Virus record (IMG/VR): IMGVR_UViG_2974791491_000001
Coordinates: 5,026 to 69,025 of that record
Strand: one strand, 5' to 3'
Source: a virus
Length of the DNA: 64,000 bases
In this document: positions 1-64,000 of the stretch, one piece after another
How the letters are laid out: each line of letters starts with the position of its first letter
How positions within the stretch are numbered: position 1 is the stretch's first letter
Made by a program: the position numbers and the translations under genes
Notes under the pieces: model-generated
The model's input: the letters and a program-made list of their open reading frames with translations, nothing else
What the model was told of the DNA's origin: nothing
Database searches by the model: none

Positions 1-1397
1 CCATTGCGCTCGCCCTCACTGCTGGGCTTGAGCTAGACGAATGGCAGCAACACGTCCTCGAATGCAGCTTGCGCTTCAAGGAGGACGGACTCTTCGCCGC
101 CCCCGATATGACGCTCATCGTGCCCCGCCAGAACGGTAAGGGGTCGATCATTGAAGCCCGCGAACTAGCCGGCCTGTTCCTGCTCAAGGAGAAGGTCATC
201 GTTCACTCGGCTCACGAGTTCAAGACTGCTGTCGAAGGCCACATGCGGCTGACGGCGCTTATCGAGAACTCGGACTTTCTGCGTAAAGAGGGAAACCCGA
301 AGTCGACCAACTCTGGTGCGGCCGGGACCGTGGTCAAGCTCCAATCTGACAAGTACAAGCTTCCTGACGGCTCTTACCCGCGTGTTGTGTTCGCTGCTCG
401 TTCTAAGGGCTCGATCCGTGGGTTCACGGTTGACGCGCTGATTATGGACGAGGCTTACGAGCTTCCCGACGCGGCGCTCGACGCTATGACGCCGACAATG
501 GCTGCTGCCGACAACCCTCAAATGTGGTTCATCTCGTCTACGGGCATGGACGACAGTGAGGTTCTGCGCCGTAAGCGGAACAACGGCATGGCTAAGCTCG
601 ACGACCTCGGCTATTTCGAGTGGAAGGCTGATGACGACTGTGACCCGGCTGACCGGGACCAGTGGTACCAGTCCAACCCTGCTCTGGGCATTCGCCTCAA
701 GGAACACAAGGTTGCGCAGGAGTTTCGCACGCTGTCCCCTGTTGGGTTCGCGCGTGAACGTCTGGGCTTGTGGGCATCGAACGACATTGATGCTCTGATC
801 CCGGCTTCGTTGTGGAAGACGCTCAGCTACCAGGACCACGAGCTTGAGTCTGATGAGCCGGGTGTTGGTGAGCCTATCGGCCAGATTTCGGTGGCGGTCG
901 ACGTTGCCCCGGAGGGTGACTCTGCTGCTATCTATGTGGCCGGCCAGGACAAGCATGGCTTGTTCTGTGTTGAGCGGGCTGACTTCCTCGACGGTATTGC
1001 TTGGGTGCCTGATGCGCTCAAGTCGATCCAGGAGAAGCATAGTCCGAAGTCAATTGCTATCGACGTGACTAGTCCTGCCGGGTCTCTTGTCCCTGCACTA
1101 AACGACCTGGGTGTCGAGTACCAGCCGTTGACTTTGAACGACATTACTTCTGCTTGCCAACAATTCCTCACTCTTGTTATCGAGTCTCGTCTCCGTCATC
1201 GCCGTGTGGATGATGACCCGGAGTTGACGTCTGCTGTCGCTATGGGCATTAAACGTCCGATCGGCCATAAGGGTTCTTGGGCGTGGGCGCGGAAGGACAT
1301 TGCCGCGAACATATCCCCGCTCGTTGCCGCCACTTACGCCTTGTACGCATACCAGGCTTTGGAGGCTAAGCCTAAGCGGGTCGGAAAGGTGTTTTAA
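1..1397 (+). CDS. terminase large subunit (5' end cut by window edge)
   Basis: Frame of ORF 69..1397 stays open back to nt 1 (..LELDEWQQHVLECSL..). Walker-B-like LIMDEAYE, P-loop-like VPRQNGKGS. Sits immediately upstream of portal with an ATGA overlap. Confidence 0.7.
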   Translation, partial: IALALTAGLELDEWQQHVLECSLRFKEDGLFAAPDMTLIVPRQNGKGSIIEARELAGLFLLKEKVIVHSAHEFKTAVEGHMRLTALIENSDFLRKEGNPKSTNSGAAGTVVKLQSDKYKLPDGSYPRVVFAARSKGSIRGFTVDALIMDEAYELPDAALDAMTPTMAAADNPQMWFISSTGMDDSEVLRRKRNNGMAKLDDLGYFEWKADDDCDPADRDQWYQSNPALGIRLKEHKVAQEFRTLSPVGFARERLGLWASNDIDALIPASLWKTLSYQDHELESDEPGVGEPIGQISVAVDVAPEGDSAAIYVAGQDKHGLFCVERADFLDGIAWVPDALKSIQEKHSPKSIAIDVTSPAGSLVPALNDLGVEYQPLTLNDITSACQQFLTLVIESRLRHRRVDDDPELTSAVAMGIKRPIGHKGSWAWARKDIAANISPLVAATYALYAYQALEAKPKRVGKVF

Positions 1398-2893
1398 TGA
1401 GCCAAGTTCTTTTCCAGGACTACCGCCAGCCTCAGCAGTTGTTGCTTCTGCAAGAGGGGCCTGGGGTCCTTGTCGATGCTCGTGCGATTCTGGATCGCGC
1501 TAAGAAGATGTGGGCTGATGCCGAGACTGAAACGGCGCGCCTTGATCGGATTGACCAGTGGTATAAGGGCACGCAAGATCCTTACCAGATCCGGGGCGCT
1601 GCTGTTGAGATTAGGGAACTGAATGAACTTGCTCGGACGCCTTGGCTTGGGCTCGTTGTCACAACGATTGCACAGGCTATGTTCGTTGATGGCTATCGCT
1701 CCCCCGTTACCGGCCGCGATGTTCCCGGCCCTTGGAACTTGTGGAATGCCAACGGGATGGCGAAGCGTCAAATCCCCATTCACCGCGCCGCCCTGGGATA
1801 CGGGTACTCGTACCTTCTAGCAGAGCCGGGTATCTCGCCTATCACTGGTGAGCCTTCTGCCCGCATGCTTGGCATGTCACCTAAGCGCATGTTCGCGGTG
1901 TACAACGATCCTGCTGTTGATGACTGGCCGGTCTATGCGTTGCGCATTGATCGCGGCATCGACGGTCGGACGAACCTTTACCTGTATGACCGGCTGTATA
2001 AGCATTCGATCCGTCGGGTTGACCGTGAGTGGCATGTGACCGCTTCGGTTCCTCATGGTGCGAGTGTGTGCCCGGTTGTCCGGTACACCAACAACTTGGA
2101 TTTGGATGGGCATACGCCGGGTGAGGTTGAGCCGTTCATCGTTACCGCTTCGCGTGTCGATAAGTCGACGTTCGACCGGTTGCTGACTCAGCACTACAAC
2201 TCTTGGAAGAAGTTCTGGATTGCTGGTCTCGCCGACATTACGTCGGATGAAGAGGCCCGTCAGAAGAAGATGCAGATTCGCCAGGACGGTGTGCTTATCG
2301 CACCTGACCCGGACACTAAGTTCGGCACTGTCGATGAGACTAGCCTGGACGGCTTTGTTAACGCTATCGGCGCGGACATTGAGCATCTAGCGGCTATCTC
2401 TCAGCTCCCTAGTCACTTGTTGACTGGCCGGCTTATCAACCTGACTTCTGATGCGTTGTCCGCTGCTCGCGCTCCGCTTACCCAGAAGGTGTTCGAGCGT
2501 CAGGTTTCGTTTGGGCAGTCTCATGCTCAGGCGTTGCGGTTGGCGTCCTCGATCCAGGGTGACGAAACGGGCGCTTCCGACGTGTTGGCGCGCGTGACGT
2601 GGCAGGACATGGAGATCCGTTCGCTGGCTCAGGCTGCTGACGCTTTGGGCAAGATGGCCGTGCAGTTGGGTATTCCGCGTGTCGCTTTGTGGCGGATGAT
2701 TCCGGGTGTCACTCAGGACGATATCGACGAGTGGACCGAGCATCTGTTGGACGAGGATGCGGTGTCTGTGTATCTGCGTGGCTTGAATGCTACGGGCCAG
2801 TCTGATGGGCCGGGTGATCCGGCTAAGGACAGTCCGGAGGCTGATAGGGGCACTGCTGATCCGGAGAAGGATTCCGCGTCGGGTGATGCCTGA
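1397..2893 (+). CDS. portal protein
   Basis: 498 aa ORF directly after terminase (stop/start overlap). Size and position typical; acidic C-terminus. Confidence 0.65.
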   Translation: MSQVLFQDYRQPQQLLLLQEGPGVLVDARAILDRAKKMWADAETETARLDRIDQWYKGTQDPYQIRGAAVEIRELNELARTPWLGLVVTTIAQAMFVDGYRSPVTGRDVPGPWNLWNANGMAKRQIPIHRAALGYGYSYLLAEPGISPITGEPSARMLGMSPKRMFAVYNDPAVDDWPVYALRIDRGIDGRTNLYLYDRLYKHSIRRVDREWHVTASVPHGASVCPVVRYTNNLDLDGHTPGEVEPFIVTASRVDKSTFDRLLTQHYNSWKKFWIAGLADITSDEEARQKKMQIRQDGVLIAPDPDTKFGTVDETSLDGFVNAIGADIEHLAAISQLPSHLLTGRLINLTSDALSAARAPLTQKVFERQVSFGQSHAQALRLASSIQGDETGASDVLARVTWQDMEIRSLAQAADALGKMAVQLGIPRVALWRMIPGVTQDDIDEWTEHLLDEDAVSVYLRGLNATGQSDGPGDPAKDSPEADRGTADPEKDSASGDA

Positions 2894-3903
2894 TGGCCGA
2901 CGATCGTTCGTTGTGGGAGTTGCTGGCTGATTGGTTGATCGGCCGGCACTCTCGGAAGCAGGACGAGATTGCGGACACGGTTCGGAATGGTGTGATCCGC
3001 CAGTTCCGGACGCTCGACTTCAACGACCTGGACCGTACACAGATCCCGTGGGTTGAAGCGACTATGCCGTCTGTTCGGTGGGGCTATGAGCGCTCTCAGC
3101 AGGCGACGTCTTCGTTCTTGTCTGACTATCGGAAACTTCGGCTACAGGAGGATGGGGTTGATGAGCCTGAGCTTGATCCGTTCATCACTGCCCGTCAGGC
3201 TGACCGTCAAGGGGCGGTTAGTCGGTCTGTAGCCGCCCCGTTCAATGAGGGCAAGGCTGCGGCTCAGTTGCTCTCTACGGGGCCGGCTCGGGTCAAGCGG
3301 GCTATGCCCTCCCCCGAGTCCGACGCTATGGCTAAGGGCCTTAAGGGTGCTATCGGTTCGGCTATCCAGGTTGCGATGGATGGTGGCCGGGATCTGGTTG
3401 ACGCTGAGTCTCGCCGCGATGAGCGGGTGGTGGCTTGGCAGCGGATCACTGATGCTAACCCTTGCTATTTCTGTGCGTTGCTGGCCGCTAATGGGCCGGT
3501 TGAGAAGCGCACCATTTACCGCAACAACAAGGCTTGGAATGTGAATCGGCGCAATCTGTTGCCGTTCGCACCTAATGCTGCTTTTGAGGCGACTGGCGAA
3601 CCGGACAATATCGCTAAGGCCCATGACCATTGCCGGTGCACCTTGATTCCGGTCTATGGGGACAACTTCCACGTGTCCGAGGTAGCTAAAGAGGCTGCTG
3701 CTTTGTGGAAAGAGTCTTCTAAGGGGAAGCGTGTTTCTCCTAAGGAGGCTTTGAACAACTATCGGCGTGCTTATGACGCGCTGCGTAGGTCTAGTCCGTT
3801 GGGCAGTGAGCCCGTGGACGTGGACGTTGTCCGCACCGCACTTTCGGAGAGCGGGAATGCGGATCTTCGGGCTTGGGGCAATCGCCTTAAGCCTGCTTCT
3901 TGA
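2893..3903 (+). CDS. MuF-like head morphogenesis / minor capsid protein
   Basis: Position after portal (ATGA overlap), 336 aa, Cys/His cluster CYFC..HDHCRC. Domain family not verifiable here. Confidence 0.45.
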   Translation: MADDRSLWELLADWLIGRHSRKQDEIADTVRNGVIRQFRTLDFNDLDRTQIPWVEATMPSVRWGYERSQQATSSFLSDYRKLRLQEDGVDEPELDPFITARQADRQGAVSRSVAAPFNEGKAAAQLLSTGPARVKRAMPSPESDAMAKGLKGAIGSAIQVAMDGGRDLVDAESRRDERVVAWQRITDANPCYFCALLAANGPVEKRTIYRNNKAWNVNRRNLLPFAPNAAFEATGEPDNIAKAHDHCRCTLIPVYGDNFHVSEVAKEAAALWKESSKGKRVSPKEALNNYRRAYDALRRSSPLGSEPVDVDVVRTALSESGNADLRAWGNRLKPAS

Positions 3904-4598
3904 CCCTTTGTGGTCTTTCCGGCGCTCAGGTTGGGCGTCGCATGCTGACGAGCTACGGAGCTTTGATGACTAATCCTGTTACTCCTGTTGTGCCTGCTGA
4001 GATTGCCCCCGAGGGGTCTGCTGCTGCACCTGCACCGACTACGACTGTTACGCCTGCCGATCTTGCTGCTCAGGCGAACGCTGGCGGCGCTGCTGTTGTC
4101 GAGACCCCGGCCGCTGTGACCGAGTTTAAGGCGATTACCTCTCAAGAGGAATTTGATCGCCGTATTGGGCAGCGTATCGGACAGATTGAGGCGAAGTATC
4201 CGAATTACGACGAGCTTAAGGCTAAGGCCGAGAAGTACGACGATTCGGAGCGGGCCAAGTTGGGTGAGATTGAGCAGAAGGATCTCACTATTGGCGAGTT
4301 GCAGCAGAAGATTGCCGAGTTTGAGACTCGTGAACAGGAACGCCAGTTCAATGATCTTCGTACCGGTGTGGCCCGAGCTAAGGGTCTGCCGGAAGCTTTG
4401 GCAGCGCGTTTGACCGGCACCACGAAGGAAGAGCTTGAGGCTGACGCTGATTCGCTCTTGTCGTTGGTTCCTGCGCAGCCGGTAGCGGTTGCTACACAAA
4501 CCCCCGAGCCGGTTGGCGGCGGGGCTCCCCCGGTAGCGGGGACTAACGAATCTAAGGATGACGGGCTTGTTGAGCGCTTGATGCGCGAGGGCTTCTGA
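3900..4598 (+). CDS. scaffolding protein
   Basis: Ala/Glu/Gln-rich coiled-coil-like 232 aa protein immediately upstream of the major capsid gene. Confidence 0.5.
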   Translation: MTLCGLSGAQVGRRMLTSYGALMTNPVTPVVPAEIAPEGSAAAPAPTTTVTPADLAAQANAGGAAVVETPAAVTEFKAITSQEEFDRRIGQRIGQIEAKYPNYDELKAKAEKYDDSERAKLGEIEQKDLTIGELQQKIAEFETREQERQFNDLRTGVARAKGLPEALAARLTGTTKEELEADADSLLSLVPAQPVAVATQTPEPVGGGAPPVAGTNESKDDGLVERLMREGF

Positions 4599-4633
4599 TT
4601 CTTCCCTGTTTGTTTTCATAGATTGGATTCCCC

Positions 4634-5593
4634 ATGACTTTTAACGCAGTCAAGGTTGAGAAGCTTGCCAGTTACGGCTTGGAGCTGTTGCAGCGCCAGA
4701 TCGTTCTCCCGTCGCGGATTACCATTAAGAGTGGTGCCGAGTTCCAGGGTGCGCTTGGCGATGCCATCACTATCAAGATCGGTGCCCGCACCAAGGCTCG
4801 TCGGGCCAAGATCCGTCCCGCTACCGAAGCGGAACGTCAGATCCAGTTCTCGGATCTGAGTGAGCAGAAGACTCACGTCACTCTGACCGACCGTATCTAC
4901 TCGGCTGTTGGCCTTGAGGATGAAAAGGCGAAGTTGGACGTCGAGGACGTCTTCTCGCAGGTTGTTGCCCCTCAGGTCCGCGCTATTGCGGTCGACTACG
5001 AGAACCTGTTGGCGGAAGAGATTGCGGGTGCCCCGTACAAGCACGTTGTGCCTGTCGACCCGGATCACCCCTACGAGGCTTTCGTTGAGGCTAACCGTCT
5101 CTTGGGTCTGTCGTTCGTTCCGGACGAGAACCGCACCCTGTTGGTTGGTGCGAACTTCGAGGCTGCTCTTCGGAAGAGCCCGCAGTTCATTGCCGCGACC
5201 AGCGCTGGTGACGCTATCGCTTCGAGCCTGTTGGCGCGTGCGACCCTCGGCACCATCAACGGCTACACCGTTGTTAAGAGCTACGCTCTGCCGGCCAATG
5301 AGGCTTACATCATCCACAAGAGTGCGTTCAGCTCTGCGTGGTTGGCTCCTGTCGTCCCTGACGGCGCTAGCTGGGGTAAGTCGATTGGCTTGGGTGGCGA
5401 GACCGGCATTTCGCTGACCTGGTTGAAGGATTACGACTTCATGGTTGGCCGCGACCGTTCGCTCCTGCACTTCTACACCGGCGTCAACACCACGATTGAC
5501 GAGCCGGACGTGAATGCGGACAACGAGATTGTTGCTGCTGGTGGCTTCCTGCGTGCGGTGAAGCTGGTTCTGCCGGGTGACACGAGCGCCTGA
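4634..5593 (+). CDS. major capsid protein
   Basis: 319 aa ORF after scaffold, strong RBS context, typical size and position for an HK97-like capsid subunit. Confidence 0.65.
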   Translation: MTFNAVKVEKLASYGLELLQRQIVLPSRITIKSGAEFQGALGDAITIKIGARTKARRAKIRPATEAERQIQFSDLSEQKTHVTLTDRIYSAVGLEDEKAKLDVEDVFSQVVAPQVRAIAVDYENLLAEEIAGAPYKHVVPVDPDHPYEAFVEANRLLGLSFVPDENRTLLVGANFEAALRKSPQFIAATSAGDAIASSLLARATLGTINGYTVVKSYALPANEAYIIHKSAFSSAWLAPVVPDGASWGKSIGLGGETGISLTWLKDYDFMVGRDRSLLHFYTGVNTTIDEPDVNADNEIVAAGGFLRAVKLVLPGDTSA

Positions 5594-5615
5594 TCCTAAG
5601 CGACCTTAGGGGGTC

Positions 5616-6086
5616 TTGATGGGGGCTTTGGCTTCTGTTGATCGACTCTCGGCTCGTTTGGGTGTCACTTTAGCTCCCGGTAATCCTGACTATGTGCGGG
5701 CGGAAGAGGCATTGTGGTCCTCTTCCGTCCGCGCTAGGGGTATTGCGGAGCGCGAGTGGGAAGATCCGGCGACGGTCCCTGATGAGGTGCTTGACGTTGT
5801 GTTGTCGGCTGCTTTCAGGATCTTCAAAAACCCGGATCGGTTCCTCACTAACCAGGCCGGGACTTTCCAGGCAACGTTGGCGCAGTCAGATTTCGCTACT
5901 GGCGACATTTTCCTGCCTGCTGAGGTTGCGATTCTTGAGAAGCATCGGCCACAGGCTGCTTTGCGGGTGTTAAGCATCTACCGGGATGATCCCCGAGAGA
6001 AGCTGTGGCATTCGGAGCAGTTTGTTGCGGACGGCGGCGCTGGCGAACCGATGCTCGTGTACCGGCCCGACGAGGTTGGGTACTGA
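5616..6086 (+). CDS. head-to-tail connector / adaptor protein
   Basis: Position between capsid and tail genes; 156 aa. Confidence 0.4.
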   Translation: MMGALASVDRLSARLGVTLAPGNPDYVRAEEALWSSSVRARGIAEREWEDPATVPDEVLDVVLSAAFRIFKNPDRFLTNQAGTFQATLAQSDFATGDIFLPAEVAILEKHRPQAALRVLSIYRDDPREKLWHSEQFVADGGAGEPMLVYRPDEVGY

Positions 6087-6427
6087 TGCTTCTTTTCAAT
6101 ATCGCTGATGCGGAAACGATAACGATTCTGCGTAAGGGTGTCCGTGATTGGACGGGCGACCCGATTGATGAGAACTCGAAGGATTTCGATTTCTCGCACA
6201 AGATTTCTGGTGTTCTGGTCGATTACCAGACCACTACCTCGAATAAGTGGCTTACGGACGATTACACGGTGCGTGGTGTGCTGCATATGCCGGTGGGTTC
6301 GGACGTGTTGCCGACCGATCAGGTTGAGCTTGCGGATGGTACGCGGGTGGTTGTGGACGGTAAGCCGTTTAAGTCTGCTTTGGGCTTTGCGCGTGGCGTG
6401 TCTGTGAGGTTCAGGGGGGTGAACTGA
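6086..6427 (+). CDS. head-tail joining protein (start re-placed at ATG 6086)
   Basis: In-frame ATG overlapping the upstream stop (TGATG); the track start at 6005 would overlap the upstream gene by 80 nt. Confidence 0.35.
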   Translation: MLLFNIADAETITILRKGVRDWTGDPIDENSKDFDFSHKISGVLVDYQTTTSNKWLTDDYTVRGVLHMPVGSDVLPTDQVELADGTRVVVDGKPFKSALGFARGVSVRFRGVN

Positions 6428-6792
6428 TGGAGGTACGCCTTTATCCCGACCCTAATCCTGGGTTGGCTAAGTTCCTTCTTTCTGCCTCGTTGAATAAGGC
6501 TTTGGCTGGGGTTGCTGTTGAGGCTGCGGCCTTGTACATGGCTTTGGCCCCTAAGCGTTCGGGCCGGCTGGCGTCTTCGGCGACTCCGCGTGTGGTGTTG
6601 TCCGGTAAGCCGGAAGGCCCTGACCGTTGGGTTGCCTCTGTTCAGGTTAGAGCCCCGTATTCGGTGTGGAACGAGATGGGCGCTGGCCCCCGTAAGCATC
6701 CGAAGTCGACGGGCAAGGACCCCTGGTATGGCCCGTTTGAGGGCTCTTTCACCTTCAAGAAGGTGCTTGAGGGGATGAAGGGGAACGGTTAG
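6427..6792 (+). CDS. head-tail joining / tail terminator-like protein
   Basis: Synteny; ATGA overlap with previous gene. Confidence 0.3.
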   Translation: MEVRLYPDPNPGLAKFLLSASLNKALAGVAVEAAALYMALAPKRSGRLASSATPRVVLSGKPEGPDRWVASVQVRAPYSVWNEMGAGPRKHPKSTGKDPWYGPFEGSFTFKKVLEGMKGNG

Positions 6793-7280
6793 TGGCTATC
6801 GAGTTTCCGGACTGGTACAAGGGTGGTTTTCCTGACGCTGAGGCGGCAGTTAAGGCGATCCTTGATCCGTTCCTTAACCAGCTTAGCCCGATTCCGAGTG
6901 TGTGTGCTTGGCTGCCGGATGACTATGACAAGTATTTGCCTGTCGTGGCTATTCAGCGTGTCGGCGGAAAGATTTCGGATGACGGTTTGACCGACAACCC
7001 GCTGGTGTGGGTGTGGGTCATTTCTGAGCGGCGTCACGATTCGTGGCGGCTCATTGAATACATACGTCAGGTGATGAGGACGTATTGCAGGGGCGATCGG
7101 GTCGTCAATTCGGCCGGCGACGTGTTCCTGATTGAAAGCGTAAGCGAGGTCCAAGGGCCTGAGCTGACGCAAACCAACGTGCCAGACGAGCGTGTCATTC
7201 CCGTGGCGTTCGCACTTGAGACGAAGAAGTTTGCTTCGACTCCTGATTATGCACGCATTCGCGGGGAACTTTTTGATTGA
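6792..7280 (+). CDS. tail-completion-like protein
   Basis: Synteny only. Confidence 0.3.
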   Translation: MAIEFPDWYKGGFPDAEAAVKAILDPFLNQLSPIPSVCAWLPDDYDKYLPVVAIQRVGGKISDDGLTDNPLVWVWVISERRHDSWRLIEYIRQVMRTYCRGDRVVNSAGDVFLIESVSEVQGPELTQTNVPDERVIPVAFALETKKFASTPDYARIRGELFD

Positions 7281-7951
7281 GAGGGCCTGTTATGGCTGAT
7301 GGCATTAAGTCTTTGAAGGATAAGAATGACGGCTTGGTCGTCATGGCTCGTGATGCGGCTGTCATTGCGACTCCTTACGGTTTGGGAACTATCCCGACCA
7401 AGTTGACCGGTCCTGGTGGCAATCTGATTTCGCTGCCGTCCAACTGGGACACCTTTGGTGAGTTGGACCAGAAGACCGGTATCAAGATCACTCCGGACGT
7501 TAAGACTGCGGACGTCGAGGGTTATGGCTCGATGGGTCCGCGACGGACTGTCAAGACCGGCGAGTCGGTGACTCTGAACTTCGCTGCTCAGGAGTCGAAG
7601 AACCTGGTTCTGTCGGCGTTCTGGGATCTGGACCTGTCGGACACTGTTGCGGATAGCAATGGTGAGTGGCAGGCGAAGAAGAGCTACGCCTCGGATATGA
7701 AGCTGTGGAGCCTCATCCTGTTGGGTGCGGACCAGAACGAGTACGGAGATGTTTACCCGTACTGGATCTTCCCGAAGGTCATGGTTACCAAGACTGACGC
7801 TGTGTCCTTGGGCACTGACGCTGCTCTGGTTTACCCGTTCACCTTCCAGGCGTTCGAGGATGAGAACTTTGGCGGGTTCATGGCTATTGGTGCGGCTGGT
7901 CCGGGCCAGGCTGGCGTGAACGCTAAGGCCGGGTTCGCTGCGGGTTCCTGA
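7277..7951 (+). CDS. major tail protein
   Basis: 224 aa ORF just upstream of the chaperone pair and tape measure. Followed by a strong intrinsic terminator, consistent with a highly expressed structural gene. Confidence 0.6.
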   Translation: MRGPVMADGIKSLKDKNDGLVVMARDAAVIATPYGLGTIPTKLTGPGGNLISLPSNWDTFGELDQKTGIKITPDVKTADVEGYGSMGPRRTVKTGESVTLNFAAQESKNLVLSAFWDLDLSDTVADSNGEWQAKKSYASDMKLWSLILLGADQNEYGDVYPYWIFPKVMVTKTDAVSLGTDAALVYPFTFQAFEDENFGGFMAIGAAGPGQAGVNAKAGFAAGS

Positions 7952-7971
7952 TCTAAGCATTAACTAAGACT

Positions 7972-8027
7972 GCGGTCACTCGGAAGGGATTTCTTACCAC
8001 TTCTCTTCCGGGTGGCCGCTGTTTTTG
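7972..8027 (+). terminator. rho-independent terminator after major tail gene
   Basis: 15-bp stem GCGGTCACTCGGAAG / CTTCCGGGTGGCCGC (two G-U pairs), 18-nt loop, then TGTTTTTGTCTTCTC. Confidence 0.55.
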
Positions 8028-8061
8028 TCTTCTCTACACACTTTTCGGAGGTTTCCTACCC

Positions 8062-8352
8062 ATGTCCGCCCCCAATGAGTTCCTGTTTCATGAACTTAAG
8101 CAGGAAATTGGCATCCCCAAAGACATTCCCTTGACTGAGGACATTCTCCTGCGGTTCCCGACCCGCACTCAGATGCGTGAGTATGCGCTTGCGTCGACCG
8201 CTCAGGAGAAGAACCGTGCGATCTTCGGTGAACACTATGACGCGATCCAGGAGTTGTTCGATAAAGAACCTCCCCAGTTGTATTTGGCGTTTGTGAACCG
8301 GATTGAGACGCTGTGGTTCGGCAAGGGGGCTAACGAGGTTCCGGGAAAATAG
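8062..8352 (+). CDS. tail assembly chaperone (short product)
   Basis: 96 aa ORF between major tail gene and tape measure; ends ..GGGAAAATAG with a slippery heptamer. Confidence 0.6.
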   Translation: MSAPNEFLFHELKQEIGIPKDIPLTEDILLRFPTRTQMREYALASTAQEKNRAIFGEHYDAIQELFDKEPPQLYLAFVNRIETLWFGKGANEVPGK

Positions 8353-8819
8353 CTGGCCTGCTGGACATGATTGACCGCTACTGGCCTGAGTTGGAGTGGG
8401 ATTTTCAGACCCAGCTTGGTTTGCGGGCTATGGACTGGATTGCAGGCGAGAAGGATTGGCGTGAGTTTTACCGTCTTAAGTCCCGGTTTGGGATGGGGAC
8501 GGCGTATTTCAATGCGGTGGCTAATGATCCTGAGGTTGCCGCACAGTTGGCCGAAGAGATGGCCGCTAAGGGGCGTTCCGCTAATACTGCCCCGTCGTCT
8601 GAGGGCTGGTTCCCGTGGAAGGACGACGTTGCGGATCTTAAGGACCATTTGACAGCCATTAGGGGCGCGATTACTGGGGCTAAGGCCCATGAGTTGTCGT
8701 TTGTTGTGCGTCCTGAGTTTGAGTTTGACCGTATTCGACGGCGTAAGGCCGTTAAGAAGCTTCGTGCTGCACAGTCCATTCTGTTGCCGCACAAGAACAT
8801 CCAACTTTTGAACGATTGA
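8062..8819 (+). CDS. tail assembly chaperone, -1 frameshift fusion product (slip at 8343-8349)
   Basis: G GGA AAA heptamer (8343-8349) in the zero frame 1 nt before the TAG. The -1 frame is open from 8334 and runs to 8819 (ORF 8367..8819 lies in that frame). Confidence 0.5.
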
Positions 8820-9258
8820 GGTTTCCTGAAATGACCACCGTTGTTGTCGACGCTGCTACTGGTATCGCTAAGCCTGCCACCCTCATTGATGAGCTGTTGG
8901 CTGAGAAGCCCCAGCTTTTCCGTAAGGTCATCCAGTTCACTGACGATATCGCTATCCCGATTCCTACTCAGGAGCAGGCTAAGGCGATTCAGAAGGCTGA
9001 GAGCCCCGAGCAGATGGTTCGGCTGATGTTTGGTGACCAGTTCGATGCTGTTGAGAAGTACTGCGAGGGCCTGCCGGTTGGTGCCGGTGTTGTGGCTCTC
9101 GCAAAGCTGGTTGAAGCGATTAAGGATTCGCTCCCGGATATTGACCATGTGTTTGCCGAGTACGGCATTGATCGCAGTGAAGTTGAAGCGCAGTACAACG
9201 CGAAGTTGAACAAGGCTGAGTGACCCCGACTTGGGTCCAAGCGAGGGGGTAACCTGTT

Positions 9259-12200
9259 ATGGCTGAGAAGTTTTCGATCGGTGATGCGGTCCTTAACATT
9301 GTCCCCTCGCTTGATGAGTTCAAGGAGCGGCTTGATAGCCAGCTTAAGGCGTACCGGGAGTATTTCGATGTAGTTATCCGCCCGGATATGGACCAGTTTT
9401 TCACTAAGCTGGAATCCGACGTTAAGGCTGCTGCGGCTGCTGCTGGCGGGGACGTCAAGGTTACGGCTGATACGTCTCAGGCTCAGGCCGAGATTGCTGC
9501 TACGAAGGCTGCTGTTGAGCAGGCTGGCGGCGAGGTCAAGATCGAGGCTGATGCTTCTCAGGCACTTGCGGAGGCTGCTGCTACTAAGGCGGCGATTGAG
9601 TCGACGTCTGCGGAGATGGACGTCCGGATTGACACGGCCGAGTTGCGCGAGGCTTTGTCGATGGCCCGTGAAGAGGCCGATATCCGCCGCGATATTGCGA
9701 TGGCCCGTGAGATGGCTAACGCGGCTGCGGAAGAGGATGAGCGCAAGGCTGCCGCCAAGATGGAGCAGAACCTTCGCCGGGAGCTTAGCTCTCGTCAGTT
9801 GATCGTTCAGGCGTTGCGTGCCGCTAATGACGTCGAGGGTATGTCGTCTCAGGAGCGCGAGTCGGCTATGCGTCGGATTCGGGCTGCTGAGCAGGAGATT
9901 GCTCGGGATAAGGCTCGTGCTCGTGTCGATACGAACATGTCGAACGAGGATCTGCTTAACGCTTTGCGGTCTGAGTCTGTGTTGCGGTCGGAGATTGCTC
10001 GGGCTCGTGCTTCTGGTGATGAGGCTGGGCTGACTGCTGCTCGTGAAGAGCTGGGTATCCGCCAGGAGTTGGAGCGTGCTGAGCGTGCTCGGGCTCGTGC
10101 TGCGGCACCTAAGGAGAAGGAAGCTCGGGACGCGCTTACTGCTGAGCAGAAGTTGCAGGCTGAGCGTTCGGCTGCGGCCGGCAAGTGGGCTGAGGATCGC
10201 CGTAAGGAACGTGAGCGTCGTGAGGCTGCCGAGGCTAAGGAGGCGTCCAAGAAGGTCGACCTGTCGGCTGCTGAGGCTGCGATTGTGGCGTTGCAGGCCG
10301 AGATTGATGCCCTGTCGGGCGATATCGAGGTTGGCGCGGACACTGATGAAGCTCGCATGCGGATCGCTGTCCTTGAGGAACGTATCCGGTTGCTGCGTTC
10401 GGATCTTCGGATCGGTGCGGACACGGTCGAGGCTCGTGCTCGGGTAGCGATTCTGGCGGCTCAGATCCGCGCTATGAAGGCGGATATCCGGGTTGGTGCG
10501 GACACTCGTGACGCTGCTGAGGAAGTGGACGATTTCGAGGCCCGCTTCCGCGTGGTGCAGTCGTTCCAGGGTGTGAATCTGTTCTCGCTGGGCAACATCA
10601 CTTCGGCGATTGTCGGTATCGGAACGATTATCGGCTTGCTGGGTGGTGTGGTGGCTGCGGCCGGCGCGGCGGCTACGTCGTTGGGTGCGATGGGCGGCGC
10701 TGTCGCTATCGGCTCTAGTGGCGTTTTCGGGGCGTTCAATGAGCTTCGGGCACAGAACCAGCCGGGGGCTCAAAACTCTGGGCAGCAGGCCGTACAGGCG
10801 ATGCGGGAGCAGCGTGAGGCTGTCCAGCGTGTCGCTGACGCTCAGCAGAACTTGCGTAATGCGTCTTCGGACTTGGCGTCGGATCAGGACCGGTTGCGTG
10901 ATGCGACCAAGGATGCGACTCGTGAGATTCGGGATCAGCGTCTTGAGCTTGAGGATGCCCGTCTGGCGCAGGAGGGTTCGGCTATCGCCGTTGCCCGCGC
11001 TAAGGAGAACTACACCGAGGTTAAGCGTCGGTTTGATCGTGGTGAGGCTTCGGCCCTGGACTTGCAGGAGGCGGACCTTCGGGTTCGCAGTTCGCAGTCC
11101 CGGTTGCGGTCGTCGCAGAACAACCTTTCGGATACCCGTGAGGAAACCCGGACGGTTGTGCGGAACGGTGTGGCCAACAACCCCAACGTGGTCGCTGCTC
11201 GTGCTGGTGTCGCTGACGGTATCGACCGGGTGGCTAAGGCTCGTCGAGAGCTGAATGATGCGCGCACCGATGCTTCGGCTGCGGTTGCGGGCGCTGGTGT
11301 GGATCGCTTCACGCAAGCTATGGCTCGGTTGTCGCCTAACGCTCAGGACTTTGTGACTAAGGTCCGATCTTTGGGTGGTGCGTGGACTGATCTTCGGATG
11401 GCTACGCAGGATGCTTTGTTCGCTGGTTTCGGTGACACGTTCACTGACGTGGCGTCTAAGCAGATGCCTGAGTTGCAGCGCGGCATGGTGCAGTTGGCTG
11501 GGGTTGCTAATACGGTGTTGTCGGATTCGCTTCGGCGGGTGTCGGCCACGTTTAGCGAGTTCACTGCTAATGGTACGTCTGCGGCGTTCTTTGATGCGGT
11601 TGCTGCTTCGTTCTCGGGGTTCGCCCCGTTTGTGGAGTCGCTTGTCCGTGTGCTTACTGAGCTGACCATCGGTATGGGTCCCCAGTTGGGTGTGTTCTTC
11701 GAGGATCTGGGCCAGTTCCTAGAGAATCAGGCCCCAATGTGGACTCGCATGGGTTCGCAGGTGCTCGGCGTTATGTCGCTTCTGTTGCCGGTGTTCGATC
11801 AGATGTTCCAGGCTCTTGAGCCTGTGTTTTCTGAGGGCTTCGAGCAGATTGTGCGTATCTTCTCGGCTTTGGCTGATGCGTTGTCGGAGAATCAGGGTCC
11901 GCTTACCGAGTTCACGTCCGCGTTGGGCTCGATGATCGTTAATCTGATTAAGGCCGGCAGTGAGCTTATGCCGCTGTTCTTGGGTGTACTTGAGTTCTTT
12001 ATGGACGCCATTTCGGGTATCAACCCGGAAGTGTTGGCGGTCATCTTGGGTTCGGTTATCGCTTTGCGATCGGTGGCTGGCGCGTTTATCGCCGTGGGTA
12101 ACACTGCGGGTCGATTGATTGCTGCTGGCGACTCTTTGGCGCAGGCGTTCGCGTTCTTGCGGCTACTGCCGGGACGTATCGCTGCTAGCTCTATTGGTAT

Positions 12201-15200
12201 GCGTGTGGCTGCGGCTGCTTCGCTCCTTTGGGGTAAGGCGATGCTGCTGGTTAACGGCATCATGAATGCTTCTCCGGCCATGAAGATTGCTATGGCGGTT
12301 ACGGCTTTGGCTGCGGCTGCTGTGTACGCCTACCAGAACTTTGAGCCTTTCCGTAAGGTCGTCGATTCTGTGTGGCAGGCGTTGCAACGATTCTGGGACG
12401 TGCTGAACGGCTCCGGTGGGGGCCAGGCGGCTATGGCTCTTGGCGCGTTGCCGCTGCTGTTCATGCGGACTCGGCTTGGGGCGATGGCTGCTGCTGGCGC
12501 TACCCGCGTGTGGGGTGCGGCGCAGTTGTTCCTTAACGCGGCTATGCGGGCTAACCCGATCGGCCTTATCGTTACGGCTTTGGTCGCTCTTGTGGCCGGC
12601 CTTGTCTACGCCTACAAAAACTCGGAGACATTCCGGAATTTCGTGAATGGCTTGTGGGAGGGGCTTAAGAATGTAGCTGGCTGGATAGCCGATGTGGCGG
12701 TTGGTGCTTGGAATCTGCTGTCGGATGCCTTTAGTAAGGGTATCGAGTTCGTTAAGAAGTACTGGGACATTTTGATTCTGGGGCTTGGCCCTATCGGCTG
12801 GGTTATCTCGGCTGTCGTGAATCTGGTGAAGAACTTCGACAAGATCAAGTCCGGGCTGGGTGTGCTTAAGCAGATCTGGGATAAGACCTGGAATTGGATC
12901 AGCGGTAGTTTCGAGAATGTTGCTGGTGGTATCGGTAAGTGGTTCTCGAATCTGACTCGTGGTTTCGATGGGCTTAAGGAGAATGCGCAGACTGTCGCTA
13001 ACGCGATTAAGCGCGCTTTCTCTGGGATCAAGGACGTGATGTTGACGCCGATCCGAGCTATCGGCCGGGTGTTGCAGCGTATTCCGACGAAGTTCTTGGG
13101 TGTGACGATCACTGGTGCGGCTACGTTGCACCGCTGGGGTGAGACTCTGGCTCGTTTGAATGTTGGTGGTTCTGCTGCTGGCGCGGGGCGGAAGCCTAAC
13201 GGGATGCTTTACGGTCCCGGTACGGGCACGTCTGACGACATTCTGGGTGTGGACGGTTCGGGTATGCCTACGGCGTTGGTTTCGACCGACGAGGCTGTGG
13301 TTAATGCGCGTGGCGTTCAGAAGTATTGGCCGGTCATTGATGCCATCAACAAGGACACCCTCGGGAACCTGTTCGGCATTAAGCGGCTTGCTACCGGTGG
13401 TGCGGTCATTGACGGCGCGTCGGACGGCCGGTCGTCCAAGGAGATTCTTGGACCTACTCGCTGGGATCAGGAGTGGCAGGAGTTCTTCCGGGCGCGTGGT
13501 GCCGATACTCCCGATAAGGCGTTCAAGTACATGGGCGATAACGCCTACATCGGTACGTTGTACCGCAGTGGGTGGTTGCCTCCGGACGGCTCGAATGGCG
13601 AGGAGGACCGTCGTCTCGGGCAGGTTGACTCGAACAACTTCGATCAGCGTGCAGCTAACGAGCGTCAGAAGCTTGCGGAGATTCAGGACGAGATCCTTAC
13701 GGATCAGAAGTCCAAGGAGTCGCGGAAGCTGTTCGACGAGGCTTGGACTAAGTGGTTCAACGATCATGGTGGCAATAGCCAGCGTGACGGCTACCTGAAC
13801 CGTAACCCTGAGGTTGCGGAGCGGTGGCGGTCGGGCCAGTTCCCTCCGGGGGATGAGCGGACGCAGGAGTCGGTCACCGATGACCTCAAGTCTGGTGGTG
13901 ACGGTAGCGACGGATACTCGGGTGACACCGATTATGGCGGCGATACCGACTTCGGTGGTGACAGTGGCGGCTACGGCGGTCCTGACAACATCGACACCAC
14001 GGGTGCGGGCGGTGACCCGGAAGCTGTTGAGCTAACTCAGCAGGAGCAGTCGCTCTTGATGGGGCAGGAAATCAACACGTCTCTGTGGCGCGCGGTTAAG
14101 GCCGAGTTCCCGGATGCGGTGCTGACTTCGGCTAAGGGCGCTCACGACGATGACGGTGGATACCATCCGGCCGGCAAGGCGATTGACATTGGCGGGCCTA
14201 GTGACCTGTTGTTGCGAATCAACCATTGGTTGTTCGAGACATTCGGTAACAAGCTTGCGGAGTTGATCTATGCCCCGGCTCCCCCGGCGAAGCTCATGTA
14301 CAACAAGGGCGGCCAGCTCATTGAGGATCAGCAGCAGCTTGCTACGCAAGTCTATGCGGGTGACCTTGCTGGGCACACCAACCATGTGCATGTGTCGGCG
14401 GATCAGGCTGTGCAGGTTCCGGATGCGAACACCGACTATGACGGCGGTACGGGCGGCTACGGCGGCGATGACGGCGGTAGCGGTGATGGCGGCTACGGCG
14501 GTGATCCGCTCTACGACAACGGCGAGGGCTTCGAGCAGGACGACGGGCCCAAGGCTTCCACGGCGATTGCTGACGCTATGCGTGGCGATTACTTCGACCC
14601 TAAGCGTTACTACGACAACGTAACTCTTGAGCTTGGCGACACGCTCTGGGATGCGGTGACTGGTGCGCTGAGTTTGGACACAACCTATTACGACGCTTAC
14701 GGCCAGGCCGTGGACGAGACGGAGCGGTTGCGTTTGAAGAAGCTGGAAGAGCAGGGCGGTAAGACTCCGAACGTTGGCGGCGGCGATCCGAACAGTCCCG
14801 AAACCCAACGTCTGCTTAGCAATGGCGGCGGACAGGGCGATGTGGGCGGCAAGATCAAGGAAGAGGAGCTAACTCACACCTACACCCCTGGTGGTGGTGT
14901 TGAGCAGTGGCGTCCTCTGTTCTCCCAGATCTTGGAGTTCGGCGGCTTCTCTATGTCCTTGCTCGATCCGGGCTTGGCGCAGATGAAGACGGAATCGGGC
15001 GGTAATCCTAAGGCTATCAATAACTCCGACTCGAATGCGGCTAAGGGCACTCCTTCTAAGGGTTTGATGCAAGTCATCCAGCCTACGTTTGATGCCCATA
15101 AGTCGCCTCAGTTGAAGGACGATATCTACGATCCGGCCGCGAACATCTATGCGGGTACCAACTATGCGGTTAAGCGCTATCCGAACCTTGAGCAGGTCTG

Positions 15201-15756
15201 GGGCAATGGTCACGGCTATGCCACGGGCGGCAAGGTGAGGGGTAAGGGCGGTCGTCGCACTGACGATATTCCTGCTTGGCTTTCGGACGAAGAGTTCGTG
15301 GTCAATGCGGATTCGGCTATTGCGGCTGGCCCGTTGCTTGACTGGATTAACGAATCGCCTGAGATGGCCGGCCGGCTGGCAGAGATGCTTGCTGGTGGTG
15401 CTGGGGCTATTCCGGGTATCGGTCCTGCTATCGCTGCGAGTGCTCCGTTGCTTGGCGACTTTGTCGAGCAGGGTGTCGGCGGCTTGGCTGTCGGCGCGGA
15501 AACGCTGGTCGAGGGCGGTGCGCAGTTCTTGTCGATCGCTGAGCGTGACCGGGTTCAGGCTATTAAGACGTTGGGTGGGGCCTCTGGTTCTGCTCCGTTG
15601 TCTGGTGGTCGGACTCAGGCTCCCGCTCAGGTGGTCAATCAGGGTGCGCAGTACGGCGATGTGCATACGCAGTCGCTCCGCGAGTTCCAGCAGTTCATTG
15701 AGAAGGAGAATGCCCATGCGGCGTTCTCCCACATGGCGGGCCATACGGTTCGCTGA
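9259..15756 (+). CDS. tape measure protein with embedded peptidoglycan hydrolase domains
   Basis: 2165 aa; coiled-coil N-terminus, hydrophobic central segments, Gly/Asp-rich GGYGG linkers, Zn-peptidase-like H-x6-D / HxH motifs, SLT-like ESGGNP..GLMQV motif. Confidence 0.9.
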   Translation: MAEKFSIGDAVLNIVPSLDEFKERLDSQLKAYREYFDVVIRPDMDQFFTKLESDVKAAAAAAGGDVKVTADTSQAQAEIAATKAAVEQAGGEVKIEADASQALAEAAATKAAIESTSAEMDVRIDTAELREALSMAREEADIRRDIAMAREMANAAAEEDERKAAAKMEQNLRRELSSRQLIVQALRAANDVEGMSSQERESAMRRIRAAEQEIARDKARARVDTNMSNEDLLNALRSESVLRSEIARARASGDEAGLTAAREELGIRQELERAERARARAAAPKEKEARDALTAEQKLQAERSAAAGKWAEDRRKERERREAAEAKEASKKVDLSAAEAAIVALQAEIDALSGDIEVGADTDEARMRIAVLEERIRLLRSDLRIGADTVEARARVAILAAQIRAMKADIRVGADTRDAAEEVDDFEARFRVVQSFQGVNLFSLGNITSAIVGIGTIIGLLGGVVAAAGAAATSLGAMGGAVAIGSSGVFGAFNELRAQNQPGAQNSGQQAVQAMREQREAVQRVADAQQNLRNASSDLASDQDRLRDATKDATREIRDQRLELEDARLAQEGSAIAVARAKENYTEVKRRFDRGEASALDLQEADLRVRSSQSRLRSSQNNLSDTREETRTVVRNGVANNPNVVAARAGVADGIDRVAKARRELNDARTDASAAVAGAGVDRFTQAMARLSPNAQDFVTKVRSLGGAWTDLRMATQDALFAGFGDTFTDVASKQMPELQRGMVQLAGVANTVLSDSLRRVSATFSEFTANGTSAAFFDAVAASFSGFAPFVESLVRVLTELTIGMGPQLGVFFEDLGQFLENQAPMWTRMGSQVLGVMSLLLPVFDQMFQALEPVFSEGFEQIVRIFSALADALSENQGPLTEFTSALGSMIVNLIKAGSELMPLFLGVLEFFMDAISGINPEVLAVILGSVIALRSVAGAFIAVGNTAGRLIAAGDSLAQAFAFLRLLPGRIAASSIGMRVAAAASLLWGKAMLLVNGIMNASPAMKIAMAVTALAAAAVYAYQNFEPFRKVVDSVWQALQRFWDVLNGSGGGQAAMALGALPLLFMRTRLGAMAAAGATRVWGAAQLFLNAAMRANPIGLIVTALVALVAGLVYAYKNSETFRNFVNGLWEGLKNVAGWIADVAVGAWNLLSDAFSKGIEFVKKYWDILILGLGPIGWVISAVVNLVKNFDKIKSGLGVLKQIWDKTWNWISGSFENVAGGIGKWFSNLTRGFDGLKENAQTVANAIKRAFSGIKDVMLTPIRAIGRVLQRIPTKFLGVTITGAATLHRWGETLARLNVGGSAAGAGRKPNGMLYGPGTGTSDDILGVDGSGMPTALVSTDEAVVNARGVQKYWPVIDAINKDTLGNLFGIKRLATGGAVIDGASDGRSSKEILGPTRWDQEWQEFFRARGADTPDKAFKYMGDNAYIGTLYRSGWLPPDGSNGEEDRRLGQVDSNNFDQRAANERQKLAEIQDEILTDQKSKESRKLFDEAWTKWFNDHGGNSQRDGYLNRNPEVAERWRSGQFPPGDERTQESVTDDLKSGGDGSDGYSGDTDYGGDTDFGGDSGGYGGPDNIDTTGAGGDPEAVELTQQEQSLLMGQEINTSLWRAVKAEFPDAVLTSAKGAHDDDGGYHPAGKAIDIGGPSDLLLRINHWLFETFGNKLAELIYAPAPPAKLMYNKGGQLIEDQQQLATQVYAGDLAGHTNHVHVSADQAVQVPDANTDYDGGTGGYGGDDGGSGDGGYGGDPLYDNGEGFEQDDGPKASTAIADAMRGDYFDPKRYYDNVTLELGDTLWDAVTGALSLDTTYYDAYGQAVDETERLRLKKLEEQGGKTPNVGGGDPNSPETQRLLSNGGGQGDVGGKIKEEELTHTYTPGGGVEQWRPLFSQILEFGGFSMSLLDPGLAQMKTESGGNPKAINNSDSNAAKGTPSKGLMQVIQPTFDAHKSPQLKDDIYDPAANIYAGTNYAVKRYPNLEQVWGNGHGYATGGKVRGKGGRRTDDIPAWLSDEEFVVNADSAIAAGPLLDWINESPEMAGRLAEMLAGGAGAIPGIGPAIAASAPLLGDFVEQGVGGLAVGAETLVEGGAQFLSIAERDRVQAIKTLGGASGSAPLSGGRTQAPAQVVNQGAQYGDVHTQSLREFQQFIEKENAHAAFSHMAGHTVR

Positions 15757-15769
15757 TTTCTTTCAAGGT

Positions 15770-15820
15770 CCACAAGAGCATGCGCGTTTTTGCCTCTGCT
15801 CTTGTGGCCTTTCAATTCTT
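15770..15820 (+). terminator. possible terminator after tape measure gene
   Basis: Stem CCACAAGAGCA / TGCTCTTGTGG with 16-nt loop, followed by moderately T-rich tract. Confidence 0.3.
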
Positions 15821-15846
15821 CTAACTCTTTGTTTGGGGGTTAAGGC

Positions 15847-16758
15847 ATGCCTCAGTCCGATTTGTCTATCGAATGGCGGGCACCTGACGGTTCGGTTTGG
15901 CACGTTTCTGGTGAGGGCGCTGAGGAGGAGGGGGTTCTCCTTCTGCCTAAGCCCACTAAGCTTTATGACGCTCCGACGGTCACGTATTGGGCGCAGTCTG
16001 CGCAGAAGCACGTCTATCAGGGTTTCCGCATTGAGCGGCGTGAGCCTGTTATCGGTTTTCAGATCTGGGCGGGGCCTTACGGTACTGCGCGGGACTGGCG
16101 CGATATCGACTCCGAGTTTTCGCTTGCGTGGGAGTTTGAGCGTGAGGGCCAGTTGGTGTTCATCACCGATGATGGCGAGCGTTCGCTTGGCCTTCGGAAG
16201 CTGACTGAGCCGACGTGCTACGAGGGTGCTATTGAGCAGGGCAAGGACCCGTTCATGTATGCCGACGCCACGGTGGTTATGAACACTGCTGGCGAGGAGC
16301 CGTTGTGGGTTGGTGAGACGGTTGAAATTCCGTTTACCTGCCCGACCAGTTCTGGGTCAACGACTTTCGAGATTGAGAACGACGGCAATGTGGATATGTG
16401 GCCGCGTTGGACGGCGTCGTGCTCTCGGGCTGGTGGCCGTTTCATGCTGCCGGACTGGTCGTTCGGTTCGGATGAGTATGGGCGTGCTGTAGCGGATCAG
16501 AACCGTACGTGGCCGACTCCGGTGTTGCTGCTGAACGAGCACATCGACGTCAATTCGGACCCGGACGAGGAGCTGTTGCTGTCGTCGCTGGGGACGAACA
16601 CGTGGAATCGCACCGAGGGCAACGGGCTCATGTATCCGATCCCGCCGCACACACCTAAGACTCAGGTCCCGGTGACGTGGACGGGTGTCGAGCCTGGCGA
16701 CTCGATCATGTTGACGTACACGCGCATGTACACGCGGCCGTGGGGGGTCACTCGATGA
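15847..16758 (+). CDS. minor tail protein (distal-tail-like position)
   Basis: First ORF after tape measure, 303 aa. Confidence 0.45.
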   Translation: MPQSDLSIEWRAPDGSVWHVSGEGAEEEGVLLLPKPTKLYDAPTVTYWAQSAQKHVYQGFRIERREPVIGFQIWAGPYGTARDWRDIDSEFSLAWEFEREGQLVFITDDGERSLGLRKLTEPTCYEGAIEQGKDPFMYADATVVMNTAGEEPLWVGETVEIPFTCPTSSGSTTFEIENDGNVDMWPRWTASCSRAGGRFMLPDWSFGSDEYGRAVADQNRTWPTPVLLLNEHIDVNSDPDEELLLSSLGTNTWNRTEGNGLMYPIPPHTPKTQVPVTWTGVEPGDSIMLTYTRMYTRPWGVTR

Positions 16759-18506
16759 CCGCCCCCCTTGAACCGCTGGTGGATCTGCGCGAGGTCAAGG
16801 CGCAGTGTGATGCGACCCGGCAGGCCCATCGGGCGATGGCTAACCGCGCTCCGTGGGTTCGGTTGTGGGCTAACCCGCCTGATGACCAGTTGAGTCGCGG
16901 CCTAATTTTGCGTGGCGTGGTGAATGACTCGATTTCGGGTTCGTTCCCGTTCACGATTAAGGACCCGGCGACTGGGACGTTGAAGCTGCGACTGGACCAC
17001 TATCTGGCTAAGTGGCTTATCTCGATCCCGGACGATCCGGAAGCTAAGAAGAATGTGGTCATCTCGGTTGACTATATGGGGCGTGGCAAGAACTGCAAGC
17101 TCCGTTGGTCTGGGATGCTGCATCACTGGACGGTTAAGAAGGACGGCTTTGGGGTCTACTACCTTGAGGCTACGTTCATTGATGACCGACAGTTCCTTAG
17201 GTTCTTGCTTGGTCCTCCTAACCCCGCGTTGCCAATTCCGGTCTTCCAATTTCCTCGTGTGCTCCCAGTTTTTGCACCAGCGAAATGGGGCATCTCTTTC
17301 CTAATTCTTATCAACTTGATTCGTGTTCAATCGAACTGGTTGCAGCTACCGGATGACCCATTCAATTGGGGTTCGTGGGCTTCTGGTTTCGATCCACGGA
17401 CGTGGCAGGCGCACATTAAGGCTGACAGCCTGTTGGCTGATTCGTCGTTGTGGGCGTTGCTTGCTACGCGCATGAACACGATGGAAGAGGTTATCTCCGA
17501 CACGTTGGACGACGCGAAGCTTGTTATGACGTATCGGCGGGTCTTCTCGGTTGATGGTGAGACGCCGGCCGATGTTGGCATGGGCCATCTGTCGTCTATG
17601 CGTAATGGTGCGCTCGTATTCGAGGTTGTCGATAAGTCGGGTTACTACAACCCTGCGGGCACTTGGTACACGGGCGAGATGTTTAAGGGCTTGGCCCGCT
17701 CGGCTGTCCAGTTCTTGGAAGGGTTCGTTGAGTCGATCCTGACTCCGGTCACGGACGATCAGGGCATTTGGCCTGACGAGTACTACCAGCAGGGCTATTG
17801 GGGACAGGCACCTAACCGACCTTGGATTGTGCTAAGGGATTCTAAGTGGTCTCAGATAGAGACAGGTTCGCTCACTTGGAATCCCGCTGGACCGGTTTCA
17901 GTCATCGTTGGTGGCAGTAACCCGTATGCGGACCAGTTGGCCTCGCTGGCTATTAAGGCTGTGGGCAACATTCTGGGTTATTTCGCTTTGGCCGGCTTCT
18001 CGTCTGCTGGCGATATTGCTGAGTCGATCATTATGCCGTTCCTACAGGGAACGATCTTGGCTTGGCAGCAGTGGAAGAACACTTCCCGCGCTAAGAATCT
18101 GGGCTGGGTGCATCTGTGGGAGACGTATCAGCAGGGCGGCGATAATGCTTGGTCTTTGGCTGCTGCGGCGGCATTGAAGGCCGGGTTTGAGGCGACCGAG
18201 TCTAAGACGTCGCACGAGTTCACTATGGGTGTTGGCCCGATCTATCCGGGGCTGCACTTTATGCCTGGTGATCGTATCGGTTCGACGGCTGAGGACATTA
18301 TCAAGAACAAGGTGTTTGTGGACGATGTCCAGGTAATCACTTTGTCTTGGGATTTCTCCTCGTCGTCTAACGGCGGTCCTATGTGGAATATCCAGGTGAC
18401 TGTTGGCACGAATGAGGCTGGCATGTCTATTTCTGAGCGTCAGGCTCGTCTTGTGTCTAAGGCATTGGCGACGATCCGTGATATTGGCGTTCGCATGGTT
18501 ACGTAA
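16755..18506 (+). CDS. minor tail protein (tail-tip-like position); start moved to ATG 16755
   Basis: In-frame ATG overlapping the upstream stop (ATGA); 583 aa. Confidence 0.45.
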   Translation: MTAPLEPLVDLREVKAQCDATRQAHRAMANRAPWVRLWANPPDDQLSRGLILRGVVNDSISGSFPFTIKDPATGTLKLRLDHYLAKWLISIPDDPEAKKNVVISVDYMGRGKNCKLRWSGMLHHWTVKKDGFGVYYLEATFIDDRQFLRFLLGPPNPALPIPVFQFPRVLPVFAPAKWGISFLILINLIRVQSNWLQLPDDPFNWGSWASGFDPRTWQAHIKADSLLADSSLWALLATRMNTMEEVISDTLDDAKLVMTYRRVFSVDGETPADVGMGHLSSMRNGALVFEVVDKSGYYNPAGTWYTGEMFKGLARSAVQFLEGFVESILTPVTDDQGIWPDEYYQQGYWGQAPNRPWIVLRDSKWSQIETGSLTWNPAGPVSVIVGGSNPYADQLASLAIKAVGNILGYFALAGFSSAGDIAESIIMPFLQGTILAWQQWKNTSRAKNLGWVHLWETYQQGGDNAWSLAAAAALKAGFEATESKTSHEFTMGVGPIYPGLHFMPGDRIGSTAEDIIKNKVFVDDVQVITLSWDFSSSSNGGPMWNIQVTVGTNEAGMSISERQARLVSKALATIRDIGVRMVT

Positions 18507-18518
18507 TTGCTTTGAAAG

Positions 18519-18992
18519 GTGATTGTTTTGAGTGAGCAGGCCCGACGTTTTGAGTCCGAAGTGACCGATTGGGACGACCCTACTCAGCATCTAGCTCCGT
18601 TTCTTTATGAGTGGCCGGCCTTCGGGAAGATGCAGGCTATGCCTGCCCCGACGGCTTTGGTGCCTTATCAGGCTGAGCTTCTGTACAAGATGGGCGTTCG
18701 TTTCCATCCGGAATTGGCTGAGGTTGTGAAGGTCTCGGATGCGGATGGTGTTTCCCAATGGGTTTCTAAGGCTGAGGCCGAGGAGATGGCTAACGCTAGT
18801 TCGGCTTTGGGGTCGGATGAGGCGTTGGGCCTGCTTGCCAAGATTTCGCCTGAGCGTGCGGCCGAGATTGAGGCGATGAGTGATTCCGAGCGTGAGGCGC
18901 GGGTTGAGGCTATGACTCCGGATTTGGCCGAGTCTCTTAATGAGTTGGCGCGACTTCGTAAGGCGTTGGAGGCTGCTAATGCTAGTTCCTAG
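18519..18992 (+). CDS. hypothetical / minor tail protein
   Basis: 157 aa acidic, Ala-rich ORF within the tail gene block. Confidence 0.3.
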   Translation: MIVLSEQARRFESEVTDWDDPTQHLAPFLYEWPAFGKMQAMPAPTALVPYQAELLYKMGVRFHPELAEVVKVSDADGVSQWVSKAEAEEMANASSALGSDEALGLLAKISPERAAEIEAMSDSEREARVEAMTPDLAESLNELARLRKALEAANASS

Positions 18993-20631
18993 TGGTTCTG
19001 TGAATTTCCCGTCTGGCGCTTTCCCTGTTGGTGCTGGCGGTGCGGCTCGTGCCCCGTTTGAGGGGCGTACTGAGTCTGCGGTTAAGGGGCTGCTTAAGAC
19101 GGATCACAAGCCTGAGATTGATGAGGCGTTCTCGGGTTTCAATTCGGGCCTTGTGGGTGTGTTGCAGCGCGTCCTTATGGGGACGGGGACGGGGCCGCTG
19201 ACGGCCGGCTTGGCGTGGTTGCGGGATCTGATGAAGAACCGCTGGGACCAGGTTGATGAGACTCAAGAGTCTGTGGTGTCGGTGGGCACTCAGGTGCACT
19301 ACGTGCAGGAAGTTATCGCCTTGCAGTCCGGTATGGGCGTGTGGGAGACGGGGCCGGATCGCACTGGCACACCGAGCTTCCCGTTCGGTCTGCTAAATCT
19401 CACGGTGCCGTCTATCTCGGTGTCGGTGAGCGGTGGCTCACACAGCCACAATGTCACTGGCAGCACGGGCAATGCGACCGCTGGCGGGGATAGCCACAAT
19501 CACAGCGCGGGGTCGCTGAGCGCGAGTAGCACTAACTCGACGCACTCGCATACCGCGACGGTGGACGTCAACTCGTCTGTCCCCACGGTGAATGTGACCA
19601 GCTCGTATGCTCCCTGGGCTAACGTCATCTTCAAGTCGGCCGCTGAGCGCAAGGTCATCACCTTCCTCGCTTACCGCACCGGCACTGTGTCTAGCTTCAA
19701 TATCGACGTCTACAAGCTTGAGGCTGACGGTTCGTCGAGCATTGTCTATTCGTCTCCGGATCTGTCGGGCAACCTGACGGGCGCTATCGGCTGGCAGCAG
19801 CACCTTATGTCGGGGTCGATTCTCGCTGACCTTGGTGACGCTTACGATGTGCAGTTCCGCATGACGGGTTCGGGCTCTGTTTCGCTGGCCGGGATTAACT
19901 TCCCTAATCCCACTCCCCTGCCTGGCTTCCGGCCTTATGCGTCGGGATCTGCGCGCAATGCTTCCACCACTCCTGCACCCGCCACAATTCCTACGGCTAC
20001 GCGGGACACCATGTATGTCGGTCCTACGCCGTTCGTGTCTATCGGCATTGATGTGGGGCAGACGACGATTCCGCGGTTCGTTTTCGACGACTTCAACCGT
20101 GCAGCGCTTGGCAATGTGTGGATTCCTTACGGGTCTATCGGGATCAGTAGCAATCGTGTCACTCACACGGGTAGCGCTCTCGTTAACAACTCGTCTGCTG
20201 CTATGCGGTCTCAACCGATGGCTACAGATGCAATCGAGGTGGCTGCGGATCTGTTCGTTGATACGCATGCTGCGGGTATCGGATTGTGCTGCGGGCAGGG
20301 AATGACCGGTGGCGCTTGGCTTGTGGTCGAGGACAACGACAGCGAGTACCGGGGCATCCGGATCATGACCGGCAATTACGACAACCGTGTGGCTCGCGCT
20401 TCGCTTCCTGGGACTCCGGTTTCGGGCCGATACACGTTGCGCTACACGCCTTCCGATAACACCTATCGGGCTTATGCGGGGGCGTCGACTACCGAGCCGA
20501 TCCTGTCGTGGGTGGATAGCGGGAACGTTGTTCAGCACGGCATTGGTCGTCGCTGGGTCGGAATGGTCACTCGTCGCGCGTTCACGTTCGCTTCGGGCCG
20601 TATTGACAACTTCACTGCCGCTGACGTGTGA
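18979..20631 (+). CDS. minor tail protein with His/Ser-rich repeat segment
   Basis: Start placed at ATG 18979 (GGAGG 9 nt upstream). Contains HSHNVTGSTGNATAGGDSHNHSAGSLSASSTNSTHSHTA. Confidence 0.45.
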   Translation: MLVPSGSVNFPSGAFPVGAGGAARAPFEGRTESAVKGLLKTDHKPEIDEAFSGFNSGLVGVLQRVLMGTGTGPLTAGLAWLRDLMKNRWDQVDETQESVVSVGTQVHYVQEVIALQSGMGVWETGPDRTGTPSFPFGLLNLTVPSISVSVSGGSHSHNVTGSTGNATAGGDSHNHSAGSLSASSTNSTHSHTATVDVNSSVPTVNVTSSYAPWANVIFKSAAERKVITFLAYRTGTVSSFNIDVYKLEADGSSSIVYSSPDLSGNLTGAIGWQQHLMSGSILADLGDAYDVQFRMTGSGSVSLAGINFPNPTPLPGFRPYASGSARNASTTPAPATIPTATRDTMYVGPTPFVSIGIDVGQTTIPRFVFDDFNRAALGNVWIPYGSIGISSNRVTHTGSALVNNSSAAMRSQPMATDAIEVAADLFVDTHAAGIGLCCGQGMTGGAWLVVEDNDSEYRGIRIMTGNYDNRVARASLPGTPVSGRYTLRYTPSDNTYRAYAGASTTEPILSWVDSGNVVQHGIGRRWVGMVTRRAFTFASGRIDNFTAADV

Positions 20632-20660
20632 GCGGTTTCTAAGCGTTAGGAGGTAGCTGT

Positions 20661-20969
20661 ATGGCGAACCTTGGTTATGACCCGCTTAAGGGCAAGCTGA
20701 TTCTTAGCAATGGTGCTGATTGGGTGTGCACATTGCAGACCGGCGAAGTGTGGCCGGCCGGTACCGAGGTGTGGGTGCAGGTTGGGGACCTAGATCCCTG
20801 GAATGCATCCGTCACCGAAGCGACTGGCACTGCGGCGTTCCGCGTGGAGTCGACGATCACCGACACGGTCGAGGACAAGACCCCGTACACCATCTACTTG
20901 CGTTTCCCTGGCTCTCCTTCCACTGAGTATGCGTGGTTCGAGGACCAGGTTCGGCGCACCCGGAAGTGA
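20661..20969 (+). CDS. hypothetical protein in tail block
   Basis: 102 aa ORF with GGAGG upstream. Confidence 0.3.
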   Translation: MANLGYDPLKGKLILSNGADWVCTLQTGEVWPAGTEVWVQVGDLDPWNASVTEATGTAAFRVESTITDTVEDKTPYTIYLRFPGSPSTEYAWFEDQVRRTRK

Positions 20970-20977
20970 GGATCTAG

Positions 20978-22420
20978 ATGACTTTCCTTTCGGGGACTGT
21001 GAATGTGACGTCTCCTGGCGCTCCACCTAAGAACGTTCGGGGTCCTGGTGGCGGTTCGGTGAAGGTTTCGCCTGCCGCCCCAGGCCCTCAGGGGCCTCCG
21101 GGTGACAAGGGTGACCCCGGCCCGCCTGGTGGTGTTCCGGTGCAGTCGGGCAACAACCGGCTGTATGCGAATGACGGCTCTGGCAATCCGACTACGATCC
21201 CGTTCTCGTCTGCGGCTACGGCTCAGACGGCGGTGTATCGGACGACTGGGGGTGTGACGAACTTCGGTGAGCCGTCGGCCCCTTCGCATGCGGCGACTAA
21301 GAACTATGTGGACGTCAGCTTGGCGTCCAAGGTGGATACGTCTGATGCGCGGCTGTCTGATGCGCGGCCGTTGAGGATGATTGACGTCTCTACGAGCGTG
21401 GCTACGGGCACTGCGGCCAAGACGGTGACTGGGACCGCCCCGGTTGCGGGCGACATGGTGATGCTGCGGCTGCCTAACGGCAACACGGTGGCTAATCCGA
21501 CTGTGTCGTTCAATGGTGCTGCGGCTATTCCGATCCGTCCGGGCAATCAGACGAGTCCGGTGTCTACGTCGGTGGCGATCACTGCTGGCGGTTTGATGCT
21601 GCTCTACTACGACGGCACGGCGTTGCAGCTCATTAGCTCGACGACCCCTCCGACTGAGATTCCAGATGCGGAGATTGTGGCTGGTACGGCTACGGCTTCC
21701 CGGTATATCACTGGCCGGCGTACGGCCACGATTATCAACCAGGCCCGCTCGGGTGTTGAGCTGCAATCCAATAAGGGTGCAGCTAATGGTTATGCGTCGC
21801 TGGATGCTGGTGGCAAGGTTCCGATTTCTCAGCTTCCGTCTTCGTTGATGGAGTATCTGGGTGTGTGGAATGCGTCCACTAACAGTCCGACGCTGGCTAA
21901 CGGTACGGGCAATGTGGGTGACGTTTATCGGGTTACGAGTGGCGGTACGCGCAATCTTGGTGCGGGCAATATCACGTTTGATGTGGGTGACTATGTCATC
22001 TACAACGGCACGGTGTGGGAGAAGTCTGATACCACGGATGCTGTCGCTAGCGTGGCCGGTAAGACTGGTGTCGTCACACTGAATAAGAACGATGTTGGCC
22101 TGTCCAATGTCGATAACACTTCGGACCTAGCTAAGCCTGTTAGTACTGCCACCCAGACCGCTTTGAACGGCAAGGTGAATGTCCTGCCGACTCCCTGGCA
22201 GCTTTATGCAACCGACGCGGCCGGCCTGACGGGCATGCAGTATTCGGCTAACGACTGGGCGGCATGGACGATTGTGCAGCGCGGCGATGGCGGCGTGGTC
22301 AAGACTGGCACTCCGGTAGCCGACAACGACTCGGCCACTAAGGCTTATGTTGATAGCAAAATCGTGTTCGGACCTCTGCCTGCTACTGGGCAGACTGGCG
22401 TCTTGTATGTGGTGCCCTGA
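20978..22420 (+). CDS. minor tail protein with collagen-like Gly-X-Y segment (tail fibre-like)
   Basis: GPQGPPGDKGDPGPPGG near N-terminus; 480 aa. Confidence 0.55.
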   Translation: MTFLSGTVNVTSPGAPPKNVRGPGGGSVKVSPAAPGPQGPPGDKGDPGPPGGVPVQSGNNRLYANDGSGNPTTIPFSSAATAQTAVYRTTGGVTNFGEPSAPSHAATKNYVDVSLASKVDTSDARLSDARPLRMIDVSTSVATGTAAKTVTGTAPVAGDMVMLRLPNGNTVANPTVSFNGAAAIPIRPGNQTSPVSTSVAITAGGLMLLYYDGTALQLISSTTPPTEIPDAEIVAGTATASRYITGRRTATIINQARSGVELQSNKGAANGYASLDAGGKVPISQLPSSLMEYLGVWNASTNSPTLANGTGNVGDVYRVTSGGTRNLGAGNITFDVGDYVIYNGTVWEKSDTTDAVASVAGKTGVVTLNKNDVGLSNVDNTSDLAKPVSTATQTALNGKVNVLPTPWQLYATDAAGLTGMQYSANDWAAWTIVQRGDGGVVKTGTPVADNDSATKAYVDSKIVFGPLPATGQTGVLYVVP

Positions 22421-23130
22421 TGAAGACTTGGAATGGGTCCGCATTCACAGATCCGGCGTTTCGTTGGTGGAATGGTTCTGCGTATGTTGAGCCGGCCGCT
22501 ATCTACGAATGGGATGGTGCGACGTTCGTTCGTCGATTCCCGGCTTACCAGGAGTCGATTCACCAATTCACTTCTACCGGCTCGTCGAGCCTGCCGATCC
22601 CGTCGTGGGCTCGGTACGCCGATGTGGCTGTGATCGGTGGCGGCGGTGGCGGCGGTGGTCGTGGGTCGTTCACTACGAACATCGGCAAGGGCGGCAACGC
22701 TTCCGTGTGGAATGCGTCCACGTTCGATCTGCTCGGTAACACTGCCACGTCTGTGTTGGTGACTGTCGGCTCCGGTGGAGCTGCGGGGCCTAACGGTAGC
22801 CCTTACAACGGTTCTGCGGGTGGTACGTCGTCTGTGGCGCTCAACAACAACCCGACCAACCTGTTCTCGTCTGCTGGCGGTGCTGGCGGGCAGGGGCAGA
22901 CTGGTGCGCCGGTCACGCCTGGTGGCTCGTCTGCGGGCATTACGACCCCGTTTGGCATCACGTTGCCTGGCGGTACGGGCGGTGCTGGCGGTACGGGTTC
23001 GATCGCTCCGACCGACGGCGAGGCTCCGGGAGCTGGCGGTGGTGGTGCTGGTGGCGGTGCTGTGAATCCGTCTCGTGCTGGTGGTGTCGGCGGTGTCGGC
23101 CGCGTGTATGTCCGCTTCCGGACTGGCTAA
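22420..23130 (+). CDS. glycine-rich minor tail protein
   Basis: GGGGGGGGRGS and many GGAGG/GGTG tracts; ATGA overlap with previous gene. Confidence 0.5.
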   Translation: MKTWNGSAFTDPAFRWWNGSAYVEPAAIYEWDGATFVRRFPAYQESIHQFTSTGSSSLPIPSWARYADVAVIGGGGGGGGRGSFTTNIGKGGNASVWNASTFDLLGNTATSVLVTVGSGGAAGPNGSPYNGSAGGTSSVALNNNPTNLFSSAGGAGGQGQTGAPVTPGGSSAGITTPFGITLPGGTGGAGGTGSIAPTDGEAPGAGGGGAGGGAVNPSRAGGVGGVGRVYVRFRTG

Positions 23131-23174
23131 GTATTTCTTTTCCCCTTCGGGGGTTATTCCTTAAGGGGTTTTTC

Positions 23175-23894
23175 ATGCGCAAAAAGACTCTCCCTTACAC
23201 TGCTTCGATCATCATGCAGGACACCTATTACTGGTGTGGTCCTGCCACGGTCCAGAATATCGCCTCGTCTCGCAAGTTTATTGCCGAACCGGCGTTGGCT
23301 AAGGAGATGGGGACGACCACGAATGGTACGAACCATATTGGGTTGCTCGCTAAGGCCCTGAATAAGCATTTGGGTGTCTTGTTTGCCACGGTGCTTATTG
23401 GTGGTGCTGATGCCACGGTTAAGCAGCGGGACAAGTTGTGGGCGGATCTCAAGGCGTCTGTTGATGGCGGTTATGGCGTTGCTATGAACTGGGTTGCTCC
23501 TCCGAATGGATACCCTAAGGGTGTTCTGGGGTCGCGTAATCCGTCTTATGGTGGCGGCACTGTCTATCACTATGTGGCGGCTATGGGGTATGCCGAGGAG
23601 AACGGTAAGCGTTATGTGCTGATCGTGGATTCGGGGTTCTCGCCGTACAGCTATTGGGTGACGCTCGAACAGTGCGCGACGCTGATCGCGGGCAAGGGCT
23701 ACGCCTATGCGGTGGTGCCTGCTCGTGACGAGCTTGAGGCTAAGCCGGTTACCGATTTCGTTAAGGCGTTCTTGGGGCCGTTGGCTTCGGACGTCAAGGA
23801 CATTCGGGGCCAGTTGGTTACTGCTTGGAAGCAGCTCGGGGGCCGCACGGTCGTGGACGGGCTGGCTGATACGCGGAGGTTGCTCGGTGGTTGA
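23175..23894 (+). CDS. endolysin component: cysteine-peptidase-like domain plus C-terminal repeat module
   Basis: YYWCGPATVQ papain/C39-like Cys motif; C-terminal module DFVKAFLGPLASDVKDIRGQL..DGLADTR repeated in the next gene. Confidence 0.5.
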   Translation: MRKKTLPYTASIIMQDTYYWCGPATVQNIASSRKFIAEPALAKEMGTTTNGTNHIGLLAKALNKHLGVLFATVLIGGADATVKQRDKLWADLKASVDGGYGVAMNWVAPPNGYPKGVLGSRNPSYGGGTVYHYVAAMGYAEENGKRYVLIVDSGFSPYSYWVTLEQCATLIAGKGYAYAVVPARDELEAKPVTDFVKAFLGPLASDVKDIRGQLVTAWKQLGGRTVVDGLADTRRLLGG

Positions 23895-24702
23895 GTCTTC
23901 GATCACCCGGACGCAGATATCGCCGAACAAGCACTACGGGGGCCGGGACGTCGACTGGGTTGTGATCCACACCCAGGAGGGCAATGGGCGGGCGCGGGAT
24001 ATTATCCCGTTCCTGTGCAACCCGGCGTCCGAGGTCTCCTATAACGCGGTTGTTGACGATGTGGAGTCGGTGCTTGTTGTGCCGTGGGACGCCAATCCGT
24101 GGGCGGCGATGAACGCCAACACGAGGGGCGACCACCTGTTGTCGGCCGGCTCTTTCGCTAAGTGGTCTAAGGCTAAGTGGCTTGAGATTGATGCGCGGGA
24201 CGGCAAGAACGAGAACGCGCAGATGGATCGGCTGGCGTTGTTGACGGCGTGGCGGTGCAAGGTTCGGGGTATTCCCCCGGTGTATGTGGGCGGCAAGGGC
24301 CGTCCTTCTAAGCCCGGTATTTGCGGGCATGTCGACTTTGGGGCTTGGGGCGGTGGTCATACCGATCCTGGGCCGAACTTTCCCTGGATCGAGTTTATCT
24401 CCCGTGTTCAGGGCTTCTACTACGGTGAGGATTTTGATATGGCCGCTAAGGATGAGGTTATCGACTTCATTAAGGGCTTCGTTGGGCCGATCGTGTCCGA
24501 CGTTAAGGACATTCGTCAGCAGCTCACGGGTGGCCGTGACTATGGCGAGTATCCGGGCTGGAAGCAGCTCGGGCAGAACGCTAAGGGCGAGAACTTCACG
24601 ATTGTTGATTCGTTGGCGGATACCCGTCAGCGGGTGATCGGTTTGGTGGATCTTGTTAAGGGTTTGGAGGCGCGGGTCTCCAAGTTGGAAGGTGGTAAGT
24701 GA
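23887..24702 (+). CDS. endolysin component: N-acetylmuramoyl-L-alanine amidase (PGRP/amidase_2-like) plus the same C-terminal module
   Basis: GTG 23887 with GGAGG 7 nt upstream. VIHTQEGNG..GICGHVDFGAWGGGHTDPGPNFPW amidase_2-like motifs. C-terminal DFIKGFVGPIVSDVKDIRQQL..DSLADTR. Confidence 0.55.
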   Translation: MVESSITRTQISPNKHYGGRDVDWVVIHTQEGNGRARDIIPFLCNPASEVSYNAVVDDVESVLVVPWDANPWAAMNANTRGDHLLSAGSFAKWSKAKWLEIDARDGKNENAQMDRLALLTAWRCKVRGIPPVYVGGKGRPSKPGICGHVDFGAWGGGHTDPGPNFPWIEFISRVQGFYYGEDFDMAAKDEVIDFIKGFVGPIVSDVKDIRQQLTGGRDYGEYPGWKQLGQNAKGENFTIVDSLADTRQRVIGLVDLVKGLEARVSKLEGGK

Positions 24703-24932
24703 TGGCTACTCAGGTTGAGCATCCTCGTCGGGCTGTTGTTCGGACGGTGTTTCAGGTTGTGATTGCCTTGGCGGCTGCGCTGCCCCTCATTGTTGTGGCG
24801 TCGGGTGTTCCGGCGACTGCTGCTGGTGTGGGTGTGGCGTTGGCTGTTGCGGCTGGTGTTACTCGGGTGATGGCGCTGCCCGTGGTCAATGATCTGATTG
24901 ACCAGTATGTGCCTTGGTTGCGCACTGAGTGA
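24699..24932 (+). CDS. holin
   Basis: 77 aa, two predicted transmembrane segments, directly after the endolysin genes with ATGA overlap. Confidence 0.5.
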   Translation: MMATQVEHPRRAVVRTVFQVVIALAAALPLIVVASGVPATAAGVGVALAVAAGVTRVMALPVVNDLIDQYVPWLRTE

Positions 24933-25303
24933 TTGAGCAAGTTGATCTGACGAGTGGTGGATGGTCCTCGATCATTCTGGTTGTGGGGTTTTTCTTCGCG
25001 GCTTTGGCTTCGGGGTTCATCCACTACTTGTACAAGAAGACGTCTCGTCTTCAAGCTGACTACGAGTCCTTGCGCCTGGACATGGAGAAGCTTAAGGAAG
25101 AGTCGCGGAAGCAGGAAGAGCGGCACCGGCAGGACCGGGAGAGCGACTACCGCATGATTAACCGGTTGCAGAACTTCATTGTGGACTTGCAGGTGTATGC
25201 GGCCCGCTTGCGGGGCATGCTGGCTGAGAAGGGCCAGGCGTCTCCTGCGCCTCCCGTGTTGGATGATGTTGACCTTGACCCTAAGGAACTGGTTACCCCT
25301 TAA
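24929..25303 (+). CDS. lysis-associated membrane/coiled-coil protein
   Basis: N-terminal transmembrane segment then charged coiled-coil region; GTGA overlap with holin. Confidence 0.35.
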   Translation: MIEQVDLTSGGWSSIILVVGFFFAALASGFIHYLYKKTSRLQADYESLRLDMEKLKEESRKQEERHRQDRESDYRMINRLQNFIVDLQVYAARLRGMLAEKGQASPAPPVLDDVDLDPKELVTP

Positions 25304-25310
25304 CGCAGAA

Positions 25311-25354
25311 CACCCCCTAGATGGCCCTGAGTGGCTTTCTAGGGGGTGTTTTTG
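25311..25354. terminator. bidirectional intrinsic terminator between late operon and leftward cassette
   Basis: CACCCCCTAG / CTAGGGGGTG 10-bp perfect stem, 18-nt loop, then TTTTTG; sits between convergent genes. Confidence 0.6.
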
Positions 25355-25458
25355 TCGTCTGCGGGACTCTGTGAGAGGGCGTCCCCAAGGGCGGCGAAAC
25401 GGGAGCTAACCGGATGCGGTGCCGCGCCTTGGAGACTGTTGCCTAGCCTAGCAGACGA

Positions 25459-25827
25459 CTAGCTTGCGTTGGCTGCCTCGTTGGCTTCGTATGCCTCCAT
25501 GATGTGCTTGGGGATACGGCCCTTCTCCGACACGGTGTAGCCGTTGTTGTTGGCCCATTCGCGGATCGCGGTGAGGTTGTGGCCGCTGGTGTCCGAGGCC
25601 GGCTTCGCGGGCTTGCTACCCCCGACCTTGGGTGCGCGGCCGACCTTGGTGGCCTTGTTGATCCACTTGTCCATGTCCTTGTAGAACCGGTCCTGGTTGG
25701 CGGCTCGGAGGTCGAGCTGGTAGGCGGTGCCGTTGACGACGAAGGGGACGGGCGACCATTCCTCGTCGGGGTTGATGAGCTTGCCATCGTAGTCGTCGGT
25801 GATTTCGAGTACTTCCTTGCGGGACAT
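25459..25827 (-). CDS. lsr2: Lsr2-like nucleoid-associated protein
   Basis: Lsr2-like dimerisation N-terminus plus C-terminal ..LTAIREWANNNGYTVSEKGRIPKHIMEAYE (RGR/AT-hook-like DNA-binding motif). Confidence 0.65.
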   Translation of the reverse strand: MSRKEVLEITDDYDGKLINPDEEWSPVPFVVNGTAYQLDLRAANQDRFYKDMDKWINKATKVGRAPKVGGSKPAKPASDTSGHNLTAIREWANNNGYTVSEKGRIPKHIMEAYEANEAANAS

Positions 25828-25836
25828 AGTCCTACC

Positions 25837-26127
25837 TCATTTCTTCATCTGTGCGGCTGCTTGGAACCATGAGTCTCTACGTTGGCGTTCGAGGCTAGCG
25901 TAGGTGAGGGCTTCGGCCTCTGTTCCACCCGCGTCTCGGATCTTCTGAACATCTGCTTGGTGCTGTGCTTCGGTGCCAGCGGCGACGAGCTTGAAGAATC
26001 CGATGAGGATGGTTACGGCGATCGTGAGGAATCCGAGGCCGGCCAGTGCGTTGACGTCTGCGACTACGCCGATGATGGCGGACGCGACTCCCAGGACGAA
26101 TGCGATAAGGGTCTTCATGCTCGGCAC
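25837..26127 (-). CDS. small membrane protein
   Basis: 96 aa with two hydrophobic helices; part of the leftward cassette. Confidence 0.35.
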   Translation of the reverse strand: MPSMKTLIAFVLGVASAIIGVVADVNALAGLGFLTIAVTILIGFFKLVAAGTEAQHQADVQKIRDAGGTEAEALTYASLERQRRDSWFQAAAQMKK

Positions 26128-26139
26128 CTTAACACCTGG

Positions 26140-26529
26140 TTAGGGCTTAAGGCCGAGGGTTTCCCTCAGCTCCGTCACGGCCACGTGATAGCCGTACCGT
26201 TCACCTTCGTTGTCCACGACCTCCGGGTAGGGCATGTCGAGGAACTTCTTGACCTGGTCGAGGGTGGTTTGCTGACCGGTCTTGAGCAGGTGAAAGTGGA
26301 TGCCGACGAGGAATCCGTCCACGAACATCGCGGCCATTCGTGACCCGGTTTCCGAGGTCAACGGGTCTCTGTCGCCGGTGATTCGTGCGACTCGTTCGCT
26401 GGCGGTCTGGATCAGGGCCGGCATGTCGACGTGTTCGCTGATCGCTTCGACGAGTTCTGGGTTACTGCCCGGTGGTGGGCTGTTGGTGCACTGCTTTAGC
26501 CACCACACGTCTGCGCTTTGGTCGCTCAT
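26140..26529 (-). CDS. hypothetical protein (leftward cassette)
   Basis: 129 aa ORF with good codon bias. Confidence 0.35.
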   Translation of the reverse strand: MSDQSADVWWLKQCTNSPPPGSNPELVEAISEHVDMPALIQTASERVARITGDRDPLTSETGSRMAAMFVDGFLVGIHFHLLKTGQQTTLDQVKKFLDMPYPEVVDNEGERYGYHVAVTELRETLGLKP

Positions 26530-26652
26530 GGTGTTGCTCCCGTTTGGTTGGTGTTGGGGGGAAGTCCCGTCACCAACAATACACAGGGAACGTATCGAGC
26601 GCTACTCGATAAAGAAATTTCTTTTGAAGACTTTTAAGCGGGGGCTTAGCGC

Positions 26653-27381
26653 TTAGCTGTTGTCTTCGGTTTCGGTAAGCCACTCCGGGGGTACGGTCTC
26701 CGGGATGATGAGGGGCTTTGCGAACTTGCGGTACGAGATATGAGCGGCCATGTAGGTGCACACGCTGATGACGACGGCTGCGGTGACGTTGAGGGCGTGC
26801 AGTTTCAGGCTGTCGCTGATGCAGGGGAAGATGGCGGCGACGAGGTGCAGGAGGGAGCCGACGGCCCAGGAGAAGCCGGTGATCCGGTAGTAGTGGGCGG
26901 CTTTCCGGTTGACGCTTCCGGGTGGGGTGATGCACACAATTTGGCCGGCCGCTTGGCAGATGATTGCGGCGTAGTAGGTGACGACCACGGTTAGTGCGAG
27001 TTGGTTGAGTACGTCGAGGTTGTTGGCGTAGGCAATCCATGAGATGGCGACTGCGATTTGTGCTGATCGTTCGGTGCGGATGCGTTCGGTGCGGGATAGT
27101 GCGCCGATGGCGGCGAGCATGTGGATGGACAGGGTGGCGGTGCCGACTACGACGAGCGTTGCGCCGATCTGGTAGTTGAGCTGGTGCCCGCCGAGCAATC
27201 GGTCGAGTGCAGTTACGGGTGGTGAGAAGAGGAGCCACGCCAAGGTTGTGGCGATGAGAGACAGGGTGAGCCAGCAGCAGTGGTTGGACTTGAGCCATCG
27301 TCTGCGCTGGATGAGTGCGGCTGCGCCTGCGGCGACGGGGAGTGCGGTAAGACCCGCGACGGCAAGGGACGTCAATGTCAC
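26653..27381 (-). CDS. polytopic integral membrane protein
   Basis: 242 aa, 6-7 hydrophobic helices; the overlapping minus-frame ORF 26570..27298 is Arg/His/Pro-rich noise. Confidence 0.45.
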   Translation of the reverse strand: MTLTSLAVAGLTALPVAAGAAALIQRRRWLKSNHCCWLTLSLIATTLAWLLFSPPVTALDRLLGGHQLNYQIGATLVVVGTATLSIHMLAAIGALSRTERIRTERSAQIAVAISWIAYANNLDVLNQLALTVVVTYYAAIICQAAGQIVCITPPGSVNRKAAHYYRITGFSWAVGSLLHLVAAIFPCISDSLKLHALNVTAAVVISVCTYMAAHISYRKFAKPLIIPETVPPEWLTETEDNS

Positions 27382-27539
27382 GGCGGTGTTCTCTTCTTTA
27401 GAAGCTGCGAGGGGAGGTGGTGATGCAAAAACACCCAGACCGGTGGTTTCCAGCCTGGGTGTCCGAGGGGAGGAATTGCGGTGTGGCGGTGAGGTTATCG
27501 CGCCTGGTGGGCGTGATGTTACAGCGGTGTTACGGAAGC

Positions 27540-27950
27540 TTAGAGCTGGTAGCCGTGTTCTACGGCGGCGTCAGTTCTCTTCCGTGTCGCGGTGGTCCCC
27601 CTCCCCGTCGTGCTGTGGGGAGAAAAATCCTCGTCCTCGCTGTCGAGCAGGTCGACGGCTTCGCGGAGCGCGGATTTCTTCCCGTAGCCCATCTCCACTA
27701 ATGCCTCGAACGGGTTGAGCCCGAAGTGGTTCATGGCCCGCATGACTTGGTCGGCGCTGATGGTGCCGTTGTCGCGGTGGACGGTGTACTGGGATCGGCC
27801 GAGGCCGACGGCTTCGGCTGCCTCTCCGACGGTGACCCTTCGGTCGAGCTTGTAGTGCGCGTATGCCTCGACGCTCATCCTTCGTTTTTTCCTCATGAAA
27901 CCGAGCTTACTGCACGGTAAGCCGCACAACAAGTCCGGATTTTCGGACAA
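27540..27950 (-). CDS. HTH DNA-binding protein, candidate immunity repressor (true start probably ATG 27878 or 27896)
   Basis: ..VTVGEAAEAVGLGRSQYTVHRDNG.. HTH. Track start is TTG; the internal ATG 27878 has GAGGAA upstream and would leave the operator palindrome intergenic. Confidence 0.5.
   Translation of the reverse strand: MSENPDLLCGLPCSKLGFMRKKRRMSVEAYAHYKLDRRVTVGEAAEAVGLGRSQYTVHRDNGTISADQVMRAMNHFGLNPFEALVEMGYGKKSALREAVDLLDSEDEDFSPHSTTGRGTTATRKRTDAAVEHGYQL
27933..27948. promoter_or_regulatory. operator-like palindrome GTCCGGATTTTCGGAC
   Basis: GTCCG-N6-CGGAC inverted repeat between divergent HTH genes. Confidence 0.4.
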
Positions 27951-28035
27951 TTTTGGGTCATGTTGTGTGGCTCACAAAACGGCCCGTGACCTGCGGTTTA
28001 CCTTCTCGTAACCCATCCGGCCGGCAGGACCAGCT

Positions 28036-28051
28036 GTCCGAAATTCCGGAC
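28036..28051. promoter_or_regulatory. operator-like palindrome GTCCGAAATTCCGGAC (half-site repeat GCCGGACAG at 28065-28074)
   Basis: Second copy of GTCCG-N6-CGGAC; a third half-site overlaps the start of the Cro-like gene. Confidence 0.4.
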
Positions 28052-28062
28052 AGGTTGCTTGT

Positions 28063-28374
28063 GTGGCCGGACAGCCGACCGTAGTGTCCTCTCTCGTGAC
28101 CAGCACCACGGCGGCCAGGACGGCCGGACGGAAAGCCCAAACACTCCCCAAATACGAGATGGCTCTCGATCACAACCAAATCAGCAACCTCATGCAGGTG
28201 GCGCAAATCCCGAGCCTCAAGATGCTCGCTCAGACCGCTGGTATCCCCCGGTCTGTCCTCTCGGAATACGTCCACGGGAAACCCGGCGTATCCGCAAAGA
28301 CGGTCGGCGCTCTGGCCGGCGCTTTGCACACATATCCGGATCGAATAGCGCGCTGGTTGCACGCTACCAACTGA
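28063..28374 (+). CDS. Cro-like HTH DNA-binding protein
   Basis: ..LAQTAGIPRSVLSEYVHGKPGVSAKTVGAL.. HTH; divergent from the repressor-like gene. Confidence 0.45.
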   Translation: MAGQPTVVSSLVTSTTAARTAGRKAQTLPKYEMALDHNQISNLMQVAQIPSLKMLAQTAGIPRSVLSEYVHGKPGVSAKTVGALAGALHTYPDRIARWLHATN

Positions 28375-29098
28375 TCCCGACAACTTCATTCGCCTGAGTA
28401 GCCCACGCCAGGGGTGCGAGTCCCTTGGCAGGCACGACGGAGATGCGCCTCTAGCGCCTCCCTCATTCTTTCATTCCCTTTGAATCTGCGGTCTCCGTAG
28501 GTCTATTTGGCCTGCGCCCGTACCGGTTCGTGTTCCTTTCAGAACTTCATATGCCCGATGACGCTCCTGCCTAACGGTTTAAGAGTGCAGCCCCGTTGAC
28601 TTGTCCGGGGAGGCACCTAAAGGGGTGGGTGTCGGGAAGTGGCAGAGCCACACAACACAAAGTCTTCACCTGCTGTTTGAGACATGCCGCAAACACATAC
28701 ACAACACACTCCTGCTTCCCCGTTGGGGTGTGGTGATCTGGCGACCAACGTCCTCAGCGTCAGAGCATTAGGTCAACCCACCATACGAGTATGGGACGGC
28801 ACAGCTAGGGCTAAAGCTGTGGGGTTAGGCCGTAAACAGTCCAGGTGAGGGCCGAAGTGAAACGCAACGATACATGCGGTGGTAGTCCGATGTTTCCCTT
28901 ATGAAACGGGGATAGTCCATGTCTGCCGAGGTAGTTCCAACATTCATTTCAATTTGGGGCCGGTGAGCCTCCTTGGCCGCGTTGCAGGTTTCTACGGTTC
29001 GATCCGACTTCGGCCTGCTGGTTCCCCCTCTCCCGAAACGGGTTAGGGGTCGAACCATCCATGTAAGACCAGCTAGCACACCCTTTAGGAGACAAACA

Positions 29099-29632
29099 AT
29101 GACTGCAACCTTGACCACCCTCATTGCCCAGCTCAACGAGGAAGTTCCGCTCAACGATGAGCCGATCACCGAAGCTGAGGCCATCTCGGACGGCTTCCCC
29201 GAAACTGGCGATAAGGCCAAGCCGTTCCTGCCCGGTAGAAACGTCAGTGACGAAACGTTCATCGCTGCTTTGCGTGGAGCTGTCGCCGCCAAGCCGAACT
29301 TCGTCTACCAGCCGACCCCCGTTCTCGACCCGCAGGGGAATCCCACTACCGGGGCGCTGACCGGCGAACCGATGACCCAGTGCACCTACCTGAAAAAGGA
29401 CGGCCTGACCGGCGATTGCGGTGTGGGTGTCGCACTGCTCGCTTCCGGCGTCAACCCGGAGTGGTTGAAGCACCGCGAGGGTGCGGGGGCTTACGCACTT
29501 ATGCGGGAGCTGGGTTACTCGCACCCCACCATCCAGTTCGGCGATTCCTTCCAGAGCGACCAGGACCACGGCGTCTCGTGGGCTCAGGCCCTTGCTGACG
29601 CGGAGCACAAGCTCAGCTACGCCACCTCCTAA
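29099..29632 (+). CDS. hypothetical protein (start moved to ATG 29099 with GGAG RBS)
   Basis: Internal Met with RBS; the longer ORF from 28973 would lie inside the non-coding region. Confidence 0.4.
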   Translation: MTATLTTLIAQLNEEVPLNDEPITEAEAISDGFPETGDKAKPFLPGRNVSDETFIAALRGAVAAKPNFVYQPTPVLDPQGNPTTGALTGEPMTQCTYLKKDGLTGDCGVGVALLASGVNPEWLKHREGAGAYALMRELGYSHPTIQFGDSFQSDQDHGVSWAQALADAEHKLSYATS

Positions 29633-29673
29633 CCCCCTCTCCGACAACACACTTCTCGAAAGGCATAACCCGC

Positions 29674-30255
29674 ATGACCATCTCGTTTGAAGACGCCCTG
29701 AAAGTTGCCGCCGACTACCTCGACCAGTGGCGGGACAGCGACTCGGAGGCGTTCACCCCGGAGTGGATGAAGGCCGAAGCTAAGCGCCTGCTCAAGGAAG
29801 CTAAGGAGCGTGAGGTTCTGGACGCCATCTCCGAAATCCCGTTCGCGTCGGTCGGTCTGGCCGCTCAGGGTTGGGCTGCCATTCGTCAGCACAACCCGAA
29901 CCACGACGGTGTCGAGGAGTTCCTGGACCTTCCTCCCCGCAAGCGGTTGGAGTACTACCGGTTCGCCCATGCGGTGATCGAGGGTTACCGGATCGTGGGT
30001 GAGGAGTACGCCCAGGCGTTGAATGAGCGTTACAGCATTTCGGCTCTGCCGATGGAGGCTCGTGTGTTCTCGCGCGGCGAGCACATTCCGGCAGACGTGG
30101 CCGAGGTCACCAGTGCGGACGGCCACCGGTATGTGCGGACCCCTGCGGGCCTTTGGCTCTCGGATGTGCTGCGAGAGCACAAGGATGATCCGGCTTACGG
30201 CTTCCCCGCCGAGATGTTCTGGCGGTCTGAGTTCCCGCTGACCGAGGTCATCTGA
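29674..30255 (+). CDS. hypothetical protein
   Basis: 193 aa ORF, good GC3 bias. Confidence 0.4.
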   Translation: MTISFEDALKVAADYLDQWRDSDSEAFTPEWMKAEAKRLLKEAKEREVLDAISEIPFASVGLAAQGWAAIRQHNPNHDGVEEFLDLPPRKRLEYYRFAHAVIEGYRIVGEEYAQALNERYSISALPMEARVFSRGEHIPADVAEVTSADGHRYVRTPAGLWLSDVLREHKDDPAYGFPAEMFWRSEFPLTEVI

Positions 30256-30471
30256 TGCACGGGCGGCGTACACCACCGTTCGGTCACTACTACTTCGTTC
30301 CCCTAACCCGTAAGCGCCACCGGATCTACGTGTGGCGACAAGGCCGTAGGGCCGGAATCTCCTGGGAGCCAATGTGATGAGCGATGCAATCCGTGACGTG
30401 ATCGGCTGCGTGTGCGCCGTCCTGCTCTCCACACTCTTTTTCTACGTGCTGCTAACAGGAGGTTACTAACC

Positions 30472-30741
30472 ATGTCGGCACCCAAAGAGCACCCCCTTGT
30501 CGAGCTGGTCGGTTCCTGCCTGGCGGACCCGACCGAGGGCAATGTCCTCATCGCCAAGTTCCTCGAAACCCACGAGGTCATGCCCAAGGCCGAGTTGAAC
30601 AGCATGCTTGTTGCGGTCGCTAACCGTAACGCTGCTTACGAGTCCGAGAACCGAGTGCTGCGGGAGATGACGAACCTGCCAGACCTCGACGCCATCGACC
30701 ACCTCAACGACATGTACTACGCCACGGAGGACGATCTGTGA
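30472..30741 (+). CDS. hypothetical protein (start at ATG 30472, GGAGG upstream)
   Basis: RBS-supported internal start. Confidence 0.35.
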   Translation: MSAPKEHPLVELVGSCLADPTEGNVLIAKFLETHEVMPKAELNSMLVAVANRNAAYESENRVLREMTNLPDLDAIDHLNDMYYATEDDL

Positions 30742-31031
30742 GCGCTGTCGGCAAAGTGGCCGGCCGCGTGTATCGGATCACTAACCGTGTCATTGACCGG
30801 ATGCTTGACGAGCTGATCGACCCGGAGGACGTTAAGGCTGCGCTTGCGGCTGACCCCCAGTTCATTTCGGGTGATCGCTTCATGTTCCACGGGCCGACGA
30901 TTACGGCTGTGGGCGTGGATTCTGGTGAGGGTTTCAAGGTGATCGCTTTGTGCCGCACCATGTCGGAGCTGGTCAATTGGGGGTTCAATCCATTTGAGAG
31001 TTCGGAGACACAATGCCTGCAAGCCGCGTAG
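30738..31031 (+). CDS. hypothetical protein
   Basis: Overlapping start/stop with neighbours. Confidence 0.35.
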   Translation: MSAVGKVAGRVYRITNRVIDRMLDELIDPEDVKAALAADPQFISGDRFMFHGPTITAVGVDSGEGFKVIALCRTMSELVNWGFNPFESSETQCLQAA

Positions 31032-31363
31032 AGGACAAGGCCGATTGGGAGGACCGTAATTGGAACTTCCTGGTCGCGGAGAACGCGGAGCTTAAGGACG
31101 AGAATCGCCGTCTGCGTGAGCAGTTGGATGATCCGATCTATTCAATCTTCGAGGTTGCCAAGGTCTTGGAGGACGGCGGCTACCACAATCCTCACGAGAA
31201 CACGTGGGACACCATCGAGTTCTGGGCGCTGCTGCATCCGGATTGGTGGGACAGCAGTTTGATGAACGAGGAGGGCCGTCGTCATGCCCGCTTGACTCGT
31301 AACGGGATCATGTTCACCGAGTTGGGTATTGAGGCCGCTAAGGCTCAATACCTGGACGAGTAG
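31013..31363 (+). CDS. hypothetical protein
   Basis: 116 aa ORF. Confidence 0.35.
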   Translation: MPASRVEDKADWEDRNWNFLVAENAELKDENRRLREQLDDPIYSIFEVAKVLEDGGYHNPHENTWDTIEFWALLHPDWWDSSLMNEEGRRHARLTRNGIMFTELGIEAAKAQYLDE

Positions 31364-31572
31364 TGGGCTGGTGGTTTAGACGTCCTAAGCCTGACGAGCT
31401 TGGACGTTGCGCCCACGTCACATGCACGCCTTGGCAGTTGCTAGAGCAAGTGAGTCTCTACAACAGCTCTTACCAAAAGTCTGGCCGGCCTATCGGCTAC
31501 ATGTTCATCCAGAAACGAAGCTGCCTTATGTGTGGCTTCACGGAACTATCTGAGAAGGAAGTACTTTTCTAA
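31363..31572 (+). CDS. hypothetical Cys-containing small protein
   Basis: 69 aa, CAHVTCTPW..CLMCGF. Confidence 0.3.
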   Translation: MGWWFRRPKPDELGRCAHVTCTPWQLLEQVSLYNSSYQKSGRPIGYMFIQKRSCLMCGFTELSEKEVLF

Positions 31573-32450
31573 TGGGTCTGCTCATTGCAGCAATCGTCCT
31601 GTCACTGGTGGTCGCACTGCCGGTGTCGCTCATGCTCCTCGTCAAGAGCCGCTATGACGGTGTCGAGGTCGGTAAGCCTGTCCGCTACGGCGGCGCTCTA
31701 CTGGTCTGGCTGATCGCGCTCTCCCCTGTCATCTTCGGTTCGGTCACCACCGTCTCCACCAAGAACATCGGTGTCGTGACCGCCTTCAATCGTCCGACCG
31801 GCGAGAACCTGTCCAACGGCCTGCACTTCAAGGCCCCGTGGGAGAAGGTCCACGAGATGGACGGCGCTATCCAGATCCAGACCAAGGACGGCGAGCATTC
31901 CACCCAGGTCCGGTTGGGCAACAACTCGATGGCGAACGTCGACTACACGGTGCAGTGGCGAATCAAGCCGGATGCCGCGTCGGCGCTCTACCTGGATTAC
32001 CGCTCGTTCGACTCGGTTAAGGAAAACCTGGTCACCAAGCAGTTCAACAACTCGCTGTCCGACGTGATGAGCCAGTACAACCCGCTGGCCGCACTGGAAG
32101 AGCAGCAGGCCGACACCAACGAGGCTCTGGCTAAGCGTGTTCTGGATCTGATGCGTGAACGTGTCGGCAACCGTATCGAGGTCATGTCGGTGATGCTGCC
32201 GGTCATCCATTTCGACCCGGACACCCAGGGCAAGATCAACCAGTTCAATGCGGAGCTGGCGAACACCAAGGTTGCGTTGCAGAAGCAGGCCACCGCTTCG
32301 GCTGAGGCTAAGGCGAACGAGAACCTTAAGTCGTCGGTTACCGACCCCAACGTTCTGGTCTCGAAGTGCCTGGATATCGCGGCGCAGAACAAGACGTCTC
32401 CTGCTGGTTGCTGGCCGGGTAGCAGCACTCACATCACTGGCGTCAAGTAG
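31572..32450 (+). CDS. SPFH/band-7 (stomatin-prohibitin-like) membrane protein
   Basis: N-terminal TM helix, second TM, then ..GVVTAFNRPTGENLSNGLHFKAPWEKVHEMDGAIQIQTKDGEH.. typical SPFH core; coiled-coil C-terminus. Confidence 0.5.
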   Translation: MGLLIAAIVLSLVVALPVSLMLLVKSRYDGVEVGKPVRYGGALLVWLIALSPVIFGSVTTVSTKNIGVVTAFNRPTGENLSNGLHFKAPWEKVHEMDGAIQIQTKDGEHSTQVRLGNNSMANVDYTVQWRIKPDAASALYLDYRSFDSVKENLVTKQFNNSLSDVMSQYNPLAALEEQQADTNEALAKRVLDLMRERVGNRIEVMSVMLPVIHFDPDTQGKINQFNAELANTKVALQKQATASAEAKANENLKSSVTDPNVLVSKCLDIAAQNKTSPAGCWPGSSTHITGVK

Positions 32451-32471
32451 CGCCGGAAGGGATCAAATCAA

Positions 32472-32942
32472 ATGAGCTTGCTGTATGCGCAGAAAGATGT
32501 TGCCCAGTTCATGCGGACTGCGGGGCAGGTGGTTCGGGAGTCTCCGACAGTCCCGGAGTGGTCGGAGGGCCAGCGTGGGCCGGTACGGCTGATCGCTAAG
32601 CAGCTTCGGTACGTGTCGGATCAAGCTGAGGCTGCGGCCGAGGTTATGCCGACTGAACAGTCGTTGCGGGTTCGGCTTCTGGTTGAGGAGTTGGCCGAGC
32701 TGGTCGAGGCGATCGTTACTGACGACCTCGTTGGTATCGCGGATGGCACCACGGATCTGTCGGTGGTGAACATCGGCACCATGTGCACGTTCGGTCTCCC
32801 GGCTGGCCCTTTGTGGGATGAGGTTCACGCCTCGAATATGTCCAAGTTTGTGGACGGTAAGGCTCTTAAGGATTCGTCGGGCAAGGTGATTAAGGGTCCG
32901 GGTTATTTCAAGGCGGATTGCGCGGCGGTGATGCACTCGTGA
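32472..32942 (+). CDS. MazG-like nucleotide pyrophosphohydrolase
   Basis: ..RVRLLVEELAELVEAIVTDDLVGIADGTTDL.. all-alpha EExxE MazG-like motif; 156 aa. Confidence 0.45.
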   Translation: MSLLYAQKDVAQFMRTAGQVVRESPTVPEWSEGQRGPVRLIAKQLRYVSDQAEAAAEVMPTEQSLRVRLLVEELAELVEAIVTDDLVGIADGTTDLSVVNIGTMCTFGLPAGPLWDEVHASNMSKFVDGKALKDSSGKVIKGPGYFKADCAAVMHS

Positions 32943-33193
32943 AGTTCATACAGATCAAGGACCGGGTTTTCAGGCCGAAGGACGACAACGGGCGTCGGAC
33001 GATCTGCTACGTCAAATGGTCGGACAAGGGCGAGTTTACCCTTGTTGGCTTCCGGACTCAGCAGGCTCGCCCAGGGCGGGTTTCTGAACCTGACGGCACC
33101 GAGGCGAACATGACGGAGTTTCCGTTGGATCGCCGCGAGGTCCGCAAGCTCATTAAGGCGCTCAAGCGCTCACTCAAGGAGAACGAGGAATGA
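32918..33193 (+). CDS. hypothetical protein
   Basis: 91 aa basic protein. Confidence 0.3.
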   Translation: MRGGDALVKFIQIKDRVFRPKDDNGRRTICYVKWSDKGEFTLVGFRTQQARPGRVSEPDGTEANMTEFPLDRREVRKLIKALKRSLKENEE

Positions 33194-33645
33194 AGCGTCT
33201 CGTAGCGGCCGTACTGGTTGCGGCAGTGGCCGGCCTGGGTGTCACCGGCTGCAACAGTTCCGCCCCTGCCGAGCAGGACGTGAGCGCTGTCTGTATCGAC
33301 CAGCACACCAACATGCGCCTGGACGATGACGAGTGTGAGGACGATGACGGGGTGTCGGGCTGGTGGTATTTCGCCGCTGGCGCTGCGATCCCGGCTGTCG
33401 GTCATCACGTTGCGAAGTCGTCGGGTTCGTACAAGAAGCCGCCGCGCGCTCATGTCCGCAAGCAGCCTCGGATGGGTGTGGCTAAGCCGAGCCTGGTGAA
33501 GCCGTCCAAGCCGTCGGCGTCCAAGCCTCGTACGTCGGTGTCCAAGCCGACTCAGACGACCCGGAAGCGATCGTGGCTGGGGTCGAGCAGTTCCGGGTCC
33601 AAGTCCAAGTCTTCGTCACGGTCGGGAGGTTCCCGTGGGCGTTGA
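33190..33645 (+). CDS. secreted lipoprotein with Lys/Ser/Pro-rich tail
   Basis: Signal peptide plus lipobox ..GLGVTGCNSS; C-terminal KPSKPSASKPR..SKSKSSSRSGG low-complexity region. Confidence 0.45.
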   Translation: MKRLVAAVLVAAVAGLGVTGCNSSAPAEQDVSAVCIDQHTNMRLDDDECEDDDGVSGWWYFAAGAAIPAVGHHVAKSSGSYKKPPRAHVRKQPRMGVAKPSLVKPSKPSASKPRTSVSKPTQTTRKRSWLGSSSSGSKSKSSSRSGGSRGR

Positions 33646-33955
33646 AGTCAAAATGCCAGATCCACCGAGGGGCCACTTTTGGAAGGTCGAGAGGTCTGAC
33701 CTTTCGAGTACCTGGTTCTCGGTGTCGTTGCGCAAGCGTGGCTGGTTTTTCAGTAGCTACGTCAACTCGCAAATCTCGGAAGCGTCTGCCGATCCTGAGC
33801 GCAACGCACGGCGGATCGCTAGTACGGCCGACCAGATTCTCCGCGAGTTCCGCGAGGAGCAATCCCGCGCCGACAGGTTCGACGTAAACGGGCTGACGGG
33901 CGCAACCGTTGGCCGAGGAATCAAGCAGTCAGGGGGTTTCACCTCTGACCAGTAG
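33635..33955 (+). CDS. hypothetical protein
   Basis: 106 aa. Confidence 0.3.
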   Translation: MGVEVKMPDPPRGHFWKVERSDLSSTWFSVSLRKRGWFFSSYVNSQISEASADPERNARRIASTADQILREFREEQSRADRFDVNGLTGATVGRGIKQSGGFTSDQ

Positions 33956-34016
33956 CCAGGGAGGTCCCTAACTGACCGATTACGCGATCAAACGTAACTA
34001 CTACGACCAGCCGTGG

Positions 34017-34952
34017 GTGATGCCGCCAGGCCCCAACGGTGAACCACAAACCCTCACGGGTGAGTGGCGGGAAGGCCGCAAGGGGCCAAAGAAGGCCAAG
34101 TGGTGGTATTCGCCGGACGCTACGGCCTACTCCCGAATGTCGTCCATTGCCAAGGCTTTGGACACCAAGGAGAACTTGGTTGATTGGGCGGCATGCCAGG
34201 CGGCTGTCGGGGTGATGCTTGATCCGGCCGCACGGTCGGAGGTTGTCACCCTCATCAACGAATACGACGCCGATCCGTGGAACAACGGTGACGATGAGTC
34301 GCCGAAGAACGGTAAGGCCCGGTTGAAGGAAGCGGTTGAGCAGGCTCGTGCTACGGCCGGCTCCCATGTCGCTTCCGCTAAGGGCACCGAGTTCCACAAG
34401 CTTGGTGAGCTGCACAATCAGGGCAAGTCGCCGCGCATTGTGCAGGATCATTTGAAGCCTCTCTTTGAACACTACAAGGAGGCTGTTGCTCCGTTGGAGT
34501 TCATCCAGCAGGAGTTGTTCGTCGCTAACGATGAGTTGCAGAAGGCCGGATCTGTTGACTACATGATCCGTATGCCTAAGGGACTTGTGGTTAAGGTGCC
34601 GTGGGTTAAGGGTCCGATTGATTTGTCTGATCGGGTCCTGATTGGTGACCTTAAGACCGGTAAGTGGGATGCGATGTATCCCATGTCTGTGACTACACAG
34701 ATTGCTGGTTATGCGACGGCCAAGAAGTATGACCAGGAGACGGGTGTGCGTGAGGATTTGCACCCGGATTTGTATGACGGTTTGGGCTTGTTGGTGCATT
34801 TCCCGATTGGCCGGCCGGATGCTCGGGTCAAGTTCTATTTGCTGGATACGCGACTTGGTTTGCGTGCAGCGAAGGTTGCTCAGGATATTGAGGAACTGCG
34901 TAAAGAGTTCAAACGAACTGGCGCTAAGCCTAAGGAAGTGGTGTTTAAGTGA
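34017..34952 (+). CDS. RecB-family (PD-(D/E)xK, Cas4-like) exonuclease; start uncertain
   Basis: ..VLIGDLKTGKWD.. D-x-K-T-G nuclease motif III-like, upstream acidic motifs. A CTG at ~33969 with GGGAGG RBS is an alternative start. Confidence 0.5.
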   Translation: MMPPGPNGEPQTLTGEWREGRKGPKKAKWWYSPDATAYSRMSSIAKALDTKENLVDWAACQAAVGVMLDPAARSEVVTLINEYDADPWNNGDDESPKNGKARLKEAVEQARATAGSHVASAKGTEFHKLGELHNQGKSPRIVQDHLKPLFEHYKEAVAPLEFIQQELFVANDELQKAGSVDYMIRMPKGLVVKVPWVKGPIDLSDRVLIGDLKTGKWDAMYPMSVTTQIAGYATAKKYDQETGVREDLHPDLYDGLGLLVHFPIGRPDARVKFYLLDTRLGLRAAKVAQDIEELRKEFKRTGAKPKEVVFK

Positions 34953-35485
34953 GTGTCGTCAAGTTTTATCAGGAAGATAGCGGCCGGATTGTCGGCCAGG
35001 TCGGCGACTTCGTCGAGTCGGCAGAGTTCGATCCCGAGCTGGGTTTCCGTTCGTTCGAGGACGACCACGATGGGGTTCCGGAGGATGCGCGTCTCCTGAT
35101 CGCTCTCCCGGAGACTCGTGAGGCCGGCGTCAACTGGGAGGGCCTGGATCGGGTGACCACCGACGGTCATCCGTGGGTGCTAGAAGACAGCGACACCATC
35201 GAGAGCCTGACTCGGGACGCGGACTACCAGGCTAAGAAGCTGGCGGCGCACCTGCACTTCCGGGATCTGCTCATCGCCCGTGAAGCGGAGGCTGCGAAGG
35301 CCAAGGCCGAGGCTGAGGCCGAGAAGGCGGCTGCCGAGGAAGCCCGACTGGAAGAGCTGGCCGACGTCTACGTCGCGGCCCGCGAGCGCGTTGCCAAGGC
35401 GAAGGGTTTCAGTTTCTACGCCGGAGACCGCGCCAACATGAAGGCCGGTATTGCGGCCATTATCGAAGCAGTGGAGGCTAAGTGA
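34949..35485 (+). CDS. hypothetical protein with Ala/Glu coiled-coil
   Basis: 178 aa. Confidence 0.35.
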   Translation: MSVVKFYQEDSGRIVGQVGDFVESAEFDPELGFRSFEDDHDGVPEDARLLIALPETREAGVNWEGLDRVTTDGHPWVLEDSDTIESLTRDADYQAKKLAAHLHFRDLLIAREAEAAKAKAEAEAEKAAAEEARLEELADVYVAARERVAKAKGFSFYAGDRANMKAGIAAIIEAVEAK

Positions 35486-36150
35486 CAGATGTTCAATCAC
35501 GGCTGAGGGCCGTGCAGGGTGCTCTCAAGGCACCTAAGGGGCAGTACAACTCGTTCGCCAAGTATCACTATCGGTCGGCGGAAGACATTCTTGAAGCCGC
35601 AAAGCCTCTGTGTGTCGAGCATGGCCTTGTGTTGACGGTGTCGGATGAGGTTCGCCTGCTGGCCGATGATGGCGCTGCCCGCTTCTATGTGGTGGCGACC
35701 GCGAAGGTGACTGCCGATGATGGCAGCTTCATCCAGGCTACTGGCTTTGCTCGTGAGGGTGACGACAAGAAGGGCATGGACCCGGCGCAGTTGACCGGTG
35801 CCACGTCTTCGTATGCCCGCAAGTACGCGCTCAACGGCCTGTTCGCTATCGACGACTCCAAGGATGCCGATACTGACGAGCACGCCACCCAGACCGGGCA
35901 GGAGCCCAAGGGCGGTAAGTCCTCGGGCGGGGCGAAGCGGCCGGCCGCGAACAAGTCGACGGCGGCTAAGCCTGACGCGAAGCTGACCGGCTTGAGGGCT
36001 AAGGCCAAGAAGGCGCTCTCCGAAAACGAGGTGCCGGTCGATGAGTTTCGCAAGCATCTTGCAACTCTTTCGCCGCTTTGGGCTGGTGTAGACGAAGTTG
36101 ATGATCCGGCCGCGCTGGAAGGGATCATTGAGTGGGCCAACCAGAAGTAG
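35482..36150 (+). CDS. ERF-family single-strand annealing protein
   Basis: ..QYNSFAKYHYRSAEDILEAAKPLCVEHGL.. resembles the ERF N-terminal core; low-complexity basic C-terminus. Confidence 0.5.
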   Translation: MTDVQSRLRAVQGALKAPKGQYNSFAKYHYRSAEDILEAAKPLCVEHGLVLTVSDEVRLLADDGAARFYVVATAKVTADDGSFIQATGFAREGDDKKGMDPAQLTGATSSYARKYALNGLFAIDDSKDADTDEHATQTGQEPKGGKSSGGAKRPAANKSTAAKPDAKLTGLRAKAKKALSENEVPVDEFRKHLATLSPLWAGVDEVDDPAALEGIIEWANQK

Positions 36151-36152
36151 GC

Positions 36153-36464
36153 ATGTCGTTGCTGCCTGCCCGTGATTGGATTCGCCACGATATGCCTTCC
36201 CTTCCGGAGGGTTATACGTGGCGGATTGACTACATACGGGAGAAGCGTGAGGCGCTGATTCGGTTGACGACTCGCATTGGGGCTGGCTCGGCTATCGGGG
36301 TGTCCCTTGGTGAGGGTCGGGTGCCTGTTGGTGCGAACACTCCGAACTTGGTTGCGGCTGCTTGCGTCGAGGTTGGTAGGGAGATTTTGGCTGCGGTGTC
36401 GCCGCTGGAATTGAGCCTGCCGACCTTGCACGGGTACTCCCCCGGCTTGGGTATGGCTACGTGA
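36153..36464 (+). CDS. hypothetical protein
   Basis: ORF; start chosen after upstream stop. Confidence 0.3.
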   Translation: MSLLPARDWIRHDMPSLPEGYTWRIDYIREKREALIRLTTRIGAGSAIGVSLGEGRVPVGANTPNLVAAACVEVGREILAAVSPLELSLPTLHGYSPGLGMAT

Positions 36465-36844
36465 GTTTGGATGCGTCCGAATGGGCGCAACTGGCGCGGC
36501 GCTTGTGGGTTCTGTCTAAGGAACTTCATGCTGAGCCTTTGGTGTTTGAGCGTTACCCGTATGCGGTTTTTCGTGATCGGAAGAAAAAGTATGACCGTGT
36601 GCGGGCTAAGGCTTTGCTTAGGGCTCCTGTCCGTGACCCTAATGATGAGTCGCGGAAGATGAATGCTGATGATCGTGACGCTTGGGTTGAGTCTCAGCCT
36701 GAGGTTATGGCGGCGTTCGAGGAGTACATGGTGGCTGAGGTCGCTTACGAGTATTTCAAAGAGACGGTGTGGAATCGGAAGTTGGAGACTGAGATTCTTC
36801 GGACACTGTCTGCGGATAAGAGAGCGGAGATGAATGTCACGTGA
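36461..36844 (+). CDS. hypothetical protein
   Basis: 127 aa. Confidence 0.3.
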   Translation: MSLDASEWAQLARRLWVLSKELHAEPLVFERYPYAVFRDRKKKYDRVRAKALLRAPVRDPNDESRKMNADDRDAWVESQPEVMAAFEEYMVAEVAYEYFKETVWNRKLETEILRTLSADKRAEMNVT

Positions 36845-37236
36845 GTGACCTTGCATTGAGCCTGTTGAGTGAAAGCTTGATCGGCAGGCGAGTTACGTCG
36901 GCAACCAATAGCAACCTGACGTTGGATGACGGCACGGTGATCGAGCTGTTCGAGTCCGCGTCGGATTGTTGCGCGCATGCTTCGGGCACGTGGGCTTTGG
37001 CTGACGCTGCGGATCTGGATGCTGCGATCACTGGCGTGGTTCTCACGTCGGAGGAGCAGGGCGATTACGACCCGTATACGACGGGTGAGCTTCGGATCAT
37101 GCACAACCAGAATCCGATTGCGCTCGGTGACCTGTATGCGAGTGCCGGTAATGGCGGCTACTACTACTCGGTGCTGTCGGTGAAGGTGCATCTGCCGAAC
37201 GGCGGATCGGTGCAGACGGAGTTGATTTCGTCATGA
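36841..37236 (+). CDS. hypothetical protein
   Basis: 131 aa. Confidence 0.3.
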   Translation: MSDLALSLLSESLIGRRVTSATNSNLTLDDGTVIELFESASDCCAHASGTWALADAADLDAAITGVVLTSEEQGDYDPYTTGELRIMHNQNPIALGDLYASAGNGGYYYSVLSVKVHLPNGGSVQTELISS

Positions 37237-37523
37237 GCTACCAAGAGGACATGCTGGCATGGGCCGTCCATAAGGCTGAGCAGGCCGGCCAGTGGCCTGA
37301 GGATGCGGAAGGGATCACTGCTGAGACCGAGCAGGAGACACGCAGTGATGGCTACTGCGACACCTGCTACTACGAATACGAAGTAACGGTCGTCCGGATC
37401 AACTACCGGATCGGTAAGGGCCGCGTTCGATCCCTCACGGTCGACTTGGGCTCCATGTCGACCTCGGACGTCATCCAGGACGTGCTTGAGTTCTGCGACG
37501 AACTGCGGGCCGCTGGCAAGTGA
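37233..37523 (+). CDS. hypothetical Cys-containing protein
   Basis: 96 aa, CDTCYYEYE. Confidence 0.3.
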   Translation: MSYQEDMLAWAVHKAEQAGQWPEDAEGITAETEQETRSDGYCDTCYYEYEVTVVRINYRIGKGRVRSLTVDLGSMSTSDVIQDVLEFCDELRAAGK

Positions 37524-37876
37524 TCGACAAGCTGCTCACTGATATCCACTTTCAGGCGTGCGGCATGGCTGGTGTAGAGACCCCCTTCGGGTCTCGGGAA
37601 GTGAGTCTCGCCCACGTGGTTAAGGCCCTCGTGCCGAAGATAGCCACGGGGCGAGACTCCATCCCCTTCCTCGGTTCCCCCGACTGGGCCGAGACGAACG
37701 ACATGCGGTCTGTTTACGTGGCCGCGCTCTCCTGGGCCTTGCTGGTCATGTTCGTGCAAGACGGCCAACTGGACGCCGAACGGATCGCAAGGTTCTACGC
37801 CTCCCAGGGCTGGGACATAACAGAGCTGCCGCTACGCCTACGTTTCGCCGCTGAGGCGATGGAAGGAACGATCTAG
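37520..37876 (+). CDS. hypothetical protein
   Basis: 118 aa. Confidence 0.3.
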   Translation: MIDKLLTDIHFQACGMAGVETPFGSREVSLAHVVKALVPKIATGRDSIPFLGSPDWAETNDMRSVYVAALSWALLVMFVQDGQLDAERIARFYASQGWDITELPLRLRFAAEAMEGTI

Positions 37877-37877
37877 C

Positions 37878-38189
37878 GTGCATTGGATGCTGCGGGCTAA
37901 ATGTCGCGGCATGGACCCATCCAAGTTCGAGGTCGAGAATCTACCTCCCGGCCGAGAAGACATTGAAGCGGCCCGACTGTGTGCGGGCTGCACGGTAGTT
38001 CCCGAATGCGCGGAGGATGCGCTCCGCTCACACAACGTGTCTCGGGCGCTACGGGCCGTGGCCGGCCAACCCGACCCTGAGCCTGGTGACGATATGGTCC
38101 CGACTCTTGGTGTGGTTCGCGCCGGCCTGGTCATCGGTATGCCGGAAGGATATGAGTTTGACTTACTTTCGGCCGAGGCCGGAACTTGA
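37878..38189 (+). CDS. whiB: WhiB-family transcription factor (paralog 1)
   Basis: Four Cys in WhiB spacing: KCRGMDPSKF..CAGCTVVPEC.. Confidence 0.6.
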   Translation: MHWMLRAKCRGMDPSKFEVENLPPGREDIEAARLCAGCTVVPECAEDALRSHNVSRALRAVAGQPDPEPGDDMVPTLGVVRAGLVIGMPEGYEFDLLSAEAGT

Positions 38190-38430
38190 TTGGCAGCTAG
38201 GCGCTAAGTGCCGCGACGATGACCCTAAGAAGTGGGAAGTCGAAAACCTTAACCCACTCTTAGATCGGCGGATTGCTGCCGAGTCGTTGTGCAATGGCTG
38301 TTTTGTGCGCGAGGAATGCCACGCTGATGCGTTGCAAACTTTCGACGACTCCACGTATCTGGGGTTTGAGTACGAGTTCGATTCGGAGTACACCACTGCT
38401 GGTGTGGTTCGGGCTGGAAGGATCTTCTAA
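38152..38430 (+). CDS. whiB: WhiB-family transcription factor (paralog 2)
   Basis: ATG 38152 with GGAAGG RBS; KCRDDDPKKW..CNGCFVREEC.. four-Cys WhiB pattern. Confidence 0.5.
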   Translation: MSLTYFRPRPELDWQLGAKCRDDDPKKWEVENLNPLLDRRIAAESLCNGCFVREECHADALQTFDDSTYLGFEYEFDSEYTTAGVVRAGRIF

Positions 38431-39236
38431 TGCCTGCCGTGCGTTCCACGAAAACAACCAAGATCCCAAAGAAGGTTCTGAACGCGCAGTACAAGGCGCG
38501 CAAGGATCGTGGGATCGACTCGGTGATGGTGCCAGCAGAACCGGTACGTGAGCATCTTTCCCGTTTGCGTGGGGCCGGTATGTCCTTTAACGCTATCGCG
38601 GAGCAGGCTGGTGTTTCGGATGCTGCGCTGCGGATGATCGCTAAGGGCACTCGGGAGCATGTCCACCCTCGTACCGCGCACTTCGTTATGCAGGTCTCCT
38701 ACATTCCGTCTCGGACCAGGGGGACGCGGCGGATGCCGGTAGCTGGCACTCGTCGCCGGATCGGTGCGCTGATGCGTGCGGGCCATCGCATGCAAGACAT
38801 TGGCGAAGCGATGGGGACGACGCTGCACACGGTGCGGGAAATCTTCCGTTCCGAGGGAACTAAGGAATCAGTGACCGTCGACACTTACCGTGCTGCGTGC
38901 AAAGCGTATGCGCAGTTGTCGATGGTGAAGGGGCCGAGTTCGGTTACGGCTAGTCGCGCGGAGAGGGCGGGTTGGCCGACGGTGTGGGATTGGGAGACCG
39001 CCCATATTGATGATCCGGACTCGTGGCCGGCCGAATTGCCTAAGGCTGATGCCCCCGCGAAGGTGGCACGCCGTCAGGGAATCACTTTGCTGGGCATAGG
39101 GATGACTCATGCCGAGGTCGCGGCGAAGCTTGGCGTGTCCGAACGATCAGTGAATCGCTGGTCAATCCAAATGAAGGAGGCGGATGACGCAATCCCCGAA
39201 CAACTTAGTGTCCAATCACACCGACTTGTGGCGTGA
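38430..39236 (+). CDS. DNA-binding protein with three HTH-like repeats
   Basis: FNAIAEQAGVSDAALRMIA / MQDIGEAMGTTLHTVREIF / THAEVAAKLGVSERSVNRW motifs. Confidence 0.45.
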   Translation: MPAVRSTKTTKIPKKVLNAQYKARKDRGIDSVMVPAEPVREHLSRLRGAGMSFNAIAEQAGVSDAALRMIAKGTREHVHPRTAHFVMQVSYIPSRTRGTRRMPVAGTRRRIGALMRAGHRMQDIGEAMGTTLHTVREIFRSEGTKESVTVDTYRAACKAYAQLSMVKGPSSVTASRAERAGWPTVWDWETAHIDDPDSWPAELPKADAPAKVARRQGITLLGIGMTHAEVAAKLGVSERSVNRWSIQMKEADDAIPEQLSVQSHRLVA

Positions 39237-39496
39237 GTGGTGGGGCTGGGCGCTTGATGAAGAACGAGAGGCTGGAAGTTATGAAGAGAACCGCTAAGTG
39301 GACTGTTGGCGTGGTAGCGGGTTTCCTGCTCCTGCTGGCCCTGGCGGGATGCTCGATGGGCCAGACCGAGCATGAAGGCCCGGAGGACTACAACACCAAG
39401 GTTGTGGAACTGCGAGATGGCCGAGAGCTGACCTGCATTGTGTTCGGCTTGGGGCAGGAGCAGATGATGAGCTGCGACTGGGAGAACGCCAAGTGA
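39233..39496 (+). CDS. small lipoprotein
   Basis: Signal peptide plus lipobox LALAGCSMG; 87 aa. Confidence 0.4.
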   Translation: MSGGAGRLMKNERLEVMKRTAKWTVGVVAGFLLLLALAGCSMGQTEHEGPEDYNTKVVELRDGRELTCIVFGLGQEQMMSCDWENAK

Positions 39497-39562
39497 CCTA
39501 CCTGCTGGCACTCCTATTCCTAGCAGGCATCCTTATCTGCGCTTTCCCGCCGTCACGGTTCA

Positions 39563-39877
39563 TTGTGGCCGTCACCCGCTGGAAGCTCGACGCGCAAGCC
39601 GGGATCGAACGCCTCGTGCGGCCCCGGCCGTTCCTGTGGAGGTTCTGGAATCCCACCGTCACGGCGTAAATGCACGGTCTGTAAGAAGCCGGTTCTGGTA
39701 GACCAGGGCACCCGGCACCTGTCGTGTTCCGAAGTGTGCGACGTCTGCTTTCATCCGATCCCGTCTACGGACGTGGATGCGTTGAGTTACCGGCATTCGT
39801 GGTGCACACCTAAGACCGCTAAGGGCCGGGGTGCTGCGGCTAAGCAGATTGAGCAGTTAGAAGAAGGTTTGATCTAG
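39563..39877 (+). CDS. Cys-rich zinc-ribbon-like protein (start uncertain)
   Basis: CTVCKK..CSEVCDVCFHP..; overlaps an alternative small membrane ORF (39493-39669). Confidence 0.25.
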   Translation: MWPSPAGSSTRKPGSNASCGPGRSCGGSGIPPSRRKCTVCKKPVLVDQGTRHLSCSEVCDVCFHPIPSTDVDALSYRHSWCTPKTAKGRGAAAKQIEQLEEGLI

Positions 39878-40278
39878 TGGCCCAATCGTGGAAACACGCC
39901 GAAACATCGGCACGCCACTTCGGTGGCAAGCCCGACGACTACATAGCGATCCACGAATGGATCGACCAGTTCAAATCGGTAGTCGGAGACGTCACACACC
40001 GCGCCTACCTGCACAACTCGAAAGGCCCGTGGATGGCCCAAGAGGTGTTCGGCCGGACCATCACCAACGCCGAGGGCAAGCAGATCCTTGTCCGCGACAT
40101 TGCGGAGAACCACATCACGGAGGACATGGGCTGGATACCTTCGCCGGCCGATTGGTCCTCGTGCATGACGTGCAAGGTCTGGATGGGCGGTAAGCGCAAC
40201 AAGTTCATTGGTCGGGAGGATCTGCTTGAGTCGGCTCTCCCGCACCCTAATAAGTCACGTAAGGAAACGGATGACTAA
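39877..40278 (+). CDS. hypothetical protein
   Basis: 133 aa. Confidence 0.35.
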   Translation: MAQSWKHAETSARHFGGKPDDYIAIHEWIDQFKSVVGDVTHRAYLHNSKGPWMAQEVFGRTITNAEGKQILVRDIAENHITEDMGWIPSPADWSSCMTCKVWMGGKRNKFIGREDLLESALPHPNKSRKETDD

Positions 40279-40840
40279 CACGCTTGAGGGCCGCGAGATT
40301 CGCGGCGACATTTCGCATTACGGCTCCCAGGGCCTTCCTGAGCAGAAGCCGATCAACGAGCTGCTGATTGCACTCGACACGCTGCTGGCCTTCCCGGAGG
40401 TCGAGGCTGTCCGCTGGGAGCAGTACACCCCGTACTTCAACGACGGTGACGCCTGCGAGTTCGGTGTCCGTGAAGCCTCGCTCAAGTTCGCCGACGGCCT
40501 TGTCGACCTCAACGACCCGCACATCTACAGCCGCGACGGGTTCGTTGAGGACAGCATGTGGCCTCCGAACTACTGGGACACCCACGCGGACAAGAAGTAC
40601 AACTGGCGCACCCGCGAGTACGACCCGCTGCCCGAGGGCAAGGCCGAGTCCAACTACCGGGACATGGGTCTCTACGTCGACGGTGTCGAGCGCAAGGACA
40701 TCCAGGAAGCGCTAGACGCTTTCAGCTCCGCACTCGAGGGCGGCGCTCACGAGCTGGCCCTTAAGAAGCATTTCGGCGATCCCGCTCAGGTCACCGCAAC
40801 CGCTACTGGGTTCGACGTCGAGTTCTACGACCACGACTGA
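40271..40840 (+). CDS. hypothetical protein (start ATG 40271, AAGGAA RBS)
   Basis: Internal Met overlapping upstream stop (ATGACTAA). Confidence 0.4.
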   Translation: MTNTLEGREIRGDISHYGSQGLPEQKPINELLIALDTLLAFPEVEAVRWEQYTPYFNDGDACEFGVREASLKFADGLVDLNDPHIYSRDGFVEDSMWPPNYWDTHADKKYNWRTREYDPLPEGKAESNYRDMGLYVDGVERKDIQEALDAFSSALEGGAHELALKKHFGDPAQVTATATGFDVEFYDHD

Positions 40841-40841
40841 G

Positions 40842-41156
40842 AAACGGTGCCGCGCAATCCTCGCTAACCGCTCAGACGGGATCTGCGAACGATGCTGCGC
40901 CGCACCCGCCCAATCAGTCCACCACCGCCGTAAACGCGGCCAAGGCGGACCCTGGACCCCCACCAACTGTGTCCACATCTGCGGAGACGGCACACGCGGA
41001 TGCCACGGCTGGATCGAGGGCCACCCCAACGCCGCACGGGAGGAAGGCTTCCACGTGCGGTCCTACGAAAACGAAGCCGAGGTACCAGTACTCATCTGGG
41101 GCAACCTCGTCTACCTAGACGACGAAGGAGGCACAACACGTGTCGACGAACGGTAA
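40842..41156 (+). CDS. HNH endonuclease domain ORF lacking a canonical start codon
   Basis: ..GICERCCAAPAQSVHHRRKRGQGG..NCVHICGDGTRGCHGWIEGHP.. frame open from 40716 with no ATG/GTG/TTG before the motif. Confidence 0.45.
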   Translation, partial: KRCRAILANRSDGICERCCAAPAQSVHHRRKRGQGGPWTPTNCVHICGDGTRGCHGWIEGHPNAAREEGFHVRSYENEAEVPVLIWGNLVYLDDEGGTTRVDER

Positions 41157-41337
41157 AACCCACCTGACCACCCCGGCATTCTCGGTGTACGGCGAAGAGG
41201 CATCGGTCCTCGTCCGACCGTCCACTAAGCATGACGGCGGCATCATGCTCAACCAAGCATCGTCGTGGGTTCACCTGGACCCCGGCATGGTCGACGCAGT
41301 TCAGGATGCGATCGACCAGCTCACCGGCCGTGAGTGA
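41140..41337 (+). CDS. hypothetical small protein
   Basis: 65 aa. Confidence 0.25.
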   Translation: MSTNGKTHLTTPAFSVYGEEASVLVRPSTKHDGGIMLNQASSWVHLDPGMVDAVQDAIDQLTGRE

Positions 41338-41538
41338 ATGCCCTGGGAAACAATCCCTGGGCTAACCGGCACAGCTAACGCTCTCTACAGCGAAAACCAG
41401 TCACTCCTTGAGTGGATGGAGGAGAACGTCGACATAGCCTCCGATGAAGAGATACAGCAAGTCATCGACATGCTTATCCGTGTAGGCAAGAAGATCGACG
41501 CACTCGACAATTCGGGGCTAAGGCTTTCCCTGAAATGA
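41338..41538 (+). CDS. hypothetical small acidic protein
   Basis: 66 aa. Confidence 0.25.
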   Translation: MPWETIPGLTGTANALYSENQSLLEWMEENVDIASDEEIQQVIDMLIRVGKKIDALDNSGLRLSLK

Positions 41539-41758
41539 CGGTCCCCCTTGATAGCTTTTTCACATCGGCTCTTCGGGGGCCGGGGTCGTCTAGCAAACGA
41601 TGCGGAGCCGTCAGACGGGGATCTCTTGTCGTGCCTCACATAGCCCCGACGTATCAGGCTTGATGTTGTGGCGCACGACGAACTTACTCAGCGATGGCGA
41701 TAGCGCGGCTCCGCAGGGGAAGCCCCTGGTTGGGGGACTGTAGGGGGCACCTTCCCCT

Positions 41759-43108
41759 GTGGTGAGCGTTGGAGCTGTCCGGAAAGGAATCTGCCGATTG
41801 GTTGACGTTCTCAAGAAGGCGATCGACTCTACGAATCGTCACACTGATGAACAGATACTCGTGGCGGCTCTGACAAACTTCTCCCTGAGGGACGAGGTTA
41901 AGGAGCTGGTACCACAGCTCGATGCGTCAGAGTTTTACAACGCCAACTACGGGAAAATATGGGATGCGGCGAACAGTCTCATTGATGAGTCGCGCATTCT
42001 GTCCGTCGAGAACCTGCTTAGCAAGCTTAAGGCTGACGCTCCGAAACAGATCCTCGACGACCTAGCCGGTACTCCGGTGCGGCTGATCGAGGTCACGCGG
42101 GGCATCGAGATTGTCCGGAACGAGGCGATGAAACGTCGCCTGTTCGAGGCGATGAGGGAATCCGCACAGACAGCCGCGACCGCTGACAGTGTCGGTGAGG
42201 CCCTGGACGCCTTCCACACCAACCTGCAACGAATCAATGGCGAAGAGGTAGCTGCCACGTCGGCTGACCTCGGTGAGGCCATTGACGAGTTCTGGCAGGA
42301 CTTGGACCTCCCGGACGATGAGAAAGAGCCGCCGTTCCCGACTCCCTGGCTTGAGCTGGATGAGCGGATGAATGGTGGGCTTAGGCGTGGCCGTCTCTAC
42401 ATTTGGGGTGGCCGGCCTGGTGAGGGTAAGAGTCTGGCTTGCTGCAACATTTGCGGCTTAGCCGCTGAACGTGGACTTAAAACCATCTATTTCACTGCGG
42501 AGATGTCTAAGGGTGAGGTTACGGCGCGGATCTTGTGCGCTGGGGCTCAGGCTGATTACGGGCAGATCACTCGCGGGAACGTGGATGCTGCGAACCGTGC
42601 GATCCTGTCGAACTATTCCGATGAAATCAAGGGCGCTGACCTTGAGATTGTGGACAAGCCGTCTATTTCGATCCGGGATATTCGGGCTATGTCTGCGGCT
42701 AAGCATCGGTCGACTGGCTTGGACATTGTGTTTGTGGACTACTTGCAGATGATCCAGCCTGACGATAAGTCGATTCCTCGTGAGCAGCAGGTGGCGGGTA
42801 TCTCGTCATCGCTCAAGGTGTTGGCTCGTCAGTTGAATGTGGCTGTGGTGTGCGCGGTGCAGTTGAACCGTCCTCCTCAGCAGCAGGGTAGGGATCAGAT
42901 GGGTGGTTCTAAGCCTCGTCCGGGTTTGGAGTCTATTCGTGAGTCTGACCGTATCGGCCAGGATGCTGATGCTGTGATCCTCAATCACTGTCCGAATGGG
43001 AACACTCAGGCGGGGGTTGAGATGGAGTTTTGTATGCCGAAGTGCCGTACTGGTCAACCCGGTGTGGTTAAGCGGATCTGGCGGGCGGATCAAGCCCGCA
43101 TCCAATGA
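41759..43108 (+). CDS. dnaB: DnaB-like replicative helicase
   Basis: Walker A GGRPGEGKS, ..FTAEMSKGEV.., ..VDYLQMI.. RecA-fold helicase motifs; N-terminal DnaB-like region. Confidence 0.7.
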   Translation: MVSVGAVRKGICRLVDVLKKAIDSTNRHTDEQILVAALTNFSLRDEVKELVPQLDASEFYNANYGKIWDAANSLIDESRILSVENLLSKLKADAPKQILDDLAGTPVRLIEVTRGIEIVRNEAMKRRLFEAMRESAQTAATADSVGEALDAFHTNLQRINGEEVAATSADLGEAIDEFWQDLDLPDDEKEPPFPTPWLELDERMNGGLRRGRLYIWGGRPGEGKSLACCNICGLAAERGLKTIYFTAEMSKGEVTARILCAGAQADYGQITRGNVDAANRAILSNYSDEIKGADLEIVDKPSISIRDIRAMSAAKHRSTGLDIVFVDYLQMIQPDDKSIPREQQVAGISSSLKVLARQLNVAVVCAVQLNRPPQQQGRDQMGGSKPRPGLESIRESDRIGQDADAVILNHCPNGNTQAGVEMEFCMPKCRTGQPGVVKRIWRADQARIQ

Positions 43109-43318
43109 TCTGTCAGACGTGCGGTGCGGAGCTTTTGTGGTCTCCGTTCGGCCCTATCACTGAGTGGGGTTACGTCTGTCGGGATGACTACAACCCCACG
43201 TATGTGGGTCTGGATAACGAGGGCCTACACGTGGTAGCCCCGTTCACCTTTTAGTCCGTCTACGGGCTTCTCAGGCCGCGCAATCGCGGTTCTGTTTTCT
43301 AACCAAGGAGTTACATAT

Positions 43319-43681
43319 ATGGCAATGCCGACTATTTCTGGCAGCAATGCAACTGTCTTCGGCGGCAAGGATCAGGAACTTAAGTACGACGTCGGCCAGT
43401 ACGGTGCCTACGTCCTGTTCAACCTGGGCATGCAGAAGGCCAAGAAGGACCAGTACGGCGAGTGGGAGACGACCGCTAAGACCACCATTAAGGCTGCTGC
43501 CTACGGTGAGCTTGCCGAGTTCATTAAGGACAACATTCAGCATCTCGACAAGGTCGACTTCACGGCCGAGATGACGGGTATTGACCTGTGGGAGGGCAAG
43601 GACGGCACTCAGGCCAATATCCAGGTGAAGATCCTGACCATTGGTGCCCCGTTCCGTAAGAAGGAAGATTCGGGTTACTGA
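43319..43681 (+). CDS. hypothetical protein
   Basis: 120 aa, strong RBS GGAG upstream. Confidence 0.35.
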   Translation: MAMPTISGSNATVFGGKDQELKYDVGQYGAYVLFNLGMQKAKKDQYGEWETTAKTTIKAAAYGELAEFIKDNIQHLDKVDFTAEMTGIDLWEGKDGTQANIQVKILTIGAPFRKKEDSGY

Positions 43682-43929
43682 TGAGTCACCCGGTACTTGA
43701 GTCTCTGGACTTCGAGGCTCGCTGTGAGTGCGAGTGGGTTCGTCCGGGTGAGACTAAGTCTCGTCGCTGTCACTACGGTTCGCCGGATCACCTGGTGACG
43801 TTGGTGACTATCGAGAAGACGGTGGCCCGCCGCGCGGTGTGTGGGGGCTGCTTGGAGCGTTTGGAGTTCGCGGGAAGGCTGGTGGGGACGTGGAGTTCGT
43901 CATCGTCGTCAGCGCTGTCATCAGCCTGA
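43681..43929 (+). CDS. hypothetical zinc-ribbon-like protein
   Basis: CECEWV..RRCHY..CGGC. Confidence 0.3.
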   Translation: MSHPVLESLDFEARCECEWVRPGETKSRRCHYGSPDHLVTLVTIEKTVARRAVCGGCLERLEFAGRLVGTWSSSSSSALSSA

Positions 43930-44131
43930 TTGTTGTGCGCCGTATGGCGCTTCGCCGCCACGGACTCTGAGGAGTGGGAGGGGGTAGCCGACTACTACCG
44001 CGTGTTTCTGCGTGAGCGTGGCCGGCCCCCTTCCGTCTCCGAAATATGGGAACACCGCACTTCCCTTAAGTGTGTGCGGGAACAAACCCTTTTGGAAGGA
44101 ACACTCTTTGAGTGAATTTGACCCTGTAGCG

Positions 44132-44884
44132 ATGCCTAAGCATTACAACGGGTTTTCGTCAGGTGCTCAGCCGATTGATATTGCGCGGGACCTGACGTTC
44201 TGCGGCGGCAATATCGTCAAGTATGCGGCCCGGTCGACACGGCTCGATAACGAGCACAACAAGGGTGACCGCGTGGAAGATCTGCGCAAGGTCATCCAGT
44301 ACGCGGAGTTCGAGATTGCACGCCTTGAGGGTGAGCAGTCCCGACCTAAGCATGTGGACTACGTCCGGCAGATCCTCGACAATCTTCAACCGGGTGAGGT
44401 AGTCGTCCTAGACGACGAAGACGTGGCCGGCCCGGACGACGTTGAAGGGCATGAGGACCATGTCCACGTCGCTCCCGGCGAGTACTTCCGCGTCCTCCGC
44501 AACAACTTCGACGACAACTGGCTTGCCTACCACCCCGCCAAGGTTGGCACCGTGGTTAAGTCTGTCGTCACCGCAAATGGGGCTCACCGTTTCGAGTACT
44601 GCGGAAGCGAGCCTGAACGGACCATCTGGGTTGCCCCGGAGCACTTGGAGCCTTACACCCCGCGAGTCGGTGACAAGATCCGCATTACCCCAGTTGCGGA
44701 CGACTACCACAGCGTGAAGCGCGGCGCGATCGGTGAAATCGTGAAGGACGCAGACGAAGACGGCGACTACCTCGGATCGTTTGCTGCCACGGACTACGTC
44801 GATTACGACATATACGGGTTCACGGCCGAACCGTTCACCCAGTACCTCCGACCCGAAGACTTCGAGCCGGTGCTTGCCCCTTGA
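44132..44884 (+). CDS. DUF3310-like phage protein
   Basis: MPKHYNGFSSGAQPIDIARDLTFCGGNIVKYAAR motif common to a phage DUF family; start moved to internal ATG. Confidence 0.4.
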   Translation: MPKHYNGFSSGAQPIDIARDLTFCGGNIVKYAARSTRLDNEHNKGDRVEDLRKVIQYAEFEIARLEGEQSRPKHVDYVRQILDNLQPGEVVVLDDEDVAGPDDVEGHEDHVHVAPGEYFRVLRNNFDDNWLAYHPAKVGTVVKSVVTANGAHRFEYCGSEPERTIWVAPEHLEPYTPRVGDKIRITPVADDYHSVKRGAIGEIVKDADEDGDYLGSFAATDYVDYDIYGFTAEPFTQYLRPEDFEPVLAP

Positions 44885-45279
44885 CCCTGACCGTGTTCGT
44901 GCCCGGAGAACCAGCACCACAGGGCAGTAAGAAACACGTCGGCCGGGGAATCATGGTCGAAGCGTCAAAGAAGCTGGCCCCGTGGCGGAAACAAGTCGCT
45001 TCCGTCGTGGGGTCGGCCTACACAGGCGAACTAGTGGAAGGCCCCGTATCGGGCAGCCTCACATTCGTCATGCCGAGACCTAAGTACTTGGCTAAGAAAG
45101 CTACTCCCCTGCATATCAAGCGTCCGGACGTGGACAAGTTGACCCGCGCTGTGCTGGACGGGATCACCGGCGTCTACCTCAAGGACGACTCTCAGGCGTA
45201 CAAGCTGCTCGTTGAGAAGCGGACTGCCGAGCTTGATGAAGAACCGGGGGTGCACATAACTCTTAAGGAAACCATCTAA
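44881..45279 (+). CDS. rusA: RusA-like Holliday junction resolvase
   Basis: ..PAPQGSKKH..MPRPKYL..KRPDVDKLTRAVLDGITG.. RusA catalytic Asp-cluster pattern. Confidence 0.55.
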   Translation: MTLTVFVPGEPAPQGSKKHVGRGIMVEASKKLAPWRKQVASVVGSAYTGELVEGPVSGSLTFVMPRPKYLAKKATPLHIKRPDVDKLTRAVLDGITGVYLKDDSQAYKLLVEKRTAELDEEPGVHITLKETI

Positions 45280-45969
45280 GTGAAGTACTACGGCGGACAA
45301 GATCCGTACCCCGTGGCCGAGGATCTTCCGGACAAGTTGGACTACGAGCATCTTCGCGTGTTGTGGCATGCCCGAGAACAGCAGCGCAATGCGGTTGTGG
45401 CGTGGATGCAGACAGCGACCGCGCTCCCCGACGAAGTGCACATGGATGAGGACGTAGCCGAGAAGCTGCGCCGCGCCGCGACACGGGAGAAGCTACGGCC
45501 CGACGCGGCCGACCTGGCAGACCAGATCCCCGATGTTGTCGGCTGGCTCCGAGCCCGCATGACGATGCGCAGTCAAAGCGTGGACGACGAGGCCGGCTCA
45601 AGCTCTTCTAAGCCTGGCTCTAAGCCCCCGTTTCGGTTGGCGTACATGAGCGCTGCCGATCGTGAGGTTGCGGCCCTGGCGTACTGGTGCGCCCATTACG
45701 GCATCTATCCGAGCACGCCGATGTGGCGTGTTGATGGGCAGGTTGCCGGGGTGTTCCCGGATCACATGGGCTGCATTAACGAGATGGCTACGGCTTTGAC
45801 TGCTGCGATCAGGTCGGGGCCTTTGGCTGAGGGGATCTACACCGATCCCGAGTTCGGGTTGTGGGCTGTGCGGTCGTCGCATTATGCGGTGTGGCCTGAG
45901 CTGGCAACCATTTTCGAGCCGGAGCTTGTGGCTAAGGCCCTTCCGGAGACTCAGGAGTCATTGTTTTGA
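45280..45969 (+). CDS. hypothetical protein
   Basis: 229 aa. Confidence 0.35.
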   Translation: MKYYGGQDPYPVAEDLPDKLDYEHLRVLWHAREQQRNAVVAWMQTATALPDEVHMDEDVAEKLRRAATREKLRPDAADLADQIPDVVGWLRARMTMRSQSVDDEAGSSSSKPGSKPPFRLAYMSAADREVAALAYWCAHYGIYPSTPMWRVDGQVAGVFPDHMGCINEMATALTAAIRSGPLAEGIYTDPEFGLWAVRSSHYAVWPELATIFEPELVAKALPETQESLF

Positions 45970-46313
45970 AACTGCGTGTCGAGTATGAAATTCCGGAGGA
46001 TCAGCACGAGCGGGTGCGGTTGCAGGCGAAGCTTTCGGAGCTGGATTCGTTGCTGTCGTGGGTGGAGCCGTGGAAGCGGACTATCAGCCTGATTGACGAC
46101 AGCCCACTACCGGCTTGCGCGACCGAGATGAAGCGTAGGCACCCGGAGCCGATTTGCGGTAGCTGTCGTGAGCCGATCCAGGCAACCGAATGGTGGGGTT
46201 ACCACCAACGCTTGCACTCGTACGTGCACCTGAACGCCCCCTGCTGGCACAACCTGTACGGGGAGGACGTCAGCGGCCACACCATGATGCTCGGTTCGGG
46301 GGTGCCCGCGTGA
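45966..46313 (+). CDS. hypothetical Cys-rich protein
   Basis: 115 aa, CGSCREP..CWHN. Confidence 0.3.
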   Translation: MKLRVEYEIPEDQHERVRLQAKLSELDSLLSWVEPWKRTISLIDDSPLPACATEMKRRHPEPICGSCREPIQATEWWGYHQRLHSYVHLNAPCWHNLYGEDVSGHTMMLGSGVPA

Positions 46314-47242
46314 CATTCCTAGTTGCTATGCGGGGCCTTCCCGGATCAGGCAAGACCACCCGTGCCCGCGAGATAGCTAAGGAGACCGGGGCTGTCGTTG
46401 TCGGCCGCGACTTCGAGCGGTTCCAGATGTTTGGGGAGTGGTGGACCGGCAAGAACGAGCATGAAAATGCCGTGACAGTTGCGCTCAACGCTAAGGTCCG
46501 GGCGCTGCTTAAGGACGATCAATCCGTGGTCGTCGATAACACCCACGTTCAGCTTCGCCTCCTCAAAGCCTGGGCCAAGATTGCGTCCGAATGTGGAGCC
46601 ACCTTCCACGTCGAGGACGTCAAGACGCCAGTCGAAACCTGCTTGTACCGGGACATGCAGCGGCAAGCCAACGGCGAGCGCTGGGTTGGTGAAGACGTCA
46701 TCAACCGGATGGCTAAGCAGATCAATTGGGGGCAGATTAAGCCGGTCCCGCCGATCATTGTTGAGCCTCTGCGCTACCAGGAAACCCCCTGGGACGCCGA
46801 TGCCGCGATCATTGTCGACATCGACGGCACCCTCGCTCACATGCGGGAGGTCAACGGCACGGTTCGTAGCCCGTACGACTACAGCCGTGTTCACGAGGAC
46901 GCGGCCGATCCGACCATCGTCAGCATTGTCTACGACTACAAGAACGCGCTGAACGGCACAGTAATCGTCTGCTCTGGCCGGGACGACGACTGCCGAGACG
47001 TTACCGAACAGTGGTTGAAGAGCCACAGTATCCCGTTCGACATGCTGCTGATGCGACCAGAGGATGCGCGGGACGCGAACGGCAACAAACTCCCGGACTG
47101 GATCGTTAAGTACAACCTGTTCAACGAGCACATTCGCGGCCAGTACGCGATCGACTATGTGCTCGATGACCGCAACCAGGTTGTGAACATGTGGCGAGCG
47201 CTCGGGCTTAAGTGCCTGCAAGTTCAGCCGGGAGACTTCTGA
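46310..47242 (+). CDS. pnkp: polynucleotide kinase-phosphatase (P-loop kinase + HAD phosphatase)
   Basis: GTG 46310 (GTGA overlap). Walker A GLPGSGKTT; C-terminal IIVDIDGTLAH (DxDGT HAD motif). Confidence 0.6.
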   Translation: MTFLVAMRGLPGSGKTTRAREIAKETGAVVVGRDFERFQMFGEWWTGKNEHENAVTVALNAKVRALLKDDQSVVVDNTHVQLRLLKAWAKIASECGATFHVEDVKTPVETCLYRDMQRQANGERWVGEDVINRMAKQINWGQIKPVPPIIVEPLRYQETPWDADAAIIVDIDGTLAHMREVNGTVRSPYDYSRVHEDAADPTIVSIVYDYKNALNGTVIVCSGRDDDCRDVTEQWLKSHSIPFDMLLMRPEDARDANGNKLPDWIVKYNLFNEHIRGQYAIDYVLDDRNQVVNMWRALGLKCLQVQPGDF

Positions 47243-47514
47243 TGGCCGAACCGAATGTCATCGAACTCAAGTCCGAAAGCGGAAAGGTCATCACCTTCCT
47301 GCACCCTTTCGAGCCGGGTGAAGCCGAAATGGTTTTGTCCGAGCTGAAAACACTTCGGGGCGGGTTTGACCAGATGATTGACGACCTCGAAAAGCGGGTC
47401 GAGAAGCTGCGCGTGGAAGGGCTCATGGAGCCGAGCGTTGTTGTCTCACTCGATGAATACCGGGCACGTAAGGCCGCTAAGGCGAGTGCTCTTGAACCTA
47501 AGGATATTGGTTGA
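47242..47514 (+). CDS. hypothetical protein
   Basis: ATGA-coupled to pnkp; 90 aa. Confidence 0.35.
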   Translation: MAEPNVIELKSESGKVITFLHPFEPGEAEMVLSELKTLRGGFDQMIDDLEKRVEKLRVEGLMEPSVVVSLDEYRARKAAKASALEPKDIG

Positions 47515-48818
47515 TTCTCGACGCACCTAAGAACAATAACTATGCCGTGACCGTTGTGCGTGTCCCGGCTACCTACGATCTGGATGGCTTGGACAACCTG
47601 GTGGGTGTCAAGGTGTTCAATTCGCAGATCCTCACTCAGCGTGACGGGGTGGAGCCGGGTGAGCTTCGCCTGTACTTCCCGGCCGAGGTCCAGATTTCGC
47701 CCGAGTACGCCGAGTACAACAGCCTGTACAGCGGTGGCGCTGGCCGCAATCGTGACCCGGAAGCCAAGGGCTACCTGGCTAAGAACCGCCGCGTGCGGGC
47801 AATCAAGCTGCGCGGTCACCGTTCGGATGCGCTGCTGATGCCGCTCGACTCGCTCAAGTGCTTCACTGGCCGCTACGACTACCTGCAAGAGGGCGACACG
47901 TTCGACGTGATCGAGGGTCACGAGGTTGTCCGCAAGTACGAGCTTCCCCGCAATGAGCCCAAGGCCGGCGCAACCAAGCTCGCTAAGGTCCTTAAGCGGG
48001 TGGACAAGGCCCTGTTCCCTGAGCATCTGTCGACCGACAACTTCTTCCGCAACTCGCACCTGATCGACGAGAAGCGTGAGGTGGTCATCACCCAGAAGTT
48101 GCACGGCACGAGCATCCGTGTCGGCCGTGTTCCGGTTCGCCGCGAGAAGGGCCGCTGGGAACGTTTCCTCAACAGCCTGGGCGCGGCTAGCCCGGACTTT
48201 GCTCACGAGCCGGTGTTCGGCTCCCGCAAGGTCATCAAGGAGGCCGACAACAGTCGCCAGAACCACTACTACGGTTCGGACATTTGGACCCGGAAGGGCG
48301 CGGAGATTGTCGCGGACATTCCGGACGGCTTCATTGTCTACGGCGAACTGATCGGTTGGACCGAGGACGGTTCGCCGTTGCAGAAGGGCTACACCTACGA
48401 CGTGCCTAAGGGGCAGTCGGAGTTGTACGTGTACCGGGTTGCGCGGATCGACGTCAACCGGACGCTCACGGATCTGCCTTGGGATGGCGTTAAGCAGTTC
48501 TGCAAGGAACGCGGCTGGAAGTATGTTCCGGAGATTTACCGGATTATCCCCGAGGATGAGGTCGACTACGTAGGCGTTGACCTGGATCACCACGTCACGA
48601 CGCTGATGGACGTGCGTTACGCCGACGAGTTCAGGAACCTTCAAGGGGTTACAGACAAGATGGTCCCCCTTTCGGACGCTAAGACTGTCGATGAAGGTGT
48701 GTGCATCCGTCAGGACGCAATTACCCCGGTCATTCTCAAGGCTAAGTCCCCTAAGTTCTTGCAGCACGAGACCAAGCAGCTCGATAAGGGCGAAGTCGAC
48801 TTGGAGAGCGCAGCCTAG
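47511..48818 (+). CDS. ATP-dependent RNA ligase-like nucleotidyltransferase (Rnl5/DraRnl-like)
   Basis: Candidate motif I ITQKLHGTS (Lys ~197 after ~190 aa N-domain), ..IVYGELIGW.., motif V-like VILKAKSPKF. Confidence 0.45.
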   Translation: MILDAPKNNNYAVTVVRVPATYDLDGLDNLVGVKVFNSQILTQRDGVEPGELRLYFPAEVQISPEYAEYNSLYSGGAGRNRDPEAKGYLAKNRRVRAIKLRGHRSDALLMPLDSLKCFTGRYDYLQEGDTFDVIEGHEVVRKYELPRNEPKAGATKLAKVLKRVDKALFPEHLSTDNFFRNSHLIDEKREVVITQKLHGTSIRVGRVPVRREKGRWERFLNSLGAASPDFAHEPVFGSRKVIKEADNSRQNHYYGSDIWTRKGAEIVADIPDGFIVYGELIGWTEDGSPLQKGYTYDVPKGQSELYVYRVARIDVNRTLTDLPWDGVKQFCKERGWKYVPEIYRIIPEDEVDYVGVDLDHHVTTLMDVRYADEFRNLQGVTDKMVPLSDAKTVDEGVCIRQDAITPVILKAKSPKFLQHETKQLDKGEVDLESAA

Positions 48819-49009
48819 TGCAGAACGGGCAAACGCAGTGTTACGTGGCATTCCCCGGCCACCAATTTGACGTGGAATCCTTGCGCTTCGCATACGACCA
48901 CCTGATTGGCATGGGAGTTCCGCGCACCCGAAAACTGACCATCGAATCCGTCCCCAAAGTGGGAGACGAGAAGTGCGATGGGATCGCATTTGTGGAGGTA
49001 GTTCCGTGA
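48818..49009 (+). CDS. hypothetical small protein
   Basis: 63 aa, GTG start overlapping TAG. Confidence 0.25.
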   Translation: MQNGQTQCYVAFPGHQFDVESLRFAYDHLIGMGVPRTRKLTIESVPKVGDEKCDGIAFVEVVP

Positions 49010-49848
49010 CCGTTCACCTGTGGGCGCAAAGCCTCGACGACAAAGAGCTACACCCCGTTCACCCATTCCAGTTCCCTGGCGGCGAATGGCACATCACCCT
49101 CGGTGAACCGTTCGACCAGAGCCGCGACTACCAGTGGATCGCCAACGTTCAAGGTGCTAGTGCCGAAGACCTCGTGGTGGCAACCCTGCTAGCGGACATT
49201 GCGATGGACCGTGGTGAGGACTCGACACTGCTCATCCCCTACCTGCCTGCTGCACGGGCAGACCGGGGTGTCCCCCTTGGGCTTAGCGTGTACGGCGGCA
49301 TCATCAACGCCGCATGCTTCACCGAGGTAGTCACGCTCGATGCGCACAACCCTAAGGCTGCGGTGCGGGAAGTGAGTGGGCTCGTCAACCTGTCTCCCAC
49401 GCCTTTGGTGACCGCGACCATCCAGTATCACGACACGTTCACCGGGGTTATCGCCCCGGACGCGGGTGCTCGTCAACGCGCCGCCGACGTGGCTACCTCA
49501 CTCGGTGTGCCCCTGGTGGTGGCCGACAAGGAGCGGGACTTCGCCACCGGCCAGATCATGGGCCTGACGGTCCCGGACCTCGACCGGCTGGGTAACTACC
49601 TGGTGGTCGATGACATTTGTGACGGCGGCGGCACCTTCATGGCTCTCGCTAGTGCCACGAACCTGCCGCAAGACCGGCTGTCCCTGTGGGTCACGCACGG
49701 CATCTTCTCGGGTAACGCGGCCAACCTGCTCAAGCACTACTACAAGGCCGTCTACACCACCGACTCTCACCCCGGTTCGGGGCAGCTCGGCATGTGGACG
49801 GTCAAAACCCCCACGTGGGCATACATGTACAGAAAGGTCCAAGCATGA
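49006..49848 (+). CDS. ribose-phosphate pyrophosphokinase (PRPP synthetase)-like protein
   Basis: GTG 49006 with GGAGG 8 nt upstream; PRTase/PRPP-binding loop NYLVVDDICDGGGTF. Confidence 0.55.
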   Translation: MTVHLWAQSLDDKELHPVHPFQFPGGEWHITLGEPFDQSRDYQWIANVQGASAEDLVVATLLADIAMDRGEDSTLLIPYLPAARADRGVPLGLSVYGGIINAACFTEVVTLDAHNPKAAVREVSGLVNLSPTPLVTATIQYHDTFTGVIAPDAGARQRAADVATSLGVPLVVADKERDFATGQIMGLTVPDLDRLGNYLVVDDICDGGGTFMALASATNLPQDRLSLWVTHGIFSGNAANLLKHYYKAVYTTDSHPGSGQLGMWTVKTPTWAYMYRKVQA

Positions 49849-51326
49849 CCAAGTTCGCACCCGTAGCAGCGCTCTTCCAGACCGACGCCTACAAGCTCGG
49901 GCACGTTCAGCAGTACCAGTTGGCCGGCGAGGTCACTAAGGTCTACTCGAATTACACCAACCGTAAGAGCCGGCTGCCCGGTGTCGACAAGGTTGTGCAC
50001 TTCGGATTGCAGGCGTTCATCCAGAAGAACCTTGTGGAGGCTTTCGAGCCGTTCTTCGCGGCCGACGAAGACCTGGTGTGCAACCTGTACGAGGAGCGGG
50101 TTGAGCAGATCCTTGGCCCGAACACCATCGGGTCGGATCACATTCGGGCATTGCACCGTAAGGGCTATCTGCCGCTGCGGTTCTGCGGCCTGCCGGAAGG
50201 CACTGAGGTTCCGATCAAGGTTCCGTCGTTCACGGTCGAGAACACCGAGGATGAGTTCTTCTGGCTGACCAACTACATCGAGACGGCGCTTAGCGCTGGT
50301 GTATGGCAGGCATCCACGTCCGCCACGATTGCCCGCCAGTACCGGAAGATCCTCGACGAGGCCGCGCTTAACACTGGCGCTTACCCGTTGGCTGTCGACT
50401 TCCAGTGCCACGACTTCTCTTACCGGGGAATGAGTTCCAATGAATCTGCCCAAGCCTCGGGTGCGGCGCACCTCCTATCGTTTAGTGGGACGGACTCTCT
50501 GGTCGCTCTCGATTGGATTGACCGCTACTACGGAGGTTCGGATTACGTTGCGGCGTCAGTCCCGGCGACAGAGCACTCCGTCATGTGCACCGGCATTGAA
50601 GCCGTCGGAGAGCTTGAGCTCTTTTCGCGCCTACTTGACCTCTACCCGTCGGGAATTGTCTCCGTCGTTTCGGACACCTTCGACCTATGGACGGTCCTGA
50701 CCGAGTTTCTGCCTGCACTTAAGGACAAGATCCTGGCGCGTGACGGCAAGCTGGTGATCCGTCCGGACTCGGGCGACCCGGAGACCATCATCTGCGGAGA
50801 CCCGGATGCCGAGGCAGGGTCCGCCGCCTGGTTTGGTGTCGTCCGGCTGCTTCGGATGGCTTTTGGTTGCACCTGGAATGAGGCCGGCTACCGCGAGTTG
50901 AACTCGCATGTGGGGGTCATCTACGGCGACTCCATCACCCTCGAACGCGCTAAGAGCATCACGGCGCGACTCGAATCTATGGGTTACGCATCCACCAACG
51001 TTGTGTTTGGTGTCGGCTCATACACCTACCAGCACAACACCCGCGACACGTTCGGCTCCGCGATGAAGGCCACATGGGCTGAGGTCGACGGTGACGGCGT
51101 CAACCTGCTTAAGGACCCGATCACTGATGACGGCACTAAGAAGTCGGCTACGGGGCGTCTGGCGGTCGTCAACAGCGAGTACGGCGGAGACCTCAAGCTC
51201 ATCGAACGAGCAACCCCCGAAGCCGAGCAGTGGAGCCTCCTCAAGCCCATCTGGGAAAACGGACAGTTCGTACAGCGAGTTACCTTCGCCGATGTACGGC
51301 GCACCCTGGCTAACGCGGGGGCTTGA
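49845..51326 (+). CDS. nicotinamide phosphoribosyltransferase (NAMPT/NadV)-like protein
   Basis: N-terminal ..FQTDAYKLGHVQQYQ.. and central ..CHDFSYRGMSS.. (DFGxRG-like) motifs; ATGA overlap with the upstream gene. Confidence 0.6.
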   Translation: MTKFAPVAALFQTDAYKLGHVQQYQLAGEVTKVYSNYTNRKSRLPGVDKVVHFGLQAFIQKNLVEAFEPFFAADEDLVCNLYEERVEQILGPNTIGSDHIRALHRKGYLPLRFCGLPEGTEVPIKVPSFTVENTEDEFFWLTNYIETALSAGVWQASTSATIARQYRKILDEAALNTGAYPLAVDFQCHDFSYRGMSSNESAQASGAAHLLSFSGTDSLVALDWIDRYYGGSDYVAASVPATEHSVMCTGIEAVGELELFSRLLDLYPSGIVSVVSDTFDLWTVLTEFLPALKDKILARDGKLVIRPDSGDPETIICGDPDAEAGSAAWFGVVRLLRMAFGCTWNEAGYRELNSHVGVIYGDSITLERAKSITARLESMGYASTNVVFGVGSYTYQHNTRDTFGSAMKATWAEVDGDGVNLLKDPITDDGTKKSATGRLAVVNSEYGGDLKLIERATPEAEQWSLLKPIWENGQFVQRVTFADVRRTLANAGA

Positions 51327-51327
51327 G

Positions 51328-51636
51328 TTGGCTGACGGTAGCTGGTGGGCCTTGGAGAATCCGGGCCAATACTCCATCGGGGCAATCAAGCACCACCACA
51401 TACCTGGCGAAACGATGTATCACTGGGGTTCGGACGCTATTGACTACCTTAGGGTTCCGAAATCCCTGACGCTCATCGAGCTAACCAACGACCGGACAAC
51501 GACCGCGCTCACCGCCCACACCGACCCGGAAACTAACGAGAGTGTCGTCCTGGCGTACGGCAAAGGGAAGCTTAAAGAGCTAAGCGTCTACCTCGAACAG
51601 AAGCCGGACGCTTTCTCGTGGCGGAAGATTCACTAA
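51328..51636 (+). CDS. hypothetical protein
   Basis: TTG 51328 or ATG 51415; good GC3. Confidence 0.3.
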   Translation: MADGSWWALENPGQYSIGAIKHHHIPGETMYHWGSDAIDYLRVPKSLTLIELTNDRTTTALTAHTDPETNESVVLAYGKGKLKELSVYLEQKPDAFSWRKIH

Positions 51637-51682
51637 GGGAGGTCACCTGAACAACAAGCAGCTCGCGCAAGACAACCTCGTC

Positions 51683-52426
51683 ATGCTCGGCGTTGCCGGT
51701 TCCCAGCTCTACGGGACACAGCTCGACAACGGCGACAACGACCAAATGGGGGTGGCAATCGAGCCCCCAAGCCACGTCATCGGGCTAAGCCAATTCGAGC
51801 AATGGCAGTACCACAGTGCAGGCAACGGCGTCAGGTCCGGAAGCGAAGACCTCGACGTCACCGTGTACTCGCTACGGAAGTGGACCCGGCTAGCGGAACA
51901 GGGCAACCCCACCGTTCTGCTGCTCGGGTTCACCCCCGATGAACTTATCCTCAAGGACTCGTTCTGGGGTATGCAGCTCCGCGCCAGCATGGACATGTTT
52001 ATCTCCCAGCAGGCCGGCTCAAGGTTCCTCGGCTACCTCGACTCCCAGCGGAAGCAGATGCTCGGGCTTACCGGCCGCAAGCACTCCAACCGCCCGGAGT
52101 TGGTTGAGCAGTACGGCTACGACACCAAGTTTGCCTACCACGCCGTAAGGCTCGGCATGCAGGGTGTGGAGTACCTGACCACCGGCCACATGGAACTGCC
52201 CATGAAGCAGGAGTACCGCGACTACCTCATTGACATTCGGCAGGGCCGGGAGTCGAAAGAGGACGTGGTGACGGTTATCAACCTGTACATCGACTTGCTG
52301 CGCAAGCTTAAGCATTCGCCGGATCTGCCGCCTCGGGCTAACCGGGTGGAGATTGATGCGTGGCTTGAGGTCATGTACGAAACGTTCTGGTCGTCGCAGG
52401 GGCGGACGCTCCCCCATGTGGCTTGA
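51683..52426 (+). CDS. minimal nucleotidyltransferase (pol-beta superfamily)
   Basis: ..LGVAGSQLYGTQLDNGDNDQMGV.. GS-x9-DxD signature near N-terminus. Confidence 0.45.
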   Translation: MLGVAGSQLYGTQLDNGDNDQMGVAIEPPSHVIGLSQFEQWQYHSAGNGVRSGSEDLDVTVYSLRKWTRLAEQGNPTVLLLGFTPDELILKDSFWGMQLRASMDMFISQQAGSRFLGYLDSQRKQMLGLTGRKHSNRPELVEQYGYDTKFAYHAVRLGMQGVEYLTTGHMELPMKQEYRDYLIDIRQGRESKEDVVTVINLYIDLLRKLKHSPDLPPRANRVEIDAWLEVMYETFWSSQGRTLPHVA

Positions 52427-52670
52427 CGAGGATTCTGCGGTCAAGTACGTGGGCAGGTCCCGTAGGACTCTGCGCTGGTGGTACCAGATGGGTTTGGTGC
52501 AGCGACGGAAGCACAAAGGGTACTGGCAGTACGAATCCGAAACCCTAGCTGCCGCCAAGGCTAGGCAGGAACACAACTCTGCTACACAGAGGATCGTTCC
52601 GGGCCTTGGTGGTGAGCGGGGCCGGCGTGGTTTCAGGCAACGAGCCCACGGCATGGACCCCTTGTTTTGA
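52416..52670 (+). CDS. small HTH (MerR/excisionase-like) protein
   Basis: ..SAVKYVGRSRRTLRWWYQMGLV.. winged-helix-like. Confidence 0.35.
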   Translation: MWLDEDSAVKYVGRSRRTLRWWYQMGLVQRRKHKGYWQYESETLAAAKARQEHNSATQRIVPGLGGERGRRGFRQRAHGMDPLF

Positions 52671-52739
52671 GGATGGGGGGCGCTGCCAAGTGGTGAGTAA
52701 TCTTTATGGTGTGAATGGTTGATGAACCGTTTGCATCTT

Positions 52740-52811
52740 TCCCGTATAGCTTAATTGGCAGAGCGTCCGGTTGTTACCCGGATGGTCCAGGTTCGATTCC
52801 TGGTGCGGGAG
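52740..52811 (+). tRNA. tRNA-Asn (GTT)
   Basis: Hand-folded cloverleaf: acceptor TCCCGTA/TGCGGGA, anticodon arm TCCGG-TTGTTAC-CCGGA, T-arm CCAGG-TTCGATT-CCTGG. Confidence 0.7.
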
Positions 52812-52927
52812 CTTAGAGTAGATTGTTTCGGCTCCGTTTCGTAGAACACTCAGACGTCAATCCAAACGGGCAGCACTCGAAATCACTTACCCATGTGGGT
52901 GTCACTGGTTCATCGTTCGGGTGATCT

Positions 52928-52998
52928 GGGGCGATAGTTCAGTGGTAGAACGGCGGTCTCCAAAGCCGCTCGCCGGGGTTCGATTCCTCGTCGCCTCG
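52928..52998 (+). tRNA. tRNA-Trp (CCA)
   Basis: Acceptor GGGGCGA/TCGCCTC, D-arm GTTC-AGTGGTA-GAAC, anticodon loop CTCCAAA, T-loop TTCGATT. Confidence 0.7.
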
Positions 52999-53030
52999 CC
53001 GCGCTTGGCTGTGCGCGTAAACAGCTATCT

Positions 53031-53103
53031 GCCTTAGAAACCGAATTGGCTAGGTGCCTGACTTCCAATCAGGATTTTGCGGGTTCAAGTCCCGTCTAAG
53101 GCT
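53031..53103 (+). tRNA. tRNA-Gly (TCC)
   Basis: Perfect acceptor GCCTTAG/CTAAGGC, anticodon arm CCTGA-CTTCCAA-TCAGG, T-arm GCGGG-TTCAAGT-CCCGT; short D-stem. Confidence 0.6.
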
Positions 53104-53196
53104 CAATGGGACGCCAGAGATAAACGCTGGTGCGGTAGAAGCTGACCCGATTCAGAAACCCGCCGATTCCCGATCACCGATGGCTGCCGGTATATG

Positions 53197-53272
53197 CAGT
53201 TTCTAACTCTCCGTAGCTCAGTTGGTCTTAGAGCAGGGCACTCTTAATGCCCGGGTCGCAGGTTCGAGTCCT
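53197..53272 (+). tRNA. tRNA-Lys (CTT)
   Basis: Acceptor CTCTCCG/CGGGGAG, D-arm GCTC-AGTTGGTCTTA-GAGC, anticodon arm GGGCA-CTCTTAA-TGCCC, T-loop TTCGAGT. Confidence 0.7.
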
Positions 53273-53345
53273 GCCGGGGAGACGTAGTGGGAGACGGGGG
53301 TTCGATTCCCTCCATGCGCGCTGTAGCTTAATGGTAGAGCACCCA
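53273..53345 (+). ncRNA. tRNA-like fragments (3'-half-like T-arm/acceptor piece followed by 5'-half-like acceptor/D-arm piece)
   Basis: GGGAGACGGGGGTTCGATTCCCTCCA then GCGCTGTAGCTTAATGGTAGAGCA; no complete cloverleaf can be folded. Confidence 0.3.
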
Positions 53346-53528
53346 CGCTTTGCAAATATGTTCCGGATGGCCCGCTCAAGGGATACGGCGCATAGAGCTA
53401 AGAGGTTGTAAGCCCGCAAAGCCCAACCCTTAGTCTCCGCAGGTTCGCCACCGAACTACCTGCGTTATCAAAACCCACGTGAATTGAGGCCGAAGGGCTG
53501 GTGGGCCTTAGTTGGAAGGGTGGACCCA

Positions 53529-53611
53529 AGGGCTTATGGCGGAATTGGCAGACGCGCCGGATTCAAAATCCGGTACTCATTGAGTGTGTGGGTTCGAGTC
53601 CCACTAAGCCC
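53529..53611 (+). tRNA. tRNA-Leu (CAA), long variable arm
   Basis: Acceptor GGGCTTA/TAAGCCC, anticodon arm CCGGA-TTCAAAA-TCCGG, 14-nt variable arm, T-arm GTGGG-TTCGAGT-CCCAC. Confidence 0.65.
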
Positions 53612-53613
53612 AC

Positions 53614-53826
53614 ATGGAAAACACTGACATTCACAATCGGTTCGCCTTCCACCCGGCCACCACGGCTGAAAAGAAGGGCGCTCACGGCAGTATCCGCGAG
53701 ACCATGCTGTCGACCGCGCTCTACGTGAACGCTAACGTTCCGGACGGCCGCGAAAAGTCACTGGCTATCACTGCTCTCGAAGAGGCGATGTTCTGGGCTA
53801 ACGCGGCCATCGCACGAGTGGTCTAG
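53614..53826 (+). CDS. hypothetical small protein
   Basis: 70 aa, starts 3 nt after tRNA-Leu. Confidence 0.3.
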   Translation: MENTDIHNRFAFHPATTAEKKGAHGSIRETMLSTALYVNANVPDGREKSLAITALEEAMFWANAAIARVV

Positions 53827-54065
53827 TGGCAATCGTTCTGGGGGTCGGCGATGTCGACAAGATCACCGATCCCGGACACCTGGAAGCGCTCAGACGCCTC
53901 GAAATGATCGCCGCCTACACGCTTGCGGTTGACGATCCGGACTACGAGGCGCGTGACGTGAACGCTATGGCACTTAGCGGTGCGTGGGCGACTCCCGCGT
54001 ACCAACCATCCGAAATTGGCTCCAAGGCTGGAAAGAAGCTGCGGGCCATGTATTCCAAGAAGTAG
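53826..54065 (+). CDS. hypothetical small protein
   Basis: GTG start overlapping TAGTG. Confidence 0.3.
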   Translation: MAIVLGVGDVDKITDPGHLEALRRLEMIAAYTLAVDDPDYEARDVNAMALSGAWATPAYQPSEIGSKAGKKLRAMYSKK

Positions 54066-54074
54066 GAGAATCCT

Positions 54075-54467
54075 TTGGGTTTCCGTGATCTGTTTACTCC
54101 CCGCACCAAGCGTCAGAAGAAGGCTAAGGGCAAGGGTGAGCAGTTGGGCCGCGCGATCGGCGAACTGAGCGTGAGCGCTCAGGACTTCACCGTATCTCGG
54201 CTTGACACCATCACTCCCCGTACCTACGGCAAGAGCCCGGTCTCTTCGGTTCCGGCTGTCAAGACTCGTCCTGCGATCCAGCCTCGGCCGGCCGCTAAGC
54301 CTCGTAGCTACGACCGACCCAGTTACTCGGGCTATGACGACAGCTCTGCTGCGATCAGTGCTGCTACTGCTGTTGCGGTGTCGTCCAGCTACTCGTCGCC
54401 TTCGTACAGCTCGTGCGATTCCAGCTCGTCTAGCTCGTTCTCGTCCGATGCGGGCTGCTCGTTCTGA
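54075..54467 (+). CDS. hypothetical protein with Ser-rich C-terminus
   Basis: TTG start with GGAG RBS; basic N-terminus, SSYSSPSYSSCDSSSSSSFSS tail. Confidence 0.35.
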   Translation: MGFRDLFTPRTKRQKKAKGKGEQLGRAIGELSVSAQDFTVSRLDTITPRTYGKSPVSSVPAVKTRPAIQPRPAAKPRSYDRPSYSGYDDSSAAISAATAVAVSSSYSSPSYSSCDSSSSSSFSSDAGCSF

Positions 54468-54640
54468 TGTTTGAAGCCATCATCGCGGCTTTCTTCATCA
54501 CCCTACTCGTGGGGTTGTTCGTGGGCTTCGTCTACTGGATGCTCAATCCGCCGTCCTGGGTTGGCGGTGGCGGAACCTATAAGGGCGGGTTCGATCTGAG
54601 TTCGCCGCAAGGTGTTGCCCTACTGGTGGCCGCAACGTGA
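54467..54640 (+). CDS. small membrane protein (below ORF-track threshold)
   Basis: ATGA overlap; MFEAIIAAFFITLLVGLFVGFVYWML.. single TM; a second 33-aa TM peptide may follow (54637-54738). Confidence 0.3.
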   Translation: MFEAIIAAFFITLLVGLFVGFVYWMLNPPSWVGGGGTYKGGFDLSSPQGVALLVAAT

Positions 54641-54781
54641 TAACGACCATCCTCGGCGGGATCGGCGCTATCGCGCTTCTGTATGTGCTCGGTTACATAC
54701 TCATCGGGGCTTGGTGCCTTTGGAGCCTAGGTCGATGATCTATTGGGTTTGGTCACGTTCCCTCATCTAAACGTGACGCTA

Positions 54782-54863
54782 CTAGGTGATGCTCCAATGG
54801 CGGGGCAGCGGGCTGTAACCCCGTGGCGTTATACGCAGGCAGGTTCGATCCCTGTCACCTAGA
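54782..54863 (+). tRNA. tRNA-Tyr (GTA), long variable arm
   Basis: Perfect acceptor CTAGGTG/CACCTAG, anticodon arm GCGGG-CTGTAAC-CCCGT, variable arm, T-arm GCAGG-TTCGATC-CCTGT. Confidence 0.6.
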
Positions 54864-55101
54864 CAATTCACCTTCTTCTACGGGAGACCAACCTAACTCT
54901 GCTCCGTCAGGGGGAAGGTGACCTACCACGCGCCACGGACTGTCACACGCTGATGGTCCGTGGCGCTCTTTTTGTCTAAGAGAGGCTAAGCCATTCAAGG
55001 CGAACAGCTTGTAGACGGGCGCTGTGTGCGTTCGGAGCTTCTACCCGAACAGTGCTGGTGCAAACACCACCGAAACCTTGAGGAAGTGCAGGTAACAATC
55101 C

Positions 55102-55434
55102 TTGACTGAGCCGAACGATTACACCGAGCATTACGGCTATACCCTCGTCGCTGAGGTTGAAGCGTACGAATGCTATAGCTGGGACAATGCGGGGGTCTTC
55201 TACGATCCCGACCACAATGCTTACCGTGTGGCTGCTGATGGCGGTTGTTCGTGTAACTACCCGTGGGATCGGAAGGACACCATTTCTGAGTGCCCGCCTG
55301 TTGGTTTGGCTGAGGCTATTCAGCAGTTCCGTAAGGCCGCTAAGGACCTGTTCCATCCGGCTAGTTACGAAACAATCGAGGAAGAGCTTCGGGGCCTACG
55401 TGCACACGCCAAGAAGGTTGGTGCCCGCCCGTGA
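55102..55434 (+). CDS. hypothetical protein
   Basis: 110 aa. Confidence 0.3.
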   Translation: MTEPNDYTEHYGYTLVAEVEAYECYSWDNAGVFYDPDHNAYRVAADGGCSCNYPWDRKDTISECPPVGLAEAIQQFRKAAKDLFHPASYETIEEELRGLRAHAKKVGARP

Positions 55435-55649
55435 CCCATCTCGAAACTAAGGCCACCTACAACGATCCCGATGGCGAGTTCGAGGATGACCTCCGCTTGG
55501 AGCTGCTTAACAAGTATCTCCTGCAAGGATACGACTCTACCCAACTCTACTTCGAGGATTTCACCGGCCATTTCATCAATGGCGTGTTTACGCGGACTGA
55601 TAACCCGGAGTCTGGGTTCACGGTCATTAAGGTGTCGCTGATCCCATGA
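55431..55649 (+). CDS. hypothetical protein
   Basis: 72 aa, GTGA overlap. Confidence 0.3.
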   Translation: MTHLETKATYNDPDGEFEDDLRLELLNKYLLQGYDSTQLYFEDFTGHFINGVFTRTDNPESGFTVIKVSLIP

Positions 55650-56362
55650 AGCCTGTAACACCTAAGGTCCAGCTCGTCGGTCTCACTGAGGCGTTCATTC
55701 CTGACATCATGGAACCGGACGACCGCGAGGTTTCGCACTTCCATCCTCAGCACTTGATGGAGTTTGCCGGCCGAAACTGCTACCAGTCATTCCACAAGCC
55801 CAACGAGGCAACCCAGTCCAATCGGGACTACATCACCAACATTCTCAAGCAGAAACACTACTCCGTGCTTGAGCATGCTTCGGCGTCGTTCTATCTGACT
55901 GGTGTGTCTCGGAACTTCACGCACGAGCTGGTGCGTCACCGGCACATGTCGTTCTCGGAGCTGTCGGGCCGCTACGTCGACCCGGTCATCGCGGAGCTGG
56001 GGTATGTGGTTCCGCCTAACGGCGAGAACGCCGACGGGCTGAGCGAAGTATTCGACAAGGCGAGCTTCGAGTACTCCCACGAGATTGTGGAGCAGGGCAT
56101 CAAGCGCGTACGGGGCAAGAAGGCTCGGGAAGCTGCCCGCGCTGTGCTCCCCGGTTCCCTGGAAACCCGCATCGTTGTAACCGCCAACGTTCGCTCCTGG
56201 ATGGAGTTTGTGTCTAAGCGTGACCATCCGGCCGCTGACGCCGAGATGCAGCGGGTTGCCGCAACGATCTTTGAACAGCTCAGGTTGTACTTCCCGGCTG
56301 TGTTTGAGCAGCGCGAGTTGTGGGACGACCAGTGGTCGCAGGAGGCCCCCAAGAATGTCTAA
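55646..56362 (+). CDS. thyX: FAD-dependent thymidylate synthase ThyX
   Basis: ThyX signature ..LVRHRHMSFSELSGRYV.. (RHRxxSxxxxSxR). Confidence 0.7.
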   Translation: MKPVTPKVQLVGLTEAFIPDIMEPDDREVSHFHPQHLMEFAGRNCYQSFHKPNEATQSNRDYITNILKQKHYSVLEHASASFYLTGVSRNFTHELVRHRHMSFSELSGRYVDPVIAELGYVVPPNGENADGLSEVFDKASFEYSHEIVEQGIKRVRGKKAREAARAVLPGSLETRIVVTANVRSWMEFVSKRDHPAADAEMQRVAATIFEQLRLYFPAVFEQRELWDDQWSQEAPKNV

Positions 56363-56558
56363 CAACATTGCGGCTAAGAAAACCGTTACCGAGGAAGTTC
56401 GGATCGACACGAACAATTTCCTGCTGACTCTGGATGAGGTTGAGGCGTTCGTCAACGAGGCTAAGTCTCGGGACTTTCCCGGCGATAGCACAGTCCACAT
56501 GAGCTGTTTCGGCGGGCAGTATATGTCCGTCCAGCGCGGGAGGGTTTCATCCTTTTGA
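56355..56558 (+). CDS. hypothetical small protein
   Basis: Internal ATG overlapping thyX stop. Confidence 0.3.
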   Translation: MSNNIAAKKTVTEEVRIDTNNFLLTLDEVEAFVNEAKSRDFPGDSTVHMSCFGGQYMSVQRGRVSSF

Positions 56559-56714
56559 GTCAAGCGGACCTAAAGAAGATCGCCGCCCGGTTGGCTGAAC
56601 AGCAGCTAGAAGCCACCGAGTTTTGTTGGGTCTACGAGGATGAAGAATGCGAAGACCTCGACTACGAAGACCAGGTGGCAATCTTCCACATGATTATGGC
56701 GGCGCGGGTGCAAA

Positions 56715-57979
<1,265 letters not shown>

Positions 57980-57990
57980 CTAGGAGTCAT

Positions 57991-58227
57991 ATGGGTAATA
58001 CAACGTTGCTGTCTCAGCCGGGTTGCGGGTCATGCGTGTTCGTCAAGCGGGCATTCAGTGAGAAGAACGTCCCGCTTGAGGTCGTGAACATTCGGGTTGA
58101 TGCTGATGCGTTCGGATGGATGCAGGAGCGTGAGCTTAAGAGCACCCCGGTTCTCATTTACGAGGACGGCACGTTCACGCAGAACACTGAGGAGATGTAC
58201 CAGTACGCGGAAGCCAATAAGCAGTGA
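57991..58227 (+). CDS. nrdH: NrdH-like glutaredoxin
   Basis: 78 aa thioredoxin fold with CGSC redox motif, adjacent to nrdF. Confidence 0.5.
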   Translation: MGNTTLLSQPGCGSCVFVKRAFSEKNVPLEVVNIRVDADAFGWMQERELKSTPVLIYEDGTFTQNTEEMYQYAEANKQ

Positions 58228-58427
58228 CCGCGTGCGTTGTCGGCCAAAAGCTCGATAACGACGACAAGGCCGCACTCCCCGAACTGTTGAAGCGCTACAA
58301 GCGCAATTTCCTACACGCCACCCTCGTGCGGGCTAACGGCGGTGTCCAGCCCTTCGGGCTTACCGCTTTCAAGGACCATCTGAACGAAAGGTGCGTGTGC
58401 TATGGGCGTATTGGCAGCGCTGCTTAG
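58224..58427 (+). CDS. hypothetical small protein
   Basis: 67 aa, GTGA overlap. Confidence 0.25.
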   Translation: MTACVVGQKLDNDDKAALPELLKRYKRNFLHATLVRANGGVQPFGLTAFKDHLNERCVCYGRIGSAA

Positions 58428-59544
58428 TCAACCGACTGCACCTGAGCCGGCCCCGGCTCGGGAAACAATCACGGTCGACCAATCGGGCAACTACTCGAAG
58501 TCATTTTATACGGACCCGCATGATGACTTTTACATGCCCGCTAATCGTAAGGAGCTGCACAATGTTCTCGACGTACCTGACGGCTATGCGATTACGGGTG
58601 ACGTCACTTATCGCAATCGTGAGCTTGTCAACGGCGGCAGTGTTACCGCTTTCACCTACAAGTTCCGAGAAGTACCCAAGCCCCTCGACATTGACGACCT
58701 GGCCGAGCGGGTAGCTAAGGCTCCCCCTGCTAACCCCATCCACGGGGCCGGCCCACACTGGTTCGTCTTCCAGGCCGGCGACTTGCAGCTAGGCAAGATC
58801 GCCCGCGACGGCTCTACCGAGCAGATCGTGGAAACCTACATGCAGTCCGTTCGGGCTGCTGTGGTCGAGTACGAAAGCCTGTCCGACGAGTTCGGCGTTT
58901 CCGGCGTCCAGTTGTCCTTCCCTGGCGATTGCATGGAAGGTGTGGTGTCTCAGGGTGGCCGCAACATTTGGCTCACTCAGGAGACGATTACGGAGCAAAC
59001 GCGGATCTTCCGGCGTCTGCTGCTGTGGACGGTCGACCAGTTCGCTCCGATCGCTAACCACGTGTACGTCGATGTGGTCAACGGCAACCACGATGAGGCT
59101 AACCGTCAGGTGAACACGAAGCCTGGCGATGGTTGGGCTACCGAGTGCGCTATCGCCTTGTCGGATGCGATGGAACTTAACCCGGAGGCTTACGGGCACG
59201 TTGAGGTTCGGGTGCCTGATTCGTGGTGCGGTCACATGACTGTGCCGGTTGGGGATTCTCTGGTCACGGTGGCTCACGGTCACCAGTGGCGGCGCGGTAA
59301 AGGCATGGGGTGGTGGGCTGAGCAAGCCCTTAACTTGCAGTCCCCGACTACTTCGGGTGTTTTGCAGCACGGACATATTCACACCTACGAAATCGAGACT
59401 ACGCGGGACCGCACTCGTATTTCGTCGCCCACATTCGATACCGGCTCCGATTGGTTTAGGGAGATTCACGGTGGCGATTCTAAGCTGGGCGGTTTGGTGT
59501 ACCTGTTGCGGTCCAATGAGATATCGAGAGTGAGTTTGGTATGA
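58402..59544 (+). CDS. calcineurin-like metallophosphoesterase
   Basis: ..FPGDCMEG.., ..VVNGNHDEA.., ..VAHGHQW.. metallophosphatase motifs (GD / GNHD/E / GH). Confidence 0.5.
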   Translation: MGVLAALLSQPTAPEPAPARETITVDQSGNYSKSFYTDPHDDFYMPANRKELHNVLDVPDGYAITGDVTYRNRELVNGGSVTAFTYKFREVPKPLDIDDLAERVAKAPPANPIHGAGPHWFVFQAGDLQLGKIARDGSTEQIVETYMQSVRAAVVEYESLSDEFGVSGVQLSFPGDCMEGVVSQGGRNIWLTQETITEQTRIFRRLLLWTVDQFAPIANHVYVDVVNGNHDEANRQVNTKPGDGWATECAIALSDAMELNPEAYGHVEVRVPDSWCGHMTVPVGDSLVTVAHGHQWRRGKGMGWWAEQALNLQSPTTSGVLQHGHIHTYEIETTRDRTRISSPTFDTGSDWFREIHGGDSKLGGLVYLLRSNEISRVSLV

Positions 59545-59783
59545 GTAGGAACGTTCGTAAGCCTGTAGTTGCCGATGAGCCTCTTGCGGCTAAGATCCTC
59601 GCGGGGATTCTTGTCGGCCTGTTCGTTATCGCGCTATTTGTTGGTGCGTTTGCGCTTCAAGTGTGGCTTATCATGCTGATTGTTGGCGCTCTCGGCTATG
59701 CGGTCGGGTTCTTCAAGGTTGCGTTGATTATGCTGCTGGTCAATCTTGCTTTGTCGGCTCTGGGTACTGCGGGTCGCCGTTGA
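59541..59783 (+). CDS. small membrane protein
   Basis: 80 aa, two hydrophobic helices. Confidence 0.35.
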   Translation: MSRNVRKPVVADEPLAAKILAGILVGLFVIALFVGAFALQVWLIMLIVGALGYAVGFFKVALIMLLVNLALSALGTAGRR

Positions 59784-60046
59784 GGTATCGCAAGAAGCCT
59801 GTCGAGGTTGACGCGCAACAGTGGAATGGTCGCAACTATCTGACGGTCGACAATTTCACCGAGGGCCAGTTCCTTAAAGCCAACAATGACGACCCCGATA
59901 AGGGGCCGACCGCCCATGTCTACGACAGGCTGCACGCGAGTTGGGTTGGGGTTATGACCGGCGACTTCATTATCCGGGGAATCCAAGGCGAATACTACCC
60001 GTGTAACGCGGACGTCTTCGAGGAGACCTACGAGGTGGTTCCGTGA
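59780..60046 (+). CDS. hypothetical protein (TTG start overlapping upstream stop)
   Basis: Track ORF 59663 would overlap the membrane protein gene; in-frame TTGA junction. Confidence 0.3.
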   Translation: MRYRKKPVEVDAQQWNGRNYLTVDNFTEGQFLKANNDDPDKGPTAHVYDRLHASWVGVMTGDFIIRGIQGEYYPCNADVFEETYEVVP

Positions 60047-60306
60047 TCTGCACACTCAACGTTGTTGATGACTCCGAGCTAACGCCAGACGGTAACGGCA
60101 GGTACTCGACAGTTGTGCCCATCGACGGCAGGCTAGCCGCAGAACTGTTTGAGTTCCCGGACGCCCCCCTGATGGCTTTCGAGATGGTCGGAAACCTACG
60201 GCACGTGTACATGCTGGATACCTTCATGGTGTTCAAAGATGAGGCCCACGTCGCTCAGATGCGGGTAACGTTTAAGCGGTTCCTTAGCGGGGAGGTTTCC
60301 CCATGA
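60043..60306 (+). CDS. hypothetical protein
   Basis: 87 aa. Confidence 0.3.
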   Translation: MICTLNVVDDSELTPDGNGRYSTVVPIDGRLAAELFEFPDAPLMAFEMVGNLRHVYMLDTFMVFKDEAHVAQMRVTFKRFLSGEVSP

Positions 60307-61025
60307 GGATCATTCTGTGTCGCGGCATCGGCGAACCTGCCAGCTCCCCCATGCTGCGCACCGTCACCACCGAGATATTGAAGCTCGGTTATGTGCCCGA
60401 GGTTGTCAACCTGCCGTGGAAGGCCCAATACGGGCCGGTCCCCGATCCGCTGGGCGATGACTTCCACGATGCGCTGGCCCACGGTAAGGAGCTGCTGCGC
60501 CGGGAGCTGGACCTGGGGCCGGCTGTGGTCCTCGGCTACTCCGGGGGCGCTCAGCTAGCAGGCGACTTCGTCGTTGACATCGGCCACCACAACTTGCGCG
60601 CGCTTGGCCTGGTCGCAGATCCGGGACAACCTAAGGGCGCTACCGGCAACTACAACCGTTGGGGCATCACCGGGCCGCGTATCCCGTTCGGTACGCCTAC
60701 CGCGTGGATCGCAGACCCCAATGACGGCATCCCCTTGTGTCCCGCTAACTCCCCGCTTAGGACGTTGGCAGATCAGTCGGAGAAGTTCAGCCTGATTGAT
60801 CCTGTCGCTTGGGGGTTTGAACTGTGGCTCAAGCTTGTGCGCGGCGACTTCCAGAAGGTTGATGCCTTCAAGCAGTTCACCGAGGGTGAATGGTGGGAAA
60901 CTGCCGACTTGCTGCACGGCTACGTTTTCGGCCGGGACCACACGAGCTATGGCACCCGTATTGATCCGCGTACCGGGAACACGTATTCGCGGGATCTGGC
61001 TGAGTGGGTGGTGAAGTTCCTGTGA
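60303..61025 (+). CDS. cutinase-fold serine esterase (LysB-like)
   Basis: ..AVVLGYSGGAQLAGDF.. G-Y-S-x-G nucleophile elbow; size and Cys content like cutinase/LysB. Confidence 0.45.
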   Translation: MRIILCRGIGEPASSPMLRTVTTEILKLGYVPEVVNLPWKAQYGPVPDPLGDDFHDALAHGKELLRRELDLGPAVVLGYSGGAQLAGDFVVDIGHHNLRALGLVADPGQPKGATGNYNRWGITGPRIPFGTPTAWIADPNDGIPLCPANSPLRTLADQSEKFSLIDPVAWGFELWLKLVRGDFQKVDAFKQFTEGEWWETADLLHGYVFGRDHTSYGTRIDPRTGNTYSRDLAEWVVKFL

Positions 61026-61166
61026 CGTTCTCTATTCGCCTGTTTGGGCGGGAGCTGCTGTCGTTCTCGTTTAGCGAGCCCGAGGCTGCTAGCGAGGAGG
61101 TCTTGGACCTTAGCTCTGGCACCATGAACTTCGGGTTTGCTTCGCCTATCGAGTTTGAGGATAAGC

Positions 61167-61652
61167 GTGCCAAAACATTCTAAGCCGGTAGAAGTTGACG
61201 ATCGTGGGCTGCCTTATCTGGATCACACGACTATCGAGATATTTGGTGACCGGCAGTCCGGTAAGACAGAGGCTCTGTGCAGGTACGCATTCTTTGACCT
61301 GGTACTTGAGCGGCGGCGTGTGCTGTATGCCGGTTGGACTCACGCGATGGTGCAGGAACGTATTCGGGCTATCTGGGATTACATTCAGTTGTCACCTGAT
61401 GCGGGCGACTGGAAGATGTATAACAGCTCATCGCGGCGCGAAATTTGGAACACTAAGACTGACGCGGTCCTGTTCTTCACGTCCTACAATTCGCCAGGCC
61501 GGCCGATTTGCGTAGACACCTTCCTGATGGATGACGTCAACCTGCTCATCGAGAACAAGGGCCGACAGAAGTATGAGGACATGCTCATTTCTGCCCGCTT
61601 CACGTTGTTGAAGTCAGCTAATCCGAAGTTGGTGGTGACCTCATGCGGCTGA
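61167..61652 (+). CDS. small P-loop NTPase-like protein
   Basis: Walker A IFGDRQSGKTEAL and Walker B-like FLMDDV; GTG start with GAGG RBS. Confidence 0.35.
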   Translation: MPKHSKPVEVDDRGLPYLDHTTIEIFGDRQSGKTEALCRYAFFDLVLERRRVLYAGWTHAMVQERIRAIWDYIQLSPDAGDWKMYNSSSRREIWNTKTDAVLFFTSYNSPGRPICVDTFLMDDVNLLIENKGRQKYEDMLISARFTLLKSANPKLVVTSCG

Positions 61653-62257
61653 TTGTTGGTACTTACCGTAAACGCGCCTACATCGAGCGCGCGCTTAGCT
61701 CCATCGACAAGCATCTTAAGGGCATCACGGATATTGCTTTCGTCGATGACTCCGGGGATGCGGAGCATTCCGAATGGTTGCGTCAGTACGGGCATGTGGT
61801 CGAGACCGGTAAGCGGGGCTACAACGCGGCCATGAACGCCGTGTGTGAGACCGCTCAGGGCCAAGAGTTCATGTTCTGGGAAGAGGACTTCACCATGCTT
61901 GAGCCGGTGAACCTCACCCACATGTCCGAGATCCTGTTTCACCGCCCCTACTTGGCTCAGATCGCGCTACTTCGGGGGCCTTGGTTCGACGTCGAGCACG
62001 AGAACGGCGGGCTACTTGAGGCCCTAGTGGCTAACGGGCACAAGGTCGAGCTGGTCGATGGTGTGCATGAGCAGACCGCAACGTTTACCTGCAACCCGTC
62101 TGTGTGGCGCGGGAGCGTGTCGGCAGCGGGTTGGCCGGCTGGCCGCTGGTCGGAGGAAAGGAAACGCGATGAGCTGCTAAGGCAGGGTTATCGGTTCGGG
62201 TTTATGGAAGGGGTGAAGGTTGACCACGACGGAGAACGTACCGGCCACGACTACTGA
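61643..62257 (+). CDS. glycosyltransferase (GT-A fold, family 2-like)
   Basis: ..LIVGTYRKRAYIERALSSI..IAFVDDSGD.. GT2 N-terminal signature. Confidence 0.5.
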   Translation: MRLIVGTYRKRAYIERALSSIDKHLKGITDIAFVDDSGDAEHSEWLRQYGHVVETGKRGYNAAMNAVCETAQGQEFMFWEEDFTMLEPVNLTHMSEILFHRPYLAQIALLRGPWFDVEHENGGLLEALVANGHKVELVDGVHEQTATFTCNPSVWRGSVSAAGWPAGRWSEERKRDELLRQGYRFGFMEGVKVDHDGERTGHDY

Positions 62258-62549
62258 GCTTGCAGAGCTTAAGGCCGGCCTAGAGGACGGGCACGAGGTT
62301 TGGTCCGCTGGGGACGAGATTGAGCTTGAATCCGGGAACGTCTACAAGTGCGTTAGCCACAAGCAGGTCGATAGTCGCCGCTGGGTTAGCGTCCATTACG
62401 TCATCATGGAATCGCCTACAGGCCGTTTCTATCGCTATGTCGAGGAACAACCCCTGACCGAATACCAGGAAGCGAGCGGTATCGACGTAAGCACGCTTCG
62501 AGAGGTATTCGCTAAGGAGAAAACGATCAGGGTGTGGGTGGAGCGCTGA
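62220..62549 (+). CDS. hypothetical protein
   Basis: 109 aa; overlaps previous gene by 38 nt. Confidence 0.3.
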   Translation: MTTTENVPATTTELAELKAGLEDGHEVWSAGDEIELESGNVYKCVSHKQVDSRRWVSVHYVIMESPTGRFYRYVEEQPLTEYQEASGIDVSTLREVFAKEKTIRVWVER

Positions 62550-63178
62550 TGGAGGTTTGCATCCCTTGGCGGGCAACCCCCGAACGCAAACCGGCATTCG
62601 CGCGGGTAACCGACTTCTGGCTACACCACGACTTCGACCTAATAACCTGCGACAGTGACCGACGGTCCAAATCGTTCTCGATCACCCAAGCCCGAAACAA
62701 GGCTGTAAACGCCTCCAAGGGTGACGTGGTGGTACTTGCTGACGCGGACACCATTGTCGACATTGCGGCCGTCAGGGAGGCAATCAGCACGGTTAAACCG
62801 GGAGAAGTGATCTACCCGTTCGCTACTTACCGGCATATCCCCGGCGATACCGTCTCAGACAGCGACTTGCATGCTGCGCCGGTCGAGCAGGAATACCGCA
62901 ACAGCGTTGGCGGCATCATGGTCACCCTAAAGGACACCTACTGGGAGCTTGGGGGCATGGATGAACGATTCGAGCCTAGGTGGGGCTACGAGGATTCGGC
63001 ATTCAAGCTAGCCGCCGAAACGTTGGGCACTGTCCGACGCCTCCCCGGCACTATCTACTCGTTCAACCATCCGGCCGACCGTGACCTTAGCTACGACAAT
63101 CCAAACCGTCACCGGTTCGACCTGTACCGGGCATGCGCGGGTAAGCCGAATCTGATGCGAGAGTTGGTCAAGCGTTGA
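62534..63178 (+). CDS. glycosyltransferase (GT-A, DxD)
   Basis: ..DVVVLADADTIVD.. DxD motif, 214 aa. Confidence 0.45.
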   Translation: MGGALMEVCIPWRATPERKPAFARVTDFWLHHDFDLITCDSDRRSKSFSITQARNKAVNASKGDVVVLADADTIVDIAAVREAISTVKPGEVIYPFATYRHIPGDTVSDSDLHAAPVEQEYRNSVGGIMVTLKDTYWELGGMDERFEPRWGYEDSAFKLAAETLGTVRRLPGTIYSFNHPADRDLSYDNPNRHRFDLYRACAGKPNLMRELVKR

Positions 63179-63876
63179 CGCTAAGCATTTGCGTACTTGC
63201 GGTGCCAAGTAGGTTGCAGCAGGCTCAAGCCTTGAGCGATCAGCTTGAATCTCACCTACTGATTGATAGCACGTGCCAGGCGTCGACAGCGCATGCCTTA
63301 GCTTGGGAGTGCGCGGCAGAGTATATGGAGGCTGACGATTGGGTTGGCGTAGTTGAGGATGACGCGATACTTGCCGATGGGGCGACCAGGGTCGACATAG
63401 AGGCGATGCTTAACGCCTCCCCTACGGACATTGTGTCCGGCTACCTAGGTCGAGCTAGGCCGGCCGATGCCCAACCCCTCATCGACCAGGCCCTTAAGCA
63501 CGACCCGCATTACCTCGTTACTTACCGGCTACTTCACCACGTGGCAGTGTTCACGCGGGCTAAGCATGCTGCCGATATCGCCAGCTACCTGCGGAAGTAC
63601 TCCAAGTTCCCGTGCGACGAGGCGCTAGGGCTATGGGCTCAATCCGCGGGCCTACCGATCGCCTACAGCGTGCCGTCACAGTTCGACCACATGGACTCCG
63701 AGCCCGTGATCTTAGGCCGCACCGTAACCGGTAACCCCCAAGAGCCACGGATCGCATGGGTGTTTGGAGACCGGGACGACTGGGACCAGGAACGGACACA
63801 GTTGCTCGACCAGCCAACCGTGAACCGGTACGGAAAACGATTCCCTGCCGCGCGGCGTCCAGCACGGCCCGCATAA
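63175..63876 (+). CDS. glycosyltransferase-like protein (DxD)
   Basis: ..WVGVVEDDAILADG.. DxD-like motif, 233 aa. Confidence 0.4.
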   Translation: MTLSICVLAVPSRLQQAQALSDQLESHLLIDSTCQASTAHALAWECAAEYMEADDWVGVVEDDAILADGATRVDIEAMLNASPTDIVSGYLGRARPADAQPLIDQALKHDPHYLVTYRLLHHVAVFTRAKHAADIASYLRKYSKFPCDEALGLWAQSAGLPIAYSVPSQFDHMDSEPVILGRTVTGNPQEPRIAWVFGDRDDWDQERTQLLDQPTVNRYGKRFPAARRPARPA

Positions 63877-64000
63877 CAGCCAAGCTACGGGTAGCGAACA
63901 CGCCGGCCGGGGCATCCACGGGTGCCGGTTCGTACCAGTGAGCGAAATGCTCCCGCTCCGCGCGCTCCCAGTGCTCGGCTACGGCCAGCTCCTCGGCACG

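What the first reader, a model, noticed from the sequence alone, without database searches (positions are those of the whole stretch)
25459..27950. Leftward cassette (Lsr2 + membrane proteins) between lysis genes and the repressor: likely prophage-expressed exclusion/defence module
The only minus-strand block in the window lies exactly where temperate actinobacteriophages keep lysogenically expressed genes. It encodes an Lsr2-like nucleoid protein, a 2-TM peptide, a 129-aa protein, a 6-7-TM membrane protein and an HTH repressor-like protein. It is separated from the late operon by a bidirectional terminator. Its cargo (polytopic membrane protein plus small partners) has no assignable function and is a candidate superinfection-exclusion or abortive-infection system.
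Basis: inference. Interest (0 to 1): 0.6.

Follow-up and report, generated by a model that had tools for sequence, protein, structure and literature searches.

The report
Phage immunity cassette with orphan membrane genes
This is the already-annotated repressor-side gene block of Gordonia phage Kudefre: a repressor, a fast-evolving seven-helix membrane protein found only in this small phage group, two small add-on genes and an Lsr2 DNA-coating protein; it is a reasonable but untested candidate for prophage-encoded protection against other phages, and is ordinary in kind.

Summary
The window is Gordonia phage Kudefre (cluster DU, 100% identity). The finding corresponds to its annotated genes 37-41. 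All five minus-strand genes are real (dN/dS 0.25-0.50, coding-type GC3).

gp37 is a full two-domain Lsr2. gp41 is the repressor, with a conserved promoter and two palindromic operators whose half-sites change in parallel in Octobien14.

gp38 (2-TM), gp39 (acidic, soluble) and gp40 (7-TM) match no family, defence model, solved structure or sequence outside seven DU phage isolates.

- The conserved core across the subfamily is repressor, 7-TM protein and Lsr2. gp38 and gp39 occur only in Octobienvirus.
- A structurally conserved intrinsic terminator sits between the repressor and gp40, and a conserved palindrome-bearing island precedes gp39. The block is therefore not a simple operon.
- The "bidirectional terminator" is two convergent hairpins.

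A defence or exclusion role is plausible by analogy with Charlie gp32, CarolAnn 43/44 and the proposed Lsr2 interference, and gp40 evolves as fast as the immunity genes. Neither expression nor function could be tested. Lysogeny itself is not documented for this cluster in anything I could reach.

Verdict: anatomy confirmed, interpretation partly supported, a new member of a known kind, modest interest.

The parts
25309..25357 (+). Intrinsic terminator of the rightward late/lysis operon (hairpin B: ACACCCCCTAG...CTAGGGGGTGT, then TTTTTGT)
   Evidence: Fold, z -4.5. Inverted repeat I4. The sequence is identical in Octobien14, Neville and Rabbitrun. On the minus strand it lacks a clean U-tract.
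25381..25436 (-). Hairpin A: probable terminator (T2) of the leftward cassette, just after the Lsr2 stop
   Evidence: Long GC-rich stem in the minus-strand fold, z -6.8. A hairpin sits at the same place in all four lineages with lineage-specific sequence. There is no canonical U-tract, so terminator function is inferred.
25459..25827 (-). gp37, full-length Lsr2-like nucleoid-associated protein (122 aa)
   Evidence: Pfam Lsr2 dimerisation domain 49.0 bits (cut-off 29.6) and Lsr2_DNA-bd 53.8 bits (cut-off 26.9). PHROG 1223, E 1.8e-31. Aligns to Mtb Lsr2 structures 6QKQ/2KNG/4E1P, with KGR in place of RGR. dN/dS 0.30.
25837..26118 (-). gp38, small 2-TM membrane protein (93 aa) with a charged C-terminal tail; Octobienvirus-specific
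   Evidence: Hydropathy. Found only in Kudefre, Sephiroth, Syleon and Octobien14, plus a weak 35% hit (E 1e-2) to Neville gp2. No family hit. dN/dS 0.25.
26140..26529 (-). gp39, acidic soluble 129-aa protein predicted to be all-alpha; Octobienvirus-specific ORFan
   Evidence: pI 4.8 and no TM segment. Homologues only in Octobienvirus. No family or PDB hit. AF2 pLDDT 53 and Foldseek uninformative. Good SD sequence GGGAG. dN/dS 0.30.
26530..26611 (-). Conserved non-coding island upstream of gp39: palindrome TATCGAG-N5-CTCGATA (26593-26611), -10-like TATTGT (26576-26581), 5' leader hairpin and SD. Candidate internal regulated promoter.
   Evidence: By my reading of the printed alignment, roughly 90% nt identity to Octobien14 here, against 63-69% in the flanking CDSs. 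The palindrome is unique in the window. Its TATCGATA core recurs upstream of Lsr2 in Neville and Rabbitrun. One of the AT-richest 100-bp windows, GC 0.45. Promoter function is inferred.
26653..27381 (-). gp40, 7-TM inner-membrane protein (242 aa; predicted N-out/C-in); conserved partner of the repressor across Deeyouvirinae
   Evidence: Hydropathy and positive-inside rule. Seven long helices in the AF2 model. The family comprises only Kudefre/Sephiroth/Syleon, Octobien14, Neville/Trax and Rabbitrun. Invariant QRRR, H87, E99, W115, C142 and KPLxIP. dN/dS 0.50.
27424..27464 (-). T1: intrinsic terminator between the repressor and gp40 (13-14 bp GC-rich stem, then UUUUUGC)
   Evidence: Fold. Inverted repeat I20. 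A hairpin plus T-run is present in all four lineages with unrelated stem sequences.
27540..27896 (-). gp41, immunity repressor (annotated start 27878; probable leaderless start at ATG 27896, giving 118 aa)
   Evidence: PHROG 1746 'transcriptional repressor', E 7.7e-14. GenBank annotation. The ATG lies exactly 7 nt after the conserved -10 in Kudefre and Octobien14, with an in-frame 3-nt indel between the two ATGs. dN/dS 0.34.
27904..27932 (-). P_rep: -35 TTGTTG, 17-nt spacer, -10 TAAGCT; overlapped by palindrome GCTTAC-N6-GTAAGC (27905-27922)
   Evidence: Relaxed promoter scan. Conserved as TTGTGG-17-TAAGCT in Octobien14. Palindrome. Function is inferred.
27933..27948 (.). Operator O1: GTCCGGATTTTCGGAC
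   Evidence: One of only two perfect matches to GTCCGRAWWTYCGGAC in 64 kb. Forms inverted pair I1 with O2. The half-site changes in Octobien14 in parallel with O2.
28036..28051 (.). Operator O2: GTCCGAAATTCCGGAC, 12 nt upstream of the gp42 start
28063..28374 (+). gp42, Cro-like HTH protein; first gene of the rightward early operon
   Evidence: Pfam HTH_3 25.1 bits (cut-off 23) and HTH_26 24.9 bits (cut-off 22). Neville and Rabbitrun annotate Cro and excise at the syntenic position.

Best explanation
This is the repressor-side (lysogeny-side) accessory cassette of the integrase-bearing cluster DU Gordonia phage Kudefre.

SHOWN
- A leftward block has a subfamily-conserved core of immunity repressor, then a 7-TM membrane protein, then Lsr2. 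Octobienvirus adds an acidic soluble protein (gp39) and a 2-TM protein (gp38).
- The block has at least two regulatory tiers. (i) P_rep, flanked by two palindromic operators, drives a probably leaderless repressor mRNA that meets a conserved intrinsic terminator (T1). (ii) A conserved palindrome-bearing island precedes gp39-gp38-lsr2, and that unit ends at its own hairpin (T2), convergent with the late-operon terminator.

INFERRED MECHANISM
- In a lysogen, P_rep keeps the repressor high. A fraction of transcripts read through T1 and give a low dose of the 7-TM protein in the cytoplasmic membrane. There it blocks a membrane step of superinfecting phages, namely DNA entry, as Charlie gp32, P22 SieA and T4 Imm do.
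- gp40 evolves as fast as the immunity genes, and its predicted external loops are its least conserved parts.
- Lsr2 (gp37), made from the internal promoter and/or read-through, polymerises on AT-rich DNA. The phage is 58.7% GC in a host of about 67% GC.
- That would reinforce silencing of prophage lytic genes and/or poison the host Lsr2 function that incoming phages need.
- gp39 and gp38 are a lineage-specific soluble plus membrane add-on. They could act as a sensor/effector abortive-infection pair by analogy with Rex logic, without any homology to RexAB.
For: - Identity and annotation.
- Genes are real and under purifying selection.
- Lsr2 has both domains.
- Repressor, operators and operator/repressor covariation between Kudefre and Octobien14.
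- Conserved P_rep and leaderless geometry.
- Core triad conserved in Nevillevirus.
- T1 conserved in structure in 4 lineages.
- Conserved island and palindrome upstream of gp39 and of Nevillevirus lsr2.
- gp40 diverges like the immunity genes. Kudefre-Neville identity is 27.5% for gp40, against 24% for the repressor, 19% for cro, 47.5% for Lsr2 and 58-76% for lysis genes.
- Predicted outside loops are least conserved (3/32 invariant, against 13/61 for inside loops).
- The integrase is present in the genome.
- Lsr2 at the end of a leftward block convergent on the lysis operon recurs in clusters L, E and Smoothievirus.
- Literature: repressor-co-expressed membrane plus cytosolic defence pairs, and the single-membrane-protein exclusion by Charlie (PMC6426606, PMC7542560). 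Host Lsr2 is required by phages, phage lsr2 is lysogenically expressed in Ladybird, and an interference role has been proposed (PMC10066036). Lsr2-encoding phages are enriched among temperate, low-GC genomes (PMC8612146).
Against: - There are no expression data.
- T1 is a strong, conserved terminator immediately upstream of gp40. No convincing promoter lies between T1 and gp40, so gp40 could be poorly expressed in lysogeny or expressed only conditionally.
- The internal island means gp39-gp37 may be regulated independently of the repressor, for example early in lytic growth.
- Lysogeny of DU phages is undocumented in what I could read. The lifestyle is listed as 'None'.
- No integrated copy was found in about 185,000 species genomes, and Logan holds only phage assemblies. 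The genome scans are pattern-seeded and could miss divergent copies.
- No PADLOC hit.
- gp38, gp39 and gp40 have no homology to any proven Sie or Abi protein.
- Structure models were too poor to help.
- Fast evolution of gp40 (dN/dS 0.50, below 1) is equally compatible with relaxed constraint. The neighbouring early genes gp45 and gp46 diverge as fast.
- Phage lsr2 also occurs in lytic phages, and no function has been shown for it (PMC10066036).
Confidence: 0.45

Rival explanations
1. The cargo genes (gp40 to gp37) serve lytic growth or establishment and are not prophage-expressed. T1 insulates them from P_rep. They are switched on from the internal palindrome-controlled promoter, or by anti-termination, early after infection. 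Lsr2 then remodels or counter-silences DNA so that the AT-rich phage genome escapes host Lsr2, or forms replication zones. The membrane proteins exclude co-infecting phages or tune lysis during the lytic cycle, as T4 Imm/Sp do.
For: - The terminator between the repressor and gp40 is conserved in four lineages.
- A conserved internal regulatory island precedes gp39.
- lsr2 is found in lytic as well as temperate phages, and host Lsr2 is needed for phage DNA replication zones (PMC10066036).
- The cassette abuts the lysis genes.
- No lysogen evidence was found for the cluster.
Against: - The genes have the same orientation as the repressor and are opposite to every early and late lytic gene in 64 kb.
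- No recognisable promoter lies between T1 and gp40, so gp40 most simply depends on P_rep read-through.
- In the documented cases, leftward genes next to the repressor are lysogenically expressed (PMC6426606), as is Ladybird lsr2 (PMC10066036).
Confidence: 0.25
2. gp40 is part of the lysis-lysogeny switch and is not a defence protein. It would be a membrane sensor or anchor whose conserved cytoplasmic motifs (QRRR loop, R-x3-KPLxIPE tail) bind the repressor, Lsr2 or a host factor. That would couple envelope or physiological signals to prophage maintenance or induction.
For: - Repressor and 7-TM adjacency is strict in every member of the subfamily, while other cargo varies.
- gp40 divergence tracks that of the repressor and cro.
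- The most conserved non-TM segments are cytoplasmic.
- Invariant polar residues H87, E99 and C142 lie in or at the TM helices.
Against: - There is no homology to any sensor, protease or anti-repressor family.
- No precedent is known to me in actinobacteriophages.
- Synteny by common descent in seven closely related genomes is weak evidence for functional coupling.
Confidence: 0.1
3. gp38, gp39 and gp40 are selfish or neutral 'moron' passengers with no role in phage-phage or phage-host conflict, for example host-fitness factors unrelated to phages, or decaying genes.
For: - They are ORFans with an extremely narrow distribution.
- gp38 and gp39 are absent from Nevillevirus.
Against: - All are under purifying selection and remain intact across lineages down to about 25-50% identity.
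- gp39 has a conserved upstream regulatory island.
Confidence: 0.1

Closest known systems
Prophage-mediated defence loci of actinobacteriophages co-located with the repressor: Gordonia phage CarolAnn gp43/gp44, Mycobacterium phages Sbash gp30/31 and Butters gp30/31 (RexAB-like logic), and the Charlie single membrane protein that excludes Che9c
   Same: Small membrane protein(s), with or without a soluble partner, encoded next to and in the same orientation as the immunity repressor of a G. terrae or M. smegmatis phage. The families are narrowly distributed and fast-evolving, with no informative domains (PMC6426606, PMC7542560).
   Different: - No sequence similarity. tblastn of gp38, gp39 and gp40 against 50,697 phage records finds only DU phages.
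- No DUF4747 or other Pfam hit in gp39, which is 129 aa against about 370 aa.
- The membrane proteins have 2 and 7 TM helices, not 4.
- A conserved terminator separates them from the repressor, whereas CarolAnn 43/44 are co-transcribed with it.
- No phenotype is known.
Phage-encoded Lsr2-like proteins (Pfam PF11774 + PF23359; CgpS of Corynebacterium prophage CGP3; lsr2 of mycobacteriophage clusters A2, E, J and L)
   Same: gp37 is a canonical full-length member with both domains. It sits at the end of a leftward block convergent on the late operon, as in JoeDirt, Cjw1 and PhinkBoden. The genome is low in GC relative to the host, as reported for Lsr2-encoding phages (PMC8612146).
   Different: - The minor-groove motif is KGR, not RGR, in all four DU lineages.
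- The genome also carries a Cro/CI-type HTH gene. Sharma et al. found that combination to be negatively correlated with Lsr2 (PMC8612146).
- It is only 30-39% identical to Lsr2 proteins of other phage clusters, and 35% identical to the nearest bacterial relatives found.
Lambda immunity region (cI-rexA-rexB from P_RM; leaderless cI mRNA; divergent P_RM/P_R with palindromic operators)
   Same: A divergent repressor/cro switch with palindromic operators. The repressor transcript is probably leaderless. Accessory genes lie downstream of the repressor on the same strand.
   Different: - Two operators were detected, not three.
- A terminator follows the repressor directly.
- The integrase is about 28 kb away in the left arm.
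- The accessory genes are unrelated to rexAB.

Membership tests
Lsr2 family nucleoid-associated protein (gp37) | N-terminal dimerisation/oligomerisation domain (PF11774) | tested here: met
   49.0 bits against a cut-off of 29.6, residues 1-63. Aligns to Mtb Lsr2 NTD 4E1P, E 1.2e-3.
Lsr2 family nucleoid-associated protein (gp37) | C-terminal DNA-binding domain (PF23359) with the minor-groove R-G-R 'AT-hook-like' motif | tested here: met
   53.8 bits against a cut-off of 26.9. Aligns to 2KNG/6QKQ. The motif reads K-G-R-I-P where Mtb has R-G-R-I-P, a conservative variant shared by all four DU lineages.
Lsr2 family nucleoid-associated protein (gp37) | Preferential binding and bridging of AT-rich DNA; silencing activity | not testable with these tools
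   Only candidate AT-rich troughs could be mapped, at 26571-26670 and 27881-27980.
RexAB-like two-component abortive infection (lambda RexAB; CarolAnn 43/44; Sbash 30/31) | Cytoplasmic RexA-like component with a DUF4747-type region (about 280-370 aa) | tested here: not met
   gp39 is 129 aa with no Pfam hit at E <= 0.1. There is no tblastn similarity to any phage outside Octobienvirus.
RexAB-like two-component abortive infection (lambda RexAB; CarolAnn 43/44; Sbash 30/31) | Four-pass RexB-like membrane component | tested here: not met
   gp38 has 2 TM helices and gp40 has 7. Neither shows sequence similarity.
RexAB-like two-component abortive infection (lambda RexAB; CarolAnn 43/44; Sbash 30/31) | Co-expression with the repressor in lysogeny, and phage-triggered loss of viability | not testable with these tools
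   Orientation agrees, but a conserved terminator intervenes.
Catalogued anti-phage defence systems (PADLOC-DB v2) | Significant match of any cassette protein to a defence-system HMM | tested here: not met
   Only sub-threshold noise was returned, with E 0.012-0.047 and about 12 bits.
Superinfection-exclusion membrane proteins (functional class: Charlie gp32, P22 SieA, T4 Imm) | Integral inner-membrane protein encoded by the resident phage | tested here: met
   gp40 has 7 TM helices and a consistent positive-inside topology.
Superinfection-exclusion membrane proteins (functional class: Charlie gp32, P22 SieA, T4 Imm) | Expressed from the prophage, and blocks DNA entry of other phages | not testable with these tools
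   This needs lysogen RNA-seq and infection assays.
Phage immunity repressor (gp41) | Sequence membership in a repressor family / HTH domain | tested here: inconclusive
   PHROG 1746 'transcriptional repressor' at E 7.7e-14. However, there is no Pfam HTH hit at E <= 0.1 and no PDB relative.
Phage immunity repressor (gp41) | Divergent arrangement with a cro-like gene, and palindromic operators in the shared control region that co-vary with the repressor | tested here: met
   Two perfect 16-bp palindromes occur only here in 64 kb; 0 of 100 shuffles reached the observed total of 9 matches at up to 3 mismatches. Both change half-site, from GTCCGR to GTTCGG, in Octobien14, whose repressor is 72% identical.
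Temperate lifestyle (prerequisite for a 'prophage-expressed' module) | Integrase plus repressor in the genome | tested here: met
   Tyrosine integrase is gene 6 and the repressor is gene 41. Neville and Rabbitrun also annotate excise and Cro.
Temperate lifestyle (prerequisite for a 'prophage-expressed' module) | Documented lysogens or integrated copies in bacterial genomes | tested here: not met
   No integrated relative was found in genome contigs (pattern-seeded, so not exhaustive). Logan and NCBI contigs are phage-length only. The lifestyle is listed as 'None' for DU in the Sharma et al. supplement.

The most novel reading that the evidence does not exclude
The conserved 7-TM protein and Lsr2, with gp38/gp39 in Octobienvirus, form one previously undescribed prophage defence system. 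In this reading an envelope-embedded sensor or gate is functionally coupled to a phage-specific nucleoid silencer. T1 acts as a conditional terminator that sets or releases the dose.
Probability: 0.12. Interest if true: 0.65.

Novelty: new member of a known kind. Interest (0 to 1): 0.3.

Why it matters
If gp40, alone or with gp38/39 and Lsr2, does protect lysogens, it would add another sequence-orphan system to the prophage-mediated defence repertoire of Actinobacteria. That repertoire affects phage host range and phage-therapy cocktail design for Mycobacterium and Gordonia relatives.

It would also give a tractable test of the open proposal that prophage-encoded Lsr2 interferes with superinfecting phages that depend on host Lsr2.

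The conserved repressor-terminator-membrane gene layout is a neat case for studying dose control of a potentially toxic prophage gene.

As it stands the locus is already annotated, and its kind is familiar to the field.

Tried and rejected
- **Family assignment of gp38, gp39 and gp40.** Pfam, PHROGs, PADLOC and NCBIfam gave nothing above noise. The gp38 hit to 'SCO2097 family' (21 bits against a cut-off of 110) is rejected as a TM-composition artefact.
- **Homologue hunting.** I ran tblastn against 50,697 phage records, the 5.8-billion-cluster search with single sequences and with a profile, an exhaustive phmmer over 1.84 billion representatives, GTDB species genomes, IMG/VR, JGI metagenomes and an exact-match contig look-up. 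Only the seven DU isolates were found.
- **Structure.** AF2 on the shallow permitted alignments gave pLDDT 46 for gp40 and 53 for gp39. Foldseek against PDB gave no hit with E < 1. The listed matches are disregarded as meaningless.
- **PDB sequence search.** gp39 and gp41 found nothing.
- **CPBP/'Abi' intramembrane protease idea for gp40.** Rejected: there is no Pfam hit, and only one His (H87) is conserved, so the EExxR / FxxxH / HxxxN motif set is absent.
- **PhinkBoden gp61.** Its gene overlaps an Lsr2 gene, but it is unrelated to gp38 and gp40.
- **Structured RNA in the spacers.** No Rfam match at E <= 1. By my inspection of the printed sequences, the gp39 leader hairpin shows no compensatory changes between Kudefre and Octobien14.
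- **Strict sigma-70 consensus scan.** It found no promoters. A relaxed TANNNT scan was needed, and it found no convincing promoter between T1 and gp40.
- **Lsr2 as bait for integrated DU-like prophages.** The scan returned only 35%-identical Amycolatopsis and Actinophytocola lsr2 loci.
- **A bad control.** One control row (lysA) used off-frame coordinates of mine and is not used.

Full report
**Identity**

The window is Gordonia phage Kudefre (OK040786.1/NC_060136.1) at 100% identity. Window position equals record position minus 5025. The phage belongs to Deeyouvirinae/Octobienvirus, which is Actinobacteriophage cluster DU.

The finding corresponds exactly to annotated genes 37-41:
- gene 37: Lsr2-like DNA bridging protein
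- gene 38: membrane protein
- gene 39: hypothetical protein
- gene 40: membrane protein
- gene 41: immunity repressor

No paper in the held library treats these phages functionally.

**Observation check**

The five ORFs are present and are real genes.
- Against Octobien14 (79% nt identity over the region), dN/dS is 0.30 (Lsr2), 0.25 (gp38), 0.30 (gp39), 0.50 (gp40) and 0.34 (repressor).
- GC3 is 0.66-0.88 with low GC2, unlike the overlapping shadow ORFs.
- gp37 passes both Lsr2 Pfam domains. It aligns to the Mtb Lsr2 DNA-binding and dimerisation structures, with KGR replacing RGR.
- gp38 has two adjacent TM helices and a charged tail. gp39 is acidic and soluble.
- gp40 has seven helices, with every basic loop on one side. 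That gives a predicted N-out/C-in topology.
- Genes 37-41 are the only leftward genes between genes 11 and 129, so the 'only minus-strand block in the window' claim holds.
- The whole genome has two more leftward blocks outside the window: genes 1-10, which include the tyrosine integrase (gene 6), and genes 130-146.

1. *Conserved core.*
   - In Nevillevirus (Neville, Trax, Rabbitrun) the block is just repressor, 7-TM protein and Lsr2.
   - gp39 and gp38 exist only in Octobienvirus.
2. *Terminator after the repressor.*
   - A GC-rich hairpin followed by a T-run lies immediately after the repressor stop in all four lineages (T1, window 27424-27464).
   - The stem sequences are unrelated between lineages, so it is the structure that is conserved.
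   - It lies only about 22-45 nt before the 7-TM start.
   - A relaxed promoter scan finds nothing convincing between T1 and gp40. gp40 probably depends on read-through, which would mean an attenuated dose.
3. *Regulatory island before gp39.*
   - The gp40/gp39 spacer is one of the AT-richest spots in the window (GC 0.45).
   - Its gp39-proximal ~80 nt are much better conserved than the flanking CDSs: roughly 90% by my reading of the printed alignment, against 63-69%.
   - It carries a palindrome, TATCGAG-N5-CTCGATA, that is unique in the window. The TATCGATA core recurs upstream of lsr2 in Neville and Rabbitrun.
   - It also carries a -10-like TATTGT, which is TATAGT in Octobien14.
   - This is a candidate internal, regulated promoter for gp39-gp38-lsr2.
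4. *Two terminators, not one.*
   - Downstream of lsr2 there are two hairpins.
   - One is lineage-specific and sits right after the lsr2 stop (25381-25436). It is the probable leftward terminator and has no clean U-tract.
   - The other is sequence-identical in all lineages and has a T-run on the plus strand (25309-25357). It is the late-operon terminator.

**The switch**

- P_rep is TTGTTG-17-TAAGCT (27932-27904), conserved as TTGTGG-17-TAAGCT in Octobien14.
- An ATG lies exactly 7 nt after the -10 in both phages. An in-frame 3-nt indel separates it from the annotated ATG.
- The annotated start has its SD directly abutting the ATG.
- A leaderless repressor mRNA starting at 27896 is therefore likely, as for lambda cI from P_RM (my own knowledge).
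- Two perfect 16-bp palindromes, GTCCGRAWWTYCGGAC, at 27933-27948 and 28036-28051 are the only perfect copies in 64 kb.
- In Octobien14 both change half-site to GTTCGG/CCGAAC, while the repressor is 72% identical.
- That covariation is what true operators of heteroimmune phages should show.

**Function of the cargo**

Every route to a functional assignment for gp38, gp39 and gp40 came back empty:
- four HMM libraries, including PADLOC
- PDB sequences
- all phage records
- 5.8 billion protein clusters
- an exhaustive phmmer over 1.84 billion representatives
- species genomes, IMG/VR and metagenomes

AF2 models were unusable (pLDDT 46 and 53), and the fold searches were meaningless.

What remains is indirect evidence.
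- The gp40 family keeps invariant QRRR (loop 1), H87, E99, W115, C142 and a C-terminal KPLxIP motif.
- gp40 diverges as fast as the immunity genes. Kudefre-Neville identity is 27.5%, against 24% (repressor), 19% (cro), 47.5% (Lsr2) and 58-76% (lysis genes).
- Its predicted outside loops are the least conserved segments.
- These patterns fit a protein in conflict with other phages. They also fit relaxed constraint, and the nearby early genes gp45 and gp46 diverge just as fast.

**Comparison with the known**

- In G. terrae and M. smegmatis phages, genes beside the repressor that are expressed in lysogeny include proven defences. CarolAnn 43/44 are co-transcribed with the repressor and follow RexAB-like logic. 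Sbash 30/31 and Butters 30/31 are further examples, and Charlie has a single membrane protein that blocks Che9c DNA injection (PMC6426606, PMC7542560).
- The Kudefre proteins share none of the defining features of the RexAB-like set. There is no DUF4747, there are 2 and 7 TM helices where RexB-type proteins have 4, and there is no sequence similarity. They may work like such systems but are not members.
- Phage lsr2 is common: 377 phage records matched.
- It is enriched in temperate, lower-GC phages (PMC8612146).
- It is lysogenically expressed in Ladybird, and it has been proposed to interfere with superinfection, because host Lsr2 is needed for productive infection (PMC10066036).
- Its placement at the end of a leftward block convergent on the lysis operon recurs in JoeDirt (cluster L), Cjw1 (cluster E) and PhinkBoden.
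- Kudefre is 58.5% GC across the window, and its DU relatives are listed at 58.7%. Phages of the same host with host-like composition are about 67.5%. The whole genome is therefore a plausible Lsr2 substrate.

**Caveats on lysogeny**

- The integrase and repressor argue for a temperate lifestyle.
- I found no documented lysogen.
- I found no integrated relative in bacterial genomes, though the scans are pattern-seeded and not exhaustive.
- Contigs carrying gp39 are all phage-length.
- The lifestyle is unassigned in Sharma et al.'s table.

**Verdict**

- The anatomy is confirmed and refined.
- The interpretation as a prophage-expressed exclusion/defence module is the best single hypothesis (about 0.45), but it is untested.
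- The conserved terminator and the internal control region leave real room for the rival that the cargo is expressed in lytic growth or conditionally (about 0.25).
- In kind, this is a new, orphan member of a familiar class. Interest is modest.

Noticed in passing
window 27876-27932: The repressor is probably translated from a leaderless mRNA starting at ATG 27896, 18 nt upstream of the annotated start at 27878. The conserved -10 TAAGCT ends 7 nt before this ATG in both Kudefre and Octobien14. The intervening 18 nt carry an in-frame 3-nt indel. The annotated start has its SD (GAAGG) directly abutting the ATG.
   Followed up: partly
window 27933-27948 and 28036-28051; Octobien14 L002 about 7030-7135: Both operator palindromes change half-site in parallel between Kudefre (GTCCGR) and Octobien14 (GTTCGG), while the repressors are 72% identical. 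This predicts that the two Octobienvirus species are heteroimmune.
   Followed up: partly
window 27905-27922: A third perfect palindrome, GCTTAC-N6-GTAAGC, overlaps the -10 of P_rep and is conserved with one mismatch in Octobien14. It is distinct from the O1/O2 motif and could be a site for the Cro-like gp42 or another regulator.
   Followed up: no
window 49006-51326: Adjacent genes 92 and 93. gp92 is a PRPP-synthetase-like 'pyrophosphate kinase' (Pribosyltran 25.2 bits, just below the cut-off). gp93 is a NAMPT/NAPRTase-family protein (E 6e-37). From memory, the pair resembles phage NAD+-reconstitution (NARP-type) counter-defence modules that act against NAD-depleting immunity.
   Followed up: partly
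window 46310-48818 and 52740-54864: A polynucleotide kinase-phosphatase (gp88) and an RNA ligase (gp90) lie upstream of a cluster of six tRNA genes (Asn, Trp, Gly, Lys, Leu, Tyr). This is the classic tRNA-repair and replacement toolkit against anticodon-nuclease defences.
   Followed up: partly
window 23175-25303 and 60303-61025: The lysis functions are split. Lysin A is encoded as two overlapping genes (C39 protease, then amidase), followed by a 2-TM holin-like protein and a PHROG 'Rz-like spanin' hit (gp36, E 5e-6). Lysin B lies about 36 kb away among late right-arm genes.
   Followed up: no
record OK040786.1 1432-2520 (outside the window; locus L004): The tyrosine integrase is in the left arm, about 28 kb from the repressor, within a separate leftward block (genes 1-10). 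In Neville and Rabbitrun an excise gene sits next to cro in the central switch. The integration and immunity functions are unusually dispersed.
   Followed up: no
window 27961-27973 and 28645-28657: A perfect 13-nt inverted repeat (TGTTGTGTGGCTC / GAGCCACACAACA) brackets the cro-like gene gp42, with the arms 671 nt apart. This may be chance.
   Followed up: no
Neville record MH651182.1 486-761 (gp2): The only relative of gp38 outside Octobienvirus is a weak match (35% identity, E 1e-2) to a membrane protein in the leftward left-arm block of Neville and Trax. This hints that small membrane genes shuffle between the leftward blocks of DU genomes.
   Followed up: no
window 28063-28374 with 25459-25827: Kudefre carries both a Cro/CI-type HTH (PF01381) gene and lsr2. 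Sharma et al. 2021 reported these two as negatively correlated across actinobacteriophage genomes.
   Followed up: no

Follow-up and report, generated by a model that had tools for sequence, protein, structure and literature searches.

NARP1-type NAD+ reconstitution genes nested in an RNA-repair set of Gordonia phage Kudefre: a probable counter-defence island of known modules

Gene content and packing of the Kudefre block

The window analysed here, a 64,000-nucleotide stretch of viral DNA, matches Gordonia phage Kudefre (NC_060136.1/OK040786.1), a known temperate soil phage, at 100% identity; window coordinates equal those of the Kudefre record minus 5025. The block of interest comprises genes 88–96 (Table 1), and its enzymes had all been annotated in GenBank beforehand. 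Every motif quoted in the initial annotation was found in place and in the predicted frame. Seven co-oriented, translationally coupled genes had been described; the start-to-stop overlaps were seen, but nine ORFs are annotated (gp88–gp96). Junctions along the block measure −4, −1, −4, −1, −4, −4, +1, +46 and −11 nt, making translational coupling plausible. This packing does not distinguish the block. It extends upstream through gp86/gp87/gp88, and genes 42 to 129 form an 88-gene co-oriented run of ~36.7 kb on the + strand, so that co-orientation and coupling are a genome-wide habit of Kudefre.

The GC profile is flat (0.55–0.65), with no sign of recent foreign insertion. DnaB, SSB and RusA are annotated upstream, and ThyX, RNR, NrdH and Mre11 downstream. 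A consensus scan for transcription signals gave no sigma70-like promoter within the block. A strong terminator-like hairpin appeared only 3' of tRNA-Tyr and possibly marks the 3' boundary of the transcription unit.

Table 1. Features of the Kudefre block and its downstream flank (window coordinates).
Feature	Coordinates	Strand	Basis or remark
gp88, T4-type Pnkp (5'-kinase/3'-phosphatase)	46310..47242	+	Pfam, PHROG, PDB, motifs
gp89, 90-aa orphan ORF, Pnkp-ligase interval	47242..47514	+	no Pfam or PHROG match
gp90, predicted Rnl5-type ATP-dependent RNA ligase	47511..48818	+	Pfam, PHROG, AF2 + Foldseek
gp91, 63-aa orphan ORF, upstream of Adps	48818..49009	+	no family match
gp92, Adps (PRPP-synthetase-like ADP-ribose pyrophosphokinase, first NARP1 enzyme)	49006..49848	+	clade listing, motifs
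gp93, Namat (Nampt-like nicotinamide ADP-ribose transferase, second NARP1 enzyme)	49845..51326	+	clade listing, PDB, motifs
gp94, 102-aa ORFan, Namat-RlaP interval	51328..51636	+	no Pfam match
gp95, RlaP	51683..52426	+	PF10127, phrog_388, GS-x10-DxD
gp96, 84-aa putative DNA-binding protein	52416..52670	+	11-nt overlap with RlaP
Five tRNA genes: Asn(GTT), Trp(CCA), Gly(TCC), Lys(CTT), Leu(CAA)	52740..53613	+	ARAGORN + record annotation
gp102, 70-aa Acb2/Tad1-hairpin-domain protein	53614..53826	+	PF24729; 'hypothetical' in GenBank
tRNA-Tyr(GTA)	54782..54864	+	ARAGORN
Terminator-like hairpin	54930..54966	+	16-bp stem, 10 G-C pairs, then TCTTTTTGTC; consensus scan, pattern match only

The small ORFs at 47242, 48818 and 51328 had been proposed as parts of a composite locus. 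They proved to be lineage-restricted orphans, not conserved partners. Homologues of gp89, which is not a conserved module member, occur in Octobienvirus loci only, and those of gp91 only in Octobienvirus phages and Rabbitrun; gp94 has just two cluster homologues (Sephiroth/Kudefre and Octobien14) among 5.8 billion proteins. No Macro or RyR domain was found in any of the three. The terminal gp96 matched phrog_20602 ('DNA binding protein', E=7e-7), gave weak MerR-type HTH matches (E=0.02) and is kept 3' of RlaP in Trax and Rabbitrun (~36% identity).

The first tRNA gene lies 69 nt past the last block ORF (ARAGORN), and there are six tRNA genes altogether. Downstream, gp102 matched PF24729 (E=7.6e-20; 71 bits versus a cut-off of 27), which is present in all 593 of its homologues. 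PDB matches were to 9ptq ('Acb2 homolog 43', E=2e-4) and Tad1 (E=0.012), and AF2 predicts a helical hairpin (pLDDT 87). As a candidate sponge, gp102 may sequester immune signals of the cyclic-nucleotide or gcADPR type.

RNA-repair and NAD+ enzymes

Family or fold membership was established for the block enzymes, together with conservation of catalytic and specificity motifs. gp88 combines an N-terminal P-loop kinase with a C-terminal HAD phosphatase (GLPGSGKTT at 46334, DIDGTLAH at 46817). It matched PF25109 HAD_PNKP (E=4.7e-46), AAA_33 (E=6.3e-23) and phrog_505 (E=5e-97), and over its full length Pnkp1 (4xrp, E=6.4e-38) and T4 Pnkp (1ltq, E=1.4e-22). The ORF at 47511 (gp90), initially read as ligase-like, falls within the ligase superfamily, with matches to PF09414 (E=4.8e-13), the PF21189 OB domain and phrog_968 (E=2e-107). 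Its OB domain is N-terminal and precedes the nucleotidyltransferase domain, with motif I at K196-LHG (KLHGTS at 48096; ILKAK at 48732); K196, H198 and G199 are invariant across 28 homologues. In a Foldseek search with the AF2 model (pLDDT 82), Naegleria gruberi RNA ligase took the first 13 places (~420 aligned columns, E=2.4e-14 to 1.6e-12), ahead of T4 Rnl2 and TbREL1. By predicted fold, gp90 would be an Rnl5-type (NgrRnl-like) RNA ligase.

gp95 had been taken for an uncharacterised nucleotidyltransferase. It matched PF10127 (E=1.6e-27, profile positions 25–244 of 249) and phrog_388 (E=2e-58), and its N-terminus carries AGSQLYGTQLDNGDND, consistent with the Pol-beta signature. It is thus an RlaP, of a described RNA-repair family that adds 1–2 NMP to the RNA 3'-OH of damaged ends and prefers damaged RNA over DNA (PMC12776372). 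gp95 therefore belongs to the repair module and is not a third element.

The genes at 49006 and 49845 are not an ordinary PRTase pair but the NARP1 enzymes Adps and Namat, an option raised in the initial annotation. Osterman et al. 2024 place gp92 in the Adps clade (OK040786_00081, supplementary table) and list gp93 as an 'Adps-associated' Namat (OK040786_00082). gp92 scored below every NCBIfam Prs cut-off (92 bits versus the 113-bit Prs subfamily cut-off) and is 30–31% identical to the Adps enzymes of Bas63 and ICP1, both validated (E=3e-29 and 7e-25). It carries VVDDICDGGGTF at 49603, retains the Adps PP-loop DDICD and catalytic Lys, and keeps the ICP1 Adps residues R87, H121, D161, K185, D212, D213, I214, C215, D216 and F221 (structural rules from PMC13586617). 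gp93 carries TDAYKLGHVQQY at 49881 and DFSYRG at 50412. Its top PDB matches were 9w5x/9w5w (E=1.9e-138, 465 bits versus 213 bits for the best canonical Nampt), whose N-terminus agrees with the SPbetaL1 Namat cloning primer. The Namat selectivity-clamp motif GSYTYQHNTRD (PMC12774641) and an R40 equivalent are present.

Linkage of NARP1 and RNA repair across phages

In Kudefre, NARP1 is nested in a heal/fill/seal RNA-repair set, between ligase and RlaP, and the recurrence of such neighbourhoods was established in other phages. Among 66 dereplicated IMG/VR loci, drawn from the top 80 hits of a Kudefre-type query and phylogenetically non-independent, 26 (about 39%) have an RNA-repair-type gene ≤10 kb from NARP1. 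Counts for control genes over the same distance were 11 for DnaB, 5 for ThyX and 4 for RNR-beta; the repair and control HMMs were built in this analysis and are of unequal sensitivity, and the linkage statistics are rough. Seen from the ligase, NARP1 lies ≤10 kb away in 13–14 of 43 Rnl lineages and RlaP in 11, with Pnkp as the dominant partner (34/43). DnaB is found at this distance in 15 lineages, and part of the proximity might come from a general location among early genes, given the position of the block in the replication/nucleotide-metabolism arm.

Actinophages show at least six distinct gene orders with NARP1 and RNA repair co-localised. In a cluster-L-type arrangement, Namat adjoins Pnkp (66–336 bp) and the ligase lies ~4–5 kb off. 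Low-GC contigs carry non-orthologous repair enzymes (Rnl1, Thg1, CCA-adding) beside or inside NARP1, and Thg1 sits between Adps and Namat in two loci (L158 and L161). Co-localisation is thus recurrent, and the interleaving is tighter than simple island clustering requires. Its occurrence in many unrelated phages is a modestly new observation. The modules are also separable, since NARP1 occurs without RNA repair nearby in Bantam (ligase ~60 kb away), OneUp and BrutonGaster, and Pnkp plus Rnl without NARP1 in ~30 loci.

This separability would suit chance mosaic adjacency, actinophage genomes being mosaics, in which the modules landed together in a Deeyouvirinae ancestor and were co-inherited without selection for linkage. 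The order Pnkp-Rnl-Adps-Namat-RlaP is indeed restricted to Deeyouvirinae, and the Kudefre Adps is 67% identical to that of Bantam versus 52% for Trax, which belongs to the same subfamily as Kudefre, indicating module exchange. We nevertheless consider chance unlikely: the linkage reappears in the multiple gene orders and, with non-orthologous enzymes, in low-GC phages, 21 of the 26 linked loci have the repair gene within 2.5 kb, and repair genes are more frequent near NARP1 than much commoner control genes.

Proposed function of the block

The block is probably a cluster of known, mutually independent counter-defence modules that are co-expressed within the Kudefre early/replication arm. With the activities, target systems and co-transcription that we infer, gp88 Pnkp would convert the ends made by host anticodon nucleases or toxin RNases from 2',3'-cyclic-phosphate/5'-OH to 3'-OH/5'-phosphate. 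Where the nuclease had trimmed a base as well, gp95 RlaP would restore 1–2 nucleotides to the 3'-OH, and the gp90 ligase would reseal the break using ATP. Adps would form ADPR-PP from ADP-ribose and ATP, and Namat would combine this with nicotinamide, so that the pair rebuilds NAD+ from the products of NADase effectors (Thoeris ThsA, DSR, SIR2-type). We also infer counter-defence roles in the same co-oriented run for the six tRNA genes, which may provide replacement tRNAs, and for gp102, which may be a small Acb2/Tad1-type sponge-like protein (anti-Thoeris/CBASS-type). The modules would act in parallel against different host attacks, and their clustering would stem from shared regulation and joint transfer of accessory anti-immunity genes rather than from a common reaction pathway. 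To our knowledge, the Rnl5 enzymes characterised to date seal nicks in duplex RNA, which counts against this reading.

A biochemically coupled pathway, with RNA repair and NAD+ reconstitution sharing intermediates, is improbable. The Pnkp HAD phosphatase might also dephosphorylate ADPR-1''-phosphate or open ADPR cyclic phosphates, standing in functionally for the Macro-domain Adpp of NARP1-AP and supplying Adps under RES-type NAD+ phosphorolysis. Alternatively, NARP1 might refill the NAD+ consumed, or use the ADPR released, by an RNA-end-processing step. Coupling would fit the Namat–Pnkp adjacency, the Thg1 genes within NARP1 and the link between NAD+ and RNA repair established in the literature via KptA/Tpt1 and Poa1p. 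It would also fit the extended NARP1 operons on record, in which a dedicated enzyme, the phosphatase Adpp or the glycosidase RyDEP, is added. Kudefre has neither: unlike in NARP1-AP, no Macro-domain Adpp was found in the small ORFs, flanks scanned or annotation, nor a RyDEP homologue in the window. However, T4-type Pnkp produces 2'-OH/3'-OH ends without NAD+, the kinase P-loop of gp88 is intact and the protein resembles T4 Pnkp and Pnkp1 over its full length, and the dominant partner of Pnkp is the ligase. The flanks scanned and the Kudefre annotation contain no KptA/Tpt1, 2H or Macro gene, and neither an NAD-using RNA-end enzyme nor an ADPR-processing domain turned up in these or in the small ORFs. 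NARP1 works alone in SPbetaL1, Fado and Bas63, and the modules occur apart in many phages.

Very improbable is a housekeeping role, in which the pair boosts NAD+/PRPP for replication, Pnkp, ligase and nucleotidyltransferase process ends in replication or recombination, and the genes are co-located because the region is a nucleotide-metabolism and replication arm: the flanking genes, the GenBank names of the pair ('pyrophosphate kinase / nicotinate ribosyltransferase'), its reading as NAD scavenging in earlier mycobacteriophage papers and some Nampt-like activity of Namat with PRPP in vitro (PMC12774641) agree with it, but gp92 falls under every curated Prs cut-off and has an Adps-type donor loop, gp93 has the selectivity clamp for ADPR-PP, the NMN adenylyltransferase needed for NMN to NAD+ is not annotated in the Kudefre genome, validated homologues act in counter-defence, RlaP favours damaged RNA over DNA (PMC12776372), and Omega and Cjw1 Pnkp have been characterised as RNA-repair-type enzymes.

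Parallel counter-defence modules remain the favoured reading. The gene identities and the anti-immunity island of the initial annotation hold, the latter in agreement with NARP1/RNA-repair co-localisation in many lineages and an Acb2/Tad1-like gene shortly downstream; the uncharacterised nucleotidyltransferase and the small-ORF partners do not, and nothing was seen that points to a combined function beyond parallel action. The Kudefre block is probably a counter-defence island, a new example built from known modules.

Layout of the Kudefre locus

The 6.36-kb block matches Gordonia phage Kudefre (NC_060136.1/OK040786.1; Deeyouvirinae, Octobienvirus; host Gordonia terrae 3612) at 100% identity and there comprises genes 88–96 (gp88–gp96); window coordinates equal Kudefre record coordinates minus 5025. 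Kudefre is a temperate phage whose genome encodes an integrase and immunity repressor. Five genes of the block already carry GenBank/RefSeq names: polynucleotide kinase; RNA ligase; pyrophosphate kinase or ribose-phosphate pyrophosphokinase; nicotinate ribosyltransferase or nicotinamide phosphoribosyltransferase; and nucleotidyltransferase. The gene identifications of the initial annotation proved essentially right on family, fold and motif evidence, and all motifs that it quoted were found in frame where it had placed them. Nine ORFs are present, where seven genes had been counted.

Overlapping or abutting ORFs in a single orientation were also seen as described, with junctions of -4, -1, -4, -1, -4, -4, +1, +46 and -11 nt in order. 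This arrangement is not distinctive. The packing extends upstream, and Kudefre genes 42–129 (~36.7 kb, 88 consecutive genes) all lie on the + strand with overlapping packing common to the run. Co-orientation and coupling of the block are therefore weakly informative by themselves, and were rejected as evidence for an operon. GC and skew profiles showed flat composition and no foreign-insertion signal. tRNA genes do follow directly downstream, as had been stated; there are six, the first of them 69 nt past gp96. The tRNA-Trp(CCA) seen here is found in nearly every tRNA cluster adjoining ligase loci of the IMG/VR comparison set (L007, L023, L038, L040, L048, L075 and L090), where tRNA-Lys(CTT), Leu(CAA) and Tyr(GTA) are further recurrent members.

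The small gene gp102 gave PDB sequence matches to an Acb2 homologue (9ptq, E=2e-4) and to Tad1 (E=0.012), and PF24729 was present in 593/593 of its homologues. An AF2 model (pLDDT 87) returned no significant Foldseek match, a 70-aa helical hairpin being an uninformative query. Its family makes gp102 a candidate sponge for signals of CBASS or Thoeris, and the gene shares one co-oriented run with NARP1, the Adps–Namat pair that rebuilds NAD+ from ADPR and nicotinamide. The hairpin past tRNA-Tyr is the only convincing terminator-like element in 44000–55500 and may mark the end of a transcription unit containing the block. A sigma-70-type promoter scan of the same interval found no site; the sigma-70 consensus is uninformative for an actinobacterial host. 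Given gp102, this hairpin and the lack of a sigma-70-like promoter in between, the functional neighbourhood is best drawn to include RNA repair, NARP1, the tRNAs and the sponge-like gene. Two neighbours lie outside it. The RefSeq name of gp84 is doubtful because only its first ~65–95 residues match DUF3310 and, over that same portion, several PHROG families named 'nucleotide kinase'; the other ~160 residues are without a match. gp107 belongs to a DUF family.

Features of the Kudefre window and of comparison loci from IMG/VR
Feature	Record	Position (nt)	Strand	Description
gp84	window	44108-44884	+	RefSeq 'nucleotide kinase'
gp88-gp96	window	46310-52670	+	RNA-repair genes and NARP1
Functional neighbourhood	window	46310-54966		as best drawn
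gp92	window	49006-49848	+	predicted Adps
gp93 clamp	window	51015-51047	+	residues 391-401, GSYTYQHNTRD; consensus GSxPhi-xPhi-xPhi-TRD
tRNA-Trp(CCA)	window	52928-53000
gp102	window	53614-53826	+	70 aa, directly 3' of tRNA-Leu, annotated "hypothetical"; PF24729 Acb2/Tad1 hairpin domain, E=7.6e-20
Terminator-like hairpin	window	54930-54966	+	16-bp stem then T-run, just past tRNA-Tyr
gp107	window	55102-55434	+	just beyond the hairpin; DUF7574, E=1.5e-32
Trax gene 94	L003 (Trax)	10686-12284		annotated Ro-like (TROVE) RNA-binding protein
NARP1 with RyDEP	L038 (DyoEdafos)	2909-6698		RyDEP (138 aa, H75 and D117 present) between Adps and Namat, then Pnkp directly
NARP1 with HAD_PNKP	L110 (GC 0.61 contig)	5655-8461		R2K-clade ATP-grasp and HAD_PNKP phosphatase upstream of Adps-Namat, RlaP downstream
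NARP1 with repair genes	L138 (GC 0.29 contig)	9086-13829		contiguous Adps, Namat, calcineurin-like phosphoesterase, Rnl5-type ligase (OB + RNA_ligase), P-loop kinase
NARP1 with repair genes	L143 (130.8-kb low-GC contig)	5600-16300		CCA-adding enzyme, calcineurin-like phosphoesterase (metallophosphatase), Thg1, Adps, Namat, RlaP, RlaP, T4 Rnl1-type ligase
Thg1	L143	8343-9023		abuts Adps
Thg1	L158	8084-9022		between Adps and Namat
Thg1	L161	8942-9784		between Adps and Namat

Predicted RNA-repair enzymes and NARP1 pair

gp88 carries the kinase motif GLPGSGKTT at residue 9, fitting GxxGxGK[ST] (AAA_33, E=6.3e-23, residues 4–137), and a C-terminal HAD phosphatase domain with DIDGT at residue 170 (PF25109 HAD_PNKP, E=4.7e-46, profile positions 2–143 of 143). 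It aligns end to end with the solved Pnkp1 (4xrp, E=6.4e-38, query residues 4–310) and T4 Pnkp (1ltq, E=1.4e-22, 5–310). gp88 is a full-length T4-type Pnkp, with predicted 5'-kinase and 3'-phosphatase activities on RNA ends. The homologous Pnkp enzymes of mycobacteriophages Omega and Cjw1 have been characterized (Zhu, Yin and Shuman 2004, as cited in PMC3706429). Orthologues of gp88 and of the ligase gp90 occur at ~50–57% identity in Omega, Cjw1 and clusters E, J and L. The Pnkp and ligase genes are unlinked in cluster J, whereas Kudefre has them side by side, together with RlaP and NARP1.

gp90 matched Pfam RNA_ligase (PF09414, E=4.8e-13), and its motif I (KxxG), K196-L-H-G, was invariant across 28 homologues. 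An N-terminal OB match (PF21189, PHA02142 OB-fold, residues 13–112, E=1.3e-4) lies under the gathering score. PDB searches by sequence, with a single query or an 8-sequence profile, gave nothing useful, and the structure was therefore predicted and searched by fold. The AF2 model from the 28 homologues (pLDDT 82) has a beta-rich N-domain and matched RNA ligases with Foldseek probability 1.00. The top 13 matches were all to Naegleria gruberi RNA ligase (E=2.4e-14 to 1.6e-12, ~420 aligned columns over both domains), followed by T4 Rnl2, TbREL1 and archaeal Rnl3. The Naegleria gruberi enzyme, which carries its OB domain at the N-terminus, is the prototype of Rnl5. gp90 fell below the DraRnl equivalog TIGR02306 (25.8 bits against a cut-off of 151), which places it in a divergent clade with Rnl5 fold and architecture and not in the equivalog itself. 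On this modelled fold, gp90 is a predicted ATP-dependent RNA ligase of a divergent clade, which would seal RNA nicks with 3'-OH/5'-PO4 ends. The placement agrees with Iyer et al., in whose analysis actinophage ligases fall outside Rnl1 and Rnl2.

The nucleotidyltransferase gp95, which the initial annotation called uncharacterised, is a member of the RlaP family. It matched PF10127 over nearly its full length (E=1.6e-27, 97 bits against a cut-off of 23, profile positions 25–244 of 249), and its N-terminus carries AGS-x10-DND, the Pol-beta GS...DxD signature; a PDB sequence search gave no solved-structure match. A role in RNA repair is predicted. The gene is found 2.9 kb downstream of gp90 within one co-oriented run, an arrangement kept in Octobien14, Trax and Rabbitrun. 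RlaP takes its family name from association with RNA ligases, and adds 1–2 NMP to the 3'-OH of damaged RNA, an activity demonstrated with the Pseudomonas enzymes only; the family has been put forward as an antidote to nucleases such as RloC that additionally trim a base (PMC12776372). Pnkp, RlaP and ligase would thus form one heal, fill and seal set. Since the nucleotidyltransferase is RlaP, NARP1 is inserted inside a three-enzyme RNA-repair set. In Trax, an annotated Ro-like RNA-quality-control gene lies ~1 kb downstream of RlaP; the corresponding Kudefre stretch does not contain it.

Known systems share parts of this arrangement. The heal-and-seal logic by which T4 Pnkp and Rnl1 answer the PrrC anticodon nuclease is common to Kudefre, in which gp88 is the full-length T4 Pnkp homologue, and T4 also has an RlaP (NrdC.11). 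Unlike in T4, the Kudefre repair genes are contiguous, and the ligase is Rnl5-type (NgrRnl/DraRnl-like) with an N-terminal OB domain where T4 has Rnl1. RlaP operons described previously include RtcB-RlaP-RtcA of Pseudomonas and RlaP with 5'-phosphate ligases (Burroughs and Aravind 2016, as cited in PMC12776372), and jumbo phages have RNA-repair operons containing RlaP (PMC7824862). As in Kudefre, a PF10127 enzyme there shares a gene run with an RNA ligase and an end-healing enzyme; in Kudefre, the ligase partner is Rnl5-type and the NARP1 pair stands between it and RlaP.

gp92 scored below every NCBIfam Prs cut-off (92 bits against 113). It is 30–31% identical to validated Adps proteins (Bas63, E=3e-29, 101 bits; ICP1, E=7e-25, 90 bits) and reached only 50 bits against the best PDB Prs. 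At 280 aa it is similar in length to ICP1 Adps and without the C-terminal Prs regulatory helices. Residues R84, H114, D152, K175 and D202–D206 correspond to the ICP1 acceptor residues R87/H121/D161, catalytic K185 and PP loop D212-D213-I-C-D216. The adenine-stacking F18 and F92 of ICP1 were not alignable in gp92 and vary among validated Adps proteins too. gp93, which overlaps gp92 by 4 nt, had its best PDB matches in 9w5x/9w5w (E=1.9e-138, 465 bits), the N-terminus of which corresponds to the SPbetaL1 Namat cloning primer; canonical Nampts scored ~213 bits. In the phmmer alignment to 9w5x it is identical to SPbetaL1 at catalytic F189, D215 and R306, and an Arg aligns with the SCL arginine R40. 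Clamp position 7, aromatic and adenine-stacking in the structural paper (PMC12774641), is His in gp93. His or Met recurs there in many Adps-linked homologues, making the published consensus looser than stated. No NMN adenylyltransferase (Nmnat) is annotated across the Kudefre genome.

[quoted passage not shown] For precisely these two genes, the NARP1 assignment is already in print: Osterman et al. 2024, in supplementary tables, place OK040786_00081 in the Adps clade and OK040786_00082 among Adps-associated Namats. Like the NARP1 systems of SPbetaL1, Fado, Bas63 and ICP1 (Osterman et al. 2024; structures in PMC12774641 and PMC13586617), the Kudefre pair is a two-gene coupled Adps-Namat, with the PP-loop DDICD, the catalytic Lys, the GSxTxQxNTRD clamp and the R40 equivalent in common. 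It differs in Adps sequence (~30% identity), in having His and not Tyr/Phe at clamp position 7, and in its location, flanked by an RNA ligase and RlaP. Adps of Kudefre shares 67% identity with its counterpart in Bantam (L005), an unrelated phage, but only 52% with the one in Trax, a relative in the same subfamily, while the flanking Pnkp, Rnl and RlaP are 61–70% identical to Trax. This discordance suggests that a NARP1 cassette was exchanged within a conserved RNA-repair frame.

The small ORFs had been proposed as further island components, which their distribution does not bear out. gp89 (90 aa), gp91 (63 aa) and gp94 (102 aa) had no Pfam or PHROG family match and are limited to Octobienvirus, gp91 occurring additionally in Rabbitrun. 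gp94 has two cluster relatives only among 5.8 billion proteins and was rejected as a conserved partner, being an ORFan of three phages; gp89 and gp91 are similarly restricted. gp96, tentatively a DNA-binding protein from its sequence, keeps its position 3' of RlaP in related phages. Two NARP1 accessories have been published, the Macro phosphatase Adpp (NARP1-AP, bioRxiv 10.64898/2026.01.28.702374) and, in the DyoEdafos NARP1 operon, the RyR-domain glycosidase RyDEP (bioRxiv 10.64898/2026.05.28.727677). No Macro or RyR domain was found in gp89, gp91, gp94 or gp96 at E<=1, and no RyDEP homologue in any window ORF at E<=10, and the small ORFs were rejected as accessories of either kind. Extended NARP1 operons recruited RyDEP or Adpp, whereas Kudefre has neither a RyR- nor a Macro-domain gene, and its extra ORFs gp91 and gp94 are orphans. 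KptA/Tpt1, 2H and Nudix genes, any of which could connect RNA repair with NAD+, were likewise absent from the scanned flanks and from the Kudefre annotation, as were Macro genes.

Association of NARP1 with RNA-repair genes across phages

IMG/VR loci with 10-kb flanks, 75 anchored on the ligase and 80 on Namat, were compared using HMMs built for this analysis. Across actinophage loci, NARP1 and repair genes occur in at least six gene orders: Pnkp-Rnl-Adps-Namat-RlaP in Deeyouvirinae; Adps-(RyDEP)-Namat-Pnkp with Rnl ~4 kb away in cluster-L mycobacteriophages, including Tourach and DyoEdafos, and in many prophage-like contigs; Rnl-Adps-Namat; Pnkp-Rnl-Adps-Namat; and looser versions of these. 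Dereplication at 70% ligase identity left 43 ligase-anchored lineages, non-independent and drawn from the best matches to Kudefre-type queries, with Pnkp within 10 kb in 34/43, NARP1 in 13–14/43, RlaP in 11/43 and DnaB in 15/43. The Namat-anchored set, chosen in the same way and dereplicated at 80% Namat identity, gave 66 loci, of which 26 have an RNA-repair-type gene within 10 kb and 21 have one within 2.5 kb. Control genes, detected with HMMs seeded from one phage only, were found within 10 kb in 11 (DnaB), 5 (ThyX) and 4 (RNR-beta) of these 66. Among Namats <65% identical to that of Kudefre, a repair gene lay within 10 kb in 16/55 and within 2.5 kb in 11/55. tRNA clusters were present within 10 kb in 14/32 sampled loci.

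The two modules are separable. NARP1 is without nearby repair genes in Bantam, OneUp and BrutonGaster, and Pnkp with Rnl occurs without NARP1 in ~30 loci. Both modules also favour larger genomes. The linkage is accordingly suggestive and not proven, given the choice of sample, the non-independence of lineages, the one-phage controls and the genome-size bias.

On low-GC contigs, the repair enzymes beside NARP1 are non-orthologous to those of Kudefre (L143 and L138 in the table). In L143 they build an elaborate island of tRNA repair around NARP1. The L138 locus presents a Kudefre-like theme with a non-homologous phosphatase. Thg1 is a tRNA 5'-end repair enzyme and 3'-5' polymerase. Its gene abuts Adps in L143, and in two further loci (L158 and L161) this RNA-repair enzyme is nested inside the NARP1 operon itself. 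DyoEdafos has its RNA ligase ~3.3 kb beyond Pnkp, followed by 12 tRNA genes, an RNA-repair association as in Kudefre; in the available portion of the RyDEP paper, only the NARP1 link is discussed (bioRxiv 10.64898/2026.05.28.727677).

Proposed parallel or coupled counter-defence

Parallel counter-defence is the best-supported reading of the Kudefre block. The comparisons above establish family membership and conserved motifs; activities, targets and co-transcription are inferred. Pnkp, RlaP and the Rnl5-type ligase would repair RNA cut by host nucleases, while Adps and Namat would regenerate NAD+ from ADPR and nicotinamide once NADase effectors fire. The phage tRNAs may stand in for depleted host tRNAs, as has been argued for mycobacteriophages (PMC10264068), and gp102 may sequester immune signals.

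The most interesting alternative is a coupled pathway, in which for example the Pnkp phosphatase substitutes for Adpp on ADPR-1''-phosphate. The tight adjacency of Namat and Pnkp in cluster-L phages and the Thg1 genes nested in NARP1 hint in this direction, but the Pnkp kinase domain is intact, Pnkp is linked dominantly to ligase, and the autonomy of NARP1 is proven. Relevant to this hypothesis is the HAD_PNKP protein of L110, which is stand-alone (246 aa) with no kinase-domain match. In a fuller version, NARP1 would be a regular, functionally integrated part of phage tRNA/RNA-repair islands whose repair enzymes double as NARP1 accessories: the Pnkp HAD phosphatase would convert ADPR-1''-phosphate or ADPR cyclic phosphate to ADPR, replacing the Macro-domain Adpp non-homologously, and NARP1-nested Thg1 would act in a related role. 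We consider this version very improbable. Its premise is that host defences common in Actinobacteria, and beyond them, may link the breakdown of NAD+ to RNA damage, possible examples being RES/MbcT-type NAD+ phosphorylases beside VapC-type RNases, and NAD+-dependent RNA-end modification.

Read as parallel counter-defence, the Kudefre locus provides a new instance of a phage counter-defence island. The undescribed combined function put forward at first is hypothetical; the components are known, and NARP1 had already been catalogued for this phage. Pnkp and ligase RNA repair alongside phage tRNAs has been proposed in mycobacteriophages since 2004–2013 (PMC3706429). The Prs/Nampt pair was reported in 2013 in Thibault, Myrna and cluster L (PMC3706429) and reinterpreted as NARP1 in 2024 (Osterman et al. 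2024). Both the RlaP-ligase partnership and a conceptual link between NAD+ and RNA repair via KptA and sirtuins are likewise described. With each module textbook or recently published, the locus itself adds little. Literature searches pairing NARP1 or NAMPT/Prs with RNA ligase, Pnk or RNA repair found no paper that reports recurrent interleaving, an absence that is not proof; in Pope 2013 (PMC3706429) and the Tyrovirus paper, the genes are listed close to each other and their proximity is not remarked upon.

Only two points are modestly new: that NARP1 and RNA-repair genes are recurrently interleaved, and that an unannotated Acb2/Tad1-like gene is present. The locus contributes this gene, in the same run, and a corrected architecture in which the nucleotidyltransferase is RlaP and NARP1 sits within the three-enzyme set. 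The comparison contributes the interleaving of NARP1 with RNA/tRNA-repair genes in many unrelated phages with non-orthologous repair enzymes. If the linkage holds genome-wide, RNA-repair neighbourhoods would guide searches for NAD+-related counter-defence genes, and NARP1 neighbourhoods searches for RNA-repair genes. It would, in addition, point to NAD+ depletion and RNA cleavage being commonly deployed together by hosts, a question for which Kudefre and DyoEdafos would be tractable actinophage models.

Follow-up and report, generated by a model that had tools for sequence, protein, structure and literature searches.

The RNA ligase of Gordonia phage Kudefre is a divergent Rnl5-type protein encoded near a predicted end-healing Pnkp

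Gene 90 of Gordonia phage Kudefre is annotated as an RNA ligase, and the locus raises two questions: to which ligase family does its product (gp90) belong, and which broken ends would it seal? We analysed a window of 64,000 nucleotides (positions 5,026 to 69,025 of the IMG/VR virus record IMGVR_UViG_2974791491_000001), which, over the stretch tested, is 100% identical in DNA to the Kudefre genome (NC_060136.1), its coordinates being those of the Kudefre record minus 5025. The reading that we favour, with a probability of roughly 0.7, is that gene 90 encodes an Rnl5-type ATP-dependent RNA ligase that joins RNA ends once Pnkp has healed them, probably the ends of broken tRNAs, which an RlaP nucleotidyltransferase may refill.

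The open reading frame coincides exactly with the annotated gene 90, 'RNA ligase' (YP_010246609.1, Table 1). It starts with a TTG codon, which overlaps the stop codon of gene 89, and has an AAGGA ribosome-binding site 7 nt 5' of the start. The protein matches PHROG 968 'RNA ligase' with E=2e-107, and Pfam PF09414 (RNA_ligase) at aa 189-404 with 50 bits (gathering cut-off, 27). Its homologues form 1748 clusters at 90% identity, the RNA ligases of the mycobacteriophages Cjw1 and Omega among them, and 2715 representative clusters at 50% identity match the family (E<=1e-3). A homologue is present in 379 deposited phage genomes, chiefly of Mycobacterium, Microbacterium and Gordonia phages, and the name 'RNA ligase' is given in all 30 of the homologue records that were sampled across the ranking. 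The initial annotation, which had proposed a ligase candidate at this reading frame and a Pfam profile search to check it, is confirmed in this point; the finding is real but ordinary, as the protein is an already annotated RNA ligase of a known family, for which its KxHG motif is normal. A literature search for a biochemical assay of any member of the actinophage clade, for which most papers in subscription journals were out of reach, found no report.

Table 1 Features of gene 90 and its surroundings (window coordinates)
Feature	Coordinates	Strand	Basis
Gene 88, bifunctional Pnkp, predicted end-healing partner	46310..47242	+	PF25109 HAD_PNKP 156 bits and P-loop kinase (AAA_33); PHROG 505 E=1.7e-96
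Gene 89, 90-aa ORF between Pnkp and ligase	47242..47514	+	annotated hypothetical
Gene 90, Rnl5-type ATP-dependent RNA ligase, 435 aa	47511..48818	+	PHROG 968, PF09414, annotation
N-terminal OB domain, aa 8-145, signature Rnl5 N-domain; conserved Q39, E59, R94, S105, K142	47532..47945	+	
Nucleotidyltransferase (adenylyltransferase) domain, aa 166-425	48006..48785	+	PF09414 aa 189-404; AF2 model and secondary structure; T4 Rnl2 NTase match
Motif I TQKLHG; K196 predicted AMP-accepting lysine, H198 Rnl2/DraRnl-type histidine	48090..48107	+	conservation and DraRnl alignment
Motif Ia S238-R239	48222..48227	+	>=90% conserved; aligns with essential DraRnl S185-K186
Motif III YGELIG (E279)	48339..48356	+	E279 invariant; aligns with motif III of Rnl5 and Rnl2
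Motif IIIa LYVYR (Y306, Y308, R309)	48423..48437	+	R309 invariant, Y308 >=90%; aligns with T4 Rnl2 DFYVFD, NgrRnl DFYLFD
Motif IV DEGVC (E395)	48690..48704	+	E395 invariant; aligns with DraRnl E305-G306
Motif V ILKAK (K410, K412)	48732..48746	+	K410 invariant, K412 >=90%; K410 = DraRnl K326; KaK = T4 Rnl2 K225-C-K227
Gene 95, RlaP-family (RNA-ligase-associated Pol-beta) nucleotidyltransferase	51683..52426	+	PF10127 97 bits
Six phage tRNA genes: Asn, Trp, Gly, Lys(CTT), Leu, Tyr	52740..54864	+	ARAGORN; GenBank record

The AlphaFold2 model of gp90, obtained with 30 homologues as input (pLDDT 81, pTM 0.77), shows a beta-rich N-domain (approximately aa 8-145), a linker of low confidence at aa 148-160, and an alpha/beta domain that extends up to aa 425. 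Motif V (aa 408-412) lies close to the end of the 435-residue protein: after it come a single helix (aa 414-425) and a disordered tail of 10 residues, and the nucleotidyltransferase (NTase) domain has no C-terminal domain behind it. About 190 residues precede motif I, as initially described, but they do not form one domain, since they comprise the OB domain, the linker and the start of the NTase domain. A comparison of the model with known structures, which had also been suggested as a check, retrieved the Naegleria ligase NgrRnl: Foldseek matched NgrRnl entries with E ~1e-13 and target TM values of 0.63-0.69, and Rnl2 with E ~1e-6. The N-domain alone resembles tRNA-binding OB folds (3bu2, PheRS beta and CsaA/Trbp111-type domains), to which the N-module of the Deinococcus enzyme DraRnl was previously likened (PMC1807946). 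When the PDB sequences were searched with the gene 90 protein, or with a profile of its close homologues, no ligase was found; the match to PDB ligases needed a more diverse profile, of 48 family members with identity down to 28%. This profile matches the NTase domain of T4 Rnl2 (E=1.6e-4) and, separately, the N-domain of NgrRnl (residues 8-134, E=3.5e-4).

[quoted passage not shown] Across the 48 diverse homologues K196, E279, E395 and K410 are invariant and H198 is conserved in at least 90%. The lysine of motif I is K196, and not K197 as first numbered. The sequence ITQKLHGTS had been described as the only Lys-Gly nucleotidyltransferase motif; K99-LRG and K332-ERG also conform to KxxG, but K196 is the only one of these lysines that is both invariant and in a motif I context. 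The ILKAK sequence, described from the start as motif V-like, is present, with K410 aligned to K326 of DraRnl. In some gene 90 homologues class-1 inteins are inserted directly after KLHG. Inteins tend to occupy essential conserved motifs, and their position in these homologues suggests that motif I is under strong constraint.

The histidine of motif I had been regarded as non-canonical, which the comparison does not support. Nearly all of 269 proteins examined from the phage ligase family have KxHG (a single one has KLDG), and the motif is also present in DraRnl and in T4 Rnl2 (EKIHGTN). In the alignment of the Rnl5 set, DraRnl has TEKLHGTQ and a Paenibacillus homologue TEKVHGTN, and the other members have KxDG; motif I of NgrRnl is likewise KLDG (PMC4408790). 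Raymond and Shuman (2007), who placed motif I of DraRnl at 163-TEKLHG-168 and characterised its histidine by mutagenesis, named this residue a signature of the Rnl2 and DraRnl groups (PMC1807946). The histidine therefore strengthens the likeness of gp90 to DraRnl, but, being common to Rnl2 and DraRnl, it does not discriminate between those families.

The discrimination comes from the order of the domains. The alignment with T4 Rnl2 (1s68/2hvq) pairs EKIHGTN with tqKlHGTS and IKCKN with lKaKs, so that both proteins have the KxHG of motif I and the KxK of motif V. However, in T4 Rnl2 and the kinetoplastid editing ligases the NTase domain is N-terminal and is followed by a helical C-terminal domain, whereas in gp90 an OB domain comes first and the NTase domain last. 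Membership of Rnl2 was rejected because gp90 is devoid of this Rnl2-specific helical domain. Rnl1 was rejected as well, since the match is weak and restricted to the NTase core, and gp90 does not have the Rnl1 layout with its C-terminal tRNA-specificity domain. An ATP-dependent DNA ligase was rejected because the OB domain precedes the NTase domain (in DNA ligases it is C-terminal of it) and the scores are low.

For the comparison with Rnl5 we used DraRnl and five plasmid-borne genes annotated as 'RNA ligase (ATP)' or related, which were obtained by tblastn against plasmids; a search with the N-domain fragment of NgrRnl as query returned short fragments alone, and no full-length Rnl5 proteins. 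The profiles of the phage family and of this Rnl5 set align by hhalign with a probability of 99.8% (E=9.7e-28, 323 columns), over gp90 residues 12-422 and DraRnl residues 6-338. This full-length alignment, the OB-NTase order and the lack of a C-terminal domain bear out the early suggestion of a resemblance to Rnl5 rather than to T4 Rnl1 or Rnl2. Phages are also among the stated hosts of Rnl5 ligases (PMC7261155; PMC1807946).

The residues reported as essential in DraRnl by mutagenesis are T163, K165, H167, G168, S185, K186, E230, F281, E305 and K326, with K26, Q31 and R79 in the N-domain (PMC1807946). In our alignment T163/K165/H167/G168 correspond to T194/K196/H198/G199 of gp90, S185/K186 to S238/R239, the motif III glutamate to E279, E305 to E395 and K326 to K410; F281 has no confidently placed equivalent. 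The N-domain residues K26/Q31/R79 correspond to K34/Q39/R94, of which Q39 and R94 vary little or not at all within the phage family, whereas K34 is present in gp90 but is not conserved family-wide. In NgrRnl, Asp53 of the N-domain contacts the metal complex associated with the ATP γ-phosphate and Lys121 contacts the γ-phosphate itself (PMC7261155). These residues align with the conserved E59 and K142 of gp90; for Arg4 of NgrRnl we identified no clear equivalent in the same comparison.

The protein thus shares with DraRnl (DR_B0094 of Deinococcus radiodurans, the founder of Rnl5) an N-terminal OB domain followed by the NTase domain, with aligned C-termini and no C-terminal domain, a motif I that includes the histidine (TEKLHG in DraRnl, TQKLHG in gp90), the Ser-Lys/Arg pair of motif Ia, the EG of motif IV and the lysine of motif V. 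It differs in length (435 aa, against 342 aa for DraRnl), in extra segments between motifs I and Ia (approximately aa 208-236) and between IIIa and IV (approximately aa 346-392), in the Rnl2-like KxK of motif V, which in DraRnl is a single lysine, and in being phage-encoded near a Pnkp. With NgrRnl of Naegleria gruberi (PDB 5COT), the structural prototype, it shares the N-domain sequence match, including the D53/E59 and K121/K142 equivalents, but motif I is KLDG in NgrRnl and KLHG in gp90, NgrRnl is ~95 aa shorter, and the identity is 15-17%. The score of gp90 with the NCBIfam equivalog TIGR02306 (RNA_lig_DRB0094), 25.8 bits, does not reach the cut-off of 151.15, and that with PF21189 is just under threshold. 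Given these scores and the ~95 additional residues with their insertions, gp90 is filed as a divergent clade of Rnl5, and not as an equivalog. The distance from the TIGR02306 cut-off, together with the low identity to NgrRnl, also implies that the substrate preference could differ.

These results change little for the field, since the gene was already annotated, its mycobacteriophage orthologues have been discussed as Pnkp partners in RNA repair since 2004-2013, and the KxHG histidine was characterised in 2007. The gain is modest, and consists of an explicit, tested placement in Rnl5 of a large actinophage 'RNA ligase' family (~380 phage genomes, ~2700 representative clusters), with the corresponding residue map.

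The surroundings of gene 90 bear on the second question. The Pnkp gene lies two genes upstream; its translation has GLPGSGKT, of the P-loop kinase, and DIDGT, of the HAD phosphatase, and it is annotated as a polynucleotide kinase. The small gene 89 between them has no Pfam or PHROG match, and CrystalP and Microbacterium phage Tandem likewise have a small ORF at this place. Downstream of gene 90, genes 92 and 93 encode Prs-like and Nampt-like proteins (NARP1), and gene 95 an RlaP-family protein. In vitro, RlaP extends RNA 3' ends by 1-2 nucleotides (preprint PMC12776372), which makes gene 95 a possible 3'-end refilling partner of the ligase.

The linkage to Pnkp recurs in other phages. Among 62 related viral loci, which are not phylogenetically independent, 41 have a Pnkp gene and 10 an RlaP gene within 10 kb of the ligase. 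The 41 loci with Pnkp show at least three gene orders, with Pnkp ~1.2 kb upstream, ~4 kb upstream or 1.5-2 kb downstream of the ligase, and the identity of Pnkp among the linked loci falls to 31%. The order Pnkp-small ORF-ligase is kept in CrystalP and in Tandem, whose ligase is 38% identical. In several of the related loci Pnkp is not near the ligase, as is also the case in cluster J phages (PMC3706429). The initial annotation had proposed that the pairing with Pnkp would be an unusual phage tRNA-repair combination. The pairing stands, with a bifunctional Pnkp, but it is not unusual: in addition to the loci above, Pnkp and ligase genes have been reported together in the mycobacteriophage clusters E, J and L (and only in these), in which all members carry both genes and at least one tRNA gene, and the published view is that Pnkp, ligase and phage tRNAs counter a host defence directed at RNA (PMC3706429; PMC5511906).

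The closest precedents are the RNA ligases of Omega (gp162, cluster J) and Cjw1 (cluster E), which are true orthologues of gp90, with 56% identity over the full length and the same motifs. They were already proposed to act in RNA repair with the characterised Pnkp proteins of Omega and Cjw1 and with phage tRNAs (PMC3706429). Kudefre differs from these phages in its host genus, Gordonia, and in having the NARP1 and RlaP genes near the ligase in addition; in Omega, Pnkp is not adjacent to the ligase. The tRNA restriction-repair system of phage T4 (Pnkp-Rnl1) similarly pairs a bifunctional two-domain kinase/phosphatase with an ATP-dependent RNA ligase. Considering the gene context, with Pnkp, RlaP, tRNAs and the recurrent linkage, heal-and-seal RNA repair with an Rnl5-type sealing enzyme is the best explanation.

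The biochemical hallmark of Rnl5 is lysyl-AMP formation and the sealing of 3'-OH(RNA)/5'-PO4 nicks in duplexes, with a preference for Mn2+. Our analysis shows the fold, the order of the domains, the motifs, their conservation and the gene linkage of gp90; its catalysis, substrate and biological role we infer from homology to these enzymes. In a first step, K196 would attack the ATP α-phosphate to form the ligase-AMP, with H198, E279 and E395 holding the catalytic metal and Q39, E59, R94 and K142 of the OB domain helping to orient the γ-phosphate in the manner of NgrRnl and DraRnl. The AMP would then be transferred to the 5'-phosphate end with the participation of S238/R239 of motif Ia and K410 of motif V, and finally the RNA 3'-OH would attack the adenylylated end to form the phosphodiester bond. 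Pnkp would provide these ends beforehand, by healing 2',3'-cyclic phosphate and 5'-OH ends to 3'-OH and 5'-phosphate, and the nearby RlaP may re-add nucleotides that were excised. Such sealing would reverse the cleavage of tRNA, or of other RNA, by ribonuclease defences of the host. Against this repair role counts that the Rnl5 enzymes characterised so far seal duplex nicks, and not single-stranded breaks in anticodon loops (PMC5397189).

A role in DNA replication or repair is a less probable but serious alternative, in which the ligase would seal nicks with a short ribonucleotide patch on the 3'-OH side and a DNA 5'-phosphate on the other, for instance after primer or ribo-patch gap filling. 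Ribo-patch nick sealing is the role proposed for DraRnl, the loss of which delays genome reassembly after irradiation, and the only physiology known for Rnl5 comes from Deinococcus, in which the enzyme contributes to radiation resistance and to genome reassembly (PMC5397189). Both DraRnl and NgrRnl can work with DNA as the 5'-phosphate strand and as the template (PMC5397189; PMC4408790). In Kudefre, gene 90 is surrounded by replication and recombination genes (DnaB helicase, SSB and RusA), in clusters with a distant Pnkp the gene directly downstream of the ligase encodes an RNase T / DnaQ-like exonuclease, and Pnkp could equally heal DNA ends. However, the recurrent linkage of the ligase to Pnkp, in several gene orders, and to RlaP and tRNA genes favours the healing and sealing of RNA ends, and we therefore regard the DNA role as rather unlikely.

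It is improbable that the ligase, instead of reversing damage, joins or circularises host RNAs as a means of takeover. The overexpressed gp85 of LeBron (cluster L1), a predicted RNA ligase of 425 aa that we liken to gp90 by cluster and size, is strongly toxic to M. smegmatis, and so are the Pnkp and the Prs-like protein of LeBron (PMC13148394), but toxicity on overexpression is non-specific evidence and the conserved linkage to Pnkp is the classic signature of heal-and-seal repair. That gp90 is no active polynucleotide ligase, but a degenerated remnant or a nucleotidyltransferase acting on a different acceptor, would agree with its score far under the TIGR02306 cut-off, but is hardly credible with every catalytic motif intact, the key residues invariant across the 48 diverse homologues, and an intein in motif I of some family members.

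For sealing of Pnkp-healed RNA, the preferred reading, these phages offer a practical test in vivo: the physiological role of Rnl5 is called uncharted in the literature, and genetically tractable phages (of M. smegmatis and Gordonia terrae hosts) keep the ligase linked to Pnkp and, less often, to RlaP and tRNA genes. A more speculative proposal, which we put forward only tentatively, is that the actinophage clade is a functionally distinct branch of Rnl5, directly sealing broken tRNAs by means of an OB domain that resembles tRNA-binding folds and of insertions specific to the clade, in a sequence of healing (Pnkp), refilling (RlaP) and sealing that would be coupled to NAD+ reconstitution (NARP1) in a counter-defence island. 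Should such a tRNA-sealing branch exist, an Rnl5 ligase would for the first time have a physiological RNA substrate. We rejected the idea that the ligase and NAD+ are mechanistically linked, as nothing but gene adjacency speaks for it and the NARP1 paper mentions no ligase. We also rejected the homologue P0138 as a ligase-RlaP fusion (a Rosetta-stone link): its ligase part ends before motif V and its RlaP part is partial, and it is therefore probably a deletion or an assembly chimera.

Genes 92 and 93, downstream of the ligase in Kudefre, carry the annotations of a ribose-phosphate pyrophosphokinase and a nicotinamide phosphoribosyltransferase. Rather than enzymes with these functions, their products look like Adps and Namat, which make up NARP1, a pathway by which phages reconstitute NAD+. 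The gene 93 product, gp93, matches the SPbetaL1 Namat structures 9W5X/9W5W with E = 1.9e-138, as against 6e-62 for canonical Nampt.

Genes resembling Adps and Namat recurrently adjoin the Rnl5-type ligase in very different phages (window 47511-51326; related loci L008, 7001-11792, and L013 (OQ508957), 6004-10457; and the viral loci L014-L075). Kudefre is among these phages, as is Alishewanella phage Slickus01, where the adjacent ligase is only 26% identical, while in the cluster L-type mycobacteriophages the order is Adps-Namat-Pnkp upstream of the ligase. On a 162-kb metagenomic contig the genes run ligase-RNase_T-285 aa-RyR-NAPRTase. Within 10 kb of the ligase, Adps is found in 36 of the 62 viral loci (L014-L075) and Namat in 33, these loci being phylogenetically non-independent. 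The NARP1 paper mentions no ligase.

Three proteins of the cluster L1 phage LeBron (gp85, gp74 and gp71) were toxic on overexpression in M. smegmatis, and the scores reported are 3 for the predicted RNA ligase (gp85), 1 for Pnkp and 3 for the Prs-like protein (PMC13148394). LeBron gp85 is a putative homologue of the Kudefre ligase.

Gene 95 encodes a member of the RlaP family, the RNA-ligase-associated nucleotidyltransferases. In P0138, one metagenomic homologue of the ligase, a partial RlaP is joined to a ligase truncated before motif V; this protein is probably the product of a deletion or an assembly chimera, and it shows that the ligase and RlaP genes are adjacent in that genome.

The six phage tRNA genes sit just downstream of the repair genes, and Lys, Asn and Tyr tRNAs are among the targets of known anticodon nucleases. 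The two small ORFs that flank the ligase, gp89 and gp91, have start and stop codons overlapping the neighbouring genes, and a small ORF likewise lies between Pnkp and the ligase in CrystalP and Tandem.

Features around the ligase in the window and in related loci
Feature	Location	Strand	Description
gp89	window 47242-47514	+	small ORF, 90 aa, no assigned function
gp91	window 48818-49009	+	small ORF, 63 aa, no assigned function
gene 92	window 49006-49848	+	Prs-like protein
gene 93	window 49845-51326	+	Namat-like
gene 95	window 51683-52426	+	RlaP family (PF10127)
six tRNA genes	window 52740-54864	+	Asn-GTT, Trp-CCA, Gly-TCC, Lys-CTT, Leu-CAA, Tyr-GTA
RNase_T / DnaQ-like exonuclease	L008 8275-9021; L009 8272-8823; L010 9593-10303; also L019-L026		

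Cluster J-type phages and several of the metagenomic contigs carry a gene for an RNase_T / DnaQ-like 3'-5' exonuclease downstream of the ligase, either directly after it or a short way off; in these genomes Pnkp lies far from the ligase.

By Pfam scan, four metagenomic ligase homologues of 773-827 aa (P0130, P0173, P0218 and P0233) contain a LAGLIDADG homing-endonuclease domain together with intein splicing or Hint matches. In P0173, and in P0204, a further metagenomic homologue (774 aa), the intein site is exactly behind motif I (TQKLHG/C...VVHN/SSVR).
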